Source: a virus
Reading direction: 5' to 3' (one strand)
IMG/VR virus record: IMGVR_UViG_3300045988_097304
Span: 1 to 42,522 of that record
Length of the DNA stretch: 42,522 bases
Positions 1-42,522 of this stretch are shown here, piece by piece. The notes below the pieces were generated by a model that was not told the origin of the DNA, searched no databases, and saw only the letters and a list, made by a program, of their open reading frames with translations. The number at the start of each line of letters is the position of its first letter. Positions within the stretch are counted from its first letter, which is position 1. The translations under genes and the position numbers were made by a program.

Positions 1-55
1 GTCGCGGCTGCGGCAACAAAGACGTCGTGTTGTGCGACGCTTTGGGCAGCCATGA
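1..55. repeat. Terminal overlap copy 1 (identical to 42468..42522)
   Basis: Base-by-base identity of gtcgcggctgcggcaacaaagacgtcgtgttgtgcgacgctttgggcagccatga at both ends. Confidence 0.95.
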
Positions 56-92
56 CTGCGAGCCTGAGATCGAGGAGGTGAGAGCGGAATGA
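1..92 (+). CDS. 3' part of the junction-spanning 78-aa Cys-rich hypothetical protein that starts at 42323
   Basis: The reading frame continues through the circular junction (..GSHDCEPEIEEVRAE) to TGA at 90..92. Confidence 0.5.
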   Translation, partial: RGCGNKDVVLCDALGSHDCEPEIEEVRAE

Positions 93-134
93 TGGGTCTC
101 AAAGAGTTGCCCGACGGAAACAAGGAGTAAATTC

Positions 135-166
135 AAGGCTTGTACATCTTTGTACAAGCCTTTTTT
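135..166 (+). terminator. Rho-independent terminator ending the plus-strand cassette
   Basis: Perfect 12-bp stem AAGGCTTGTACA/TGTACAAGCCTT with loop TCTT, followed by a T-run. It lies between convergent genes. Confidence 0.8.
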
Positions 167-176
167 GCGCGCTGAA

Positions 177-611
177 TCACGCCCTCTTGCCCTTCGCCGC
201 CCTGACGACCTGCGCCTTGTATCTCCGCGCCGTCCGCTCCGCAATGCCCGCCTCCCTCCACGCCGCCTTCATCGGCATGCCGTCTACATAAAACAGCTTC
301 AGAAACGACCGCAAGCCCATGATATACTCGCCCTGCTGAGGCTGCCCCGCGACAATTGCATCCAGTGCTTTCATTGCCCGCCGCTGGGCACGCAAAAAAG
401 CCGTATGCTTTTCATACAGCTTTTTTTTCGCGTTCTGCTCTCGGACAAGCTCGTCGTCGAGTCCTCGCGCCGCACCTCTCCGCTTGGGCATGCCGTCAAA
501 TCCGCTTCCCTTGGCGTCGCGGTTGTCGTACAGCTCCAGCTCTGTTTTGTAATCGTACGCCGCAAAGCCGCAGTCAATCAACGCTTGCGCGTCCTTCTTC
601 TCGATCCGCAT
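177..611 (-). CDS. Sigma-70 region-4-like / ArpU-RinA-type transcription regulator (tentative late activator)
   Basis: The C-terminal FYVDGMPMKAAWREAGIAERTARRYKAQ looks like a sigma r4 HTH. GGGAGG RBS. It is the last gene of the early operon. Confidence 0.5.
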   Translation of the reverse strand: MRIEKKDAQALIDCGFAAYDYKTELELYDNRDAKGSGFDGMPKRRGAARGLDDELVREQNAKKKLYEKHTAFLRAQRRAMKALDAIVAGQPQQGEYIMGLRSFLKLFYVDGMPMKAAWREAGIAERTARRYKAQVVRAAKGKRA

Positions 612-1150
612 CCATCGCCGCCTCCCGTCCTCTGCTTGTCAAGCCACGTCACCCCCACCGCAATTGCCTGCCACATGTCGCCGGACACGCCGTAAAACGT
701 GTCCGGTTTTGCTTTCGTTCCCTTGCCATTGACCTTGTCATGCGCCGCAAACCTCGCAATCAGCGCGGCGCGAATCTGACCGTCTGCGTGCTTCGGCGCG
801 TTCGCCGGAAGCTCCTTTTTGCGGATGAGTGCCGCCCGCTCGTCCCGCCTGTAAATCCAGTGTACGGCAATGCCTCGCCCCTGCGCTGTCAGGTCAAATT
901 TGCCCATCCACTTAAGCGTGGTGTAGGTGCTTGCCCCGACGATTGCGCCCGCCGCGTTGCTGTCCTTTCCGTTTCGCGGATATCGCGGCTCCATGTCCTC
1001 GATGATGATCGCGTCGATCCCCGGAGTTGACGCGATGATGTCCATCATCACGCCGTTTTCAATTTTGTCCGCCGACAGCACTTGATACGCATCGTTGAGC
1101 AGCGCATACGCGCTTTGCGTCGTGCCGGGGTCTATCGCCAAAATCCTCAT
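578..1150 (-). CDS. RuvC-like Holliday junction resolvase
   Basis: N-terminus MRILAIDPGT, then the acidic IIIEDME motif. GGGAGGGG RBS lies before ATG 1150. The ORF-track start at 1192 has no RBS. Confidence 0.75.
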   Translation of the reverse strand: MRILAIDPGTTQSAYALLNDAYQVLSADKIENGVMMDIIASTPGIDAIIIEDMEPRYPRNGKDSNAAGAIVGASTYTTLKWMGKFDLTAQGRGIAVHWIYRRDERAALIRKKELPANAPKHADGQIRAALIARFAAHDKVNGKGTKAKPDTFYGVSGDMWQAIAVGVTWLDKQRTGGGDGCGSRRRTRKR

Positions 1151-1335
1151 GTCGCCCCTCCCTTGCTCTTGCGTTTTTCGTAATCGAGCCATCGTTGATG
1201 GCGGCGTTTCTCGCCCGTCCTCTCGATGATAAAATCCTGCCGATTCTGCCGCACTCTTTCGCGCCGTTCCTCATACGCCTTGTACCTCTCGCATCCCGCG
1301 TGACAGCCGCCTCGCGGCTCGCGCAGTCGCGGCAT
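1147..1335 (-). CDS. Small basic Cys-containing hypothetical protein (start uncertain, see findings)
   Basis: The ORF ends in an ATGA overlap with the resolvase start. Its own ATG lacks an RBS. The RBS-preceded ATG at 1349 is in another frame. Confidence 0.4.
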   Translation of the reverse strand: MPRLREPRGGCHAGCERYKAYEERRERVRQNRQDFIIERTGEKRRHQRWLDYEKRKSKGGAT

Positions 1336-1345
1336 TGCGCGTCAT

Positions 1346-1759
1346 TCATGACCCTTTCGCCTCCACAATACTCAATTTGTCTAGCGGCACCAAACGCTTT
1401 CTCCCTGTTTGGTAATATATAATAGCAGCATCAATCGGATTGTATTTTTCAAAAATTATTTTTGCGCCGTCCTCGTCGTAGCAGCAAGAGAGCATCATGC
1501 AGACGCTTTTAACCCCAACAAAAATGCCGTCAAAAGGATGCTCTATAAATTTAATGCGTTCGCAGTAATGCTCGTCTTCAACTTCGAACATATTTTTGTC
1601 GCTGTCTTCGAAAATTGCAGCATCTATATGCGGCTCAAAATTTGTTATTGGATATCCGCCCGCCGCCGCTTGCCGCTTCTCCTTCCAAGGGATGACATTG
1701 TAGTGATTCCCAGATTTTTTGATATATCCATCGCAATGTACCCATTCGCCTAGCGTCAT
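1346..1759 (-). CDS. Hypothetical protein (137 aa) in a visibly low-GC patch
   Basis: Long ORF with a GGAGAAAGAGAGG RBS. No recognisable motif. Confidence 0.6.
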   Translation of the reverse strand: MTLGEWVHCDGYIKKSGNHYNVIPWKEKRQAAAGGYPITNFEPHIDAAIFEDSDKNMFEVEDEHYCERIKFIEHPFDGIFVGVKSVCMMLSCCYDEDGAKIIFEKYNPIDAAIIYYQTGRKRLVPLDKLSIVEAKGS

Positions 1760-1953
1760 GTTTTTCGCCTCTCTTTCTCCTTCTGCATTTCATCATACAT
1801 CTTCTCAACGCATGCATCTTTCAGGGATATATGGAATACTTCACGGTCGCATACGGCGCATTGACCTGTAAGATGCCATGTTTTGCCCTCGTGATGCCAT
1901 TTCCCGCATTGTATAAATGCGTGACGGCATAACTTCTGCCGAAGTTTAGTCAT
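1756..1953 (-). CDS. Small Cys/His-rich hypothetical protein (65 aa)
   Basis: ATGA overlap with the upstream stop. CxxxxxC..H..C..C pattern. Confidence 0.55.
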   Translation of the reverse strand: MTKLRQKLCRHAFIQCGKWHHEGKTWHLTGQCAVCDREVFHISLKDACVEKMYDEMQKEKERRKT

Positions 1954-2360
1954 CAGCTTTCCCACGGCGTTTCCCACCTTTCAGTTTCCGTCGGTTTGCG
2001 CAGCCAGCAGCGCCAATTTTTACCATACGTATCGGAGATATCCCGTCTCAAATCAACATTTCCATTGCCAGCATACATAAAGCCCTCTTCTACAAACGCT
2101 GGTTCTCCTTCATCATCAAATGGGCTGTATCTGTTTTCGCTCCATAAAAAACCAGTATAGACTTTCAGCTCTTCCAGTGTCAGCACGCGATTCTTCGGCT
2201 CTGCGCGGCGCATCGCCATTCGGAACGCCGATTCCGGATCAATGCCGACTGGCGAACCCCAGCCGCATTTCGGGCAGACGTAGTAAAATGTGGCGTTACA
2301 CAACAAATGCATCAACTCCATGTCAGCCCCACATCCGGGGCATTTGGGCGTTTCACTCAT
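1953..2360 (-). CDS. Zinc-ribbon hypothetical protein (135 aa)
   Basis: Starts MSETPKCPGCGADME...CPKCGW (two CxxC pairs). RBS GAGAGGGA lies upstream of ATG 2360. Confidence 0.6.
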   Translation of the reverse strand: MSETPKCPGCGADMELMHLLCNATFYYVCPKCGWGSPVGIDPESAFRMAMRRAEPKNRVLTLEELKVYTGFLWSENRYSPFDDEGEPAFVEEGFMYAGNGNVDLRRDISDTYGKNWRCWLRKPTETERWETPWES

Positions 2361-2520
2361 GGCTTTTTCCCTCTCTTTCCGCTTCAAGCTGCTCAATGTA
2401 GGCGAGTGCGTCAGCACTCAGCGCGGACATACATCCCATATGGCAATACGGGCAATCCGCGCAGCGTCCACACAAAATACACAAACTCACGGCTTTCTTG
2501 ATCTCTTCAGGCGTTTTCAT
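2353..2520 (-). CDS. Cys-rich paralog 3 (55 aa; MKTPEEIKKA..C..C..CPY..ALAYIEQLE module only)
   Basis: Shares the N-terminal module with 2507..2842. Start taken at the internal ATG 2520. Confidence 0.55.
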   Translation of the reverse strand: MKTPEEIKKAVSLCILCGRCADCPYCHMGCMSALSADALAYIEQLEAEREGKSHE

Positions 2521-2842
2521 CGCTATTACTCCTTGGTCTTGGTAAATCCATTTTTGCGCCGCAGCGCGGGCAGTACTCGGTCTGGTGCTTTCCTGCAACT
2601 CGGTTACAGACGCTACACAAAATTTTGCAGTATGTATAAACATCGGGCGGCGTAGGAATAATCCAATAACCATGTTGTACCGGCTCGACGCGGCTCTCAA
2701 GCTGCTCGATGTAGGCGAGCGCGTTTTTATGTAGCTTTTTTACGCAATTCGCGCTGGTACTCCTAAAATATGGGCAATCCAGAGTACAACATACCGCGTC
2801 ACAAAGCCTAAGAGCCTGTTTTATTTCATCAGGCGTTTTCAT
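2507..2842 (-). CDS. Cys-rich paralog 2 (111 aa; same module plus C-terminal zinc ribbon)
   Basis: MKTPDEIKQALRLCDAVCCTLDCPYF...ALAYIEQLE, then C..C...CPRCG. ATGA overlap with the upstream gene. Confidence 0.6.
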   Translation of the reverse strand: MKTPDEIKQALRLCDAVCCTLDCPYFRSTSANCVKKLHKNALAYIEQLESRVEPVQHGYWIIPTPPDVYTYCKILCSVCNRVAGKHQTEYCPRCGAKMDLPRPRSNSDENA

Positions 2843-3333
2843 CGCTCTTCCTCCTTCGGCAGCTCGGGCTTTGCAACGTCGAATTCTTCCGCAAACCACT
2901 TAAATACAAAATCAAGCGAATATGAGCCGAACCCACTGTGCATTTCTCCGTCTGTCAGGTCAAAATATGTAATGCCGTAGTATGGTTTTTCGGGTGTGCC
3001 GCTCACGTAGATTCTGGCGTATGGCGTTTTTATTTTGTGCTCATTCCTCTTCTCCGCCGCCAGCTTCTCCAGCATGTCGGCGGCTTTCCGCTTTACATAG
3101 TTGTTGCAGCCGACTAATTCCTCGTTACACATGCAAGGGCAACCCTCGCACGTCGCCCCCGCGCAAAGCCTCAGCGCGGTCACCAGTTCCTCGGCGTTCA
3201 GCTCCGGCTTCGGCTTTTCCTCCGCGTACTTGCACACCTCCGGGTGCTCGCTCGTCGGGCATGTGTCACCGCCATACGGACACTTGCTATTGGCGCAGGC
3301 ATAATCACGCTCGAAATACCATTTGCATTTCAT
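2839..3333 (-). CDS. Cys-rich paralog 1 (164 aa; module embedded after an extra Cys-rich N-terminus)
   Basis: EELVTALRLCAGATCEGCPCMC...AADMLEKLAAE matches the module. GGAGG RBS lies 8 nt before ATG 3333, which overlaps the mazG stop as ATGA. Confidence 0.6.
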   Translation of the reverse strand: MKCKWYFERDYACANSKCPYGGDTCPTSEHPEVCKYAEEKPKPELNAEELVTALRLCAGATCEGCPCMCNEELVGCNNYVKRKAADMLEKLAAEKRNEHKIKTPYARIYVSGTPEKPYYGITYFDLTDGEMHSGFGSYSLDFVFKWFAEEFDVAKPELPKEEER

Positions 3334-3704
3334 TTTTCGTGCCTCCATTCACATTCTCGGTTGATCCCCATCTTCTCCCGCACCGCCTTGTCAATGTCGA
3401 TTCCCAGATACCCGGCGGCGGACAGTGCCGTGATGATAACGTCTGCCAGCTCTTCGCGGAAGTAATCTTCTTCTTCGTCAAGCACCGATTTTAAAAGCTC
3501 CTGATTCTCCATAAATACGCGCAGCGTTGCATGAACTCGTCTTATCTCTTGCTCGGTATTTACAATTTTGTAAATCTGCAAAAGCCCAGAATCCCTCACA
3601 ACATCGCTATTCACCAACGTTTTCAGAAGATAGTCCTCGTCCCACAGCCCATGTGCCACCGCGTCACTGTAAATCTCATCGCGCAGTTCATTCAAATCGT
3701 TCAT
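3330..3704 (-). CDS. mazG: MazG-like nucleotide pyrophosphohydrolase
   Basis: EELADVIITALSAAGYLGIDIDKAVREKM is the typical MazG helix pair. Size 124 aa. Confidence 0.7.
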   Translation of the reverse strand: MNDLNELRDEIYSDAVAHGLWDEDYLLKTLVNSDVVRDSGLLQIYKIVNTEQEIRRVHATLRVFMENQELLKSVLDEEEDYFREELADVIITALSAAGYLGIDIDKAVREKMGINRECEWRHEK

Positions 3705-4130
3705 CTCGATCCTCCTCTAAAAATAACCACCATCGACGGAAAGGGCGCAGAGGTTTTCGCATCGCCAAACTTGATCCGCCCCTTCAAAAACCTGATTTCT
3801 GCCTGATGATAAATGTAGTCGTGAAAGGCTCGCGTGTCCGTCCGCGCAGGAATGAGCATCACCACCAGCGCGCCTTTCTGTGCTTCATCGTGTGCTTTTC
3901 TGATCCACTTTGGAAGCTCCCTTCCGTAGGGCGGATTGCAAAACACCCTTTTACCCCCCCCAATTTTGGGAAAGACCATCCTCCACCTTGGTAAAGTGAT
4001 CCGCGCATTTCGCGTTCTCGTGCGTGCTGCATGGATCGAGGTCAAAGTGGAATTCCGCGTCCAGCTCGTCAAAAAGAGCCTGCGGCGTCGCCCACTCAAC
4101 GGATGCGCTTGAAAATAGACAGCTATTCAC
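3701..4130 (-). pseudogene. dam: Phage Dam-type DNA N6-adenine methyltransferase split by a frameshift in a G8 homopolymer
   Basis: N-terminal frame from GTG 4130: WATPQALFDELDAEFHFDLDPCS..QNWGG, then stop. C-terminal frame: GGGKRVFCNPPYGRELPKWI..MLIPARTDTRAFH..APFPSMVVIF. The two frames join if the run at 3954..3961 has 7 G instead of 8. Confidence 0.8.
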
Positions 4131-4542
4131 GTAATCGCCCCTTTCTCCGCTCAGATTCCCGCTTCATCCGCGCAATCATCTGCGCTATGGTCTCGTTCTG
4201 CTTCTGCTCGCGCTCCTTCGCGGCTTTGGTCTGCCGCTGCTTGCGCTTCTTTTGCCGCTGGTATAGCACCCGCGCATACTCCCTGCGCCGATCCTCGGAT
4301 TCAACTGCGTCGCGCTGAATGCTTTCAAATCGCGCTTTTTGCCGTTCCTCCAGCGGCTTGGTCACTGTCCGATAGCAGGTATAGCTGCAATACCAGTCGT
4401 GCTTTTTGTGTGCCGCGCTGCTCCATAGCTTGTATGCGTACTGCTCGCCCGCCCGGAACGTCTTGCCGCAAACCTCGCACGTTCTCTCCGTCGCGTCTAA
4501 GCCGGCTGAATAGCAGGTCAGCGCGTTTTTGCCCGAAATCAA
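4123..4542 (-). CDS. Hypothetical protein with an N-terminal Cys cluster and a highly basic coiled C-terminus
   Basis: 139-aa ORF with C..C...C...C, then an R/K/E/Q-rich tail. Confidence 0.6.
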   Translation of the reverse strand: MISGKNALTCYSAGLDATERTCEVCGKTFRAGEQYAYKLWSSAAHKKHDWYCSYTCYRTVTKPLEERQKARFESIQRDAVESEDRRREYARVLYQRQKKRKQRQTKAAKEREQKQNETIAQMIARMKRESERRKGRLRE

Positions 4543-4544
4543 TG

Positions 4545-5222
4545 CTATCCCTCCACCTCATCCAGATTGACCACGATGCTCTCAAAATATCTGTGCCGCT
4601 CCTCCGGCGTCATCTCCCGTAGTTGCTTTGCGTACTCGTCCATGTCGTCGCTTGCGGCTTGCAGCTTCGGCGCGTCTCGCCCTCCGGCAATCATCTGTCT
4701 GTCCGCGTCGATTCTCGCCCGCACGTCGCCCGGCATCATGCGAATCTCCTTGTGTACGGCGGCACGCGCCGCGAAACTGCGCTGAAAATTGCTTGCAATG
4801 ACGCTCTCGCTCACGCCGTCATTGCTGACTGCCCACTCGTACAGCTGGCTCGGCGATCCGACGACCTCCTGCACCACCTCCGGCAGCTCGGAAAACCGCT
4901 CCGCGCTGTGATACGCGCTGTCCTTCAGCGCACGCTTGACCAGCCCCCAAGCGTTCTGCGGAGTCAGCTCAAAGCCGTGAATAGCTTGGTTGATGACGTC
5001 GATCTTTTCCCTGATTTGCCCGACCACGGGCGGGAAGCCCTTGGTGTCGTTGGCGATAAACGTCCTGACCGCGTCGCTGACAAGGCTTGCGTCGTCGTCT
5101 GCGAAAAAGCTGTGCCAGAGATTGCCCGCTGCGTCCGCGTCGTCCAAGGTCGTGCCGACGTAAAAGCGCGGATATGCCGCTCGAATGATTGCCAGTATTT
5201 TCATGGTTTGCGCTTTTGTCAT
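4545..5222 (-). CDS. G39P-like replicative helicase loader (tentative)
   Basis: N-terminus MKILAIIRAAYPRF....LWHSFF..D...V..AV..F...TKGFPPVVGQI resembles the SPP1 G39P loader family. Located in the replication module. Confidence 0.5.
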   Translation of the reverse strand: MTKAQTMKILAIIRAAYPRFYVGTTLDDADAAGNLWHSFFADDDASLVSDAVRTFIANDTKGFPPVVGQIREKIDVINQAIHGFELTPQNAWGLVKRALKDSAYHSAERFSELPEVVQEVVGSPSQLYEWAVSNDGVSESVIASNFQRSFAARAAVHKEIRMMPGDVRARIDADRQMIAGGRDAPKLQAASDDMDEYAKQLREMTPEERHRYFESIVVNLDEVEG

Positions 5223-5863
5223 CGTCCTTCACGCTCCTCCAGCTCTTGAGCCAATTGCAAAAATGGATTTGTCGTCCTGTGCGCCCCTCCAGCTCCCGCC
5301 GCGGGCATCCGGTTGTCCCTGCCCTCCCAAGTGCGAACAGCTGCATGCCAATCCTTCATCCCTACGTTGCCGACCTTCCAGCCCTTCGAGGCGTAAAAGT
5401 CCACAAACCGCTGTGCGTCTACGTTGCTCCCGCGCTCCCGGCAGTACGCCGCGACGTCCTCGACCGTGGGCGGTGTGAAGCGTCGCGCAGCGACGGGGGC
5501 TTTTGGGGGAGAACTATCGTTCTCCCTCTCTACCTCTATCTCTCTCTCTTTCTCTTTCTCACTCTCCACCTCTTTCTCTTTCTCCTTGCGGTTTTGTTCC
5601 GCTTTTGTTTCCGTTTTGTTCTCGTTTTGTTCTTCGTTTGTTTTTGCTTTGTTTTTGCGATTCGCCGCTTTGATTCTCCCGCTGTCCAGCGTCGGACGAA
5701 TCAAAAGGAAGCACGCGGCGCAAACTCCTTCAAGGTTGTTTTGCTCTTGTTCGTCCAAAGCGTATTCCAGTATCGCGAACAAAACTTTCGCCCGTTCCTT
5801 CTCGGGCAGATTCTTGAGCGCATCGTAATAACTCCGATAGAACGTGAATTGCTCTCGTCTCAA
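5219..5863 (-). CDS. Replisome organizer (DnaD/DUF6291-like) with an E/K-rich linker
   Basis: FTFYRSYYDALKNLPEKERAKVLFAILEYAL near the N-terminus and PPTVEDVAAYCRERGSNVDAQRFVDFYASKGWK near the C-terminus. TTG 5863 has an AAAGGGGA RBS. An alternative upstream start at 5947 is possible. Confidence 0.6.
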   Translation of the reverse strand: MRREQFTFYRSYYDALKNLPEKERAKVLFAILEYALDEQEQNNLEGVCAACFLLIRPTLDSGRIKAANRKNKAKTNEEQNENKTETKAEQNRKEKEKEVESEKEKEREIEVERENDSSPPKAPVAARRFTPPTVEDVAAYCRERGSNVDAQRFVDFYASKGWKVGNVGMKDWHAAVRTWEGRDNRMPAAGAGGAHRTTNPFLQLAQELEEREGR

Positions 5864-5867
5864 TCTA

Positions 5868-6056
5868 TTATCCCCTTTCGCTTTTTTGAAAAATTGTGGC
5901 AAGCCCCTGAATCGAACAGGGCAGCCGGGCAAGGTGCTTCGCGTCAAATCCGAGAAAAAACAAGGAAAAAGATGAACGACTTTTGAGGAGGAACGCCCCG
6001 CTGATACCTGCTATGCTTGCCATGTTGCTGACGGTTTGACCCGCCAGCAATGCCAT
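5868..6056 (-). CDS. Possible 62-aa ORF translationally coupled to the organizer gene
   Basis: AAGGGA lies 6 nt before the ATG and the stop is 5 nt before TTG 5863. No motif; could be non-coding. Confidence 0.25.
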   Translation of the reverse strand: MALLAGQTVSNMASIAGISGAFLLKSRSSFSLFFLGFDAKHLARLPCSIQGLATIFQKSERG

Positions 6057-6186
6057 TTGGAATCCCTTTGAACACTTCTGCTCGGCGGTCGGTGGTATCG
6101 AGCAACCCCTGCCTGCCCGCGCTGCTACCCGCGATTCAGGCTGCTCCCTGAGATGACCGCCATGTGCAGGGTTGCCCCTGCGTCAG

Positions 6187-6588
6187 TTAAAACGGCAGCT
6201 CGTCGTCATCGACCTGAATGGACGTGAATCCCGCAGCCGCAGGAGGCTGTGGTGCCGCCTTGTCCTGAGGCTTCTGCGACAGGAACTCGACCGTGTCAGC
6301 GTTAATCGTCCAAGCCCGCTTTTTTGCGCCGTCTCGTCCCTCGTAGTCCCTGCTCTGCATCTCGCCGACGACCAGCACCTTTTTCCCTTTCTCGACGTAC
6401 ATCTGACAGATGTTGCCGAGGTTGCCCCACGCCGTCACGTCGAAGAAGTCCGTTTCGTATTCCTGCGTCGTCTTGTTTTTAAATTTCCGCTTGACGGCGA
6501 CGCTGAAATTACAGCAGGTCATGCCGCTTTGCGTCGTCCTCATCTCAGGGGTATGGACGACATTGCCGGTTACGGTAATTTGATTCAT
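6187..6588 (-). CDS. ssb: Single-stranded DNA-binding protein
   Basis: OB-fold pattern MNQITVTGNVV..PEMRTT..G....NFSVAV. Gly/Pro/Ala linker and acidic tip DDDELPF. Confidence 0.92.
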   Translation of the reverse strand: MNQITVTGNVVHTPEMRTTQSGMTCCNFSVAVKRKFKNKTTQEYETDFFDVTAWGNLGNICQMYVEKGKKVLVVGEMQSRDYEGRDGAKKRAWTINADTVEFLSQKPQDKAAPQPPAAAGFTSIQVDDDELPF

Positions 6589-7199
6589 TTCTTTTCCTCA
6601 GCTTTCCACGCCTTGTAACAGCCCCAGCAGAGCTTTTTCCCGCTCTCTTTTTCCGTAAATTCCGCGACGCCCTGCGCATCCTTGATGATTACGCCGTTTT
6701 TGTCGCTCAGGCTGAGAATGCTTCCTTTGCACATTGCGCAAATCAGTCTGGGTGCGGTCGGCTCGCTCTCATCAGGGGTAGTCTGGTCGGGGTCTGGCGC
6801 GGTCTCCTCCGTCGGAATGCTGAAAATCTGGAACATTGCGTATTTATAGGCGATTGCCATCGCCTTGTTTGTCGCTTTGTCGCCGCTGTCCATGCCTTCG
6901 CCGATGACGACCGCCTGAATGCTGCTTCCGTCCTCCGCATACAGCGTGTATCTCATCGTAACGATGCTGTATATCAGATTGTTGCCCTTTGCCGTCTTTC
7001 TCTCCTCGCGCTCTTGCCTAATGACCTCCGGCACGCAAAAGAGATTATGCTTGACCATCTGCGGGTTAAGCGCATTCATAACATCATCGACACCGCGATA
7101 ATTAAAGCCCTGCTGTTGATTGCGCTTGTCCTTTGTGACCGCGCCGAGGTCGCGCATGACCGCGTTAATCGCGCTGAATATCTTTGGGGCTTCTGCCAT
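6585..7199 (-). CDS. erf: ERF-family single-strand annealing recombinase with a C-terminal zinc ribbon
   Basis: APKIFSAINAVMRDLGAVTKDKRN..GFNYRGVDDVMNAL..., ...DKATNKAMAIAYKYAMFQIF. AAGGAGGA RBS before ATG 7199. Confidence 0.8.
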   Translation of the reverse strand: MAEAPKIFSAINAVMRDLGAVTKDKRNQQQGFNYRGVDDVMNALNPQMVKHNLFCVPEVIRQEREERKTAKGNNLIYSIVTMRYTLYAEDGSSIQAVVIGEGMDSGDKATNKAMAIAYKYAMFQIFSIPTEETAPDPDQTTPDESEPTAPRLICAMCKGSILSLSDKNGVIIKDAQGVAEFTEKESGKKLCWGCYKAWKAEEKK

Positions 7200-7360
7200 C
7201 ACCAATCCTCCTTACACTTGTCCATCGGGTCATTCACCGGGTCGTCCTCCCAGTAGTGGTTGTACGGTCTGCCGTACGCCATCGGGCGCTCGTCCTCGTC
7301 TTCGCATCGCCCGCAGCCGTCACATTCACTCTTGAGCCAAATCTTGCACGGATACGCCAT
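7199..7360 (-). CDS. Small acidic Cys-rich protein (53 aa), below the ORF-track cutoff
   Basis: Read by hand: MAYPCKIWLKSECDGCGRCEDEDE... The stop overlaps the erf ATG (ATGA). Confidence 0.45.
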   Translation of the reverse strand: MAYPCKIWLKSECDGCGRCEDEDERPMAYGRPYNHYWEDDPVNDPMDKCKEDW

Positions 7361-7541
7361 TCTCGTCACCTCCATATTCCGCGTAGTGCTTCCTGATCCA
7401 CGCCGGGATGTGGATCAGCTCGACGCATCCGTCCTTGAGCGTCTGTATCGCCTCCAGCACGTCCGGCGCAGCCACGTTGCCTTCGTCCACAAACGCGTTG
7501 ACGATGTTTCCCGCCCGAATGAAGTCACTCCGATTGAGCAT
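7326..7541 (-). CDS. Hypothetical protein (71 aa)
   Basis: GAGAGGGAGTGGAG RBS before ATG 7541. Confidence 0.5.
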   Translation of the reverse strand: MLNRSDFIRAGNIVNAFVDEGNVAAPDVLEAIQTLKDGCVELIHIPAWIRKHYAEYGGDENGVSVQDLAQE

Positions 7542-7857
7542 TGCTCCACTCCCTCTCAAAGCACGCCACAAAATTATTGTCGATGCGGTGTCCGTTTTCG
7601 ATCATCCGCCCATTCTCGCCGCAAACCAGCTCGCCCTTGGCGTCCCGCTTGTAGTTCGTTCGCAGCAGAAACACGTCGGAGATATCCGCATTAATATCCT
7701 CCAGCGTTTTGACAAGCTCCTTGTAAGTCATCGGCACGCCGATCCTTAAACATAAATCCAGCTGATACCGCGCCACTCCGTCATCATGGATTGCACCCGT
7801 CAGCGTCATTGCATTCCCGTCAATCACAAATCTTTTCGTTCCGACTTTCTGCGACAC
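7525..7857 (-). CDS. Hypothetical protein (110 aa)
   Basis: GGAGG RBS 9 nt before GTG 7857. The longer track ORF has no RBS. Confidence 0.5.
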   Translation of the reverse strand: MSQKVGTKRFVIDGNAMTLTGAIHDDGVARYQLDLCLRIGVPMTYKELVKTLEDINADISDVFLLRTNYKRDAKGELVCGENGRMIENGHRIDNNFVACFEREWSNAQSE

Positions 7858-8008
7858 GCGATTTTTCCTCCTTCTCGATTCTCCGAATCCTTTGCCATTC
7901 CGCCCTGCGCCACGCGCTCGGGTCGTATAGCTCAATCTGTCCGTTGCTCTTGCAGATGCAGACCGGATATCCCGGTCGCTTATTGGGCTTTGTCATTCTG
8001 CCGCTCAC
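7820..8008 (-). CDS. Hypothetical basic protein (62 aa)
   Basis: AGGAGG RBS 6 nt before GTG 8008. Confidence 0.45.
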   Translation of the reverse strand: MSGRMTKPNKRPGYPVCICKSNGQIELYDPSAWRRAEWQRIRRIEKEEKSRVAESRNEKICD

Positions 8009-8111
8009 GTTGCACCTCCTGCTCGATGCGAACGACCAGATAGATCAGCGTTACCGCCAACACAAGCAAGTCCAAGACCGACAATACACCCCAGATCGTG
8101 TCCCAAATCAT
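7977..8111 (-). CDS. Possible 44-aa single-pass membrane peptide
   Basis: Read by hand: MIWDTIWGVLSVLDLLVLAVTLIYLVVRIEQ.. ATGA overlap with the upstream stop. Confidence 0.35.
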
Positions 8112-8359
8112 ACCCTCACCTCCATTCCCAGCATCGCGCAGATGTCGCGATACTCCTTCAGTGTGAAATCGCTCGGTGATTTGAATCTGCTGTACAGGCA
8201 GACGCGGCTCATGCCGAGCTTCGCCGCAAGCTCCGTCAGCGTGATTTGCTTGCGTGCCCGCTCTTCGGTGATGAGGCTCATCAGCGCGTCGTCCCGCGCT
8301 TTGTTGGCTTGCCTGCGCCGCTCCGCTTCCGTCAACGCTCTGACTTTCGGCATTGACAA
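8108..8359 (-). CDS. HTH DNA-binding protein (83 aa)
   Basis: ITLTELAAKLGMSRVCLYSRFKSP is an HTH motif. AAGGAGGG RBS. Confidence 0.6.
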   Translation of the reverse strand: MSMPKVRALTEAERRRQANKARDDALMSLITEERARKQITLTELAAKLGMSRVCLYSRFKSPSDFTLKEYRDICAMLGMEVRV

Positions 8360-8382
8360 TTCCCTCCTTGTTCCCTTATAAT
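8353..8382 (+). promoter_or_regulatory. Near-consensus sigma-70 promoter on the plus strand (TTGACA-18-TATAAT)
   Basis: TTGACA at 8353..8358 and TATAAT at 8377..8382. It overlaps the RBS and start of the minus-strand HTH gene. Confidence 0.45.
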
Positions 8383-8388
8383 CAGGGT

Positions 8389-8436
8389 GTACATTCCTTT
8401 TCGCTTCCGTCGCCCGGTCGGGCGGCGGTTTTTTTT
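8389..8436 (+). ncRNA. Candidate ~48-nt antisense small RNA (promoter-to-terminator unit)
   Basis: Hairpin CCGTCGCCCGGTCGGGCGGCGG (8407..8428) followed by T8 (8429..8436), about 7-50 nt downstream of the promoter. No ORF. Confidence 0.4.
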
Positions 8437-8593
8437 ACGCCCCCTGTGCCGCCATCTTGCCCATGTTGTAACCAGCCAGCATTGCCGCGGCAACTGCCAG
8501 CGCGGTCTGCTCGCTGCTCTCCGGCAACGCCTTGACCAGATTCGCCGCCAGCTCCAGCTTGGTCGCCTTGTCCTTCTTCTTCATTTGATTCAA
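8435..8593 (-). CDS. Possible 52-aa protein (..MKKKDKATKLELAANLVKALPESSEQ..)
   Basis: AGGAGG lies 9 nt before TTG 8593. Preferred over the low-complexity track ORF 8382..8603. Confidence 0.35.
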   Translation of the reverse strand: MNQMKKKDKATKLELAANLVKALPESSEQTALAVAAAMLAGYNMGKMAAQGA

Positions 8594-8599
8594 TTTGAT

Positions 8600-8974
8600 T
8601 CACCTCCTAATCAAGAACATCAGAAATGCCCCTACGCAAACGCCCCATATGAATTCCACCAGTATCCAAAGCACGATGGTCTTGACGTCGAGACCGGGTT
8701 CGCCCTCAGCCTCCCGCCGCGTCCCGCGATACGGGATTGCGTTCATGTTCTTTCTGCAAGTGCTTTCGGCTTTCATCTGGTCGCAAAGCTTGGTCAGCGA
8801 TTCGCTGATGACGCTGATGAATAACACGTTTCCGTCGCTCGACTCCGTTGCCTCCAGCGGCGTTCCGCCGATCCGGCTCAGCGCGTTGACGACAGCCTGC
8901 TTGTCGAGCATTTTCAAAAAGGTTTTGAGTCTGCGGATGTCATAGAGCAGAATGTCCATTTCATCCAAATCCAT
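8600..8974 (-). CDS. Hypothetical protein with a C-terminal membrane anchor (124 aa)
   Basis: C-terminal IVLWILVEFIWGVCVGAFLMFLI. RBS AAAGGA. Confidence 0.55.
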   Translation of the reverse strand: MDLDEMDILLYDIRRLKTFLKMLDKQAVVNALSRIGGTPLEATESSDGNVLFISVISESLTKLCDQMKAESTCRKNMNAIPYRGTRREAEGEPGLDVKTIVLWILVEFIWGVCVGAFLMFLIRR

Positions 8975-9005
8975 CTGTTCGTTCCTTTCTCCCTACCTAA
9001 ATCTG

Positions 9006-9014
9006 TGTTATACT
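9006..9014 (+). promoter_or_regulatory. Extended -10 element TGTTATACT for the plus-strand 58-aa gene
   Basis: TG at 9006-9007 and TATACT at 9009..9014. No good -35. Confidence 0.35.
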
Positions 9015-9038
9015 GTAAATCAGGAAGGGGGTGATATC

Positions 9039-9215
9039 ATGTCTACCGAGTTGCGTCAGCAGCTTGCTCTCCTTTACGCTCATGCCCGTGCCAGCGGACA
9101 CGACGTAACGCCTGAACAAATCAAGCTCTGGTTTGATGAGGCTATGGATGCTTACGCTTTCAAGCCAGAGCAAAAGGTTGAAAAGCCCGAATGGGATTTC
9201 GCCCTGCGCGATTGA
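9039..9215 (+). CDS. Plus-strand 58-aa hypothetical protein embedded antisense in the early operon
   Basis: GGAAGGGGG RBS before ATG 9039. Followed by its own terminator. Confidence 0.55.
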   Translation: MSTELRQQLALLYAHARASGHDVTPEQIKLWFDEAMDAYAFKPEQKVEKPEWDFALRD

Positions 9216-9223
9216 CACCTTTC

Positions 9224-9253
9224 GCCGGATGGTTAGTCGCCATCCGGCTTTTT
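9224..9253 (+). terminator. Rho-independent terminator
   Basis: GCCGGATGG/CCATCCGGC stem, 7-nt loop, TTTTT. Confidence 0.75.
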
Positions 9254-9496
9254 AAATGCCGCCGGAATTCCGTATCGCGCCGCGAAGCTGATTTTCACGC
9301 TCTCTTTGCAGAATCGAGCAACGTTTTTCCTGCCCGTAATCCGCCCGTCGCGGCACTCCCGCGCAATCAGCGCGAACAGCCCGTCCAGCATCGCCTGTTT
9401 TTCCTCTGCCGTCGCCAGCACTTCATCCATCGCTTTCGCGGTCTCGATGCAGTTGGCAATCAGGTCGCTGCCCTTTTCCACGATTTCCTTTGCCAT
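9233..9496 (-). CDS. Hypothetical protein (87 aa)
   Basis: AGGAGG RBS. The stop lies in the loop of the convergent terminator. Confidence 0.6.
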   Translation of the reverse strand: MAKEIVEKGSDLIANCIETAKAMDEVLATAEEKQAMLDGLFALIARECRDGRITGRKNVARFCKESVKISFAARYGIPAAFKKPDGD

Positions 9497-9548
9497 GCTT
9501 TCTGACCTCCTTTCTTTTTCACATTCTCTTTATCTTCGTGCCATTAGG

Positions 9549-9557
9549 TGTTATAAT
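9549..9557 (+). promoter_or_regulatory. Extended -10 promoter element TGTTATAAT
   Basis: TG at 9549-9550 and TATAAT at 9552..9557, 36 nt upstream of ATG 9593. Confidence 0.45.
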
Positions 9558-9592
9558 GTACCTATTAAGCCGCGAAAAGAGGGAATGTATGT

Positions 9593-9898
9593 ATGTTTGG
9601 TTTGCAATTTAAGATCCTCTGCGCCATCGCTTTTGTCCTGCGCTATCATTGGCATGATTATGACAATCTGCCATTCATCGCAATCCTTATCCTTTGCGTT
9701 GAGGTCTACGATTCTCTATTCCACTGGTCGTTTGATATCCATATCTCACGACCAGTCGCAGTCATCGCCATAACCTGTCTCATTTGGGGTGCTGTCGATG
9801 TCTACGCCTTGAGCATTGGATATTTTGTTTACTGGTGCTTGTGGCAGCTGAGAGGAATCCTCTTTTGCATCCTTGATAAAATCGTAAATCGATCATAG
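9593..9898 (+). CDS. Plus-strand multi-pass membrane protein (101 aa), low GC; candidate lysogen-expressed moron
   Basis: Hydrophobic segments ILCAIAFVL, FIAILILCV, VAVIAITCLIWGAV, IGYFVYWCLW. It has its own promoter and terminator. Confidence 0.6.
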   Translation: MFGLQFKILCAIAFVLRYHWHDYDNLPFIAILILCVEVYDSLFHWSFDIHISRPVAVIAITCLIWGAVDVYALSIGYFVYWCLWQLRGILFCILDKIVNRS

Positions 9899-9901
9899 CC
9901 A

Positions 9902-9931
9902 AATCCCTGCCGTTGTCGGTGGGGATTTTTT
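9902..9931 (+). terminator. Rho-independent terminator (convergent with the cro-like gene end)
   Basis: AATCCCTGCCG-TTGT-CGGTGGGGATT followed by a T-run. Confidence 0.7.
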
Positions 9932-10202
9932 ACTGCGCGGCTTTTTCGTTGCCCTCCGGCATCCGGAAGATGTCGTCGCAGGTGCAGCCCAGCGTCTTGG
10001 CGATGATGGGGATGTACTCTGCTCGGATAATCTTGTGCCCAGCCATCATGCAGCTGAACGACTGTCTGGACATGCCGAGGTTGTCCGCAACCTTGCCGTG
10101 GCGAATCCCTCTTTCATCCAGAATCCGTCGGATATTGCCGATGATGATGGCGTTCCGTCGGATGTTGCCGATGATGATGGCGTTCGATGGCTTGTCTTCC
10201 AT
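9930..10202 (-). CDS. Cro-like XRE-family HTH regulator, first gene of the early operon
   Basis: IGNIRRILDERGIRHGKVADNLGMSRQSFSCMMAGHK is an XRE HTH. AAGGAG RBS. Divergent from the CI-like gene. Confidence 0.75.
   Translation of the reverse strand: MEDKPSNAIIIGNIRRNAIIIGNIRRILDERGIRHGKVADNLGMSRQSFSCMMAGHKIIRAEYIPIIAKTLGCTCDDIFRMPEGNEKAAQ
10125..10184. repeat. Tandem 30-bp in-frame duplication (29/30 identical) inside the cro-like gene
   Basis: CCGTCGGATATTGCCGATGATGATGGCGTT repeated with one A/G difference. It encodes NAIIIGNIRR twice. Confidence 0.9.
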
Positions 10203-10229
10203 GGGTATCTTCTCCTTTCTTCTGCTTTA

Positions 10230-10304
10230 TTGATTTACGATATCATTTTATCGTATTTCGATATCATTGTCAATACTATTTTAAAAAAATATTGATTTTC
10301 GATA
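10230..10304. promoter_or_regulatory. Operator-like repeats in the switch region
   Basis: Palindrome TACGATA-N6-TATCGTA at 10236..10255 overlaps the lytic -10. CGATATCATT occurs at 10238 and 10259. TTGATTT(A/T)CGATA occurs at 10230 and 10292, the latter overlapping the lysogenic -35. Confidence 0.5.
10245..10273 (-). promoter_or_regulatory. Early (lytic) promoter TTGACA-17-TAAAAT
   Basis: Minus-strand TTGACA is the complement of 10268..10273 and TAAAAT is the complement of 10245..10250. Confidence 0.6.
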
Positions 10305-10320
10305 AAACCAGTGCTATAAT
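10292..10320 (+). promoter_or_regulatory. Repressor/lysogeny promoter TTGATT-17-TGcTATAAT
   Basis: TTGATT at 10292..10297, extended TG at 10312-10313 and TATAAT at 10315..10320. AAAGGAGG RBS, then TTG 10344. Confidence 0.65.
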
Positions 10321-10343
10321 AATTCTCGAAAGGAGGTTTAACT

Positions 10344-10694
10344 TTGGAGAAACGGATTAAAGAGATTCGCCGTGTCTACAACCTGAATCAGACGCAATTC
10401 GCGGAAAAAATCGGGTTGAAACAGCCAACGATTGCAGGGTACGAGAATGGGAAAGACGTTCCGATGTCTACAATTGTTACGATTTGTCAGATTTTCCCTG
10501 ACATCAATAAAGTTTGGCTTTGCACTGGCGAAGGCGACATGAAGCTCGAACAGTCTGCCGAGGATGCGGAACGCATGGTCAATCTCATGCGCGGAATGAG
10601 CGAAAATAAAAAGAAGCTCTTCCGTATCCTCGTGGATATGCCGGATGAGCTTCTGGATGAAATGATTTCCTATATGAAAAAGGAAATCAAGTGA
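10344..10694 (+). CDS. CI-like XRE-family repressor (116 aa)
   Basis: RIKEIRRVYNLNQTQFAEKIGLKQPTIAGYENGK is an XRE HTH. Same orientation as the integrase, with a C-terminal extension. Confidence 0.75.
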   Translation: MEKRIKEIRRVYNLNQTQFAEKIGLKQPTIAGYENGKDVPMSTIVTICQIFPDINKVWLCTGEGDMKLEQSAEDAERMVNLMRGMSENKKKLFRILVDMPDELLDEMISYMKKEIK

Positions 10695-10893
10695 CGGGCG
10701 GTCGCTGCTCGATTTCCAATTTGAGCAGCGCTCTCGCCGTGCCGAGCAGGTAGTAGATATCTTCGCCGTCGGTTAGCATCTCTGCAATGGCGGCGATCTC
10801 CTTCCTCTCCTGCTCAAATTCTACCGGGATGGGCTTCGGCGCGGCTCTCCGCGCTCTGTGTGAGGTGACGTTCTTCGGGCGGCTCTCTTTCAT
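10687..10893 (-). CDS. Possible 68-aa protein convergent with, and overlapping by 8 nt, the repressor 3' end
   Basis: AAGGAAG RBS. No motif. Confidence 0.4.
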   Translation of the reverse strand: MKESRPKNVTSHRARRAAPKPIPVEFEQERKEIAAIAEMLTDGEDIYYLLGTARALLKLEIEQRPPVT

Positions 10894-11019
10894 GCCATCA
10901 CTTCCTTATAAATATTATACTCGCATCTCTAACGGATATAATATTTTCGACAAACGTTCTCACGAATATAAAGATATCTGCACAAAAAGTGCATTTTTTC
11001 GACAAATTTGAGGTGTTTT

Positions 11020-11361
11020 ATGGATTATTCGAAACGTCGTTTTGTGTATGTCCTGATTTGCGCCGTCCCGTCGCTGCTTCTCGCGCTGCGTGAAGGGCTC
11101 TCGCTGATGGACGCCGTGCTTTTTGTCGGGATGATTGCGTTATTTTCCGCTTTGGCTCTGATGGTTGTCGGACTTCCAGCATTCATCATTTTTAGCATCG
11201 TCCCGCATTTTCTTCATTATTTGGGTTTTATGCCGGATGAGTACATGTCTCCCGACCAGCTAAAAATCTGTGAAGATTTTGGAGTCGGTGTTGTCGTTGG
11301 CGCAGTCGTAATCGCCGTATCGTTCGGCTTCCCTATTTATCGTCTCTTTGTCCCAGCATAA
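11020..11361 (+). CDS. Multi-pass membrane protein (113 aa) between repressor and integrase
   Basis: GAGGTG RBS. Hydrophobic segments VYVLICAVPSLLLAL, AVLFVGMIALFSALALMVVGLPAFIIFSIV, GVGVVVGAVVIAVSFGF. Confidence 0.6.
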   Translation: MDYSKRRFVYVLICAVPSLLLALREGLSLMDAVLFVGMIALFSALALMVVGLPAFIIFSIVPHFLHYLGFMPDEYMSPDQLKICEDFGVGVVVGAVVIAVSFGFPIYRLFVPA

Positions 11362-11491
11362 AAAAAAATAGCCCTGTCCGTGCGCTAACACAGACAGGAC
11401 GATGGCACCCCCCTGACAACCGCGAAAGAAGGGAACATCTATATGATACCATATTTCCCTTCCTTTCGCAACATAGAAAGGAAGATTGATT

Positions 11492-12571
11492 ATGCCGAAA
11501 ATTGAAAAGACAAAGACCGGTTACCGCGCCCGCATCTCTACGGGTGAAAAGCTCCCGTCCGGCGGATATCGCTATATTTCCGTTTCTGGCGCGACGAAAG
11601 CCGATGTAAGGCGAATGATTGCCGAGTTCGACGAGAACCGCGAAAACGCCCTTTCCGCGAATCTGGCGGGGCGTGTGACGCTGGCTCAGGCGATGGATAA
11701 ATACCTCGATACCTGCCGCTCCGCCGGTCGCTCTCCGTCCACCATTCGCGGCTATGCCGCCATGCGGCGCAACGGTTTTGAATCTCTCGAATCAAAGCCC
11801 ATCGCCAAAATTTCCCGCGCCGAATTGCAATCTGTGGTCAATGACTGGACGCGATCCGGCGCAACCCCGAAAACCGTCCGCAATAAGCTCGGCTTTCTCT
11901 CCGCTTCCATGAAGCACGCCGGAATCGAGCCGCCGACGCAAGGACTGATCCTGCCCGAACCCGACCGCAAAGAGATGACCATCCCGCAGGATGAAGACGT
12001 GCAGCGTGCGCTGTTCTACCTTCGCGCACACAACACCAACCTCTACGTCGCGGTCGTCCTTGCCGCAACGCTGGGTCTGCGCCGCGGCGAAATCGCCGCC
12101 CTGACGATGGATGACTTCGACTTCGACGCGGGAACGGTCACCATCAGCAAGTCACTCGCCATGGATGAGTGCGGCGACTATGTCACCAAAGCCCCGAAGT
12201 CCCGCAGCGGTAACCGCGTCCTGCGCGGGCTGGATGCGCTCGTCGTCTCCGCTGTCCGCAACTTCGGTCATCAGCCGCCGCAGACCATCACCGGCATGAC
12301 ACCCGCCAGCATCACAGATTCGTACATGCGCCTGTGTAACAAGCTCAATCTCCCCGGTCGCTTCCATGACCTGCGCCACTACGCCGCGTCCGTCATGGCA
12401 GCCCTCAACGTCCCGCCCAAGTACGCTCAGGAGCGCATGGGACACGCGACGCTCGACATGCTCAATCGTGTCTATCAGCACACGATGAGCAAAAAGCGCG
12501 ATGCCGTAGCCGACGCGATTGCGTCTCACAACGCCGCGCTGCTCGGCGGCAAATCCTGCCAGTACAAATAA
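11492..12571 (+). CDS. int: Tyrosine site-specific integrase
   Basis: LGLRRGEIAAL (box I Arg) and RFHDLRHYAASVM...MGHATLDMLNRVYQH (HxxR...Y). Adjacent to the attP-like region. Confidence 0.9.
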   Translation: MPKIEKTKTGYRARISTGEKLPSGGYRYISVSGATKADVRRMIAEFDENRENALSANLAGRVTLAQAMDKYLDTCRSAGRSPSTIRGYAAMRRNGFESLESKPIAKISRAELQSVVNDWTRSGATPKTVRNKLGFLSASMKHAGIEPPTQGLILPEPDRKEMTIPQDEDVQRALFYLRAHNTNLYVAVVLAATLGLRRGEIAALTMDDFDFDAGTVTISKSLAMDECGDYVTKAPKSRSGNRVLRGLDALVVSAVRNFGHQPPQTITGMTPASITDSYMRLCNKLNLPGRFHDLRHYAASVMAALNVPPKYAQERMGHATLDMLNRVYQHTMSKKRDAVADAIASHNAALLGGKSCQYK

Positions 12572-12590
12572 TTATGCCGCGAATTATGAC
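12571..12590 (+). repeat. Arm-like repeat copy 1 ATTATGCCGCGAATTATGAC
   Basis: 19/20 match to copy 2. It contains two direct ATTATG half-sites 12 nt apart and starts at the int stop codon. Confidence 0.85.
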
Positions 12591-12640
12591 ACGGCGAAAT
12601 AAAAAGTCTAATAAAATAAGAGCTTTTAAGGCGTTTTCGT

Positions 12641-12668
12641 GCGGGTTCGACCCCCGCCACCGGCACCA
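12641..12668 (+). other. 3' fragment of a tRNA gene (T arm, 3' acceptor strand, discriminator A, CCA): probable attP core
   Basis: GCGGG-TTCGACC-CCCGC T arm, CACCGGC, A, CCA. No matching 5' acceptor strand (GCCGGTG) within 100 nt upstream, so it is not a complete tRNA. Confidence 0.7.
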
Positions 12669-12671
12669 AAC

Positions 12672-12707
12672 AAGGAATCTAGCAATAGCTAGATTCCTTT
12701 ATTTTTT
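12672..12707 (+). terminator. Strong rho-independent terminator directly after the tRNA fragment
   Basis: Perfect 12-bp stem AAGGAATCTAGC/GCTAGATTCCTT, loop AATA, then TATTTTTT. Confidence 0.8.
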
Positions 12708-12791
12708 CCTTATTTCACAAGGGAAAAATGTTAAATTCTGCTTGCACGATGTAAGCGGGATTTAACACCGTGTAAGCAGGTTTTTACACCG

Positions 12792-12811
12792 ATTATGCCG
12801 CGGATTATGAC
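12792..12811 (+). repeat. Arm-like repeat copy 2 ATTATGCCGCGGATTATGAC
   Basis: Direct repeat of copy 1 on the other side of the tRNA fragment. The 23-nt CGATTATGCCGCGGATTATGACG is identical to the inverted copy at 40006..40028. Confidence 0.85.
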
Positions 12812-12818
12812 GAGCGCA

Positions 12819-13217
12819 TCACGTGTTCTTCAGCTCTTCGCGCATCCGGCGCAGAACGTCTTTCTGTCTTTCGTTCGCGCCGCGCATCATGTTGTCGATC
12901 TGCTCCATCATCTGCTCTTTGCCGCCGCCCCTGCTGTAATAGGGTTCTCCGCGTCGGCTGATTTCCCGGCTGCTCTCCGTACCGTCATATGCGCCGTAGC
13001 TGTATCCGCGGTCGTAGCCGCCGTAATCGTTGCCGTCGTAGGCACGGCTGTAACGTTCGCCCTGCTCAAGCATCTTGATTTTCTTGACGTCCTTGATGAT
13101 ATCAACGAGCTTGTATGCCTGGTCAAGCGTCGTCGAGGTCAGATTCCCTTTTTCGACGATCTCGCCGATCTCATCGCAGCACATTTCGCAAAGCTGATTC
13201 AGCGTTCTCATTTCCAT
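12819..13217 (-). CDS. Accessory operon gene 6: Tyr/Gly/Asp/Arg-rich protein (132 aa)
   Basis: GAAAGGGG RBS before ATG 13217. Central YDGNDYGGYDRGYSYGAYDG...YYSRGGG low-complexity region flanked by helical ends. Confidence 0.6.
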   Translation of the reverse strand: MEMRTLNQLCEMCCDEIGEIVEKGNLTSTTLDQAYKLVDIIKDVKKIKMLEQGERYSRAYDGNDYGGYDRGYSYGAYDGTESSREISRRGEPYYSRGGGKEQMMEQIDNMMRGANERQKDVLRRMREELKNT

Positions 13218-13231
13218 ATTATGCCCCTTTC

Positions 13232-13654
13232 TCACGCCTCGCGCGTCACGATGACGTTGGTGTTCGCCACGCTGACCGCCTGCGTGCTGGTGTTCTCCAG
13301 CGCAACGTTGACGCAGCATCCACGCGGCACGTCAATGTAAGCCGCGCCGCTGACATTAAAGTAGTTGTCCGTCGCCGCCGGGGTTACGATGGCGGTCGCA
13401 TTGTTCAACGATTCTCCCGCGATGGTCAGTGCCATGGAGATTGCGCCGACCGTTCCGCCAGTCGGAATGGCGATGTTCGCATTGTACATCACCAGATACC
13501 GCGCCTTACACTGGTTCGTCTGTCCCCGCAGCGTGATCGTTCCCGCCCCGTTCCGGTGCTGGATACAGGGTTTTCCGCTCTCGATCCTGTCCGTAAGCGG
13601 CACGACCTGCCCCGCCGCCACAGTTACGATGTTGCTGTTGCCATATTCAGCCAT
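13232..13654 (-). CDS. Accessory operon gene 5: beta-rich 140-aa protein resembling C1q/TNF-like (BclA C-terminal type) jelly-roll domains (tentative)
   Basis: Alternating pattern IVTVAAGQVVPL..GAGTITLRG...YLVMYNANIAIP..GAISMALTIAGE..NVALENTS..VSVANTNVIV. AAGGAG RBS. Confidence 0.55.
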   Translation of the reverse strand: MAEYGNSNIVTVAAGQVVPLTDRIESGKPCIQHRNGAGTITLRGQTNQCKARYLVMYNANIAIPTGGTVGAISMALTIAGESLNNATAIVTPAATDNYFNVSGAAYIDVPRGCCVNVALENTSTQAVSVANTNVIVTREA

Positions 13655-13668
13655 GATTTCATCTCCTT

Positions 13669-13700
13669 AAAAAACGCGGCAGGGCGCAAAGCCCCGCCGC
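13669..13700 (-). terminator. Intrinsic terminator/attenuator inside the accessory operon
   Basis: Minus-strand GCGGCGGGGC..GCCCTGCCGC hairpin followed by GTTTTTT, immediately before the AAGGAG RBS of the next gene. Confidence 0.6.
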
Positions 13701-13760
13701 TTTGTCGCATCATCGGTTGCCCGACCAGTCCGGCTCTGCCGAACAGTTGCTTTTATTTAC

Positions 13761-14504
13761 TTAGCAGTTGCATCCGCCGCAGTTACCGAACTGGTACGGA
13801 GCCGGAACCGGGAAGGACGGAACCGGGCGCGGGTTGTAGTAGGCGAACTGCTCACCCACATACGCCTTGAGAACATTGTTCTGCGCCGCCTGAGACGCCG
13901 CCAGCTGAGCCGCAAAGAGCTGCTGGTTCTGCTCGGCGATCTTCGCGTCCTTCGCTTCGATCCTCTGTGCCGTCAGCGCATCGAGAACCGCGCGCGCGTT
14001 CGCGTTCTGGTTGTCGATGATGTCGCGCGTCGTGGTCTGGATGGTGTTGCGCGTCTCGCATCCCTGCTGTGCAAGATTGTAGTTGACGCCCTGGATCGCT
14101 TCGCGCGTCTCGCAGCAGCAATTCGCCTGTTGTGCCTGCATCGCGTTAAGCTGCTGCATGAACGCCATCTGCTGGTTCGCCCTGCTGATTTCTGCGTTCA
14201 TGAATCCGTTGCTCATGCTCTGCTGTACGCCGTTGACAAGCTGAGCCTGCGCGTAAAGGCCGTCGCAAAGCCCGTTGTTTACGCCGTCAAGCTTGCGCTC
14301 GATGTTGGCAAAGTCGCTCGTCAGCACATAGCCGTCCATGACGCCCGCGCCGGTGCTGCCGCCGCGATTGCCGCCCCAGCCGCAGAATACGAACAGGAAC
14401 AGGATGATGATCCACCACGCGCCGTCTCCGCCCCATCCGGACGAATTGCGATTATTGCCGGAAGGTTCGACCGGCATGGTCATCGGGATACCGTTTTCCA
14501 TCAT
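13761..14504 (-). CDS. Accessory operon gene 4: membrane-anchored Q/N/A-rich coiled protein with Cys clusters (247 aa)
   Basis: N-terminal SSGWGGDGAWWIIILFLFVFCGWGGNRGG (YjcZ-like Gly/Trp + TM), then internal CCCETREAIQ...GCETRNTIQ repeats. C-terminal GNCGGCNC. Confidence 0.6.
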   Translation of the reverse strand: MMENGIPMTMPVEPSGNNRNSSGWGGDGAWWIIILFLFVFCGWGGNRGGSTGAGVMDGYVLTSDFANIERKLDGVNNGLCDGLYAQAQLVNGVQQSMSNGFMNAEISRANQQMAFMQQLNAMQAQQANCCCETREAIQGVNYNLAQQGCETRNTIQTTTRDIIDNQNANARAVLDALTAQRIEAKDAKIAEQNQQLFAAQLAASQAAQNNVLKAYVGEQFAYYNPRPVPSFPVPAPYQFGNCGGCNC

Positions 14505-14543
14505 AGTGATCTCCTTTCTTTTTGTTAAATCGTGCGCACGATT

Positions 14544-14765
14544 TTAACCCATGAGTTGTTGAAACTGCCTTGCCATGCTTTGCAGCTGGTCAAGCTGCTG
14601 CTGGCTCATTCTGCCGGATTGCAGGAGCTTTTGGACTTCCTGTTTTGGGTCGCCCTGAAAGCTGGCTCTGAACTGATTGAATTGCTGCATCATCTGACCA
14701 AATCCCGGGGCATTGTGCATATTCTGCATATTGCCGCCCAGCATGTTAAACAGCGGATTGCCCAT
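14544..14765 (-). CDS. Accessory operon gene 3: Gln/Met-rich 73-aa protein
   Basis: GGGAGGAAAAG RBS. MGNPLFNMLGGNMQNMHNAPGFGQMMQQFNQF... Confidence 0.55.
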   Translation of the reverse strand: MGNPLFNMLGGNMQNMHNAPGFGQMMQQFNQFRASFQGDPKQEVQKLLQSGRMSQQQLDQLQSMARQFQQLMG

Positions 14766-15204
14766 CTTCTTTTCCTCCCTGCGTGAGCGCGTTCAACTTT
14801 GCCGCCAGCGCGTCAAATTCCGCGCGGGTGACGTATTCCACGTTCGGCGTCTGAGCCGCCTGTACGGGCGCTTTTGCCGTCTGTGTCCGTTCTGAATAGT
14901 CGAATATCCGCAGCGGCAGCGGCATTCCGCTCTGGTCGCTGCTCTTGAGGTAGAACGTGCTGTTTTCGCTGTCCATCAGCAGGACGCTGTTCCCTGCCGC
15001 GACCATGTACGCTTTAGCGCCCTCTTCGCCCTGAACCCAGATGATGGGCGCGGTCTGCGGCGGCTGTGATGCAACCGGCTGTTGCATGGATGCAACTGTT
15101 GGTTGTATTGGATAGCCCTGCCTGAGCTGTGCCAGCTGGTCCGGCATCGGCGGGTTCATCGGCGGCGTGTAGTATCCGCCCGGGTAGCCATTGTAAAAAG
15201 GCAT
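14746..15204 (-). CDS. Accessory operon gene 2: Pro/Tyr/Gly/Gln-rich N-terminus plus a conserved-looking globular domain (152 aa)
   Basis: AAGGAG RBS before ATG 15204. MPFYNGYPGGYYTPPMNPPMP... then IIWVQGEEGAKAYMVAAGNSVLLMDSENSTFYLKSSD. Confidence 0.6.
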   Translation of the reverse strand: MPFYNGYPGGYYTPPMNPPMPDQLAQLRQGYPIQPTVASMQQPVASQPPQTAPIIWVQGEEGAKAYMVAAGNSVLLMDSENSTFYLKSSDQSGMPLPLRIFDYSERTQTAKAPVQAAQTPNVEYVTRAEFDALAAKLNALTQGGKEDGQSAV

Positions 15205-15209
15205 GGCAT

Positions 15210-15584
15210 TCACTCCTTTTTCCAGTAGTAAATGGGCATCTCTCCGCCGCTGTCCCACGTGTCAAACCAATCTCCGTCCTGCACGCAGACCACATGCCCG
15301 TTCATCGCCACAACATAGCATCCAGTCGGATGATCTCGGCAGAAGTCGGCAAGCGTATAGCAGTCCGGGCAATCGTCCGGCAGACTGTGGCGGGTAAAAC
15401 CGTTCTCTCTGAGGTACGCGCCCCAGACCCGATTCGATGACGGCATGTCGTGCCATACAAAACCCTGCGCCGCGATCCCGACGAACGCCCTTTCCCAACT
15501 CTGCCCCGTTGCCCGGCATACTGCGCGTATCGCGCAGTCCCCGACGCGGGTCAGTTCGGGATTGGGGTTGTAAGGCTTGTACAT
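15210..15584 (-). CDS. Accessory operon gene 1: putative papain-like Cys/His protein (124 aa)
   Basis: MYKPYNPNPELTRVGDCAIRAV (candidate nucleophile Cys) ... NGHVVCVQDG..DTWDSG (candidate His/Asp). AGAGGTGA RBS. Confidence 0.5.
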   Translation of the reverse strand: MYKPYNPNPELTRVGDCAIRAVCRATGQSWERAFVGIAAQGFVWHDMPSSNRVWGAYLRENGFTRHSLPDDCPDCYTLADFCRDHPTGCYVVAMNGHVVCVQDGDWFDTWDSGGEMPIYYWKKE

Positions 15585-15659
15585 CGTCGTCACCTCTTGC
15601 TTCCATTCTGCCATTTTGAGCGCGTCATCGCGGGTCACATCCGGGTCAATTCAGGGTAT

Positions 15660-15690
15660 AAAAAAAGCCCGGAAGGTCTCCCCCTCCGGG
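15660..15690 (-). terminator. Rho-independent terminator after the lysis/regulator genes
   Basis: Minus-strand CCCGGAGG..CCTTCCGGG hairpin followed by CTTTTTTT. Confidence 0.7.
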
Positions 15691-15696
15691 TCTTAC

Positions 15697-15963
15697 TCAA
15701 TCGCTCGTTTTTCTTCCAAGCGATTGTCCGTCCGTCTGCCGCCTCTGTCTTGCTCTGACGCGGTTGATTTTGTCCTGTACCTTCCGCGATTCGCGCTTGA
15801 CCGTCTCCGGCGAAATGTGCAGCCGTTGCGCCGTCGCAATCAGGTTGTCCGTCTGCGCTCGGGTGACAAATACCTCTCTCTGCCTGTCCGTCAGCCCGCA
15901 CGCCTGTATCAGCTCATCACGCTCATCCTTGGTAAATCCCGCAAACGTGATCTTGCCGCACAT
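15697..15963 (-). CDS. Small sigma-70 region-4 / LuxR-type HTH protein (88 aa)
   Basis: LTDRQREVFVTRAQTDNLIATAQRLHISPETVKRESRKVQDKI. ATGA overlap with the holin stop. Confidence 0.6.
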   Translation of the reverse strand: MCGKITFAGFTKDERDELIQACGLTDRQREVFVTRAQTDNLIATAQRLHISPETVKRESRKVQDKINRVRARQRRQTDGQSLGRKTSD

Positions 15964-16418
15964 CAGTCTCCCTCCGTGCCCTCGTCGTTCTGCTCCTTAA
16001 TCTGCTCAAGTGCCTTCTTAATAAAGGCAGGGAACGGCACGCCGATGATTGCCAGATTCTCCGTGATGCTCAGTCCCTCATTCGCGACGTAAAACATCGC
16101 CATCGCGTCACGGAAAACCCGCGTTCCTTCCGGCATCACGCGGTCAAGCTGTGCCGCCATGAAGACCACCACCAGCATGACCGCCTTCTTGAGCAAGCCG
16201 TGCCAGCCCGTCTTGCTGTCCAGCTTTCCGCCGTCCGTCTTCGGGCTTTTGCCCATCATCCCGCAAATGCACCCTGTCACGTAGTCAATTCCCATCATGT
16301 AGCACAGCACGATCAGCAACGTATCCCAACCTCCCATTGCACCCGCGATTGCTCCGCCCGCAAGTGCCGCCATCTTGAGTACCTTATCCCAGATTCCCGA
16401 CCAGTTGTTCATGGTCAT
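15963..16418 (-). CDS. Holin, LL-H / TcdE (toxin secretion-phage lysis) family
   Basis: MMGIDYVTGCICGMMGK...LDSKTGWHGLLKKAVMLVVVFMAAQLD...FYVANEGLSITENLAIIGVPFP. Three hydrophobic segments. Confidence 0.85.
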   Translation of the reverse strand: MTMNNWSGIWDKVLKMAALAGGAIAGAMGGWDTLLIVLCYMMGIDYVTGCICGMMGKSPKTDGGKLDSKTGWHGLLKKAVMLVVVFMAAQLDRVMPEGTRVFRDAMAMFYVANEGLSITENLAIIGVPFPAFIKKALEQIKEQNDEGTEGD

Positions 16419-16425
16419 CCCCCTT

Positions 16426-16746
16426 TCAATCCTCGTAAATAATCGTCATTCCGTAAGCCTTGGCAACCTCGTGTTCGATTCTGCATCCACGGGCATTTTC
16501 CCAACCCTTGCAGAAATAAGCAGCATGACACAAAGACATGTTTTCAAGCGACTTCGCGAGGAAACACAAGGGAATGTTTTCAACACCGCGTTTCTTTATG
16601 GCTTCCTGCGAATACCATTCGTCAGTGAACAGGGTATTGATGATTTCATATTCGCGCTCTTTGAGTACGGCAATAGCGCGTTCACGGGTGGCGATAATTT
16701 CTTCGTTTGTTTTACCTGCCATAGGCTGAGATAACATAGCTTTCAT
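16426..16746 (-). CDS. DUF4406 / nucleoside 2-deoxyribosyltransferase-fold-like protein (tentative), low GC
   Basis: MLSQPMAGKTNEEI...LAKSLENMSLCHAAYFCKGWENARGCRIEHEVAKAYGM pattern. AAGGAG RBS. Confidence 0.4.
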   Translation of the reverse strand: MKAMLSQPMAGKTNEEIIATRERAIAVLKEREYEIINTLFTDEWYSQEAIKKRGVENIPLCFLAKSLENMSLCHAAYFCKGWENARGCRIEHEVAKAYGMTIIYED

Positions 16747-16761
16747 TATAGTTCGCTCCTT

Positions 16762-17502
16762 TCAATCTTCCGCGATTTCCCATTTCCCCGCCAGCGTAAC
16801 ATACACGCCGTCGCTCCTTCTGAGCGTCGTCGTTTCCGCGCCGCCCGCGTCCGCAGCGTTCCCCGCATCGGCATCCGGTGTGTTCTCGTCCTCCACCAGA
16901 TACGCTCCTGACATGTACCCCGCCACGCCGTTTTCCAGCTTCCCGAACACCCAGCCCGTGCCGCCCGCCTCGCGGATGACGTTCACCCGCGTTCCGTTCT
17001 CGGCTTTGGCGATGATTTTCGCCGCCGTGCCCGCGCCCTCGCGGATGTTCAGGTAGCCGCTCGTGACCGATACCGTCGCGTTGCCGAATTCCTTTTCCAT
17101 TCCATTCACCTCAATCATCCTGTGCTTTCCCAGCCCGTTCCAGCCGTTCTTCTCCGTCAGCTCGGTTTCGACCGTCCCGCCCCTGCTCTTGCTTGAGTGG
17201 ACGACCGTCCCCTTCTCCGTCACCAGCCCGACGTGATTCACATCGCCCGTACCCACGCCCATGAACGCCAGCATTCCCGCCTTCGCGCCAGAAATGCCCT
17301 CCTGCTTCCATGTCAAATCGCGGTATTTCGCGCTGTTTGCGTCGCTCTCCCAGAGCGCGTTCGTACCTGCCGTCGTGTAGCTTTTCTCCCCGCCCGCGCT
17401 GACGCGGATGACCTTCTTAATGAGGTTGATGCAGTCCAGCTCATCATAGCTTGTGCCAAGCAGTCCCCGCGCCGTGCGGAGTGCTTCCGCCGTCTTAATC
17501 AT
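16762..17502 (-). CDS. Endolysin: NlpC/P60-type cysteine peptidase plus SH3b-like wall-binding domain
   Basis: YDELDCINLIKKV (Cys), VNHVGLVTEKG (His), then SGYLNIREGAGTAAKIIAKAENGTRVNVI..GWVFGKLENGVAGYMSGAYL. GGGAGGGG RBS before ATG 17502. Confidence 0.8.
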   Translation of the reverse strand: MIKTAEALRTARGLLGTSYDELDCINLIKKVIRVSAGGEKSYTTAGTNALWESDANSAKYRDLTWKQEGISGAKAGMLAFMGVGTGDVNHVGLVTEKGTVVHSSKSRGGTVETELTEKNGWNGLGKHRMIEVNGMEKEFGNATVSVTSGYLNIREGAGTAAKIIAKAENGTRVNVIREAGGTGWVFGKLENGVAGYMSGAYLVEDENTPDADAGNAADAGGAETTTLRRSDGVYVTLAGKWEIAED

Positions 17503-17584
17503 CCCAAGCCCCTCCCGCGTGAATGAACCTCGCAATGCCGATGCACGCCAGCAGGCAGAACGCCGCGATTACAATGCCCATCAT
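17495..17584 (-). CDS. Possible 29-aa membrane peptide
   Basis: Read by hand: MMGIVIAAFCLLACIGIARFIHAGGAWDD. ATGA overlap upstream. Confidence 0.3.
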   Translation of the reverse strand: MMGIVIAAFCLLACIGIARFIHAGGAWDD

Positions 17585-17688
17585 TCATCCTCTCCAAGCA
17601 GTTTCCCGACCTGTCCGCGCCACTTCTCCGGCACGCGCTCAAGCGTCATCTTTCCGTTTTTGATCATCCGCGCATAAACCTTTGCCAT
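17581..17688 (-). CDS. Small conserved phage protein (35 aa, XkdX/CD1375-like, tentative)
   Basis: Read by hand: MAKVYARMIKNGKMTLERVPEKWRGQVGKLLGEDE. Typical position between the fibre and lysis genes. Confidence 0.45.
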   Translation of the reverse strand: MAKVYARMIKNGKMTLERVPEKWRGQVGKLLGEDE

Positions 17689-17979
17689 TTACTCCACTTC
17701 GCTTCCCGTCATCATGCCCGCCAGCTCGACCAATGCTTCTTCATGCTCAAGCGCGCGTTCTTCCAACGCCGCCACGCGCTCCTCCAGCGTCGCGCCGCTC
17801 GTTCCATGCTCCTTGGCGAGCGCGGACAGCTCGTCCGCTTCCTCCTGCGTGATTTCCAGCGCATCCGCCAGCGCGGTGATTCGCGCCTGCGCCGTGTCGG
17901 TCGTAAACGGCGTTCCGTTGGTCAGGCGGTTGTAGAGTACCTGATACTTGGCACTGTGCGTCTTTTCGTTTTCAATCAT
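17689..17979 (-). CDS. Acidic coiled-coil hypothetical protein (96 aa)
   Basis: AGGAGGAAAG RBS. E/A/L-rich C-terminus. Confidence 0.55.
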   Translation of the reverse strand: MIENEKTHSAKYQVLYNRLTNGTPFTTDTAQARITALADALEITQEEADELSALAKEHGTSGATLEERVAALEERALEHEEALVELAGMMTGSEVE

Positions 17980-17994
17980 ATGTCTTTCCTCCTG

Positions 17995-19530
17995 TTATTC
18001 GGTGATGTTCGTCGCCGCTGCTTCCAGCGCAGCAATGCGGTCGCTCAGTTTGGCTATCGTCTGAATGGGGTCGGCTCTGCCCGTCACCGTTACGCTGTCC
18101 GCGTCGGTCAGGACAGTGTTTGTTCCGGAGAGTGAAGGGATAGTCGCGCCGCCAGTGGCGGTGAAGGGAACGGAGTCGGCAAGCTGGTATACAACTTGTA
18201 CTGGAGTACCCGCGGCGTACTGGGCGGCGAGATAATCCATCCATTCCCTCAGTCCGTCATTCGTACTTGGATATTTTCCCCCCGGACTATAAACCACAGC
18301 ATCGCCATCAAGTGTTATTCCTATAAATCCATTTTCTCCGTATAATTGATATGGGTAATGACTGCATTTGCCGTTTTTAGAACCGATCGTAGACTCTGCC
18401 ACAAAAGAATCCATTTTATAGAAGTCAACATAGAAGAGCGTTGAATAAATATGACACGGCTCTCGTCCTGTTATCGTTATACACCGCCACTCTCTCTGCC
18501 CCTCTCCAGTTACCGCATCCACTTCGCCGCCATAGACGGTAGAGGGGAGGGTGAGCGTGTAAGCTAAATCGTCTTCCCGCCGCTCGACCCTTACGCTGTC
18601 TCTGCCCTGAATCGGGCGGATGTTCTCCGGCGACGGGTCGCCGCTCCCCTCCTGCGCCGGCGTCCACGATACCGTCACGCCCAGCGGATATCCCCCGAGC
18701 ATCCCGTCCATCTGTACAAGTGTTCCGCTTTTCTCGACCTTGGGGCAGAGCATGTCCGCAATATGCTTGCTGCTCCATGTATCGCCGTCTATGGCGGTGT
18801 CGTCAATCTCCGCTTTGCTTTTTTTGAGCGCGTCGATTTCTCCGACCGCCGCCATATAATCCTGCGGAATCGTCCCCAGCACCCGTTCGCCCTCTGCCGC
18901 GACCGTCTGAACGGATTTCGTCTCCTGCGCCGCGACCGCTTCCACCGCGCCGGAAACCGTCTTGTTGATGCGTTCCTCTGCCTGCGCGACGTTCGCTTCC
19001 GATGCCGCCGTTCTCTGCTCGCTCTGCGCCGCAGCCGTCTTTGCGCTGTCTGCGCTCTCCGCGCTCCCTGCCGCCTGTGCCGCGCTCTCCTGCGCCAGCG
19101 ATGCGGAAACCGCCGCCGCGCTTTTCGCGCTCTCTGCCGCCTTCTGCGCTTCTCCCGCCGCTATGCCTGCTTCTGCCGCATATGCCGCGCTGCTTGCCGC
19201 CTGTGCCGCACTCGTCTGCGCCTTCTGCGCTTCTCCCGCCGCGCCGCCCGCGCTGCTCTCTGCCGCTTTTTGGGCTTTTTCCGCTGCCGTCCTTGCGCTC
19301 TCCGCGCCGGATGCGCTCACCGCCGCCTGCGCCGCCGCGTCCGTCGCCTGCCTGACGCTTTCCATGGCAGCCTGCTCGGCTTTTCCAGCTGCTTCCTGCG
19401 CAATGCCGCGCGTCAGTCCCTCCAGCTGTTCAGGCGTAAAGTCCGCATAGGTGAATGCGTCGCCCTTGTCACCCTTTTCGCCCTTCTCGCCGCGAAAATT
19501 CCGAATCTGCAATTTGATTTTTTCGCTCAT
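17995..19530 (-). CDS. Tail fibre / receptor-binding protein with a short collagen-like motif and an Ala-rich coiled coil
   Basis: MSEKIKLQIRNFRGEKGEKGDKGD, then a long A/E/Q/S heptad-like region and a distinct C-terminal globular part. ATG 19530 overlaps the upstream stop. Confidence 0.65.
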   Translation of the reverse strand: MSEKIKLQIRNFRGEKGEKGDKGDAFTYADFTPEQLEGLTRGIAQEAAGKAEQAAMESVRQATDAAAQAAVSASGAESARTAAEKAQKAAESSAGGAAGEAQKAQTSAAQAASSAAYAAEAGIAAGEAQKAAESAKSAAAVSASLAQESAAQAAGSAESADSAKTAAAQSEQRTAASEANVAQAEERINKTVSGAVEAVAAQETKSVQTVAAEGERVLGTIPQDYMAAVGEIDALKKSKAEIDDTAIDGDTWSSKHIADMLCPKVEKSGTLVQMDGMLGGYPLGVTVSWTPAQEGSGDPSPENIRPIQGRDSVRVERREDDLAYTLTLPSTVYGGEVDAVTGEGQREWRCITITGREPCHIYSTLFYVDFYKMDSFVAESTIGSKNGKCSHYPYQLYGENGFIGITLDGDAVVYSPGGKYPSTNDGLREWMDYLAAQYAAGTPVQVVYQLADSVPFTATGGATIPSLSGTNTVLTDADSVTVTGRADPIQTIAKLSDRIAALEAAATNITE

Positions 19531-19895
19531 CTGCTCTCTCCTATCGCCGGAAGCACCCATAGAACGCCCGGCTCCATCGGCGTAATCATTTCCCTGTATT
19601 CCGTCACGTTCCCGCTCCCGTCCTCTTTCGCCTCCAGCGCGAAGCGGATGTCCCAAACATAGCCGCGCGGCTTGAGCTTTGCCGTGTCCTCCGCCATGAA
19701 GGGAACGCGCGTCACGCCCTGCGCGTCCGGCTGAACCGTCTTTTCAATCAGCCTGCGTCCGCCGACCTTGTCCCGAACGGTAAAGATTGCGCGGTCGTTC
19801 TCCGTCGGGATGTAGCCGCCCTCCGCCGCCTCGAACCCGATCACGCCCGTGTCCCCCGCCGTCAGCACAATTTGACCGCTTGATGCGCAAAACAT
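19527..19895 (-). CDS. Small beta-rich tail-associated protein (122 aa)
   Basis: GGGAGGTGA RBS. Located between the fibre genes. Confidence 0.5.
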   Translation of the reverse strand: MFCASSGQIVLTAGDTGVIGFEAAEGGYIPTENDRAIFTVRDKVGGRRLIEKTVQPDAQGVTRVPFMAEDTAKLKPRGYVWDIRFALEAKEDGSGNVTEYREMITPMEPGVLWVLPAIGESR

Positions 19896-20767
19896 CGTTT
19901 CACCTCCCGTATAAACAGCCTTGCCCCGTTGTAAATGAGGCTTGTCACCTTTACGCCGTTAAAGTACAGCTCGCTCAGCTGTGTTCCGTTAAAAACCACC
20001 GGAATCAAATCGTCCTGCGTTCCCCGCAGAATGACGATGCCGCTTCCGCCTGCCGCCGCCTGACCGCCCTTGCTGTTGTAGCGGCTGTCCTCGTCCACAT
20101 ATCCGCCGCCCGGACCGCCTGCGCCGCCGCCCGTGTTCGCCGCTCCCGCCGTGCCGTCTGCGCCGTCCGTGCCCGGCATGCCGCCTTTGCCGCCCGCGCC
20201 GCCTCCGTCTGCGCCGCCGCTTCCACCCGCTGTCGCCCAGCCGCCGCCTCCGCCGCCGCCGCCCGCGCCGTATAACCCCAACCCAAAGAGGTCTTGCCCG
20301 TTTTCGCCCTGCGTGCCCGCGATGTGCGTGTCTCTGCCGCCTGTTCCGCCTGCGCCGGTGCCCGTGCCCGGCGTGCCGCTGTCCTTCCAGCCCAGCGCGC
20401 CCGCGCCCTTGCCGCCCTGTGCGGTAATGCCGAAAGCCGACGTCGCCCCGCCGTTGCTGCCCGCCAGCCATACCGCCGGAACAGCCCCGCCTTCGCCGAT
20501 GCTCACCGCGTAGCCCTGTCCCGCCGCGATTGCCGTCGTGCCGGTTGCGATGTACCCGCCGCCTCCGCCGCTTCCGCCCGCCGTGTTCGCCGTTTGCAGG
20601 TGGCATGCGCTCGACCCACCGCCGCCCACGCAGCCCACGTCCACGCCGCTCTTGGCGTACTGAAAGGTCAGCGTGCCGCTTGTCAGCAGCAGAATGTACC
20701 AGTATCTCCCGTCGCTCTGCGTCCGGTATGCGCCCGTGTAGCTGAATGCAGGAATTTTCTTTGCCAT
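19862..20767 (-). CDS. Glycine-rich tail fibre-like protein (301 aa)
   Basis: Long poly-Gly/Ala/Thr tracts (GGSGGGGGY, GAGGGGGGGGWATAGGSGGADGGGAGGKGG) between ordered termini. Confidence 0.55.
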   Translation of the reverse strand: MAKKIPAFSYTGAYRTQSDGRYWYILLLTSGTLTFQYAKSGVDVGCVGGGGSSACHLQTANTAGGSGGGGGYIATGTTAIAAGQGYAVSIGEGGAVPAVWLAGSNGGATSAFGITAQGGKGAGALGWKDSGTPGTGTGAGGTGGRDTHIAGTQGENGQDLFGLGLYGAGGGGGGGGWATAGGSGGADGGGAGGKGGMPGTDGADGTAGAANTGGGAGGPGGGYVDEDSRYNSKGGQAAAGGSGIVILRGTQDDLIPVVFNGTQLSELYFNGVKVTSLIYNGARLFIREVKRCFAHQAVKLC

Positions 20768-20777
20768 GCCTTCACCC

Positions 20778-21674
20778 TCACACCGTCGTGATGGTCAGCA
20801 CCGTGCCGACAAGCTGAAAGGTCACGCCCGCCGTCCCCGTGTCGCCCTTTTCGCCCTTTTCGCCTTTGTCGCCCTTTGCGCCGTCCCTGCCCGGCATGCC
20901 CCGCTCAAGCCCCAGCGAAAGGACTTTCTTCTCTCCGTCGTCTGTCAGGCTCGCCGTGCTTCCGCTGCCGTATTCCCGCGTCGCCGCCTGTACGACCATG
21001 TTTTGCAGGTGTTCCGCCTGTGTGTTCGCGCCTGCCGCCGCTGTGTTCGCCGCTTTTGCCGCCTGATTTGCGGCTTCCGCCGCGCTGCTTGCGCTTCCCG
21101 CCGCGTCGCCTGCGGTTTTCGCCGCGCTCTCCGCGCCGCCCGCCGCCTTGTCCGCCGCTTTCGCCGCCGTGCCTGCGGTTTCCGCCGCCGCGTTCGCGCC
21201 CGATACCGCCGTGTTCATCTTCGCCAGCGTCAGGTTCACTTCCGCAACCAGCGCGTCCCATGCGTTCGTCTGCTCCGGCGTGACCTGCGTCCCCGGCGCG
21301 GGGCGGCTGACGGGCGTGAAGCTCCCCTCGTAGCAGGTCTTTGACCGTCCCGCGCCCTCCGCCGCGCCGTAGCCGACGTATACGAACACCTTCACCGTAC
21401 TGCTTCGGGTCAGGTATATGTCCGGAATGTCCGCCGTCCAGCATCCGCTTCCCTCGTCGTAGCTCGCCATCCGCGTTTCCGTCTGGCTGTCCCCGACAAA
21501 CCCGTACTGCGCCTGCACCGTCACCGCGTCTCCGGATAGAAAGTCGTCCCTCTCCGCCAGCTCCCTGGGCGACGGCAGCCCGTGCATCTTTAGCCGCTGT
21601 CCCGTGTCGTATTGGTAAATGCCCGCAATCGCCGCGCTCTTGTGGCTTCTGTCGTCAAAACTCGCGTGAATCAT
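20778..21674 (-). CDS. BppU-N-like baseplate/fibre protein with an Ala-rich coiled coil and collagen-like GXY repeats
   Basis: The N-terminus IAGIYQYDTGQRLKMHGL...IPDIYL..VKVFVYVGY resembles the BppU Ig-like domain. C-terminal GMPGRDGAKGDKGEKGEKGDTGTAG. Confidence 0.6.
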   Translation of the reverse strand: MIHASFDDRSHKSAAIAGIYQYDTGQRLKMHGLPSPRELAERDDFLSGDAVTVQAQYGFVGDSQTETRMASYDEGSGCWTADIPDIYLTRSSTVKVFVYVGYGAAEGAGRSKTCYEGSFTPVSRPAPGTQVTPEQTNAWDALVAEVNLTLAKMNTAVSGANAAAETAGTAAKAADKAAGGAESAAKTAGDAAGSASSAAEAANQAAKAANTAAAGANTQAEHLQNMVVQAATREYGSGSTASLTDDGEKKVLSLGLERGMPGRDGAKGDKGEKGEKGDTGTAGVTFQLVGTVLTITTV

Positions 21675-21686
21675 CTTCGCCCCTCC

Positions 21687-24600
21687 TTACTTTTGCTTTT
21701 TGATGGTCGTGCCGCCGTATGCCTGCTTGATGATGTGCGACCCCAGCGATTCGCCTGTGACGTAGAGCTCCTCATACTTGGCATACACCTCGTTCGCTTT
21801 CAGCGCAAGGCGGCACATCCTCATGCGGATGCTATTTGTCAGCTCGTATTTCTGCTCGTCCGTCAGGTCGTCCCGCCCATTGATGGCGTCGATTTGCTCA
21901 TACCCCTCGCTGATGGCTTGCTTCGCTTCGTATAGTACGCCGCCCTTGTGCGTCAGGTCGTAGGCAACGTCATATGCCTTTTGCGCCTGCCTCGGTGTCA
22001 GGTCGCCGCGCAGCATGTTAAATTCCTTGCCGTTTTCGCCCGCCTTGACCACCGTCGTCAAGAAGCTGCTGTTGTCGTATACGCGGCTTACAACGTCGTT
22101 GCTCACAAGCGGGTTGCTGGTGAGCTGTTTGCGTGCGTATGCCACTGTCGAGCTGAAGAGTGCCGTCGCCGGATTGCTTGCGTCCATGTCGCTCATCGCC
22201 GGAATGACGACCTGACCGAGATAGCCCGTATATTGCTGTGCCACATATTGCAGCATCATCGGGCTTTTGCCGATGGCTCTGCCTACCAAAACAAACAGCC
22301 CTGCCGTGTCTTCCGTGTACTGCGTAGACGGATCCCAATTTTCCATATAGCTTGGTACGATGCGGCTGCCATACCAATTCTTATTCGTCTGCATGGAGAG
22401 TATCGGGTCAGCAATCGTGCCGCTGATGGGGTACAGTCCGTCCGCAATCGTCGCCATGGATGCCGTGAAATCAATCGCCCACTCGTCGCCCTCGCCTTTC
22501 CACAGGACGTTCGTCATCAGCGAATTGACCGCGTATGCGACGGGGTCTTGCTCGACGGGAATGCGGATGAGCGGCGCATCTCCGAACACACCGGGCGCAA
22601 AGTTCGGAAGGAAAATGTGTTTGCTCTTGAGGTCGTCGCTCATGTACATGAACGCCTCTTTGTCCTCGTCGTCCATGCCGAGCAGCGCCGCATTCGCCAG
22701 CGCGACCAACGCGCCTGTATTGAGCAGTGTTTTGACAAATCGCTTTGCCGCCTGTCCGCTCTCCTGCTTTGTCCCCTGCCGCGCCGTGCGGTATGTGCCC
22801 TGCAAACTCGCGTTGAAAAACGGCACGATGTCGCTGATGTTCCTTGCGATGCCGCTTGCTCCCCTGCGGCTGAAATCGACCGTTACATCCTGCGCCGCGC
22901 GGAAGGCTTCGGCTCTGCCGGTGTCCGTCGTCAGGTCGTGCTTGCCATACCGATATTCGGCGAATCGGCTTGCCTGCTCGATGACCTCGTTCGGGTACGC
23001 CAGTGTCGCAAACTCCCATAGCTTTTTGCCAGCCCATTTCCCCTTGCCGCCGAGCGTCTGTGTCTCGTAGTTGTCCTTCCACTTGCCGTTGTCAAAGACC
23101 GCTCCGCGTATCTCCTTCGCGCTTTTGGCGTCGCCCGTAGATACTCGCGTCCAGCCGCCGCCGCCCAGCGCGACATAGTCCTTGTAGGAATCCTTGTCAG
23201 TCAAAATCTCATGTACGGCTTTCACCCATTTATACAGCCCGTCCGCATAGCTGGTTGCCCATGTGCCATAATTCACACTGCTCTGAAAGTCGCGCAAAAA
23301 GTTGCGTGCGGCAAAAACAGGGTTGCTGCCCGTCGTCAACGCGCTCATCGCATGCGTCGCCTTGCCAAGCACGTTGAAAATTGATTTTCCGTTGTCCGTC
23401 GCGTTGGTCATCATCTTGTAAAACAGCGGGTCTGTGATGGTGTAATAAGTCTTGCTTCCGTCCGGATGCTGTACTGTGATGACGTTGTTTTCGTTCGCCG
23501 TGCCGACAAATTTTGCCCTGTCCGCGTCGATGCCCAGCAGAATATCCGTCATGACGTCCTCGCTGACGTTGCCTTTTTGCAGACTCTCTCTCGCGCTTTC
23601 CATCCGCGTCAGCGTCTGCTCGTCGCTGAACGTTCCGCTTGTCTGCTCGATGGGGCGTCCCAGCACACCGAAGCCCTCATACTCCTTGTACAGGCGGTCA
23701 AACAGCAGGTTTGTCTGATTTTCCATGTTCATCCGCACGATTTTCTGCGTCATTTCGCAAAAACTGTCAAAAGGCGACACAATCTGCTCCGTGCTTCCCT
23801 TTGCGCCGCGGATGGTGTAGGTCTTCCCCCCGCCGCTCCGGCTGCTTCCGACCGGTGCGTTGTCCTTGACGCGGTTGGTCGGCACATAGCTCGGATACAT
23901 CGCTTCAAACTGCTCAAGCTGCCACGCCTTGAGATAGCCCGTATCGACCATCCACACCTGCATGAAATCGTGCCTAAAGCTCTGGAATGCCTTCTGCGCT
24001 TTGGCGAATTCGGGGTGCGCACGCTCCGTCTGCTGGATGTATGCCAGCCTCTCCGCTCGCGGGTATGTGTTGTTGTCCAATACGGGCTTGCCCTGTTTGT
24101 CGCGGTCAAGGCTGTGCTTGACGAGCATCCAGTTGAGCCATTCCTGCAAATCCTTGCCTTTTAAGCCGGATTCCTTGATGCGCTCTTTGAGACTGTCGCC
24201 GATGCGCGTTCCGCGAACGTCTGTCAGGGACTCCGTCAGCTGTGCGTATGCCCGCTTGTCCGCCGTATTGCGCAGCAGCGCACTCTCCCGCAGGTTGTCC
24301 TCAAACGCGACGACCTTTTCCCCTGTCGCGTCGCGGATGATTTTGTTCGCTTTTTCTGCCGGCGCGGTGCTGTCCACGAGCGCATAGAGAAACGCCTCGT
24401 CCAGCTTCTCATTGCTCTTGATGTCGCTTCTGTCTACGACCATCGCTCTGACCCGCTCGCTGAAGCTGGCGTTCAGGTAATTCCGGATATCCGTCTTGGC
24501 TTTGGCAATCGGCTTCTCCATGCCCGCGTCCGCGACCGCCTGCTCAAACTGCGCGAAAAATCCCTCTCCCGCAAACTCCTTCGCCGCCTCGTCGCTGACC

Positions 24601-27600
24601 ATGTATCGCCACGTAAATTCAGCCATCGCCTCTCCCGCCATCTCCGCGTCCGTGTAGTTCTGCTCCCACGATGCGTTTTCGGCTTTCAACGCCTCGACCA
24701 TCTCCGGCGTTCCGGTGATGCCCGTCCGCTCGCTGATGGCGTGTCCGATCTCGTGCATGTTGATGTCTACGCGCCCTGCGCTCACGGCGTCCGTCGCCAT
24801 GTATCGCATCGCGTCGCGATACAATCCGTGTCCGCCTTGCGCTTCGCTCATGTTCCTTGCGCCCAGCGTCGAGCCTACGCCGATATCCTGCGCAAGTTTT
24901 TTGACGGTCTTGACGATGTTGTTGTCTTTTTTGCTCTTCCCTTCCGCCTGTTCAACCTCAACCCCGCGGTAAGTCCGCCTCTGTTCACCCTGCGCACTCC
25001 TGCCGACGTCGCCCTCCATGACCGCCTTTGCCGCGCGCCGAATCTGCGCCCTGTCCTTCGGCTCTTCGACCTTTTGGTGCATCTCACGATACGACTGCTT
25101 GCGCTCCATCAGCGCACGCATGATGTCCTCGTGCGGATTAAGGCTTGCCGCGTCCATGTAACCGCCGCTTTTCTGCGCCAGCCCGACGTAAAACTGACCG
25201 TCCAGCGGAATTGCGCCGTCGGCTCTGTTTTGCGTAAAGCGCGTCCCATAAGCGGCGTTGACCCGCGAAATCGTCTTTAGCCCCGTCATGCTTAGGATGT
25301 CCGCCGCCTGCGAATCGTTGATATAGACCTTTTGACTGCGCATGGTTTGCTCCACGCCCTTTAGCGCATCGTATGTCTCTTTATCAAGCTCTTTCTGCGC
25401 CGCTTGGCTCATGTATCGCTCATAGTCCGCCTCGAGCCTTGCATTGTCGCGCTCTCGCGCCGCGTCGGTCTCAATCTCTAATTCTCCGATTTGGCGGAGC
25501 GCATCGTTTACCTCCGAAGCAAACACGTTCAGCGCGTTGTCGTCGAGCTTGCTCAGGTTTTCGTTTAAGTCCCTTTGCAGTTGTTCGATTCGCTTTGCGC
25601 TGACGGGGTCTCCGTCCTTGAGTGCCTGCGCAAGTGCCTCTGCCTGTCTGCCCGCCTTGATAATGGTGTCCATTGTCTTCAGCTCCGGCGCGTACTGCTC
25701 CTCAAATGTCGTGCTGACAACCGTCTTGCCCGGTCGCCCGTCCGATGCGGCGCGGTTTTCTTCCTGCGCGATGCCGGACGACGCTTGTTCCGCTCCACCC
25801 GTCAGCTGCACCTCAGCGTCCGGATTGGCGTACCTTGCGTCAGGCTTTGCGTTGTTGACGTACGTCGTCTTGCTGCTGCCTGTCTCGTTCGGGTACAGCG
25901 TCTCCTCAAGCTCCCAGTCGCTCCGGCTCTGCGTGTAGATGCGCTCCTTCGCACGCGCCAGCTCGACCTGACGCTCCATCTCGGCGCGCGTGTCCTCGTC
26001 AAGCCCCAGCTCCTGAGCCTGTGCAAGCCCCTGTTCAAGCCGCTCGCGCGTCTGCGTCGCTTCTTCGATTCCCGGCTCTGCAATCTCAACGCGCTCCCGT
26101 CGCAGCTCGTCTATGCGGCTCTCGATTGCCTGCTTGACGTCCTCGTCAAGCCCCATCGTCTCCGCGTCGGCGTAGCTCTGGCGCATGGCGTCCATCTCTG
26201 CGTCAATGTCCGCAATCCGGCTCATGGTCTCCATCTCCGCCTGCCACTGTGCGACCGTCTGCGCGTTCTGTTCCTTGCTGATCTGTGCGCCGCGCTTTCG
26301 CGCCTCGTCCAGTCCCTTGGCGTAGGCGTCCTCTGCCGCCGCCTTGTGCTTTCGGGCGGTGTCGGCGTACTCGTTCGCCGTCTTCTGGTTTTCGCCCATG
26401 CGCACGCGCGCCTGCTGCATGTCCTTGATTTTATCAATGTCGCCCGCCATGACCGCGTCGCTGTACGCTTCAAATTCGCTTTTCGCCGCGTCCGCCGCCT
26501 GTTGCGCCGCGTCCGCTGCCGTCTGCGCCTCCTGCTGCATGCGTACCTGCGTGTTGCCTTCCTCAAAGTGCTCCGCGCCTACGCCCGCCATTGCCGCCGC
26601 AGCCGTGTTCTGTGCGTCTTGCGCCTGCTGTGCCGTCTCGTTGACCGCCTGTGCCACTTCGGGGTTTTGCAGCGCGTCGGCAAGGCTCTCCGTCACCTCG
26701 GCAAGGTTTTCCGGCGTAACGTCCGCCGTCCCGTCCATCATCTTCTGACTGAGCGTGACGGCAGGCAGATGATACCCCGGTAGCTTGCGCCGAATCGCCA
26801 TACCCGTATAGCCCGCCAGCGTAAATACGACGCTTGCCGCCGCGCCGCCTACAAAGCTCTTGCCGCCGCTGGCGATCATCTCGGCGGGGTCAACCGACGC
26901 AAGCCCCGCCAAAACATCGCTGAATTGCGGCTTTTCGCCCGCGTCGATTTTCAGGGCAATGGGGTAGAGCATCGCGTTGTACAGGTTGGTCGCCGCGTCC
27001 TCCGCAAGCTCCTCCGTGCCCTCCTGCACCGCGTTTTTCGGGATGTCGTGCGCCAGAGCCTTAGCGTATTCAGCGAATTTGCCTCTCAGCGTCAGGGTCT
27101 TGAGCGCGTCCTGCTTGGCAAGCTGCTGCTCAAGCAGACTGCGCCCGCCAAGCAAATCGCCCTCCATTTCCGCGCCCGGCGCATTGATGACCGTGCTGAT
27201 GACCGCCGGTCCCATGGCGAGAGCCGCCGCCGTAGGCTTGCTCAGTCCGCTGCTTACAGCCGCCTCGTAATTGTCGTTCCACGCCTGCGTGCCGTAGATT
27301 GCCGCAGACGCAGCCATGGCGGGCGTTCCCGCCGCGCCCAGTGCGCCGACCGCCAGCATGCCCGTTGCGCTTCCCGCGATGCTTGCCGAGCCGCTGAACA
27401 CATTCTGCTCAAACTCGTTGCCCAGCGACGCGAAATCCGTCAGCCCCTTTTGGGCGTTGTCCATCGCGCCCATGAATGCGCGATATCCGTTGCCGATAAA
27501 GCCGTTGTCGATCTTGTAGCCGATGTCGTAGATGTCGCTGACCTGCCCGATGTTTTGCAGCAGTGCCGCGCTCTGCTCTTCGCTCAATTCGCCGCTGTTG

Positions 27601-30137
27601 GCGTACTGGATAAGCTGTTCGCGGTAGATGGCGCGTCCGTTGATTCCGTATTTGCCGTTGTAATCGCTTCGGATTTTATTGACGTTCGCCTTGTACGCCA
27701 TCGCGTCCAGCATGTTGTACGGTGCGCTGGCAAGGCTGTCCGCCGTGCTGAGTACGCCGTATGCCGCGCCCGCGCCTGCCGCAGGCAGCACACCGATGGT
27801 CGCCGCGTTGTCCTCCGGCGAGGTCAGTCCCGCCTGCGCCGTTTCGCTGCTCAAAAACGCGCTGCCGCGCCTGACCATGCGATTGTATGCCATGTCCGCA
27901 ATCTGGTCAGGGCTGGTGATGCCGCACTTCTCCAAATACTCCTGCGTCGTCATGCCGAGACTGTTTGCGATGTCCGCGTACTCGTGCAGCACGCTCTGCG
28001 CCTCGTCCGCCAGCACTTCGCGGAATTCCGTGCGCGCCTCGCCCTCAAGTCCCTCCTGCGCCGCCGCGCTGTCCGACGACCAGTATGCGCCGTCGTCCGC
28101 GTTCAGCACGTTACTCAGGTTGCGGTCAAAGATGCGGTAGCCCTCGTCGCGGTTTTCAAGCTCCAGCACCGTATACTGATTGCGGTGGTAGCGGTCATAG
28201 TATTCGTCGATTTGCTCCGGTGTCGCCGTTCCTGCCGTCACCGCGTTGACAAGGCTCTGATTCGCTTCCTCTTCCGCCTGCTTCTGCGCCTGCACCGCGC
28301 TTTTTTGCTGTTCGATGACGATTTTTTGCGCCTCGCGGATGCTCTGCGATACGGCTTTTGCGCTGTCGTGCGTGCTGAGGTAGACGTTGTACAGGTTTTT
28401 GCCGCTGGGGATGCTGACCTCTCCGCTCTCAATCCATGCGTCCGCGTCGTTGATGATCTGCATCAGCGCGAGGTAGCCCGCTCCGGCGGTCGCGTCGTCA
28501 AGCAGACCGCTTTGCAAAATGTCGAGGTCTTGCTGTATCCAGCTTCCAACGTCGCTGGGAATCGCACCCTGCGCGTAAAGCGGCTTGGCGCGGTAGTCCA
28601 TCCCGTTCGTCAATGTGCCGCCGACGTATTCCTTTTGATTCAGTAGCAGCTTGCCGCCGTTGCTGCTCAGTATGCCGTCAAGCCATTCGTGTTCTTCCTG
28701 CGTCAGCGGCTCACCGCGCAGATACATCGCAAGGGCTTCGCCGGGCGTTCCCGCGCTCTCCCTCTGTGCGATGGGCGCAGGGGTCTCGCGCTCATAAATC
28801 TGGTCAAACCAGCGCGTTCCCTCTGCCGTCTGTGCCTGTTCCTCAGCCTGAGCGGGCGTTCCCTCCGCTGTCTCCTGAAGCTGATTTATCCATCTTCCGC
28901 TGTCTTTGCTTTGCTCCTGCGGCAAGGCGATGCCCGGCGCGGTCGATGCCGTCAGCGCCGCCTGCTTAACGCCGTCTGTGCTTGCAATCTGGTCAAGGGT
29001 GCTTGCCTGCTCGGGCTGTGCGCTTTCCCTCGCGCTCTCCTTTTCGGCTTTCCGATCCTTGTCGCCGAAGAGCCATGTGAAGAAGGGGATTGCCTTTTTA
29101 CCCTCCGCTTGCGCCGTCTGGTCAAGCTCATTCCACGCCGCGATGTCCTCGTCCGTCGGCGCAGGCAGCCCCGTCGCGCTTGCCCATGCCTTGTCAAGTG
29201 CCGCACGCATGCTTCGGCTCTGCCGCTTGGAGTAGGCGACCTCATTCAGCTCGTCTCCTTCGTTGATGCTCGCCACCAGCTCAAGATACTTCTTGAGGTT
29301 GTCTTCGTCGTGCCCGCTTCCGGCATAAAACGCGGATTGGTACTCGTCTACGGCATCCGTATAAGCCTTGTCGTCCCAGTCCGCGCTGTAAAGGAACTTG
29401 TTTGCCTCGTCCTCGTCGAACGTCAAGCCGGAGTACGGGTTGTCCGGCGTCTGCGTCAGCTCGTAAAGGGCTTTGACCTTTTTCTTTCGGCTGCTGCTGT
29501 CGGGGTCGGCGCGAATGCTCTGAATGACCATGGGCAGGCTTGCGCTCGACAAATCCATGTCGTTGCCGTCCGCGTCCATCACCAGCCCGGAAGCAAGCGT
29601 CTGCATCGCGGCGTCTGCCTTTGCCGCGTTCTTGCCTTTTTCGCTTCGCGGCGCGGCGAACAGCTTGTCCCCCAGCAGCCCCTCAGCGTTGTACAGCACC
29701 TCGTCTTTGTCCTGATTGCTGTACGCCGCCCAGTCCTTGAGGAATTCTTCGGCAACGTCTTCGCTTGCCAGCGTCCCGGCAAAATATGCCGCCTGCTTGT
29801 TGTCCTTGATGGTCGAAAAGTCAACCTCAATATCCCGCGTGCCGAGGTCGCGTCTGGGCGTCATGCCCATCGCCATTCCGTCGCGCCCCGCCATTTCCGC
29901 GTCATAGTCCGCCAAGAGCTGGGCGTTGGTCTTCCCTGCCGTCTGCTCAACGGGATTGACCTTTTGCTCGGCTACGACCTTGTGTCCGGTCTGCTTCAGC
30001 GCGCCTGCCGTCTCTTTGGCATGCTCGCGCCCACGGATGACCGCCGAATTCTGCGGGTTGTCCGCAGCCGCCTGCTGCTGTGCCCGCTTCCGCTCTTCCT
30101 CTTCGCGTTTCCTGCCGAAACCCTGCATTCGCGCCAT
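21687..30137 (-). CDS. 2816-aa polyvalent virion/ejection-type protein with a HEXXH zincin module, hydrophobic segments and a long coiled coil
   Basis: Single uninterrupted ORF with a GGAGGGA RBS. HEIGH is encoded at 24741..24755. Hydrophobic stretches include SASIAGSATGMLAVGALGAAGTPAMAASAAIYG. A/E/Q-rich coiled coil of about 250 aa. Confidence 0.75.
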   Translation of the reverse strand: MARMQGFGRKREEEERKRAQQQAAADNPQNSAVIRGREHAKETAGALKQTGHKVVAEQKVNPVEQTAGKTNAQLLADYDAEMAGRDGMAMGMTPRRDLGTRDIEVDFSTIKDNKQAAYFAGTLASEDVAEEFLKDWAAYSNQDKDEVLYNAEGLLGDKLFAAPRSEKGKNAAKADAAMQTLASGLVMDADGNDMDLSSASLPMVIQSIRADPDSSSRKKKVKALYELTQTPDNPYSGLTFDEDEANKFLYSADWDDKAYTDAVDEYQSAFYAGSGHDEDNLKKYLELVASINEGDELNEVAYSKRQSRSMRAALDKAWASATGLPAPTDEDIAAWNELDQTAQAEGKKAIPFFTWLFGDKDRKAEKESARESAQPEQASTLDQIASTDGVKQAALTASTAPGIALPQEQSKDSGRWINQLQETAEGTPAQAEEQAQTAEGTRWFDQIYERETPAPIAQRESAGTPGEALAMYLRGEPLTQEEHEWLDGILSSNGGKLLLNQKEYVGGTLTNGMDYRAKPLYAQGAIPSDVGSWIQQDLDILQSGLLDDATAGAGYLALMQIINDADAWIESGEVSIPSGKNLYNVYLSTHDSAKAVSQSIREAQKIVIEQQKSAVQAQKQAEEEANQSLVNAVTAGTATPEQIDEYYDRYHRNQYTVLELENRDEGYRIFDRNLSNVLNADDGAYWSSDSAAAQEGLEGEARTEFREVLADEAQSVLHEYADIANSLGMTTQEYLEKCGITSPDQIADMAYNRMVRRGSAFLSSETAQAGLTSPEDNAATIGVLPAAGAGAAYGVLSTADSLASAPYNMLDAMAYKANVNKIRSDYNGKYGINGRAIYREQLIQYANSGELSEEQSAALLQNIGQVSDIYDIGYKIDNGFIGNGYRAFMGAMDNAQKGLTDFASLGNEFEQNVFSGSASIAGSATGMLAVGALGAAGTPAMAASAAIYGTQAWNDNYEAAVSSGLSKPTAAALAMGPAVISTVINAPGAEMEGDLLGGRSLLEQQLAKQDALKTLTLRGKFAEYAKALAHDIPKNAVQEGTEELAEDAATNLYNAMLYPIALKIDAGEKPQFSDVLAGLASVDPAEMIASGGKSFVGGAAASVVFTLAGYTGMAIRRKLPGYHLPAVTLSQKMMDGTADVTPENLAEVTESLADALQNPEVAQAVNETAQQAQDAQNTAAAAMAGVGAEHFEEGNTQVRMQQEAQTAADAAQQAADAAKSEFEAYSDAVMAGDIDKIKDMQQARVRMGENQKTANEYADTARKHKAAAEDAYAKGLDEARKRGAQISKEQNAQTVAQWQAEMETMSRIADIDAEMDAMRQSYADAETMGLDEDVKQAIESRIDELRRERVEIAEPGIEEATQTRERLEQGLAQAQELGLDEDTRAEMERQVELARAKERIYTQSRSDWELEETLYPNETGSSKTTYVNNAKPDARYANPDAEVQLTGGAEQASSGIAQEENRAASDGRPGKTVVSTTFEEQYAPELKTMDTIIKAGRQAEALAQALKDGDPVSAKRIEQLQRDLNENLSKLDDNALNVFASEVNDALRQIGELEIETDAARERDNARLEADYERYMSQAAQKELDKETYDALKGVEQTMRSQKVYINDSQAADILSMTGLKTISRVNAAYGTRFTQNRADGAIPLDGQFYVGLAQKSGGYMDAASLNPHEDIMRALMERKQSYREMHQKVEEPKDRAQIRRAAKAVMEGDVGRSAQGEQRRTYRGVEVEQAEGKSKKDNNIVKTVKKLAQDIGVGSTLGARNMSEAQGGHGLYRDAMRYMATDAVSAGRVDINMHEIGHAISERTGITGTPEMVEALKAENASWEQNYTDAEMAGEAMAEFTWRYMVSDEAAKEFAGEGFFAQFEQAVADAGMEKPIAKAKTDIRNYLNASFSERVRAMVVDRSDIKSNEKLDEAFLYALVDSTAPAEKANKIIRDATGEKVVAFEDNLRESALLRNTADKRAYAQLTESLTDVRGTRIGDSLKERIKESGLKGKDLQEWLNWMLVKHSLDRDKQGKPVLDNNTYPRAERLAYIQQTERAHPEFAKAQKAFQSFRHDFMQVWMVDTGYLKAWQLEQFEAMYPSYVPTNRVKDNAPVGSSRSGGGKTYTIRGAKGSTEQIVSPFDSFCEMTQKIVRMNMENQTNLLFDRLYKEYEGFGVLGRPIEQTSGTFSDEQTLTRMESARESLQKGNVSEDVMTDILLGIDADRAKFVGTANENNVITVQHPDGSKTYYTITDPLFYKMMTNATDNGKSIFNVLGKATHAMSALTTGSNPVFAARNFLRDFQSSVNYGTWATSYADGLYKWVKAVHEILTDKDSYKDYVALGGGGWTRVSTGDAKSAKEIRGAVFDNGKWKDNYETQTLGGKGKWAGKKLWEFATLAYPNEVIEQASRFAEYRYGKHDLTTDTGRAEAFRAAQDVTVDFSRRGASGIARNISDIVPFFNASLQGTYRTARQGTKQESGQAAKRFVKTLLNTGALVALANAALLGMDDEDKEAFMYMSDDLKSKHIFLPNFAPGVFGDAPLIRIPVEQDPVAYAVNSLMTNVLWKGEGDEWAIDFTASMATIADGLYPISGTIADPILSMQTNKNWYGSRIVPSYMENWDPSTQYTEDTAGLFVLVGRAIGKSPMMLQYVAQQYTGYLGQVVIPAMSDMDASNPATALFSSTVAYARKQLTSNPLVSNDVVSRVYDNSSFLTTVVKAGENGKEFNMLRGDLTPRQAQKAYDVAYDLTHKGGVLYEAKQAISEGYEQIDAINGRDDLTDEQKYELTNSIRMRMCRLALKANEVYAKYEELYVTGESLGSHIIKQAYGGTTIKKQK

Positions 30138-30152
30138 GTGCGTCCCTCCGAT

Positions 30153-31088
30153 TTATGTCTTACTGTACGTTGTGCTGTTGTACCCGCCCTTTTGCGCGTA
30201 CGTTTTTTTGCTCGAGCTTCCGCTTCCCCTGCTCGTCGTCGTCGATACGCTCGTTCCGCTGCTCTCCGTGCTGCTTTCGCCCGTCGTTTCGCTCGTGCCC
30301 GCTGTCTGCTGGCTTCCCGTCGTCTGCTGGCTTCCGATGCTCGTCTGGCTGCCCGCCGTCTGCTGGCTTCCCGTTGTCTGCTGTCCCATCGCCGAGGAAA
30401 TCGCCGTCAGATAGTTGCTGTTCCATTCCCTGCGCTGGTTCTCTTTCAGCTCCTGCACCTTCGCCGCGAGCTGGCTTGCGTAGTCGCTGTTCAGCCTTCC
30501 CTGCGTCTGGCTGTTCTGCTGTGCCGCCTGCGTAATCTGGTTTTGAATCTGCTGGCTCTTGCGCCCGCTGTCCTCCGTGAGCTGCTGTACGGCTTTTGCC
30601 AGCGCGTTTCCCTGATTGGCGAGCGTCTGCATCGTGTAGCTGCTCCGCCCCATGCCTCGGTTCAATGCCGCCGTCTCCACGTTCGCCGCGCTCCTGCGGT
30701 ATGCCGCGTTCTGCTCGTCGATGCTCCGCGTCAGGTTGGCAGCGAGGTTTTCAATCTCCTGCTCCTTGCTCAGTTTTGTCGTTTCGTAGTTCTGCTGTGC
30801 TTCCTCCAGTCCGGCGTTGAGCTGCGGTCTGAGCAGGTTCTCCGCGAACTGCGTAATCTGCTCATCCGTCATCGTGCCCATCAGTCCTGAAAGGATTTGG
30901 TTCATCAGCTCCTTATCTAGAACGTTCTTGCTCGTGCTCTGCGATGTCGAGCTGCTCTGACTGGTGCTGTCCTGCCGGCTGCTTGATGTGCTTTGGCTGG
31001 TCGTGTCCTGCCTGCTGTCTGTTTTGCTGTGTTCCTTGCTCGTGCTGTTCGAGCTTTGGTAGGTCTCCGTCGTGCTGCTTCTTGCCAT
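30153..31088 (-). CDS. Ser/Thr/Gln-rich protein with a central coiled coil (311 aa)
   Basis: Low-complexity S/T/Q termini with GSQQT(T/A)G repeats. GGAAGTGA RBS. Confidence 0.55.
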   Translation of the reverse strand: MARSSTTETYQSSNSTSKEHSKTDSRQDTTSQSTSSSRQDSTSQSSSTSQSTSKNVLDKELMNQILSGLMGTMTDEQITQFAENLLRPQLNAGLEEAQQNYETTKLSKEQEIENLAANLTRSIDEQNAAYRRSAANVETAALNRGMGRSSYTMQTLANQGNALAKAVQQLTEDSGRKSQQIQNQITQAAQQNSQTQGRLNSDYASQLAAKVQELKENQRREWNSNYLTAISSAMGQQTTGSQQTAGSQTSIGSQQTTGSQQTAGTSETTGESSTESSGTSVSTTTSRGSGSSSKKTYAQKGGYNSTTYSKT

Positions 31089-31092
31089 TTCT

Positions 31093-31266
31093 TCACTTCC
31101 CTTCGAGCGCGTCCAGCCGCTTCTTGATTTTCTCGATTTCCGCGTCCTTCATCCTGTCCGCGTTCCAGCTCGCCATGCAGAAATCGCGCAGAAACATCCC
31201 CAGATTCCTGACGTATTCCGCCAGTCTGCCGCTCTCCTGCGGCACTCTCGGCTGCTTGAATGCCAT
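31093..31266 (-). CDS. Small hypothetical protein (57 aa)
   Basis: GAGGTG RBS before ATG 31266, 2 nt after the upstream stop. Confidence 0.5.
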   Translation of the reverse strand: MAFKQPRVPQESGRLAEYVRNLGMFLRDFCMASWNADRMKDAEIEKIKKRLDALEGK

Positions 31267-31268
31267 CC

Positions 31269-32759
31269 TTACACCTCGTCCAAACTGTATTCCACCTGAA
31301 CCCCGCCGTAGATTCGCCATCCGGCAGGCTTCGCGTGACTGCGAATCTTCAGCTTCATCCGAACGCCCGCAATCTGAATCTTAACCCGATAGTCCCGCCT
31401 GTCCCTTTGCAAAAGCACCGTCCGCGTCTTTTCCCGCTTCTCGGTCTTTATCGTGATTTCAAGCGGCAGGTCATTTTCGTCCGCGTCCGCCGTAAAGCGC
31501 AGCAGGTAGTCCCTCTTCATGTACGCCTTGCCCAAGTCCAGCCACGGCGTTTCCCATATGCACTCCATCGGCATATCCAGATAGCTTCCCTCGTTCTCCC
31601 TCGCGTTGTAAAGCAAGACCTCGTACGGGCTTTCCGCCTGCGTGTAGTAGACCCTGCCGTTTATCGCGAAAAAGTCCTTGACGCGGATGCCCTTCCTCAG
31701 CATGAACGTTCCGCGCTCCGTGTCGTATTCGATGACCGTGTTGTTTTCCGTCAGCGTCTCGTTTTCGCTTTCCCTGACGCACATCGCCAGATAGTAGACG
31801 TGGTCGCATATGCACGCCCGCGCCGCGCCGTCCATCCCGTCCATCCTCATCCGCATCGTCTCATACAGCGCGTCCCGGCTGAGCAGCCGCAGCGTGCTTC
31901 CGTCGTATAAGCCGATGCCGCTCTGCGACAGGTACAGCATGCTCGTCCTGTCCGTGCAGATGGTGCGTTCCTCCACCGGACCGTCTGTGCCGTATGCCTC
32001 CGTAATCGTGAAGCTGCTCGGGTCTGTCCCGCGTATCTCGAAGATTGTCCGCTCCTTGACCGCCAGCAGATACCCGCCGAACGGCTCAAGCGATATGAAT
32101 GCGTCCCCGTCCCATGTCGGCTGGTTGATGACGCCGCCGCCCAGCTCGGGCGTCTCCGGCACGTCCGTCCAGTTGAACGGGTCGTAGGGTCGTGAGTAGA
32201 ATACGCTGTCCGGATAGCCCACCGCGCCCGTTCCCCATATGCGCTCCGCGTGCCGCCCCAGCACGGCAAACTTCACCTCGCTGTATGCGTCGCCGATGGT
32301 CAGCGTCTTCTTCTCTACCCGCAGGTCGTTGCCGTATACCGCAATCATCCCGTCCTTTTCGTTGGAAAGAATCAGAATGTCCACCGTCTGCCCGCTGTCC
32401 GCCGCTTCATAGGTGACGCTGCTCCATTCGTCGCTCTTGTATCCCTCCGACCGCTTGACCCAGCCCTCTGTTCCCAGCGTGTAGGTGTAAATCGCGCCCT
32501 CTGCCGCCGCGACGTATACGTCCGCGTCGTCCGGTCTTGACCGCCTGTAAAACCGCGTCAGCGTCTTGATTTGCGCCCCCAGCGACGGAAAGGCGCGGCT
32601 CGTGCCGTATGCCGATGCCAGAAGCCCGCGCTCCGTCCGGATGTTCTGCGCCCGGTAGGCGTAGTCCGCGTTGATGTTCGTGTCGCCCGCCGCCTGATAG
32701 ATGCCCTTGGGCGTGGGGATGGTGAATTTTCCTTCGTAATCGCTGTCGCTGATGCTCAT
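31269..32759 (-). CDS. Structural protein of unknown role (496 aa)
   Basis: Long ORF coupled by ATGA to the upstream gene. Located in the morphogenesis module. Confidence 0.6.
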   Translation of the reverse strand: MSISDSDYEGKFTIPTPKGIYQAAGDTNINADYAYRAQNIRTERGLLASAYGTSRAFPSLGAQIKTLTRFYRRSRPDDADVYVAAAEGAIYTYTLGTEGWVKRSEGYKSDEWSSVTYEAADSGQTVDILILSNEKDGMIAVYGNDLRVEKKTLTIGDAYSEVKFAVLGRHAERIWGTGAVGYPDSVFYSRPYDPFNWTDVPETPELGGGVINQPTWDGDAFISLEPFGGYLLAVKERTIFEIRGTDPSSFTITEAYGTDGPVEERTICTDRTSMLYLSQSGIGLYDGSTLRLLSRDALYETMRMRMDGMDGAARACICDHVYYLAMCVRESENETLTENNTVIEYDTERGTFMLRKGIRVKDFFAINGRVYYTQAESPYEVLLYNARENEGSYLDMPMECIWETPWLDLGKAYMKRDYLLRFTADADENDLPLEITIKTEKREKTRTVLLQRDRRDYRVKIQIAGVRMKLKIRSHAKPAGWRIYGGVQVEYSLDEV

Positions 32760-33328
32760 CTGCGATACCTCACGTCCGTCGCTTCATACAGGTTGCGCAT
32801 CCGCGTCACGCTTCCCATGCCCTGCGGACGGATGCGGTTCATCTCCTGATAGAAACTGTTCTGGTAAAACTGCGCGCGGCTCTGCTTGGCGAGGTTGCCG
32901 CTGGACAGATGGCGGTAACAGATGTAGTCCGACAGTGCCGCGTGCGCGTATGCCGGAAGCAGCGGCTCGTCCTCCCCGTCCTCCATCGGTGGGAAACTGA
33001 CCTCGCATAACGCCCGCAGCGTCTTTCCCTTCAGGTCGTCCCGCCATACGGTAAGGCTTCTTCCGTCCCCTGCCAAATCAAAGGCGACGTCCCGCCCGTC
33101 CTCGTCCGTCATTCGGATGACCCTGTTTACGATGACCCCGACAACCGGCGCGCGTCCGTTACCGTCGATGTCCAGACACATTTCCCTTCTGGGCTTGAGA
33201 TATTCGCGAACCGCGATGTCATAGCCCATGTTCGCGTATACCTTGAATGCTTCCTCATATTCGCTCACGTCCTGCGGGTCTTCCCCCAGCTGCCGCAGGG
33301 CTTGCGCGATGATCTGGCTGAGCGTCAT
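32756..33328 (-). CDS. Head-tail connector-sized protein (190 aa)
   Basis: GGGAGGTG RBS. Lies downstream of the capsid gene. Confidence 0.5.
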   Translation of the reverse strand: MTLSQIIAQALRQLGEDPQDVSEYEEAFKVYANMGYDIAVREYLKPRREMCLDIDGNGRAPVVGVIVNRVIRMTDEDGRDVAFDLAGDGRSLTVWRDDLKGKTLRALCEVSFPPMEDGEDEPLLPAYAHAALSDYICYRHLSSGNLAKQSRAQFYQNSFYQEMNRIRPQGMGSVTRMRNLYEATDVRYRR

Positions 33329-33342
33329 GGGCTACACCTCCC

Positions 33343-33615
33343 TTAAATCACGCCGCAGTTGGTCATGATTTCGACCAGCGGCTCGGGAACATCAACCGTC
33401 TTGCCGCGCAGAAAGTAAAAGCTCACGCCGTTCATTCCCACATACACAACGTCATCTCCACTTCCGGGGATGAGCGGAATCATCGTTTTGACGTTCTTGT
33501 AGGTCTCGCAGCCCGCGTCGCGCATCAGCTGCTTCATGTTTTCCTTGGTTTTTTCGCACTTGCCGAGCAGCACCGTACTCGCTTTCGCGATGCTCGAAGT
33601 CGTATTGATTGCCAT
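33343..33615 (-). CDS. Small structural-module protein (90 aa)
   Basis: AAAGGAG RBS. Lies directly after the capsid terminator. Confidence 0.5.
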   Translation of the reverse strand: MAINTTSSIAKASTVLLGKCEKTKENMKQLMRDAGCETYKNVKTMIPLIPGSGDDVVYVGMNGVSFYFLRGKTVDVPEPLVEIMTNCGVI

Positions 33616-33636
33616 GATATTTCTCCTTTCTAAATC

Positions 33637-33670
33637 AAAGAAAAGGGGTCAGGGCGAACGCCCCGCCCCC
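33637..33670 (-). terminator. Possible attenuating terminator after the capsid gene
   Basis: Imperfect GC-rich hairpin followed on the minus strand by CTTTTCTTT. Confidence 0.4.
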
Positions 33671-33676
33671 CAAGTG

Positions 33677-34621
33677 TTAAGCCGTAAAGCCTGTCTCGAT
33701 GCGCACCGCGAATTCCGGCTGAAGCAGCTTCACGCCGAAGCCGTCCATCTTCCAGCCGACCGTGCTGATCTGGTCGAGCGGGTCATCCGTGCCCGCGCTG
33801 CCCACAGGCTTGACGATGACGCGCGGATTCGCGCCCTTCCAGCTCGTGATGCCGTAGGCATACTGACCGAGTACGATGATGCTTGCGACATCCGCGCTCG
33901 ATGCGCCAGCCTTTTCAAAAATCTTTGCCTGCGTGGTCTCGATGAAGCGCACGCCGAACAGTCTGCCGACCTCTCCGCTGTAGATGTTCTCCTTGTCCTG
34001 ATACTTGCTGACCGCGATAAACGCCTCGTCCTCCTGCAAGTCATACACCGTATCCGGACCGATAATGGCGATGTAGTAGCCATTGAACGGCTTGGCAAGG
34101 TTCTTCTTGAGCATCTTGACCGCCCGGCGAATCTCCTTGTTGGTGAGCTTGTCCGCAGGCGTCAGCGTTGCGCGGCTGGTCTTGCCGTTTGCGTAAATGA
34201 CGTTGGTGCAGGTCGCCAGCTCGTCGCGCACCAGCGTGTCGATGCTTCGCGCACCCGCGTCGCCCATCATCTTGACCTTGCGGTCGAGCGTCAAGTCCAT
34301 GTGGCTCATGTCCAGCTTGTCCGTGGTGCGGGCGTACTGACCGTACTGATTGAGCTGAACGGTGACGGCAATCTCGCTGTACATGACGCTGTCGCCCGGG
34401 TTGCCCTCGCTCAGAGGGGTCGTGCTTCCCTCAAGCGGGATGAGCTTGCGGAAATTCTGAATCAAGCCGTTGTTCAGCGGCATCGGGTATACGTCCGCGT
34501 TCTGCAAATGAACGAGATTCGGCTCAAAAACCTTGAGCAAAGTGCGGTTGTAATAGGTCTGCATGCCCGGCGTCAAGCCGGTGCTGTTGGTCATGTTGGT
34601 ATTGGTATTGGTATATGCCAT
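33677..34621 (-). CDS. Major capsid protein (HK97 fold, N4-gp56-like pattern)
   Basis: 314 aa. ..MQTYYNRTLLKVFEPNLVHLQ...FRKLIPLEGSTTPLSEGNPG...NQYGQYARTTDKLD. Strong RBS and position after the scaffold gene. Confidence 0.8.
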   Translation of the reverse strand: MAYTNTNTNMTNSTGLTPGMQTYYNRTLLKVFEPNLVHLQNADVYPMPLNNGLIQNFRKLIPLEGSTTPLSEGNPGDSVMYSEIAVTVQLNQYGQYARTTDKLDMSHMDLTLDRKVKMMGDAGARSIDTLVRDELATCTNVIYANGKTSRATLTPADKLTNKEIRRAVKMLKKNLAKPFNGYYIAIIGPDTVYDLQEDEAFIAVSKYQDKENIYSGEVGRLFGVRFIETTQAKIFEKAGASSADVASIIVLGQYAYGITSWKGANPRVIVKPVGSAGTDDPLDQISTVGWKMDGFGVKLLQPEFAVRIETGFTA

Positions 34622-34633
34622 ATCTCTTACTCC

Positions 34634-35398
34634 TTAAAATTTCACGCGCTTGCCCTCCATGGCGGCGCGTTCGGCGCGTTTTTGGAACGCATCAAACTCC
34701 GCGTCTGTCATGTTGGCAATGGCGTTATCGTCCGGCGGTGCGCCCGATCCGGCTGTCTTCGCCGTCGGCACGCCCCGCTTGGGTGTCTGCGGCGGCTTGG
34801 TCTGCTGCCGCTGCAAATACATCTTGGCTGCTTTTCGCAGGCTCATGCCCTCCGCGAACTGTCTCTTGACCTCCGCGTCAGTCGTCAGCACCAGCAGCTC
34901 TTCCACCGTCCAGCCGTCGGCGTAGAGGCTCTGCACCTCTGCCTCCGCCTGTCCCATCTGCGGATTGTCTGCTCGGCTCTGGTTGGCTCTCTCCTGCGCT
35001 TCGACGATTCTGCGTGCGGCTTTCGGGCTGATGTCGGTGTCGCTCTCGGCGATCCTGCGTGCCTGATAGTCCCTGAGCGCCTCCGTGATCTCATCGTCCG
35101 TCATGTCGCCCGCCGCGCCATGCACCCGCGCCGAGAAGTCAATATCCTTCTGAAATCCCCGCTTCTGGTTTGCCAGTGCCGATGCGATGCGCCGTCCGAA
35201 TTTGTCCTTGTCCTCCGTCTGGGGCTGCGCTTGTGTTTCCGGGTCGCCGTCACCCGTCTGTTCAGCCGTTTCTTCCGTTTCCGCCTGCGCCCCGCCCGTC
35301 AGATTGTCCATAAGGTCGCTAAGGGTGACCTCCTGTCCCGCCTGCGCGTCGTCCGCAAGCTCCTGCGTCATATCGACCGTGTTTTTAAGTTCATCCAT
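34634..35398 (-). CDS. Scaffolding protein
   Basis: Acidic, helical, low-complexity 254-aa protein between portal and capsid. Confidence 0.6.
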   Translation of the reverse strand: MDELKNTVDMTQELADDAQAGQEVTLSDLMDNLTGGAQAETEETAEQTGDGDPETQAQPQTEDKDKFGRRIASALANQKRGFQKDIDFSARVHGAAGDMTDDEITEALRDYQARRIAESDTDISPKAARRIVEAQERANQSRADNPQMGQAEAEVQSLYADGWTVEELLVLTTDAEVKRQFAEGMSLRKAAKMYLQRQQTKPPQTPKRGVPTAKTAGSGAPPDDNAIANMTDAEFDAFQKRAERAAMEGKRVKF

Positions 35399-35431
35399 GT
35401 GTTTGTCTCCTTATCGCGCCTTTCCGCGTTG

Positions 35432-37267
35432 TCAGCCGTTTTCGGCGTCCTTGGTTGCTTGCAGCATCGGGTTATAGTCCGCCTCCTGCTGCTTGGCTTC
35501 AAGCTGTGCCGGCGTCGCGAGCATGTTCTTGTACTCGCCGATGACCGCCTGCATGCCCGTGTTTTGGTTGGTCAGCTGCTCAATCTGCTGCTGCATCTGA
35601 GCAATGAGTGCCTGCTGTGCGCTGTTCTCTTCGACCATGCGCAGCACGCTCGACTTTGTCCTGTATCCCTCCATCAGGCGAATGACCGATTCGGGCGGCA
35701 GTGCCTGACCCGCCTGTCCGCAGATTTGCGCAACCTGCAAGAGGAATTCGTTGTCTGCCTGTACCTGCAAGGGATTGTTCTTCTGCACCTGCACGCGCAC
35801 CGTGTACGCGGGCTTGGGCAGTCTGCCGTTGTCTCGCATCGGCGCGATGAGCTGCACGAGCTTGTCCTTCATATTTCCGCTCGAGTCCCATCCGCCGACG
35901 ATCCTGAATTTCCGTTCCGTGTCCAGATAGTCGCTCAATACCCAAAGCATCTGCTCGACCATCTCGCGGAAAGCGTTCTTGAATTGTTCCGTGTGCCAGC
36001 GGGTCGTTTTGCCGCCCGCCTCCTGAAGGGCTTGAATGGCAGCCGCAGCCGTGACGCCCAGTCCGCCCTCTCCGCGGCTGAACTGGTTCTGTCCGCAGTC
36101 CTGCTTCATGCTGTCCACGAGGTAATTCATCGCCTGATAGACCTGCCCGTTCAGCGGTGCCGCCTGCACCGTCTGAATCGCCTCGCGAATATCGTTACCC
36201 TCCCACTCGATGATGGTGCGGCGCATGTCTGCGACGTCTTCCGGATTGACGCCGCTTCCGCGCCGGATGAAGTGCCGCTGCACGCTCGATTCACGGGCGT
36301 TGTCGTCGATGTACTTGAGGCATCTGTCTATCATGTTTTGTGTGCCGTAGTAGTCGTGTACAAGCCCCGTGCCGAACGGCTTGCGCCATACGCTCCTGTA
36401 CTTGTACAGCACAAACGGATACCTGCCGTGCGCGTATACGCCGTCCTTGTATTCCGTCTTTCCCGCGCCGCCAAAGCCCAGTTCCGTGCTGTACAGCAGC
36501 GCGTGACCCGCCAACTGCGCCATATGCACCATGTACCGCCGCTTGTCCGCGTCATATCGGCGATACCAAAACTCCAGCAGCATCACGCCTTCGTCGCCCT
36601 CCGCGATGTTTTGCAGGCTGTAATCGGTATCGTTATTGTTGGGGTCGGCGCGGACATAGCCGCGTGCGTGCGGGTAATGCTCTTCGACCCACGCAACCGT
36701 CGTGTGCGTTACTTTGAAGCATGCGCGTCCGTCCTGAATGTTCTCCTGCGTCGGATCGGGGTAGAAGTCCTCCGGATGCCACGCCAGCACGTTGATCATG
36801 CCGTCGCCGTCCTCAAGGTCATCGTCCCAAAACACCTGTGCGATACCCGTTCCCGTGACCGCCGCGTCCTCCATCAGCGTCTGATACGTCCCCCTGAATC
36901 CCGCCTGATACAGGGCATAGCTGACAACGTCGCTCATCTCTTCCGCGCTCTGCGCCGTTTCCTCGCGTTCAGGCACCATGACCGCTTCCGGCATGTTGTC
37001 GATCTGGTCGGCGATGACGTTGTCAATGCAGCTGTTCAGGGTGCTTGTGACCGGTGCGGTCAAGCTCCGCTCCTCCTGCTGCAATTGGCGCATCATGCGT
37101 GCAGCACGCATAGCTTCGTGTGTGCCGCGCAGCTCATCGTTGAAAAACGTAAACAGCGAATATGCCCTGCTTACAAGTGCTTTTTCATCCGGAGACAGCG
37201 GCTGCTCGCCGAATTCCTCCGGCTTGCTCTGTCTGATATCCCCCGGCGGGGAATCCCTCTTTCTCAT
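35432..37267 (-). CDS. Portal protein
   Basis: 611 aa, immediately downstream of terL. AGGAGG RBS. Confidence 0.7.
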   Translation of the reverse strand: MRKRDSPPGDIRQSKPEEFGEQPLSPDEKALVSRAYSLFTFFNDELRGTHEAMRAARMMRQLQQEERSLTAPVTSTLNSCIDNVIADQIDNMPEAVMVPEREETAQSAEEMSDVVSYALYQAGFRGTYQTLMEDAAVTGTGIAQVFWDDDLEDGDGMINVLAWHPEDFYPDPTQENIQDGRACFKVTHTTVAWVEEHYPHARGYVRADPNNNDTDYSLQNIAEGDEGVMLLEFWYRRYDADKRRYMVHMAQLAGHALLYSTELGFGGAGKTEYKDGVYAHGRYPFVLYKYRSVWRKPFGTGLVHDYYGTQNMIDRCLKYIDDNARESSVQRHFIRRGSGVNPEDVADMRRTIIEWEGNDIREAIQTVQAAPLNGQVYQAMNYLVDSMKQDCGQNQFSRGEGGLGVTAAAAIQALQEAGGKTTRWHTEQFKNAFREMVEQMLWVLSDYLDTERKFRIVGGWDSSGNMKDKLVQLIAPMRDNGRLPKPAYTVRVQVQKNNPLQVQADNEFLLQVAQICGQAGQALPPESVIRLMEGYRTKSSVLRMVEENSAQQALIAQMQQQIEQLTNQNTGMQAVIGEYKNMLATPAQLEAKQQEADYNPMLQATKDAENG

Positions 37268-37276
37268 ATATCCTCC

Positions 37277-38683
37277 TTAGTCCAGCGGATTCCACGCTTT
37301 CCGCTTCGGTTTGGGCGCGACGATCTTTGGCGCGAGCGGTCTTGACATTAAAAAGTATCGCGTCTCGTCGTAGATGTGGTCTTCGCCCGCCGTGTCGATG
37401 TCCTCAACCTTGTGTTCGTCATAGCACAGCGTCGGGATTGTGCGTATAAAGTCCGTGCAGTTGCTGAATACATACATCATCGGTCGCCCGTCCTCGTCAA
37501 ACCGCAGCCGCTCATGCACCTGCATCTTGCCCGGCATCCGCGTGTTGTCGCCTTTGCGGAACGTGACGCCGGAAAAGACCTTGCGGATCTGCTCCTCTAC
37601 GCTCGTTCCCCGACTCTCGTCCCAGATGGCAGGGTCGGCAATGCCCGTGATATGAATGCCTTCCCTGAATTCCGGCTCGAGCCAGTCCGCCAGCTTCGCC
37701 GCGATCTCTCCCGGCGTGAGCATCAAGCCGACGTTTGCCTCGCCCTTTTTGCAGCCGTACAGCTCCTTGTATCGGTATGCCCTGCCGTCAGGGTCAACCG
37801 CCCACGCGCCGAACGAAAACGGACGTGAAAAGCCGTGGTCAAAGCTGACGTACCGCGTCCAGTGCAGCGGAATGTCGAACGGGTCGATGACGTGCGTATG
37901 CAGCCCGTCCTTGTAATGCTCAGGGTCGTTTGTAAATTCCGGGAACGCCTGCCCCTCGAACGCGTCCCACTTGCCCAGCAGCAGCGCGTCCCGCAGCTTG
38001 TCGGGCTTCTGCTCCAGCTCCGCGATATACAGCTCATCAATGTGCGGGTTGTCATATACCGTCGCCGGGATGTACTCGCATACCGATTTCATCGTCTTTT
38101 TCTGCCCGTCGCGTCCGGTAATCTCCGTATCCTTGATCACCGTGTGCGTCCCGACGTCCGTTGAATCCACGAACCGCGCCTTCACCCAGCCGTGTCCGGG
38201 ACCTCCCGGGTTGCTCGCGCATCGCACACAGGGCTTGACGCCAAGGCGCAACGGCGCACGCAGTCGCGTCTTGATGTAGTTGTACATGCTTTCGCTGAAG
38301 TGCGTCAGCTCGTCAAAGTACAGCCACTGTATTTCCGCGCCCTGGTACTTGATGGTGTCGCCCTCGTCGCTCAGGTGGCAGAACCTCGCCACGCTCCCGT
38401 TGACAAACTGCATCTCATGGTTGCCGCTGTAATACTTGCCAAGCGTCTCCGGCACAATCATCCGCATCGTCTTGATGAGCGTCTGTTCCAGTTCCGGATA
38501 TGTCCGTCTGAACAGATACGCGCTTGTTCCCGGGTATTTCAGGCAGCGCATGGACGCATCCCAGCAGATGGCGTAGCTCTTTCCTCCGCCTGCCGCACCG
38601 CCGTACAGAATCTCGTTGCTCTTGCTCGCGTGAAACAGCCGCTGCTTGGCGGTCGGGCAGTAGTCAAAGACGATGCTGTTCAC
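37277..38683 (-). CDS. terL: Terminase large subunit
   Basis: Walker A ILYGGAAGGGKSY and Walker B WLYFDELTHF. A nuclease-type C-terminal half. GTG start with a GAGAGGGA RBS. Confidence 0.9.
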   Translation of the reverse strand: MNSIVFDYCPTAKQRLFHASKSNEILYGGAAGGGKSYAICWDASMRCLKYPGTSAYLFRRTYPELEQTLIKTMRMIVPETLGKYYSGNHEMQFVNGSVARFCHLSDEGDTIKYQGAEIQWLYFDELTHFSESMYNYIKTRLRAPLRLGVKPCVRCASNPGGPGHGWVKARFVDSTDVGTHTVIKDTEITGRDGQKKTMKSVCEYIPATVYDNPHIDELYIAELEQKPDKLRDALLLGKWDAFEGQAFPEFTNDPEHYKDGLHTHVIDPFDIPLHWTRYVSFDHGFSRPFSFGAWAVDPDGRAYRYKELYGCKKGEANVGLMLTPGEIAAKLADWLEPEFREGIHITGIADPAIWDESRGTSVEEQIRKVFSGVTFRKGDNTRMPGKMQVHERLRFDEDGRPMMYVFSNCTDFIRTIPTLCYDEHKVEDIDTAGEDHIYDETRYFLMSRPLAPKIVAPKPKRKAWNPLD

Positions 38684-39198
38684 GGGATAAAATCCCTCTC
38701 GTACGCCTTAACCCATTCAGGCATTTCCCCGATCGGCGCAATTCCTTTCACGGCTGGAATGTCGCTCCTCTTGTTATCGCCATGCCGCCTAATCCGCGTA
38801 ATCAGATACTCAAACTCTCTCTTCTCGAAGTTTTGAAGCCCAATGAAATACATTACGCCAATGTCCGCGCCTCCGTATTTCACGACATCGTCTGCCCCGA
38901 TTTTCCGAAAACATATTCTGTCCCCGCACGCATTCGGAATCTCATTCCCCTCGAGAGAGAACTGACAATAGAATTTCAGCAGATTTGCCACTCTACATTC
39001 CGCAATGTCCTTTTCGTCCTTGTAGAATACATAGATGTCCCACTTTTGCTTCGACAGGGTTCGTCTTCTGTTGAGCATGTTTAAAATGTGTATAAAAGCC
39101 ACGTCATATCTCTGATTTTCAACGAAGCTCTTCTCATCATTGATGAATCGTTCCTCGTCTTGGTCTACATTCAAACCGACCTCAAAACCAAATCTCAC
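38680..39198 (-). CDS. Degenerate paralog of the TerL N-terminal ATPase domain lacking Walker A/B (172 aa), low GC
   Basis: By-eye alignment to TerL residues ~22-170: VVKYGGADIGVMYFIGLQNFEKREFEYLITRIRR vs TIKYQGAEIQWLYFDELTHFSESMYNYIKTRLRA, and PIGEMPEWVKAYE vs PGGPGHGWVKARF. Confidence 0.55.
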   Translation of the reverse strand: MRFGFEVGLNVDQDEERFINDEKSFVENQRYDVAFIHILNMLNRRRTLSKQKWDIYVFYKDEKDIAECRVANLLKFYCQFSLEGNEIPNACGDRICFRKIGADDVVKYGGADIGVMYFIGLQNFEKREFEYLITRIRRHGDNKRSDIPAVKGIAPIGEMPEWVKAYERDFIP

Positions 39199-39200
39199 GC

Positions 39201-39635
39201 TCACTCCTCCTCTTCCGCCGGCATGCCCAGTTCAAACCCACTCGCAAACGAAATGCTGATATCCTGCTTCTCGTCCTTCGTCGCCTTGATGCCTGCTCTG
39301 TCCAGCGTATCCCGGATGGCGTTTTGCCACAAATACTGGAATGCAGGGTCGTAATTCGTGTTCAGAATCTCTTCATTGCGGTCGAGTGCCGCAGGGACTT
39401 GTTCGAGAATCCTGATCTTTGCCTGCGCCAGCCTCGCGTCCGACAGTGCCTTGATTCTGCCCGCGTGCTCCTCCGCGCCCAGCACTCGGTAAATCGTCGC
39501 CCTGTCTACTCCGTACTCCCGCGCCAGCTCGCTGACCGTCTCGTACTCCTCTACATACCTGCGTACAACCTCTCTGCGCTGCTCGTCCGTCAGTTTTCTG
39601 TTCGGCGGCGGCGTACGCGCCTTGTTTTTGCCCAA
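39201..39635 (-). CDS. terS: Terminase small subunit (HTH type)
   Basis: LTDEQRREVVRRYVEEYETVSELAREYGVDRATIYRVLG. GGAGGG RBS 6 nt before TTG 39635. The longer track ORF would cross a terminator hairpin. Confidence 0.55.
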   Translation of the reverse strand: MGKNKARTPPPNRKLTDEQRREVVRRYVEEYETVSELAREYGVDRATIYRVLGAEEHAGRIKALSDARLAQAKIRILEQVPAALDRNEEILNTNYDPAFQYLWQNAIRDTLDRAGIKATKDEKQDISISFASGFELGMPAEEEE

Positions 39636-39672
39636 GCCTATCCCTCCTTTTTTTGACCTGCCCTTTGGGTAT

Positions 39673-39707
39673 AAAAAAATTCCAGAAACTCGTGTGAGTT
39701 CTGGAAT
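39673..39707 (-). terminator. Rho-independent terminator ~40 nt upstream of terS
   Basis: Minus-strand TTCCAGAAC..GTTTCTGGAA hairpin followed by T7. Confidence 0.65.
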
Positions 39708-40007
39708 AGTGCTTATGTGTTCTGCTTTCTTCGCGTTTTTGCTTCCTGCTTGACCGGCAGGGGAGACGCCCGCAGGGCGGGGAGGCATATGTCCTTCGCC
39801 CGTAGGCGCGCCTGAGGTGGTCAATTCCGCATCCCCCGCCGCCCTTCCGCAAATCTGCTTTCAAAATTCTGCCTTTCGCGCGTCCCCGCGCCTGCCTGCC
39901 CGTCCGCGTGTGAGCAAGGGCTTGCCTTGTGCGGGTACGCATCCCACACGCTAGCCCTCGTCAATCCCAGCAATATCTACATTATCAGACCATCAGCCCC
40001 GCCGTGC

Positions 40008-40027
40008 GTCATAATCCGCGGCATAAT
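40008..40027 (-). repeat. Arm-like repeat copy 3 (inverted), identical to copy 2
   Basis: GTCATAATCCGCGGCATAAT is the reverse complement of ATTATGCCGCGGATTATGAC. Identity extends to 23 nt. Confidence 0.9.
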
Positions 40028-40493
40028 CGCCGCGAATCCTCCCTATGTGAATACGCTCGGCGCACGTCCGCCCGCCTGGTGCGTCCGCAGCTGTGAGCCT
40101 GCGCGCACCGCCTGAGTTGGTGCCGTCTCTACCTATATCATCAGCACCCCCCAGCCCCCGCGCACATCGGCGCGCGGTGAAGCCTGCGCCCCTGCGCCTG
40201 CTCGCCCTCTGCGCCTGTCCCTGCGCTCCTGCGCGCGTCCGATCTGCCCCGCGTCAGCTGGTGCGCGTGCTTGTGCGCTCGATTGGCGGCTAGATATAGG
40301 TAAGCGGCTGCACAGCGCAAGCCGCACAGCCGCAAAAACGTATAATCGCCGCCCTGAGGCGGCGACGAAGTCCGCGACCTCGTCCCGCCGTCGGGGACGA
40401 TTATACTGTAACATACTGTCAAGCGTGCCGCAACATGTCCCACCCTGCCAACCCTCAGCGCGTGCGAGGGGAGCGGATCGGCGACCGGAAGCG

Positions 40494-40529
40494 AAACAAA
40501 AAGCCCCGGCGAGCGTCTGCCCGTCGGGG
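40494..40529 (-). terminator. Rho-independent terminator of the RHH gene
   Basis: Minus-strand CCCCGACGGG..CTCGCCGGGG hairpin followed by CTTTTTGTTT. Confidence 0.6.
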
Positions 40530-40534
40530 TGTTG

Positions 40535-40747
40535 TCATGGGGTCTTGTCGTCTCCAGCGTCCGGAGCTGCTGGAGGCAGATGTGGTCTGAGTGTGTCCAA
40601 TATATACCGCTGGACGGATAGCCCAGCAGATGCAGCGGCTGCGCGTATGCGTGCGCCCTCTGCCTTGTCCGGTCTGATCATGATATTGTCGTGATCTCTG
40701 ATATACTGCGCATCATATGCAGCCTTATGCCGCAGATCCCTAGCCAT
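40535..40747 (-). CDS. Ribbon-helix-helix (CopG/Arc-like) DNA-binding protein (70 aa)
   Basis: AAYDAQYIRDHDNIMIRPDKAEGARIRAAAASAGLSVQRYILDTL matches the beta-strand/helix/helix pattern of small plasmid/phage RHH regulators. Confidence 0.55.
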   Translation of the reverse strand: MARDLRHKAAYDAQYIRDHDNIMIRPDKAEGARIRAAAASAGLSVQRYILDTLRPHLPPAAPDAGDDKTP

Positions 40748-40842
40748 ATAATCACCCCCAAGGTTATCTTACCATGCGGCAGAACGGCTGTTAATAGTAA
40801 TGATGTACAAAAAAGACTGTTAACGTTTGTATGGCTTGACGG

Positions 40843-40871
40843 TAGACAAAAGACTGTTAACAGTCTATACT
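40843..40871 (+). promoter_or_regulatory. Promoter TAGACA-17-TATACT of the plus-strand cassette with an operator in the spacer
   Basis: TAGACA at 40843..40848 and TATACT at 40866..40871. The perfect palindrome GACTGTTAACAGTC at 40852..40865 fills the spacer. Confidence 0.5.
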
Positions 40872-40942
40872 GTAAGCACAACAAGGGCAACAGCCCAGAC
40901 AACCGCGACCGCCCCCCAAGAGGGGCAGAAAGGAACGATATT

Positions 40943-41344
40943 ATGAAGACCACTTATGACAGCATCCGTGAAGCGCTGGAAGCCCGCAAAGACCGTAGCG
41001 CGTGGGATCGCGGCGTGACGCAATACGCGCTCGAGCTGGTGGAGCAGCTGGAGACTTACGCCTCTTATGAGGGGCGCGACCCCCAGACGGGCAGCGAGTG
41101 CCGGGCGTGGATGCTCAACGGCGCGAAAGACTGGGCGGCGTACAGCTGGGGCGGCTCATCCTTGATCTATAACAAGGACATCGCCGAGCGTCTCTGCTCC
41201 CCGTCTGAGTTGCGCAAGTCCCGCAACGGCGAGCGCAGACCCAACAGCCGCGAAGAGTGGCTTGATACCCAAGCGCGCGCACTCTGTCAGGCTTGTGACC
41301 GCGTGACCCGTATATATGCGCAGGTGCTGACCGCTGCGGACTGA
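40943..41344 (+). CDS. Cassette gene 1, hypothetical (133 aa)
   Basis: GAAAGGAA RBS. MKTTYDSIREALEARKDRSAWDRGV... No motif recognised. Confidence 0.6.
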   Translation: MKTTYDSIREALEARKDRSAWDRGVTQYALELVEQLETYASYEGRDPQTGSECRAWMLNGAKDWAAYSWGGSSLIYNKDIAERLCSPSELRKSRNGERRPNSREEWLDTQARALCQACDRVTRIYAQVLTAAD

Positions 41345-41430
41345 CACCGCGCCCGAGGTTTTCAGGATGCCCGGCAAACTGGGCATCCCACAAAGCCCCG
41401 GAAAAGGGCTGTAAAGGAGGTTGACCGCAT

Positions 41431-41673
41431 ATGGACAACGCTTTCGCTTTCGATTTCTTTATTTACTCCCGCCCGGCGGGGGAGAAGCGTTTTTTGCTCA
41501 CCGATTTGGCGCGGGGCACCGTCGGCATGGGCAAGGCTTACGCCCCGCGCTACCGCAAGGAACAGCTCGACCAGCTCAAACAGCTGCTTAACCTTGCCGC
41601 CGCCACTTACCCCGGCACGGCTTTCCAACTGCGCCGCCTCGACGGAAAGACCGTTGTATACACGGCGCAATGA
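41431..41673 (+). CDS. Cassette gene 2, hypothetical (80 aa)
   Basis: AAAGGAGG RBS. Confidence 0.6.
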   Translation: MDNAFAFDFFIYSRPAGEKRFLLTDLARGTVGMGKAYAPRYRKEQLDQLKQLLNLAAATYPGTAFQLRRLDGKTVVYTAQ

Positions 41674-41778
41674 TCCCGCCCCGCTCTTCTGAGCGGGAAA
41701 AACCAAAAAAGTATCGCAATGCTTGGCACATTGTGATACTATAATATCAGCGTCCCCCGTGTTAGGGGAAAGAAAGGA

Positions 41779-42297
41779 ATGACTTTGATGGAATATGTAT
41801 TCAACATGGCGCTTAATTCTTGCGCCCCGTATTGCGCAAAGAGCTTTGCCCCGCCTCAGTTGCCCGATAAATATGCGATCTCGGCTTTTTTCGGCGGGCT
41901 TAACCGCTCCGAACGCACCCCTGCTCTCAACCGCGTTGAACACGAGCATGACATCATCATGTTTTGCGTGGCTGTCGATATCCCTGACGATCTCGGCATC
42001 TCCCGCGACGCTCTCAACGCGCTGATCCGCAAAGGTCACCAGACGACGGACGGCAAAGGTAATTACTGCTATATCATTACGCCGATGCTTGCGTGGGATT
42101 TCACGCCGGGGCAGAGCACGGACGGCATCCTAGCTGATGCCGTGTCCTGGATGTCCGCTCTCCATACCGTCAAGCTGTCCTATCCCGATAACGGCGAGCG
42201 CAAAACCGTTCCGCTGTCGGTCAAAAATTGGTGGATAACAGGCGGACGCTTCCCCATCGGCGACGAATATGGATACTATGCCAGACATAACAAGTAA
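41779..42297 (+). CDS. Cassette gene 3, hypothetical (172 aa)
   Basis: GAAAGAAAGGA RBS region. The start could be ATG 41788. Confidence 0.6.
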   Translation: MTLMEYVFNMALNSCAPYCAKSFAPPQLPDKYAISAFFGGLNRSERTPALNRVEHEHDIIMFCVAVDIPDDLGISRDALNALIRKGHQTTDGKGNYCYIITPMLAWDFTPGQSTDGILADAVSWMSALHTVKLSYPDNGERKTVPLSVKNWWITGGRFPIGDEYGYYARHNK

Positions 42298-42322
42298 ACA
42301 TTCGCATAGGAGGAAAAAAATC

Positions 42323-42522
42323 ATGAATAATATGACACTGAAAAAGGGGTATTCGCTCGTTTGGGGCGAACCCGAGGGTTCCGGTTTTTGTGGCGACGGC
42401 ACGACTGTGCCGGTGTCCCTTGTTCGCGAGGGGCAGATTGTGGCAAAGTTTGTCACCTGCCCTTGCGGTCGCGGCTGCGGCAACAAAGACGTCGTGTTGT
42501 GCGACGCTTTGGGCAGCCATGA
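42323..42522 (+). CDS. Cassette gene 4, 5' part of the 78-aa Cys-rich protein continuing at 56..92 across the circular junction
   Basis: AGGAGG RBS before ATG 42323. ..FVTCPCGRGCGNKDVVLCDALGSHDCEPE.. Confidence 0.55.
   Translation, partial: MNNMTLKKGYSLVWGEPEGSGFCGDGTTVPVSLVREGQIVAKFVTCPCGRGCGNKDVVLCDALGSH
42468..42522. repeat. Terminal overlap copy 2 (identical to 1..55)
   Basis: See copy 1. Confidence 0.95.

Follow-up and report, generated by a model that had tools for sequence, protein, structure and literature searches.

A conserved gene cassette is very common in temperate phages that infect gut Clostridia, and we tentatively interpret it as a self-contained, portable, moron-type module modifying a host-derived surface by means of a head-on-stalk assembly. 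The window (i.e., the whole 42,522-nt stretch of DNA analysed, IMG/VR record IMGVR_UViG_3300045988_097304) holds six of its genes near the genome end, at 12,819–15,584 and all on the minus strand:

g1, 15584..15210, minus strand: 124 aa, putative peptidase of a minimal papain-like Cys-His-Asp type, CPDC motif present (PHROG 3754)
g2, 15204..14746, minus strand: 152 aa, P/Y/Q-rich N-terminus, conserved beta-rich core, C-terminal helix
g3, 14765..14544, minus strand: 73 aa, Gln/Met-rich helical protein
g4, 14504..13761, minus strand: 247 aa, single-pass membrane protein, core component
g5, 13654..13232, minus strand: 140 aa, stand-alone TNF/C1q/BclA-C-like jelly-roll, core component
g6, 13217..12819, minus strand: 132 aa, helical N-terminal domain, low-complexity core, C-terminal helix

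An earlier note on this DNA had delineated these six ORFs, and all of them were recovered at the same positions, with an ATG start behind a purine-rich RBS in every case. The spacing of 0–40 nt claimed there fails at one junction, since the gaps from g1 to g6 are, in order, 5, –20, 39, 106, and 14 nt (i.e., the start of g3 overlaps the end of g2 by 20 nt, and g4 and g5 are 106 nt apart). Each of the six proteins matched a PHROG family (E-values from 6e-11 to 7.5e-56), all of them lacking a functional assignment, and the six genes are real and conserved, far beyond chance ORFs. PADLOC, Pfam, and NCBIfam supported no function for any cassette gene, and no described system with the same gene set was found. 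The composition had been described correctly, with 17 Gln and 9 Met among the 73 residues of g3, and 10 Tyr, 14 Gly, and 10 Asp in g6, while g4 contains nine Cys and a CCC motif and ends in GNCGGCNC. Moreover, inspection of the sequences revealed no signal peptide in any of the six proteins, which share with coat and exosporium proteins a Cys/Tyr/Gly-rich composition.

The cassette extends beyond these six genes: a regulator-like gene (reg88), a terminator, and a promoter-like platform belong to it as well, and the g4-g5 gap contains a structured RNA. These elements, and those at the far end of the cassette, are located as follows:

reg88, 15697..15963, minus strand: 88-aa small HTH protein, sigma-70 region 4/GerE-LuxR-like by weak HMM matches
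Terminator-like hairpin with T-run, 15668..15690, minus strand: 9 pairs, 7 of them GC, CTTTTTTT, insulating the cassette from the lysis genes
Promoter-like platform, 15613..15648, minus strand: TGACCCG direct repeat followed by CAAAAT, presumptive in function
Conserved three-hairpin RNA in the g4-g5 gap, 13669..13744, minus strand: hp1 at 13744..13728, hp2 at 13725..13712, hp3 at 13700..13676
Hairpin closing the cassette after g6, 12672..12699, plus strand
attP-type core, 12640..12668, plus strand: tRNA/tmRNA 3' end GCGGGTTCGACCCCCGCCACCGGCACCA, a weak match (E 0.11)
Integrase gene, 11486..12571, plus strand: beyond the attP-type core

The reg88 gene is a seventh cassette member that the earlier note had overlooked. 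Its product matched Pfam GerE/Sigma70_r4 (E 3e-4 to 1e-3) and NCBIfam sigma70-ECF (E 7e-4), all weakly, and its start overlaps the stop codon of the holin gene, to which it is thereby translationally coupled. A reg-like ORF was present in 127 of 169 loci, on the same strand as g4 and 1–2.5 kb upstream of it; in L074, a head-block phage, it lies between g1 and g2, and g1 overlaps a minor head gene. The coupling of reg88 to the holin gene and the overlap of g1 with a minor head gene in head-block phages suggest that the cassette is transcribed late in the lytic cycle.

Candidate control signals frame the cassette: terminators precede g1 and follow g6, and the promoter-like platform is conserved, although no canonical sigma-70 promoter was matched there. 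The upstream terminator that had been claimed was indeed present (15690..15668), and an intrinsic-terminator-like hairpin upstream of g1 is kept in L083, L090, and L190. Within the platform, the TGACCCG repeats are situated at 15648..15642 and 15637..15631 and the CAAAAT at 15618..15613, ca. 30 nt before the g1 ATG. This arrangement is kept in the window, L083, L090, and L011, and also in L190 despite the different cargo downstream, and terminator and platform are thus common to loci carrying different cargos. In the g4-g5 RNA, the last hairpin (hp3) is terminator-like and is followed by a U-run that ends at the g5 RBS. RNAalifold revealed compensatory changes in 10 of its 13 pairs. In a comparison with slid controls, 96% of cells were paired vs. 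38–62%, and none of 500 shuffles reached the observed values. Rfam contained no family for this three-hairpin RNA.

The constant core of the cassette is g4 plus g5. The g4 protein has a strongly hydrophobic TM segment at approximately residues 29–43, between Gly-rich flanks, followed by a long Q/N/A-rich helical region with the CCC motif, which is invariant, and then by a Pro-rich stretch and a Cys-rich C-terminus. It matched PHROG 16490 (E 2e-49) and belongs to a family of more than 7,800 clusters at 90% identity; neither an NCBIfam or Pfam family nor a PDB sequence relative was found for g4. Its supposed likeness to YjcZ sporulation peptides was not borne out: TIGR01732 remained unmatched in an NCBIfam scan at E<=1, which yielded only coiled-coil noise (LeoA, MreC), and the resemblance comes down to the Gly-flanked TM segment. 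An identity of g4 as an Rz-type i-spanin was likewise rejected, with the hosts being Oscillospiraceae and Lachnospiraceae and with no lipobox, or signal peptide, found upon inspection of the six sequences.

For g5, the AF2 model (pLDDT 90.1) is a jelly-roll spanning residues 2–138 and superposable on BclA-CTD, C1q, or TNF, and four Cys (C30, C49, C113, and C114) are invariant. The best PDB match by Foldseek was F-BclA-CTD (9h38; E 5e-7, TM 0.73–0.76), with BxpB (8d02), BclA (3twi), ExsFA (7r1m), EDA (1rj7), and C1q among the further matches. The C1q/TNF/BclA-like fold predicted for g5 was therefore correct at the level of the fold. Its assignment to the BclA type in particular holds for that shared fold but not beyond it, since g5 had no Pfam match at E<=1 (BclA_C, PF18573, included) and contains no collagen-like region, GXX repeats, or exosporium leader. 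A g5-like fold is also found in phage fibre knobs and neck whiskers, and a fibritin-whisker annotation was among the matches (PDB, BFVD). The g5 family comprises 2,698 clusters at 90% identity and 743 at 50% identity, the best-scoring 150 of which are short stand-alone proteins of 72–196 aa, and g5 identity amounts to 60–70% across phages with unrelated tails. In the sister cassette of L178, the protein at the g5 position did match BclA_C (E 3.4e-7, 30.6 bits, i.e., below the gathering score of 38), and a weak bridge connects it to g5 (hhalign E 0.0017, probability 15%).

The front gene, g1, putatively encodes a minimal papain-like Cys-His-Asp peptidase, as judged from its model. The GDC...GH...D pattern pointed out previously corresponds to D16-C17, H97, and D108, all invariant in alignments of 57 and 44 sequences. 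In the AF2 model (pLDDT 94.5), C17 starts a helix (17–26), H97 starts a strand (97–102), and D108 lies in a strand (105–108), so that the conserved Cys sits at a helix N-terminus and the His and Asp on the following adjacent strands. This geometry is compatible with the papain-like fold that had been proposed, but no structural match was significant (best Foldseek E 0.22). The matches were weak throughout (E 0.2–1.2, TM 0.34–0.47), with four of the top five papain-like; AvrPphB, the ComA C39 domain, Tae4, and Josephin-2 took ranks 1–4, and PeiR rank 9. No Pfam, NCBIfam, or PDB sequence match to g1 was obtained, and its family comprises more than 7,700 clusters at 90% identity. A protease is a constant but interchangeable part of the cassette, as an HExxH metalloprotease at the cassette end can replace g1 at the cassette front: g1 was present in 60 of the 80 genome loci and the metalloprotease in 11, never both together.

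Of the remaining proteins, g2 matched PHROG 21718 (E 2e-33; 56-sequence alignment) with no Pfam or PDB match. PHROG 22984 (E 8e-20) was matched by g3, which was found in 51 of 80 genome loci and 74 of 80 IMG/VR loci. The low-complexity core of g6 (PHROG 28802, E 6e-11) is variable and Tyr/Gly/Asp/Arg/Ser-rich, with YSR-type repeats in relatives, 41 of which revealed no consistent Pfam family.

In the synteny search that the earlier note had called for, gene order and strand were colinear in all 160 independently retrieved loci (80 genome and 80 IMG/VR), and at least 582 IMG/VR loci carry the cassette. Host records point to Oscillospiraceae and Lachnospiraceae, among them Butyrivibrio and Lachnospira, genera described as non-spore-forming. 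Every retrieved locus with examined flanks lies in a phage or prophage context, and the cassette is always co-oriented with the late genes. It directly follows the holin gene in most loci, is placed after tail genes in others, and is situated between the minor head and scaffold genes in ca. 20 of the 80 genome loci. A position between portal/minor head and scaffold/MCP genes was seen in two phage lineages. The attP-adjacent site emphasized previously, therefore, applies to the window, where the integrase gene is next to it, but is not universal; in many relatives, the integrase is encoded on the opposite strand, 3–3.5 kb after the g4 start. The backbones are unrelated, with non-homologous lysins and holins and unrelated tail and head gene sets.

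Loci L176, L179, and L182 carry the cassette, L178 and L194 carry variants of it, and L183 and L190 have a different three-gene cargo in the same slot, with lysin, holin, reg88, and integrase 87–98% identical (holin 95–97%, reg88 87–98%, integrase 89–95%). More generally, phages with 87–99% identical lysin, holin, HTH protein, and integrase occur without the cassette or with other cargo, i.e., it is present or absent among close relatives at a junction of conserved genes, and it is not tied to one virion gene set. Because near-identical phages lack or replace it, the cassette is dispensable and part of neither the core virion nor the core lysis machinery, in agreement with the earlier note, which had set these genes apart from virion and lysis proteins. 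It is accessory cargo.

The role that we tentatively consider most likely for the cassette is the modification of a host-derived surface to the benefit of the phage or the lysogen, rather than particle construction. Its movement as one block between unrelated phages suggests that it probably confers a strong benefit, independent of the backbone. The positive-inside rule, the charges flanking the TM segment, and the lack of signal peptides in g5 and the others suggest that the stalk of the membrane-anchored g4 would face the cytoplasm. Trimers of g5 might then cap or dock on g4, the low-complexity Tyr/Gly/Gln/Met-rich g2, g3, and g6 proteins could serve as matrix, adaptor, or chaperone components, and the protease may mature one of these three. 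Together, these proteins would form a cross-linkable layer of heads on stalks, similar in architecture to the BclA/ExsFA nap or to type II TNF ligands. This layer would cover a membrane surface to which the cytoplasm gives access; candidates are the forespore or spore of a lysogen that sporulates and the membrane remnants that lysis sets free. Speaking against a surface layer, fibre knobs and neck whiskers of phages have the TNF-like fold as well, and ca. 20 of the 80 genome loci have the cassette inside the head-gene block. In addition, transcription may be purely late lytic, which would leave little time to build one.

A role at the spore surface is possible from the sequences, and is weakened by hosts from genera described as non-sporulating. 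We regard it as unlikely that the cassette is a mobile spore-dressing device, in which g4, g5, a Tyr/Cys-rich matrix, and the protease would assemble on the forespore in the mother cell, with the g4-g5 RNA and reg88 setting the time of expression. The resulting phage-specified outer spore layer would alter adhesion, transmission, or germination, and phages would, if this were true, remodel the form in which major gut commensals are transmitted.

Similarly unlikely is a role in lysis or egress, in which the cassette would optionally extend the lysis module and help to disrupt or shed the Clostridial envelope late in infection, with g4 acting as a spanin-, XhlA-, or LL-H-holin-like protein and g1 or the metalloprotease cutting wall or envelope. 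The common position directly after the holin gene and the coupling of reg88 to the latter argue for such a function, and in L046 the cassette follows an LL-H-like holin, while in L057 and L062 it lies where the lysis genes usually do, and no endolysin was recognisable within +/-10 kb. Moreover, the alternative cargo of L183/L190 also opens with a TM and coiled-coil protein with a Pro/Cys tail, and the weak fold matches of g1 include a peptidoglycan amidase (Tae4) and a pseudomurein isopeptidase (PeiR). Nevertheless, L183 and L190 lyse without the cassette, an NlpC/P60-SH3 lysin and a holin are encoded by the window phage anyway, a terminator separates cassette and lysis genes, and the head-block loci are far from the lysis genes. 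TNF-like trimers and Tyr-rich low-complexity proteins have, furthermore, no known precedent in lysis, and the hosts are monoderm Clostridia, in which spanins are not needed.

More doubtful still is superinfection exclusion or defence, in which a membrane-anchored complex of the lysogen or infected cell would block DNA entry or adsorption of other phages or mask receptors on debris. The classical moron slot with its presence/absence polymorphism and alternative cargos, the membrane protein core, the own regulator, terminators, and promoter-like region, and the portability across phage backbones would all suit such a system. However, PADLOC yielded no match, the cassette is large in comparison with Sie systems at six to seven genes, all of the six proteins but one are cytoplasmic as judged from sequence, and the conservation of g5 across phages with unrelated tails is at odds with an arms-race interface. 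Finally, it is very unlikely that g4 and g5 assemble into a fibre on the head or neck that ends in a knob and is optional for infectivity, with the remaining proteins as adaptors, chaperone, and maturation protease, since the head-block position in two lineages, the co-orientation with late genes, and the fibre-knob and fibritin-whisker resemblance of g5 are outweighed by the absence or replacement of the cassette in near-identical phages, the unrelated virion architectures and usual site beyond the lysis genes beside attP, the strongly hydrophobic TM segment of g4, a g5 sequence unusually conserved for a receptor-binding tip, and Tyr/Arg/Gly low-complexity proteins atypical of virions.

Irrespective of these alternatives to surface modification, few uncharacterised gene blocks are as widespread as this cassette in phages of those Firmicutes that dominate the human and animal gut. 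If spores or cell remnants are decorated, the resulting phage-encoded surface structure would constitute a new class, with relevance to transmission and colonisation by gut Clostridia, and even in a lytic or defensive role, a TNF/BclA-like head with a membrane stalk, a swappable protease, a dedicated HTH protein, and the structured RNA would be new. Cultured carriers, i.e., Lachnospiraceae bacterium JLR.KK009 (CP143549), Eubacterium sp. 14-2, Lachnospira intestinalis CLA-AA-H89B, and Butyrivibrio sp. INlla21, make the cassette testable.

Among known systems, the exosporium nap of the Bacillus cereus group (BclA and ExsFA/BxpB) shares the TNF/C1q-like jelly-roll of g5 and provides its best PDB matches. 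Like ExsFA/BxpB, g5 is a stand-alone protein of the ca. 140–170 aa class with no signal peptide and with Cys- and Tyr-rich partners, and the L178 sister cassette has its BclA_C-matching protein at the g5 position. In contrast, g5 is only 10–12% identical to these proteins and lacks the BclA_C match, collagen-like repeats, and exosporium leader, its partners have no homologues in Pfam, NCBIfam, or PDB sequences, and the cassette is phage-borne. Type II TNF ligands (EDA-A1) and C1q, of which EDA and C1q were among the structural matches of g5, follow the same logic of N-terminal anchor, stalk, trimeric head, and associated protease. However, the g4 anchor/stalk and the g5 head are separate polypeptides with a presumed contact, the stalk is predicted to be helical instead of collagenous, the head has no secretion signal, and the system is bacterial and viral.

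Spanins (Rz/Rz1), XhlA, and LL-H-type holins likewise combine an N-terminal TM segment, a coiled-coil-like helix, and conserved Cys, and g4 is also encoded downstream of holin and lysin. The spanin comparison is limited by the monoderm hosts, the lack of a lipoprotein partner, and a cassette that is dispensable and often away from the lysis genes. Morons, such as lambda bor and lom or those in the lysis-attP slot of Gram-positive prophages, resemble the cassette in that they are inserted between conserved genes in late-gene orientation, have terminators and a promoter-like region at their borders, vary in presence among close relatives, and are exchangeable. Compared with these, the cassette is unusually large (seven genes and a structured RNA), strongly conserved as a block, and extremely widespread, and the coupling of its regulator to the holin gene is a further difference.

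The first ~56 nt of the window (1–56) are repeated at its end (42467–42522) and the window matches metagenomic contigs of 42.6–43.1 kb, indicating a complete temperate phage genome that is circularly closed and ~42.5 kb (~42.47 kb) long. All six ORFs that had been claimed from 15584 down to 12819 (g1 to g6; together the cassette) are indeed present, each with ATG as its start codon and a purine-rich RBS, in the following context:

17535..16762, minus: NlpC/P60-SH3 lysin; the late genes run down to this lysis region
between lysin and holin in listed order, minus: DUF4406 protein gene
16418..15963, minus: Phage_holin_4_1 holin
15963..15697, minus: reg88, an 88-aa HTH gene whose start overlaps the holin stop
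15690..15668, minus: strong terminator-like hairpin between reg88 and g1
15613–15648: promoter-like region (TGACCCG-N4-TGACCCG direct repeat plus CAAAAT), just after the terminator and before g1
15584..15210, 15204..14746, 14765..14544, 14504..13761, minus: g1, g2, g3, g4
13669–13744, minus: three-hairpin RNA (hp1 to hp3), directly after g4 and ending at the g5 RBS
13654..13232, 13217..12819, minus: g5, g6
12640..12668: tRNA/tmRNA-like 3′ end (weak match), following a hairpin after g6
11486..12571, plus: tyrosine integrase, beyond the tRNA/tmRNA-like 3′ end

The stop-to-start spacing, put at 0–40 nt by the earlier note, amounts to 5, –20, 39, 106 and 14 nt and fails at the g4–g5 junction (106 nt). 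Next to the integrase, a direct repeat, GTCATAAT(C/T)CGCGGCATAAT, at 12572–12590 and 12792–12810 brackets the tRNA/tmRNA-like 3′ end (12640–12668); the repeat copies are the probable arm sites of the integrase, one on either side of the attP core. ARAGORN found no complete tRNA. Among the tail genes, a single minus-strand ORF (21687–30137) encodes 2,816 aa, including a large polyvalent protein domain (LPD38), in a region of 60–70% GC.

Each of the six proteins has a match among the PHROGs of unknown function (E 6e-11 to 7.5e-56). No credible or usable family came out of Pfam, NCBIfam or PADLOC for any of them; DUF2524 was rejected for g6, as it matched only the window protein (1/41 relatives). 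PDB sequence and profile searches with g1, g2, g4 and g5 gave only noise (antibody chains, VP5, stomatin, haemagglutinin). The families are very large (2,698 clusters at 90% identity for g5, >7,800 for g4 and >7,700 for g1), with nearly all members originating from gut metagenomes or Caudoviricetes, and at least 582 IMG/VR loci carry the cassette. In a comparison set of 80 genome loci (collected via g5) and 80 IMG/VR loci (via g4), the detected genes were colinear and co-oriented in 160/160 loci. Host records are mainly Oscillospiraceae and Lachnospiraceae, and among the cultured strains bearing the cassette are the CP143549 strain, Eubacterium sp. 14-2 and Lachnospira intestinalis CLA-AA-H89B.

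The cassette is exchangeable cargo, and neither core virion nor lysis machinery. Phages that are 87–99% identical to the window in lysin, holin, reg88 and integrase fall into three groups, i.e., those with the cassette (L176, L179, L182), those with an unrelated three-gene cargo in the same slot instead (L183, 6227–7356; L190, 10026–11157) and those with variant cassettes (L178, L194). The alternative cargo begins with the gene for a 165-aa Gly-zipper transmembrane and coiled-coil protein with a Pro/Cys tail and also encodes a 111-aa protein and a protein of about 100–109 aa, for which no credible Pfam family was found (one sub-threshold match, E 0.04, for the 165-aa protein). With hhalign, neither g4 and this transmembrane/coiled-coil protein nor g5 and a 129-aa Cys-rich protein of L194 were related. 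L178 carries a BclA_C-matching protein at the g5 position (Pfam E 3.4e-7, below the gathering score), which aligns weakly with g5 (hhalign E 0.0017), and a DUF7841 protein at the g6 position.

The surroundings of the cassette vary as well. In arrangement A it lies between the lysis genes (lysins and holins of at least four unrelated types) and attP plus integrase or host DNA, while in arrangement B (~20/80 genome loci, two lineages) it lies between the portal and minor head genes and the scaffold and MCP genes; in arrangement C, a g1-less metalloprotease variant is located downstream of tail or holin genes. The attP-adjacent position described earlier does not occur in every locus. Moreover, the cassette stays intact where mobile genes have inserted within it. 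L022 (8825–9940) has a C5 DNA methyltransferase gene in the g4–g5 interval. The g3–g4 interval holds an annotated endonuclease gene, encoded on the opposite strand, in L001 (Dulem virus 33, 8766–9317) and an insert of ~1 kb containing an int-alpA RNA in L026 (about 3050–4080).

In two unrelated prophages, a 158–162-aa ORF abuts the cassette prophage (L093–L095, 11322–11798; L025, 7427–7915). The ORF in L093 scores 270 bits against the C-terminal half of RpoD (regions 3–4), with trmK coming after it, and that of L025 has Pfam matches to Sigma70_r3 and r4 only, which suggests that these prophages integrated inside rpoD with the phage providing a replacement 3′ half. A Clostridiales-1 RNA (Rfam RF01699, 147 bits; L025, 6904–7072, minus) adjoins the prophage junction in Lachnospira intestinalis.

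By gene content, the unit extends beyond g1–g6: in 127/169 loci, a small HTH ORF resembling reg88 is encoded on the cassette strand, either immediately before g1 or separating g1 from g2. The TGACCCG repeat/CAAAAT region is conserved in the window, L083, L090 and L011, and also in L190, in which it precedes a different cargo; the direct repeat may be a candidate binding site for the adjacent reg88 protein. Sporulation-sigma-type promoters were sought by eye upstream of g1 and g5, where the motifs were too ambiguous to call.

The three-hairpin RNA is likewise kept across diverged loci, being present after g4 in about 45 related loci. Pairing in hp1 is maintained with many different sequences, hp2 and hp3 together contain 10 pairs with compensatory changes, and all three stems covary; 96% of the cells were paired vs. 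38–62% in slid controls, and the observed values were reached by 0/500 shuffles. In Faecousia-type phages the last hairpin has no U-run and an outer closing stem ends at the g5 RBS, indicating that the element is more than a terminator; it may be an attenuator or translational operator setting the ratio of g1–g4 to g5–g6. A small ORF inside the element was dismissed, since its frame and length are not conserved whereas the base pairing covaries. Rfam holds no family for this RNA (matches to mir-4899 and tmRNA were sub-threshold and lay elsewhere).

At the protein level, the earlier likening of g5 to a BclA/C1q/TNF-like domain is borne out by its AF2 model, a jelly-roll (pLDDT 90.1) with the F-BclA C-terminal domain as top PDB structure match (E 5e-7, TM 0.73–0.76), followed by BxpB, BclA and ExsFA and then by EDA/TNF and C1q; phage fibre knobs match too. 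The protein has four invariant Cys. Its nearest viral models are stand-alone, 130–142 aa long and from uncultured viruses of the sipho-, myo- and podovirus types. Searching 1.8 billion representatives with a profile gave 743 clusters, and the 150 best-scoring ones listed are short and stand-alone. The g4 protein contains a 15-residue hydrophobic segment flanked by Gly-rich stretches, a long helical Q/N/A-rich region that includes an invariant CCC motif, and a tail that is first Pro-rich and then Cys-rich; its supposed resemblance to YjcZ was not supported, as the NCBIfam YjcZ model did not match. The g2, g3 and g6 proteins are of low complexity or helical, g6 relatives having variable YSR-type repeats, and sequence inspection revealed no signal peptide in g1, g2, g3, g5 or g6.

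In the AF2 model of g1 (pLDDT 94.5), the invariant C17 lies at the N-terminal end of a helix, with H97 and D108 on consecutive strands, so that the proposed papain-like nature is backed by a predicted Cys-His-Asp geometry but not by any significant Foldseek match; the weak top matches are mostly papain-like (AvrPphB, ComA C39, Tae4 and Josephin-2 at ranks 1–4, PeiR at rank 9). In the g1-less variant, the last gene, which is coupled translationally with g6, encodes an HExxH metalloprotease of 106 aa, and the two proteases never co-occur. A prohead protease role for g1 was rejected because the cassette is usually far from head genes and dispensable. In eight loci (L006, L008, L015, L026, L028, L031, L032, L036), an extra small ORF with a UBA-like motif, LV.(L/C)GFT..(M/A)A.D, is translationally coupled to g1 and ends at its start.

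The conserved logic would comprise a stalk anchored in the membrane, a head resembling TNF/BclA, low-complexity partners that could be cross-linked, an exchangeable protease, and an own small regulator with an RNA element. These five elements lead us to infer that heads on stalks would self-assemble into a layer at a membrane face accessible from the cytoplasm. The spore-surface role favored by the earlier note would, by analogy, fit the g5 fold, the Cys/Tyr-rich composition and the absent signal peptides. It is weakened by the coupling of reg88 to the holin gene, by the overlap between g1 and a head gene in arrangement B, by the inconstant attP adjacency, and by hosts from Butyrivibrio and Lachnospira, two genera that are described as not forming spores. 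A lysis accessory, located behind the lysis genes in arrangement A and among head genes in arrangement B, seems unlikely, and an exclusion or defence system, occupying a slot for exchangeable cargo and lacking a usable PADLOC family, somewhat more so. An optional virion fibre is very improbable, the fibre-knob matches of g5 set beside a cassette that is not core virion.

GenBank phages bearing the cassette are uncultured gut phages only, so no characterised phage there carries it; the earlier note knew no described phage system with this gene set, and none was found in the phage records or literature searched, the literature on prophage/BclA/exosporium/Lachnospiraceae and on DUF7841/BclA_C describing no such phage cassette. 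F-ENA appendages are built with DUF4183, which is unrelated.

Follow-up and report, generated by a model that had tools for sequence, protein, structure and literature searches.

What is the role of a short gene that resembles the start of the large terminase gene, in a phage whose own large terminase is intact? The question is raised by an open reading frame (ORF) of 172 aa that is located between terS and terL on the minus strand of a gut Clostridia phage. The genome is complete, with direct terminal repeats, and related prophages occur in Clostridia MAGs. The whole stretch of 42,522 nucleotides that was analysed is called the window below. The features around the ORF are as follows.

37277 to 38683, minus strand: terL, intact large terminase of 468 aa (Pfam Terminase_6N, 2.8e-14; PHROG 979, 6e-45)
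38680 to 38683, minus strand: GTGA overlap of the ORF stop and the terL start, translational coupling (sequence)
38680 to 39198, minus strand: 172-aa gene, Walker-less truncated paralog of the TerL ATPase core (ORF list, homologs and TerL homology)
39201 to 39635, minus strand: terS, HTH-type small terminase of 144 aa from a TTG at 39635 (Pfam HTH_28; PHROG 2538, terminase small subunit)
39206 to 39211, minus strand: ribosome-binding site AGGAGG of the ORF, inside the last terS codons, which encode the EEEE tail (sequence read directly)

The neighbouring genes are those of a regular terminase module. TerL carries Walker A (GGAAGGGKS), Walker B (YFDE), the ASNP C-motif and the nuclease half, and more than 7500 homologs were found. 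The terS frame can be extended to 39824 in the ORF list; homologs of TerS are 144-149 aa long, and in all relatives their genes immediately precede terL or the ORF. Two starts are available for the ORF, a GTG at 39198 (172 aa) and a GTG at 39204 (174 aa). The former was the better choice, because it is preceded by AGGAGG at a spacing of 7 nt and gives an N-terminus, MRFGF, that matches the MLFGF of the homologs. The ORF stop TGA occupies 38680-38682 and the terL GTG 38681-38683, and the window copy is translationally coupled on either side. The GC content of the ORF is 0.46, versus 0.57-0.59 in its neighbours, and its GC3 is 0.56 versus 0.79. An earlier note on this DNA, made from the sequence, had placed the ORF at these coordinates and on this strand, in agreement with the ORF list, and its description of an AT-rich gene with its own ribosome-binding site and a GTGA overlap with terL was confirmed.

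The ribosome-binding site is kept in all carriers of the ORF. GAGGAGG is present in the terS tail of the ORF-plus phages L002 and L004 and absent from that of the ORF-minus phages L009 and L020. The junction with terL varies, from the 4-nt overlap of the window to a 20-nt overlap in L002-type relatives and a 3-nt gap in L119. With these arrangements and no conserved slippery sequence, a frameshift fusion of the ORF with TerL was rejected. The ORF has traits of a moron, being optional (see below) and AT-richer than the surrounding genome. A consensus scan found no promoter or terminator within or adjoining 38680-39215, and a classic moron architecture was rejected for the window copy since its own promoter and terminator were not found.

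The relation to TerL was established by sequence, profile and structure comparison, and three features of the ORF were located by alignment.

38701 to 39054, minus strand: segment aligned with TerL 49-170, from beta2 to the C-motif strand, ORF residues 49-166 in the 172-aa numbering (hhalign, E 2.3e-7)
38839 to 38850, minus strand: YFIG in place of the Walker B YFDE, without either acidic residue (alignment)
39112 to 39129, minus strand: SFVENQ at the P-loop position, where TerL has LYGGAAGGGKS (MAFFT alignment A4)

BLASTP aligned the ORF with TerL over 63 residues at 35% identity (E 1e-6). Profile-profile alignment with hhalign (Prob 93.5, E 2.3e-7) paired ORF 51-168 with TerL 49-170 and took in IYVFYKDEKDI against AYLFRRTYPEL. 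All three matches that had been noticed by eye were reproduced in this way. The ORF is collinear with TerL from residue 1, and its end aligns with TerL residue ~172 of 468; its N-terminal 48 residues gave no significant alignment with TerL in hhalign. A six-frame scan of the phage with the ORF-family HMM recovered its own terL at E 1.1e-9. The score of this HMM dropped steadily as TerLs diverged from that of the window, which indicates that the family was derived from this TerL clade. Origin as a piece of terL from a foreign phage of low GC was disfavoured, as the family profile scored best on this clade and decayed with distance.

The catalytic motifs of TerL are gone. Walker A (GxxxxGK[ST]) is absent: a gap of six residues falls exactly at the P-loop, and SFVENQRY is left, with no G-K-S/T. 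The glycine of YFIG is invariant across the family (the most divergent homolog, P0128, has FFAG), and the C-motif is degenerate (TerL ASNPGG to GIA-PIG in A4). The lid subdomain and the C-terminal RNase-H-like nuclease domain are absent. The KYxGAxI loop, the Walker-B strand, the next helix and the beta5 strand are retained; these are the most conserved parts of TerL, and the best-conserved blocks of the ORF family are exactly those common to TerL.

An AlphaFold2 model of the ORF protein, of moderate confidence (pLDDT 69, pTM 0.72), showed an ASCE-like beta-alpha order. At the P-loop site it kept a strand (27-29), a short loop and a helix (34-46). Foldseek placed Sf6 gp2, D6E, T4 gp17 and HK97 TerL at the top of its matches to the model (prob 0.97-1.0, E ~1e-3, TMq ~0.5), and most of the named top matches in BFVD were terminases. 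The ORF protein is therefore predicted to have the ASCE/RecA-like core fold of the TerL N-subdomain. The profile and structure comparisons with TerL proposed in the earlier note (hhalign E 2.3e-7, Foldseek matches to large terminases) thus bear out its reading of the ORF as a catalytically dead paralog of the TerL ATPase, without Walker A and with YFDE changed to YFIG. We conclude with high confidence that the ORF is a real, translated accessory gene for a pseudo-ATPase that was copied from residues 1 to ~172 of the TerL of this phage group (the five-strand ASCE core), with the P-loop deleted, the Walker B acids and the C-motif lost, and the lid and nuclease absent. Such a protein would be unable to bind or hydrolyse ATP as TerL does, or to cut DNA, and must therefore work by binding.

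Relatives of the ORF are few. The homologs used were P0001-P0007, P0129 and P0128; full-length homologs were 57-94% identical, with open frames. A profile word-search of 5.8 billion proteins yielded about 10 clusters, and an exhaustive phmmer search of 1.8 billion representatives returned two clusters only, the family's own and that of P0128. Nine family members had no Pfam match at E up to 10, below every Pfam terminase gathering threshold; no NCBIfam model matched the family, and PADLOC defence and anti-defence models gave 0 families for three members. The sole PHROG matched by three members was 979 (TerL), weakly, at E 0.01-0.14. A profile search of PDB sequences and blastn against INPHARED gave no match, and scans of IMG/VR and GTDB genomes with the family profile gave no confirmed locus. 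When 100 related loci were searched by tblastn with the window TerL as query, no second TerL-N-like region adjoined terL, besides two interrupted terL genes. No such protein was described in the literature on terminase decoys or dead paralogs. The family is tiny and undescribed, and it is worth the annotation 'TerL ATPase-core paralog, Walker-less' even if it should be a mere modulator or passenger.

Comparison with closely related phages showed that the ORF is carried on an optional segment.

38684 to 39215, minus strand: optional cassette of ~0.53 kb, approximate extent, from the last 4-5 terS codons up to the terL start codon, which is excluded (blastn against ORF-minus sisters)

In blastn alignments of the window with the ORF-minus sisters L009 and L018, the flanks were 94-96% identical; the alignment broke inside the 3' end of terS and resumed at 38682/38683. 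The left edge was placed near 39215 from junction sequences of L017-L019 and L031. A second lineage gave the same pattern of presence and absence (L002 versus L020-L023 and L025). In the ORF-minus sister phages of the two lineages terS abuts terL, and the flanks are 94-97% identical. Among loci of an IMG/VR sample with a TerL at least 85% identical, nine were without the ORF and one had it. Between L002 and L117, dS was 0.31 for the ORF, versus 0.92 for terL and 1.14 for terS; the window and L002 showed the reverse pattern. The lower dS of the ORF than of its flanks in some pairs points to horizontal exchange of the cassette among backbones. Recombination has also broken the sequence at the terS/ORF border: between L002 and L004, dN is 0.23 for terS and 0.001 for terL. 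The ORF was found coupled between terS and terL in three backbones and with at least three terS types, and it did not track terS type. It is a discrete cassette, present in a minority of near-identical phages and horizontally exchanged among backbones. Sporadic insertion between conserved genes and a composition unlike that of the flanks are traits seen in homing endonucleases. A free-standing homing endonuclease was rejected, as Pfam showed no nuclease domain (GIY-YIG, HNH, LAGLIDADG etc.) and the predicted fold is that of the TerL ATPase core.

TerL of the ORF-plus phage L004 is identical to TerL of the ORF-minus phage L020, and no TerL residue was found that is fixed-different or co-varies with ORF presence. 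Co-adaptation of TerL or TerS with the ORF was searched for and not found. The earlier note had also seen the ORF as a possible regulatory subunit, fully integrated in the operon. This reading is weakened because the gene is optional in near-identical sisters and because the TerL of an ORF-plus phage recurs unchanged in a phage without the ORF.

The same observations bear on a more general proposal, in which the ORF protein would be a non-hydrolysing subunit that binds the terminase. It would act as a cap or poison on the TerL ATPase domains of the pentameric motor, or on TerS, and would either tune the phage's own packaging (timing, initiation) or block the motors of co-infecting relatives or satellites. 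Retention of the blocks conserved in TerL (the KYxGAxI loop through beta5) and translational coupling between terS and terL in three backbones are consistent with such a role. Experiments in which packaging motors were doped with dead subunits have shown that one of these can stall the motor. A precedent is the satellite PLE protein Gpi, which the abstract of its report describes as a TerL-binding packaging inhibitor (10.1101/2024.04.22.590561). Against this stand the identity of TerL in phages with and without the ORF and the lack of any co-varying TerL residue. If TerL is the same in both, the phage's own motor would be as sensitive as that of a rival, even though production of the ORF protein is in cis and stoichiometrically coupled. 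Moreover, omega of the ORF is 5-50 times that of TerL, its supposed partner; the terS type is not tracked, the ORF is dispensable, and one member of the family is encoded far away from the packaging genes, in an early operon. A terminase-binding subunit is therefore considered unlikely.

That member is P0128, which is 30% identical and defines a second site. It lies in the early operon of the relative L008, next to recombination and anti-repressor genes, in a region syntenic with window positions 11937 to 4550. There it forms an independent cistron with intergenic spacers and an upstream hairpin. Its position beside early genes would suit a small protein that has been neofunctionalised for a role apart from terminase and its sensors, for example binding host factors or nucleic acids via the old ASCE scaffold. 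The loss of all catalytic motifs, the N-terminal 48 residues that do not align significantly with TerL and the failure to match any known family point the same way. This proposal does not sit well with the conservation in the family, which is highest in exactly the blocks held in common with TerL, or with the position of nine of the ten known clusters precisely between terS and terL, and we regard it as quite improbable.

The ORF is under purifying selection. Its pN is far below its pS (p 2e-17), and omega lies between 0.14 and 0.17 for long branches and between 0.29 and 0.61 for short ones, with 0.01-0.12 for terL; these inferences, like those on transfer, rest on few sequences (~10 clusters). 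In every full-length copy examined, across dS >1.5, the frame is open and encodes ~172-174 aa. Alignment A1 (8 sequences) contains 88 invariant columns. The earlier note had suggested a search of relatives and a test of selection, and the homologs proved to be open rather than riddled with stops. Its alternative of a fossil of a terL module exchange is rejected because of the purifying selection, the full-length conservation in several backbones and the homolog at a second site. A neutral or selfish passenger more broadly, that is, a functionless partial terL duplication or module-exchange remnant persisting at low cost at a terS/terL recombination hot spot, could draw on the sporadic distribution with clean boundaries at gene borders, the AT-rich composition, the short-branch omega of 0.3-0.6 and the breakpoint at the terS/ORF border (terS dN 0.23, terL dN 0.001), and is made very improbable by the open frames and low pN, the invariant columns and conserved ribosome-binding site, the retention of a 30%-identical homolog as an independent cistron at another locus and the lack of a nuclease or other mobility domain that would make the ORF selfish.

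A dead, truncated copy that is portable, occupies two sites, evolves fast and shows no co-adaptation with TerL or TerS has the pattern expected of a conflict gene. We tentatively favour the view that the ORF protein is a binding-only mimic of the TerL ATPase core in genetic conflict; its likeliest form would be that of a paralogous decoy directed at sensors of that core. A decoy with this evolutionary pattern would be expected to have a partner outside the phage, and not TerL or TerS of the phage itself, because TerL of L004 and L020 is identical and terS type is not tracked. In the proposed sequence of events, the ORF protein would be made just before or together with TerL and would occupy host sensors, Avs1-3-like or Upx-like, that recognise the TerL ATPase core. 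Once bound, it would not offer the ATP-loaded active site or the full interface needed to trigger the sensor, and working TerL would thereby be shielded. The position between terS and terL and that in the early operon would both fit a protein needed before or with TerL.

What is known of the sensors cuts both ways. The TerL ATPase domain alone triggers Avs2 and Upx (PMC13601566). Catalysis is not needed for recognition by Upx; recognition by Avs2 uses the terminase-bound ATP, and Avs2 and Avs3 contact both the ATP and active-site residues of the terminase (PMC13601566). Since the ORF protein does not have the ATP and active-site residues contacted by Avs2 and Avs3, it may simply not be bound. 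The stand-alone TerL-like proteins that have been tested, T4 vs.8 and Ksap1/2, activate Avs2 and do not block it (PMC13601566), so that resemblance to TerL could harm the phage instead of protecting it. None of the anti-Avs proteins known from the literature is a TerL mimic, which leaves this niche open. The specific form of the decoy hypothesis is that a mini-TerL without a P-loop, produced shortly ahead of TerL (in the early operon in one relative), saturates or poisons TerL-core receptors (Avs1-3, Upx or undiscovered Clostridial sensors) while the real motor escapes detection; we put this forward as speculative and somewhat doubtful.

If the decoy hypothesis were true, phages would encode paralogous decoys of the molecular pattern that they conserve most, and the ORF would encode the first anti-defence protein to act by mimicry of the very phage protein that is sensed. 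Few phage proteins are as conserved as the TerL ATPase core, which several bacterial immune sensors read as a major pattern (PMC13601566). Its stand-alone copies are barely described, and T4 vs.8, which keeps its Walker motifs, was the sole documented case found. Natural pairs of ORF-plus and ORF-minus phages with identical TerL make the decoy, poison-subunit and regulator hypotheses directly testable.

Among known systems, the ORF is homologous to the N-terminal ATPase core of TerL (Pfam Terminase_6N type; Sf6 gp2, 4IFE and 4IDH; D6E, 5OE8; T4 gp17; HK97, 6Z6D), is collinear with its residues 1-172 and shows its beta-alpha-beta order. It differs from functional TerL (Terminase_6N/Terminase_3) in having no P-loop, lid or nuclease, in the change of Walker B DE to IG and in its degenerate C-motif; it is also optional, fast-evolving and below every Pfam terminase threshold. 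T4 vs.8 is likewise a separate, uncharacterised phage gene that copies the TerL ATPase domain only (PMC13601566). It keeps Walker A and B and activates EcAvs2 on co-expression (PMC13601566), whereas the ORF family has lost both motifs and is shorter. A close relation between the two is unlikely, because phmmer over the 1.8 billion representatives found only the two clusters of the ORF family. Gpi of PLE may be a functional analogue, being a small accessory protein that, according to the abstract, binds the TerL of ICP1 and inhibits its packaging motor (bioRxiv 10.1101/2024.04.22.590561). It is satellite-encoded, and its abstract gives no homology to TerL, whereas the ORF encodes a TerL paralog in a complete phage genome.

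A further analogy, in concept only, may be drawn with PsXLP1 of Phytophthora sojae, a truncated and inactive paralog that reportedly protects the enzyme PsXEG1 against an inhibitor of the host. Kingdom and molecules are different, and a decoy role is putative for the ORF. The likeness would lie in the arrangement: a truncated, catalytically dead paralog that is encoded beside the active enzyme and co-expressed with it.

The genome is viral and complete, 42.5 kb long with direct terminal repeats at its ends, and TerL relatives of its phage group occur in gut Clostridia MAGs. The packaging genes lie in the following order:

39201..39635, minus strand: terS, HTH type (first)
38680..39198, minus strand: the ORF under study, between terS and terL (second)
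37277..38683, minus strand: terL, 468 aa, Terminase_6N, PHROG 979 (third)
after terL, minus strand: portal, P22-type

The earlier note had placed the ORF at 38680-39198, with its own ribosome-binding site, a GTGA overlap with the terL start and a visibly AT-richer composition than its neighbours; all of this was borne out on the minus strand. The 172-aa frame starts at GTG 39198, with AGGAGG 7 nt upstream within the final terS codons, and its N-terminus (MRFGF) agrees with the MLFGF of homologs; GTGA joins its stop to the terL start. GC content was 0.42-0.47 versus 0.57-0.60 in the surroundings, and GC3 was 0.56 versus 0.79 in terL. A scan of the ORF surroundings found no adjoining promoter-like or terminator-like sites. 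The terS frame is open upstream to TTG 39824 (window 39636-39824; 207 aa in total). The terS start is most likely TTG 39635, and the extra 63 N-terminal residues are probably not translated, because terS homologs are only 144-149 aa long.

The proposed paralogy with the TerL ATPase domain was recovered by several independent, concordant tests, and the likeness is real. BLASTP against the adjacent TerL aligned 63 residues at 35% identity (E 1e-6, single comparison). Using hhalign, the ORF-family profile was compared with a profile of 20 TerLs, pairing ORF 51-168 with TerL 49-170 (Prob 93.5, E 2.3e-7, 115 columns) and reproducing all three matches previously made by eye. A six-frame scan with the ORF-family HMM returned the phage's own terL (E 1.1e-9), and tblastn with single family members, including the distant P0128 (~30% identity), matched the same TerL segment in many relatives. 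An AlphaFold2 model of moderate confidence (pLDDT 69, pTM 0.72; a 9-sequence family alignment as sole input) reproduced the succession of strands and helices in the TerL N-subdomain. Among PDB structures, Foldseek ranked large terminases highest for this model (Sf6 gp2, D6E, T4 gp17, HK97 and T7; prob 0.97-1.0, E about 1e-3, TMq about 0.5), and terminases made up the majority of named top matches in BFVD. Aligned by MAFFT with N-terminal fragments of TerLs, the ORF was collinear with TerL from residue 1. The reported absence of Walker A corresponds to an exact six-residue gap at the P-loop (TerL LYGGAAGGGKS, ORF V------ENQRY), and the reported loss of the Walker B acidic pair to YFDE becoming YFIG (FFAG in P0128). 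The C-motif ASNPGG reads GIA-PIG, and the protein ends where the TerL lid subdomain would start. The protein is thus a truncated form of the TerL ATPase core, without the residues required for ATP hydrolysis.

Scores of the ORF-family profile were highest against TerLs of the window's own clade and dropped with TerL divergence, from 31 bits for TerLs 97-100% identical to that of the window, through 30 bits (86%), 26 bits (70%) and about 15-26 bits (47-66%), to <10 bits (<=46%). Exceptions were an outlier at 45% identity (L045, 20 bits) and two 90%-identity TerLs that scored low (L019 and L031, about 19 bits). P0128 likewise preferred TerLs of this clade in tblastn. The family's ancestor was thus a TerL from this phage group and not an unrelated terminase. 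A partial 5' duplication of terL would fit, because the N-termini are similar (MRFGFEV and TerL MNSIVFDY) and the ORF starts on the terS stop. It does not explain the AT-richer codon composition, which is present in all carriers.

Relatives were searched and dN/dS estimated, as the earlier note had proposed. Homologs at 94%, 57-60% and, for P0128, ~30% identity are all open and of nearly equal length (172-174 aa, one 166-aa variant with a shifted C-terminal tail, and 188 aa for P0128); none is riddled with stops. Over long branches pN was 0.23 against pS 0.68-0.71 (Fisher p about 2e-17), giving an omega of about 0.14-0.17 with dS saturated. Within the group of L002, a carrier, omega was 0.29-0.61, clearly <1 in aggregate, and much lower in the same pairs for terL (0.01-0.10) and terS (0.08-0.29); all ORF estimates rest on few sequences. 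The alternative of a fossil left by terL module exchange was therefore rejected. The gene is live, constrained yet fast-evolving. The 166-aa member (P0006; L119:3001-3501) has a different tail (…LRDTKGN) and stops 3 nt before terL, without the 20-nt overlap of the L002-type relatives; the last ~8 residues are therefore dispensable and owe their form to the terL overlap.

The ORF is optional. In the window's lineage, L009, L017 and L018 (TerL 97-98% identical) lack it, with terS overlapping terL directly (…GAATGAGC…), as do L019, L031 and L011 (TerL 89-90%). The portal of L009 is 98% identical to the window's. Nucleotide identity between the two is 94-96% either side of the ORF, breaking in the final terS codons and resuming exactly at the terL start codon; the L009 and L018 junctions are the same. 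The same clean indel separates L002 from the non-carriers L020-L023 and L025 in a second lineage (flanks about 91-98% identical). In an unbiased IMG/VR sample with TerL at >=85% identity, the ORF was absent from 9 loci and present in 1 (L024, a contig end found via a terL scan and holding only the last ~33 ORF codons). The TerLs of carrier L004 and non-carrier L020 are the same at 468/468 residues, the TerL comparison found no position with a fixed difference between carriers and non-carriers, and at least three diverged terS types accompany the ORF, whose divergence does not follow terS type. Neither TerL nor TerS thus appears co-adapted to it. Given these observations and the near-identical sisters without the ORF, the suggested role as a core regulatory subunit of the terminase is unlikely.

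Between L002 and L117 dS was 0.31 for the ORF versus 0.92 for terL and 1.14 for terS, with the same pattern in L004-L117 and L117-L120; between the window and L002-type phages ORF dS (1.7-2.1) exceeded terL dS (0.8-1.2). This incongruence shows that phage backbones have exchanged the cassette, and homologous recombination in its conserved flanks (terS-3' and terL-5') is the presumed route. Comparing L002 with L004, dN and dS were 0.23 and 0.81 for terS (4560-4997) versus 0.001 and 0.10 for terL (ORF/terL 5001-6912), which indicates a mosaic terS, a non-mosaic terL and a recombination breakpoint at the terS/ORF border, the ORF travelling with terL in this pair. The reverse holds for the window and L120, whose terS genes are of one type (dN 0.07) but whose ORFs have diverged. 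The window's terS 3' end (39201-39243) encodes a tail (…ASGFELGMPAEEEE) that resembles the L019/L031 type (…ASDGFELGMPESGTDEE) and not the tail of L009/L018 (…AGGGFDVNMPEGGADEE), its nearest relatives by terL; it is a further small mosaic patch.

The sole distant member, P0128 (188 aa), comes from L008, a phage related to that of the window. Its gene forms a cistron of its own in the early operon, set off by intergenic spacers, with a cI/cro-like region on one side and ERF, Bro-N and ANT genes on the other. The early region of L008 shares synteny with window 11937..4550, where the counterpart of the P0128 site is only about 80 bp. A GC-rich hairpin (GGCCGTCGGC…GCCGACGGC; L008:3345-3440) lies upstream, followed by ~55 nt and a AAAGGAAG RBS; the downstream spacer is about 90 nt. 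The gene looks like an independent insertion. The family is small, with 2 representatives at 50% identity among 1.8 billion proteins and 10 clusters at 90% among 5.8 billion, and profile scans of IMG/VR and GTDB genomes confirmed no locus.

Two related terL genes are interrupted. In L078:3805-4355 (Clostridiales MAG SFHJ01000042.1; 70% identity) terL is split after GEDH by an intein-like insert that begins CLVGDTLVHTDCG… and ends …VVQNGVVAHN/CYDETRYF. Because the insert's frame is broken (stop at 4090, resuming in another frame at ~4178), a mini-intein in decay or an error of assembly may explain it. A more distant terL (43% identity; L052:1877-2750, IMGVR_UViG_3300031994_003772) is interrupted by about 870 nt at the corresponding site (TerL residue ~436-439), and may hold the same intein or mark a nuclease-domain hot spot for insertions.

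With no P-loop, catalytic pair, lid or nuclease, the ORF protein can act only by binding. Candidate partners are TerL and the motor, TerS, or something outside the phage. A rapidly evolving partner fits, because the ORF is dispensable, has a high omega and an early-operon copy, does not track terS, and leaves TerL the same in carriers and non-carriers. On its own, the TerL ATPase domain triggers Avs2 and Upx, both bacterial immune sensors; Avs2 and Avs3 sense terminase-bound ATP and the active site, and Upx recognition is catalysis-independent and modelled as capture of core beta-strands (PMC13601566). A P-loop-less mini-TerL, produced before TerL or alongside it, could tie up such sensors yet leave the activating interface incomplete. 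By inference throughout, and tentatively, a paralogous decoy of this kind is the single most likely mechanism. The argument cuts both ways, as the stand-alone TerL-like proteins tested, T4 vs.8 and Ksap1/2, activate Avs2 (PMC13601566). A literature search found no TerL mimics among known anti-Avs proteins. A terminase-binding modulator or poison subunit is doubtful: a role in binding terminase or TerS sits poorly with a dispensable gene whose omega is 5-50x that of TerL, which ignores terS type and which has a family copy in an early operon, and a poison subunit co-translated with TerL could not spare its own motor, since TerL is identical with and without it. A neofunctionalised binder unrelated to packaging is unlikely, and a neutral or selfish passenger improbable. 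The evolutionary evidence is clean and suggestive, and phages with and without the ORF provide ready-made natural controls.

The ORF derives from the TerL ATPase core and would work like it; measured against a functional TerL it fails in Walker A, Walker B, the lid and nuclease domains and Pfam thresholds. PLE Gpi, a TerL binder, may be a functional analogue (10.1101/2024.04.22.590561). Among documented analogues T4 vs.8 comes closest, an uncharacterised TerL-ATPase homolog that stands alone (PMC13601566). The latter retains its Walker motifs, whereas the ORF family has lost them and is a mobile junction cassette. The family belongs with the stand-alone TerL-ATPase paralogs and pseudo-enzymes.

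Follow-up and report, generated by a model that had tools for sequence, protein, structure and literature searches.

Comparison of related phages showed that the region between the small-terminase gene (terS) and a putative late-regulator gene is occupied by an exchangeable set of genes, and the four cargo genes A, B, C and D found there in the window (the whole stretch of DNA analysed, 42,522 nucleotides) are the current occupants of a swap slot and not one system. The region is probably the phage family's exchangeable accessory-gene slot, with an RHH-repressed operon that would be transcribed in a burst on entry and would supply independent cargo for establishment, host takeover or counter-defence. 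Across 13 relatives, the slot held 13 distinct gene sets between flank proteins that were 92–100% (or ~65%) identical, most of these relatives being metagenomic contigs from similar samples, which bears on the number of independent exchange events.

Phage genome and borders of the slot

The window is a circular temperate-phage genome of 42.5 kb. The contig was taken as circular because its first 55 bases recur at its end (1–55 = 42468–42522), and the phage as temperate from its integrase and cI-like and Cro-like genes, which were identified by family searches together with terS, terL and a Holliday-junction resolvase. Searches with terL returned only distant relatives, and a profile scan of a genome collection, an earlier scan of which had given none, found a prophage relative in one uncultured Clostridia MAG. 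Rfam searches at the gathering threshold and at E <= 1, and a tRNA scan, gave no match. The slot belongs to a family of gut Clostridia prophages that exchanges small genes between near-identical phages.

Features of the slot and its flanks are collected in the table. The conserved left flank is terS (62–100% protein identity in relatives) and the conserved right flank the late regulator (64–100%); against the window, terS was 96–100% and the late regulator 92–100% identical in clade 1, and both were ~65% identical in clade 2. Gene D and the late-regulator gene converge on the operon terminator, which is the right conserved end of the slot. On the terS side, the ~55-nt hairpin (dG −39.3, z −3.5) showed compensatory changes at 4 pairs among 10 relatives; with the motif preceding it, it is possibly a late-operon leader. 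A terminator-like site lies at 40366..40345.

The first-pass annotation of this DNA had located the RHH gene, ORFs A–D, the promoter, the operators and the terminators where they were found again, and its circular map with D crossing the junction agrees with the 55-bp terminal repeat. The palindrome that it had reported in the promoter spacer as 14 bp long has the location and symmetry described, and its length was revised to 16 bp (40851..40866). Its ORFs of 133, 80, 172 and 78 aa were all recovered, with an amended start for C: position 41788, giving 169 aa, is likelier than 41779 because the second ATG (MEH...) is the start in each of eight homologues, and the nine homologue clusters of C all start MEH. 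Its description of the cassette as running against the rest of the genome holds for all lytic genes and fails for two genes that also lie on the plus strand, that of the cI-like repressor (10344..10694) and that of the integrase (11486..12571). The label 'sigma-like' for the late regulator has only the weak phrog_36 match behind it.

Features of the slot and its flanks (strand + or −; a point marks symmetric sites)
Feature	Coordinates	Strand	Remarks
terS, small terminase, 144 aa	39201..39635	−	Pfam matches to HTH_28 and further HTH families; phrog_2538 (small subunit of terminase)
Motif, ~55-nt hairpin and U-run upstream of terS	40345..40423	−	borders the slot, outside the cassette
Motif CTTGACA-N11-TATAAT	40423..40400	−	upstream of terS; present in both clades
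RHH-gene intrinsic terminator	40495..40529	−	hairpin CCCCG.CGGGC/GCUCG.CGGGG + U5, z −3.4; conserved in relatives
RHH gene, 70 aa	40535..40747	−	monocistronic, divergent from cargo operon
Two overlapping candidate RHH promoters, TTAACA-18-TACTAT and TTAACA-17-TAAGAT	40766..40823	−	predicted by promoter scan
Operator-like site O3, GGCTGTTAATAGTA	40786..40799	.	3 mismatches against the palindrome
Operator-like site O2, AAGACTGTTAACGTTT	40813..40828	.	left half identical to O1; start 37 bp upstream of O1; repeat family D3
Cargo promoter TAGACA-17-TATACT	40843..40871	+	best sigma-70-like match in the region, 10/12
Candidate operator O1, AGACTGTTAACAGTCT	40851..40866	.	perfect 16-bp palindrome in cargo-promoter spacer
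Conserved 5' leader of cargo operon	40872..40942	+	GGGC/GCCC and CCCCC/GGGGG hairpins, RBS; z −2.65
Cargo gene A, 133 aa	40943..41344	+	very large unnamed all-alpha family
A–B linker	41345..41430	+	10-bp hairpin
Cargo gene B, 80 aa	41431..41673	+	phrog_35407 (function unassigned in PHROGs)
Motif CTTGGCA-N11-TATAAT	41722..41745	+	upstream of C; same kind as terS-leader motif
Cargo gene C, 169 aa	41788..42297	+	ORF opens at 41779 (172 aa)
Cargo gene D, 78 aa	42323..42522 then 56..92	+	six Cys; spans contig junction; stop 90–92
Operon terminator	135..166	+	perfect 12-bp stem + U6, dG −21.6, z −5.7; fold unmatched by any shuffle
Putative late regulator, 144 aa	177..611	−	weak phrog_36 match to transcriptional regulator, E 2.6e-4

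Exchange and content of the cargo

The interval from terS to the late regulator measured 2.7–4.9 kb in 15/15 related loci, which removes the earlier picture of an insertion into an otherwise empty junction. About 29 plus-strand cargo families of at least 40 aa were distinguished, none of them universal. Among the 13 arrangements, A was present in 4, B in 5, C in 7 and D in 4, combined differently: L022 carries A, C and D, L023 carries B, C and D, L008 carries A alone followed by six unrelated genes, and L015 carries C and D behind three unrelated genes; A and C were also found together on the short contig L012. D only adjoins C (L015, L022, L023). The pieces that join the genes are common to different arrangements, the A–B linker lying between five gene pairs (F2–F1, F20–F1, F2–F9, F8–F9 and F8–F3), the leader preceding three first genes (A, F20 and F6) and the terminator following four last genes (D, F23, F15 and F9). 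The 3' half of the leader is repeated before an extra 55-aa gene in L012, part of the leader is repeated inside L012 and L024, and the leader thus appears to be a recombination junction as well.

The coherent four-gene cassette of the first-pass annotation was accordingly given up, since phages whose flanks are almost the same carry A–D in independent combinations and a lone C homologue stands elsewhere. Nor was the cassette recovered as a mobile unit: plasmids gave no match, either by DNA search of the cassette or by protein search with A, and the phage collection gave nothing beyond single-gene matches. The accessory nature of the content was borne out, no cargo protein matching a housekeeping function in Pfam or PHROG. 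The candidacy as a defence system found no backing in PADLOC, which returned no match for the window's RHH, A, B, C or D, and for ten sibling cargo proteins returned generic matches only (HTH models for one, and a weak ZorC1 'EH signature' for a J-domain protein). More broadly, A–D matched neither a solved fold nor any family known for defence, anti-defence or housekeeping (Pfam, PHROG, PADLOC, structure of A and C), and the sibling cargo was likewise without annotation in family searches.

Protein A belongs to a strongly conserved family whose homologues form 3,595 clusters at 90% identity and 1,282 at 50%, occurring in phages of Firmicutes, Bacteroidota and Actinobacteriota. Homologues lie within runs of small genes in prophage L001, in Eggerthella phages and in Parabacteroides phages, and in the early regions of other phages, some isolated from sewage on a host. 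The A domain is usually C-terminal to varying partners (DUF3849, J domain, zinc ribbons), and one remote member among 148 representatives is fused to an AcrIC5 domain. The placing of homologues among small genes and in early regions, and the variable domain fusions, lean towards an action of A at entry or early in infection. The AF2 model of A (pLDDT 80, pTM 0.76) gave nothing better than E 0.08 when searched with Foldseek against PDB and BFVD; A had no Pfam, PHROG or PADLOC match, its single sequence found no match in the PDB, and family profiles (A1, A4) found nothing meaningful there. DNA searches of phages gave only weak gene-A matches, in two unannotated faecal phage contigs.

Three assignments of A were considered and rejected. 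Identity with Tad3, a type I Thoeris inhibitor (PF25185), was suggested by matches in three remote family members (14 bits, E 0.005–0.03, against a cut-off of 27 bits), and was set aside, the window's A having no Pfam match at E <= 1 and no fold match. DUF3849 (PF12960) covers the N-terminal partner (~residues 8–107) of longer A-family proteins, an extension that the window's A does not have, and a literature search found no paper mentioning this domain. An in-frame extension of A into a 217-aa ORF upstream was discarded: the ORF is not conserved in longer A homologues, and the control region upstream of A was therefore taken as non-coding.

Homologues of B were found in L016, L023, L029, L030 and Faecalibacterium phage FP_Toutatis, and D had no homologue in the phage collection. 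Substitutions among relatives were biased to third codon positions for B and C; for D the differences were too few. The AF2 model of C (pLDDT 63) gave no fold match with Foldseek, and its single sequence no match in the PDB. P0126, a homologue of C, stands alone on the opposite strand between the late and early genes of another, unrelated prophage, and the lone homologue (L003–L006) has its own promoter, TTTACA-17-TATAAT, and a strong terminator (hairpin + T12). The CTTGACA/CTTGGCA-N11-TATAAT motif had 2 matches in the window against 0.00 expected and among 31 loci occurred only upstream of the terS leader and upstream of C. The copy upstream of C shares homology with the promoter that the lone homologue has in L003, and is likely what is left, or a variant, of a promoter belonging to C. 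With its own promoter and terminator in L003–L006, and with the patchy presence of A–D among relatives, C qualifies as a moron.

The divergent regulator and its candidate operators

The 70-aa protein is predicted to be a small RHH DNA-binding repressor. A match to the NikA-like family PF21983 was obtained at E <= 0.01 for 8/9 RHH variants (the best at 2.2e-5 with 24.9 bits, where the cut-off is 27), and the other Pfam matches were only to ParD, HicB and TacA, all RHH families; every one of these matches is below the curated cut-off. A profile of the protein searched against the PDB matched only Arc (E 0.57), and a single-sequence search of the PDB gave no match. Homologue clusters exceed 2,000, several with a precomputed PF21983 match. 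The core, NIMIRP / DKAEGARIRAAAASAG / LSVQRYILDTL, was read from the alignment as strand-helix-helix, ~45 residues with a G-x-S turn, and its A-G-x turn has the same G in all aligned variants. Substitutions among relatives fall mostly at third codon positions, which is evidence that the gene is coding.

A promoter scan of the region found 7 promoter-like sites against 1.1 expected, and the −10 element of the cargo promoter, TATACTGTA, is conserved in relatives. Copies of GACTGTTAACAGTC with <=3 mismatches number 3 in the whole 42.5 kb (40786, 40815 and 40852), all within 80 bp, against 0.65 expected, and 3 copies were reached in 2/100 shuffles. No further operator copy was found elsewhere in the genome at this threshold, and the regulon would therefore be local. 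Both −35 hexamers of the candidate RHH promoters lie inside O2 and O3.

Comparison of relatives, in which operator half-sites were assigned by eye from aligned sequences, showed that each of 8 RHH variants has its own motif in two copies ~37–38 bp apart, one of them always in the cargo-promoter spacer in all relatives. The RHH strand NIMIRP pairs with GTTAAC or TTAAC cores, and SITIRP or ALTIRP with GTCTAC/GTAGAC cores. The regulators of L017 and L023 have their first 27 residues and the operator ATTAACATTAACGT in common, and differ in their C-terminal halves. The presumed DNA target of the slot repressor thus seems to change together with the protein. Because regulator and operator co-vary across 8 specificity types, control of the cargo operon by the divergent RHH protein through the candidate palindromic operators, as the first-pass annotation had proposed, is well supported at the level of sequence.

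Proposed mechanism, alternatives and known systems

In the explanation that we favour, the slot would have a fixed control head (the monocistronic RHH gene, two to three operators, a strong sigma-A-type promoter and the conserved leader) and, as its other fixed piece, the terminator, with small genes placed between them by recombination. An RHH dimer on the palindrome that fills the −35/−10 spacer would block RNA polymerase at the cargo promoter, and the upstream sites, by overlapping the −35 elements of the candidate RHH promoters, would provide autoregulation. On entry into an RHH-free cell a burst of cargo transcription would follow, to be shut off as RHH builds up, and in the lysogen the operon would be kept low. 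Cargo would turn over by homologous recombination at the common hairpin linkers, the leader and the terminator; the genes would act independently, and C, still preceded by what is left of a promoter of its own, may be expressed separately. The cargo, A above all, most likely serves in establishment, host takeover or counter-defence, and the genomic context of the cargo leans towards action at entry or early in infection. An extension of this explanation, which we put forward as speculative and distinctly unlikely, would make the slot a counter-defence or establishment island, A a new widespread inhibitor or host-takeover domain, and the linkers a dedicated cassette-exchange platform, with the RHH–operator pairs diversifying against silencing by a resident relative's RHH or by orphan chromosomal RHH decoys.

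Prophage-expressed morons are a serious, if unlikely, alternative: the cargo, C and D especially, would be steadily expressed in the lysogen for superinfection exclusion, defence or another conversion trait, with RHH setting the level. Two observations count against the entry-burst explanation and in favour of this one. The operon is oriented like the cI-like and integrase genes and opposite to all lytic genes, as is typical of prophage-expressed genes, and C both retains a promoter-like element in the window and has a free-standing homologue, P0126, with a consensus promoter and strong terminator, which fits lysogenic conversion or prophage-encoded defence. Variable hotspots of temperate phages often hold defence genes. 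PADLOC, however, gave nothing for the window's proteins and only the generic HTH and weak ZorC1 matches for the sibling cargo; the spacer-filling operator with its extra sites suggests tight repression over steady expression; A homologues sit in the early regions of other phages, including sewage isolates; and A–D, by reading of their sequences, have no obvious signal peptide or transmembrane segment, unlike many exclusion proteins. If the cargo consists of ordinary morons, the slot is a tidy but unsurprising case of phage mosaicism.

The layout also resembles the immI region of P22 (mnt, O-mnt, P-ant, arc, ant), where a divergent RHH repressor acts on a symmetric operator in a strong promoter. 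A secondary immunity of this type, in which a Mnt-like RHH would silence a cargo antirepressor in the lysogen and the RHH/operator types would be immunity specificities, would agree with the way in which these specificities diversify, as immunity determinants do. It is nevertheless improbable, since Pfam searches found no Ant, KilAC or Bro domain in any cargo protein, no second, Arc-like RHH gene heads the operon, and the slot, whose cargo families are each missing from some arrangements, has no conserved antirepressor.

A single autonomous system of four components, serving defence or anti-defence and moving as a unit, would account for tightly packed, co-oriented genes with one promoter and one terminator, and is very improbable given the independent assortment seen in L022, L023, L008 and L015, the lack of a plasmid match and the restriction of matches in the phage collection to single genes. 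That the region is a toxin-antitoxin or plasmid-type module, in which RHH would serve as a ParD/HicB/TacA-like antitoxin or as a NikA-like relaxosome protein at an oriT-like palindrome, is scarcely credible, for the weak Pfam matches to these families span only the common RHH fold, the RHH gene is monocistronic and divergent with a terminator directly after it and no co-transcribed toxin, and no relaxase is present.

The slot is a recognisable site in uncultured human-gut Clostridia prophages at which ~29 small-gene families are concentrated and exchanged, and it offers a shortlist for functional screening (counter-defence, host takeover, exclusion). Its eight RHH–operator variants form a natural specificity series for learning and engineering orthogonal RHH repressors. 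The A family is large, conserved and uncharacterised, and its target, once found, would annotate thousands of phage genes.

Among known arrangements, the morons and hotspots of temperate phages are alike in fixed position, differing content, own transcription signals and orientation opposite to the lytic genes, and C in L003–L006 behaves as a classical moron; what sets the present slot apart is a repressor head of its own, diversified in specificity, and hairpin linkers that are reused between genes. With P22 immI it has in common the divergent RHH gene, the operator in a strong promoter and a location apart from the main cI/Cro immunity region, whereas here the cargo varies and includes nothing recognisable as an antirepressor or Arc-like gene.

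Anti-defence operons are repressed by the RHH protein Aca14, which acts at an inverted repeat within their promoter (PMC13551039, Nucleic Acids Res 2026). In both cases a small RHH protein is paired with an inverted repeat over the core promoter of small, variable, mostly unannotated phage genes, here at 40851..40866 in the promoter 40843..40871, a position occupied in all relatives, and the burst at entry followed by repression would, by analogy, be common to both. The Aca14 gene is the last of its operon, whereas the RHH gene here is divergent and monocistronic, and the regulon here is confined to one promoter region. Aca genes adjoin a validated anti-defence gene or share its operon, whereas the cargo here includes no validated anti-CRISPR or anti-defence gene, A–D being without Pfam, PHROG or PADLOC annotation and likened to Aca operons by layout; the one remote A-family member fused to an AcrIC5 domain is the only such link.

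In p576, Reg, also an RHH protein, brings about a short-lived burst of expression from establishment genes that are variable (PMC8708921). Reg is encoded on a conjugative plasmid (clade II of the pLS20 family), controls several operons and is always accompanied by the anti-restriction gene ardC, whereas the slot described here is on a phage, has one operon and holds no universal gene. In both, an RHH protein represses (here, as we infer) strong cargo promoters as well as its own, elements that are otherwise conserved carry widely differing cargo with functions mostly unassigned, and transient expression on entry is proposed.

Anatomy of the control region and cargo operon

The genome is circular (42,467 bp, from 55 initial bases repeated at the contig end), and a codon-usage gene call placed nearly all genes on the minus strand. 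Judging from the identified gene set, which includes an integrase, cI-like and Cro-like genes, terS, terL and a tape-measure-sized protein, the phage is temperate and siphovirus-like. An uncultured Clostridia MAG carries one of its relatives as a prophage, and a homologue of cargo gene B was found in a Faecalibacterium phage. The early block ends with the 144-aa putative late regulator, for which the only match was a weak one to a PHROG of transcriptional regulators. For a 42-kb phage, the 2,816-aa ORF has an unusual length; it is tape-measure-like and possibly fused with further tail functions. The 172-aa gene between terS and terL had no Pfam or PHROG match.

Features of the phage genome and of the slot between terS and the late regulator
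Feature	Position	Strand	Remarks
Late regulator	177..611		144 aa
Holliday-junction resolvase	578..1150		
Cro-like gene	9930..10202		
cI-like repressor	10344..10694	+	
Tyrosine integrase	11486..12571	+	
Tape-measure-sized single ORF	21687-30137	-	2,816 aa; tail region
terL	37277..38683		
172-aa gene	38680-39198	-	between terS and terL; kept in relatives
terS	39201..39635		
terS-RHH spacer	39636-40534		~900 bp, non-coding
42-aa ORF	39821-39949	-	in terS-RHH spacer
CTTGACA-N11-TATAAT	40345-40423	-	upstream of terS, in spacer
RHH terminator	40495..40529	-	directly 3' of gene; z -3.4
RHH ORF	40535..40747	-	70 aa
Cargo promoter	40843..40871		TAGACA-17-TATACT
Palindrome AGACTGTTAACAGTCT	40851..40866		within promoter spacer
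CTTGGCA-N11-TATAAT	41722-41745	+	directly upstream of C
Operon terminator	135..166		12-bp perfect stem + U6; z -5.7

All elements listed in the first-pass annotation of the reverse-oriented cassette, comprising four plus-strand cargo genes (A to D) and a divergent ribbon-helix-helix (RHH) gene, were found in the window, with two corrections. The palindrome lies in the promoter spacer as described and spans 16 bp rather than 14, and the gene lengths stood for A, B and D, while C more probably starts at 41788, the start used by all eight of its homologues. The cargo promoter is the best of seven sigma-70-like sites in the 3-kb region (1.1 expected). The in-frame ORF extension 5' of A differs from what longer A homologues carry, so the control region is non-coding, and third-position substitutions are in excess between relatives for RHH, B and C. 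The 42-aa ORF is probably not a gene; it recurs in close relatives, where the DNA is nearly identical, so that its conservation is uninformative.

Upstream of terS, the CTTGACA-N11-TATAAT motif, whose 11-bp spacing is at odds with a standard sigma-70 promoter, precedes a hairpin of roughly 55 nt (dG -39 kcal/mol, z -3.5) with a U-run behind it. Motif and hairpin are kept in both clades of relatives despite flank proteins only about 65% identical, with compensatory changes at four base pairs of the hairpin, and may form a late-operon leader or antitermination target. The window holds two motif matches (0.00 expected), and across 31 loci the motif was restricted to two kinds of place, ahead of the terS leader and ahead of C; given this distribution, C and D might be co-regulated with the late operon.

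RHH variants and their operators

The RHH assignment is based on sub-threshold Pfam NikA-like matches in 8/9 variants (best E 2.2e-5), a strand-helix-helix pattern with a G-x-S turn visible in the alignment, and precomputed NikA-like matches in part of a family of >2,000 clusters; the only further Pfam matches were to the RHH families ParD, HicB and TacA. Orphan homologues (about 45% identical) occur in bacterial chromosomes (L033-L035, 6001-6225; L036-L038, 6001-6219), one in the uvrC-uvrA interval of 23 or more contigs and a second just beyond a prophage integrase; they may be remnants or repressors that the host has retained.

The RHH ribosome-binding site and start, the -10 element TATACTGTA and the 5' leader ahead of the first cargo gene are kept in all relatives. 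The promoter-spacer sequence is repeated 37-38 bp upstream, and both copies are variant-specific and track the RHH protein: variants with the strand NIMIRP are paired with operators CTGTTAACAG, CAGTTAACGG, GAGTTAACAT and ATTAACATTAACGT (GTTAAC or TTAAC cores), and those with SITIRP or ALTIRP with CCAGTCTACTGG, ACGTCTACGT and ACATGTCTACATGT (GTCTAC/GTAGAC cores). In two loci, L017 and L023, the first 27 RHH residues and the operator are the same and the C-terminal half of the protein differs; together with the tracking, this is the pattern that operator reading by the N-terminal arm and strand would give. The proposal that RHH controls the cargo promoter holds, this comparison being the strongest evidence for it, with RHH presumably binding the operator. 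At up to three mismatches, the palindrome motif has three copies genome-wide, all inside 80 bp, and a whole-genome motif search gave no further operator copy. The -35 hexamers of two candidate leftward promoters fall within O2 and O3, the operator-like sites upstream of the palindrome, and RHH would autoregulate through this overlap.

Slot content and cargo exchange among relatives

Related contigs were reached through identical or nearly identical copies of A and C, and further ones through late-regulator scans. For 15 loci, the DNA between terS and the late regulator (the slot) was extracted, genes were called and clustered, and presence of A-D was checked by tblastn. Relative to the window, clade 1 is 96-100% identical in terS and 92-100% in the late regulator, and clade 2 about 65% in both. 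In every locus the slot measures 2.7-4.9 kb, but its content falls into 13 different arrangements of about 29 plus-strand gene families, none universal. Next to the window's A, B, C, D, the cargo is, for example, A, C, D in L022; B, C, D behind another first gene in L023; A and six unrelated genes, among them an HTH and an HNH-like protein, in L008; C, D preceded by a J-domain protein and two unknowns in L015; an unknown, B, two unknowns, C in L016; a homologue 78% identical to A plus five other genes in L031; and without any of A-D in L024 and L025. The four genes, recombined or absent in this way, do not form one system as had been supposed; the accessory nature of the content is upheld, and no cargo protein had a housekeeping match.

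Intergenic pieces are common to different gene contexts. A stretch with a 10-bp hairpin, the 50-60 nt at the start of the A-B spacer, was found between five different gene pairs, the leader ahead of three different first genes, and the terminator end behind four different last genes. The first cargo gene of L023 (115 aa) is unrelated to A but shares with it the terminal VLTAAD and the linker that follows, placing a recombination breakpoint inside the coding 3' end. At 500-850 in L012 there are two copies of the leader's 3' half (GACAACCGCGACCGCC...CAGAAAGGA), one ahead of an extra 55-aa Cys-rich gene and one ahead of A, apparently the trace of a recent insertion at the leader. The simplest reading is cargo turnover through homologous recombination at conserved linkers; nothing points to a dedicated recombinase.

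Elsewhere, a different prophage (L003-L006) carries a solitary C homologue (55% identical) on the opposite strand that has a consensus promoter and a hairpin-T12 terminator, and A homologues lie among small-gene runs in another prophage and in Eggerthella and Parabacteroides phages. In Faecalibacterium phage FP_Toutatis (MG711466.1, 18290-18478; L032), a B homologue lies within a small-gene block that converges on a gene with the annotation 'antiterminator Q protein'; this cultured phage may thus have a similar reverse-oriented block beside its late regulator.

Cargo function and known systems

Homology search gave a function for no cargo protein. The suggested defence role was not borne out: PADLOC had zero matches among the window's proteins, and on sibling cargo, apart from a weak ZorC1 match, nothing but generic HTH matches. 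Beyond matches to families of unknown function, Pfam and PHROGs found in sibling cargo only a J domain, an HTH domain and an HNH-like match. The predicted structure of A is all-alpha (pLDDT 80) with no fold match in PDB or BFVD; the C model is weak, and a fold match was likewise absent. The A family is very large and strongly conserved (3,595 clusters at 90% identity, 1,282 at 50%), and its domain is usually the C-terminal portion of longer proteins with variable N-terminal partners, such as DUF3849 (11 of the 148 representatives in P0130-P0279), a J domain and zinc ribbons; in one of the 148 an AcrIC5 anti-CRISPR domain (E 1.5e-21) is in the same protein. This promiscuity, the position among small genes elsewhere and the tight-repressor architecture make a role at entry or in early infection the leading, if tentative, candidate for the cargo. 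C could alternatively be a prophage-expressed gene, given its own promoter remnant and its moron behaviour in another phage.

The slot is best filed as a repressor-gated accessory-gene hotspot of a temperate phage, which is a known kind. RHH Aca14 represses anti-defence operons by way of an inverted repeat in the promoter (PMC13551039), and RHH Reg of plasmid p576 lets highly variable establishment genes be expressed in a transient burst (PMC8708921). The slot resembles both, as well as P22 immI (mnt / P-ant), in regulatory logic, but lacks a validated anti-defence gene, ardC and an antirepressor, respectively. It is set apart by eight natural operator specificities and reusable linkers, and its value lies in the RHH specificity series and in a shortlist of cargo families of unknown function, the A family foremost.
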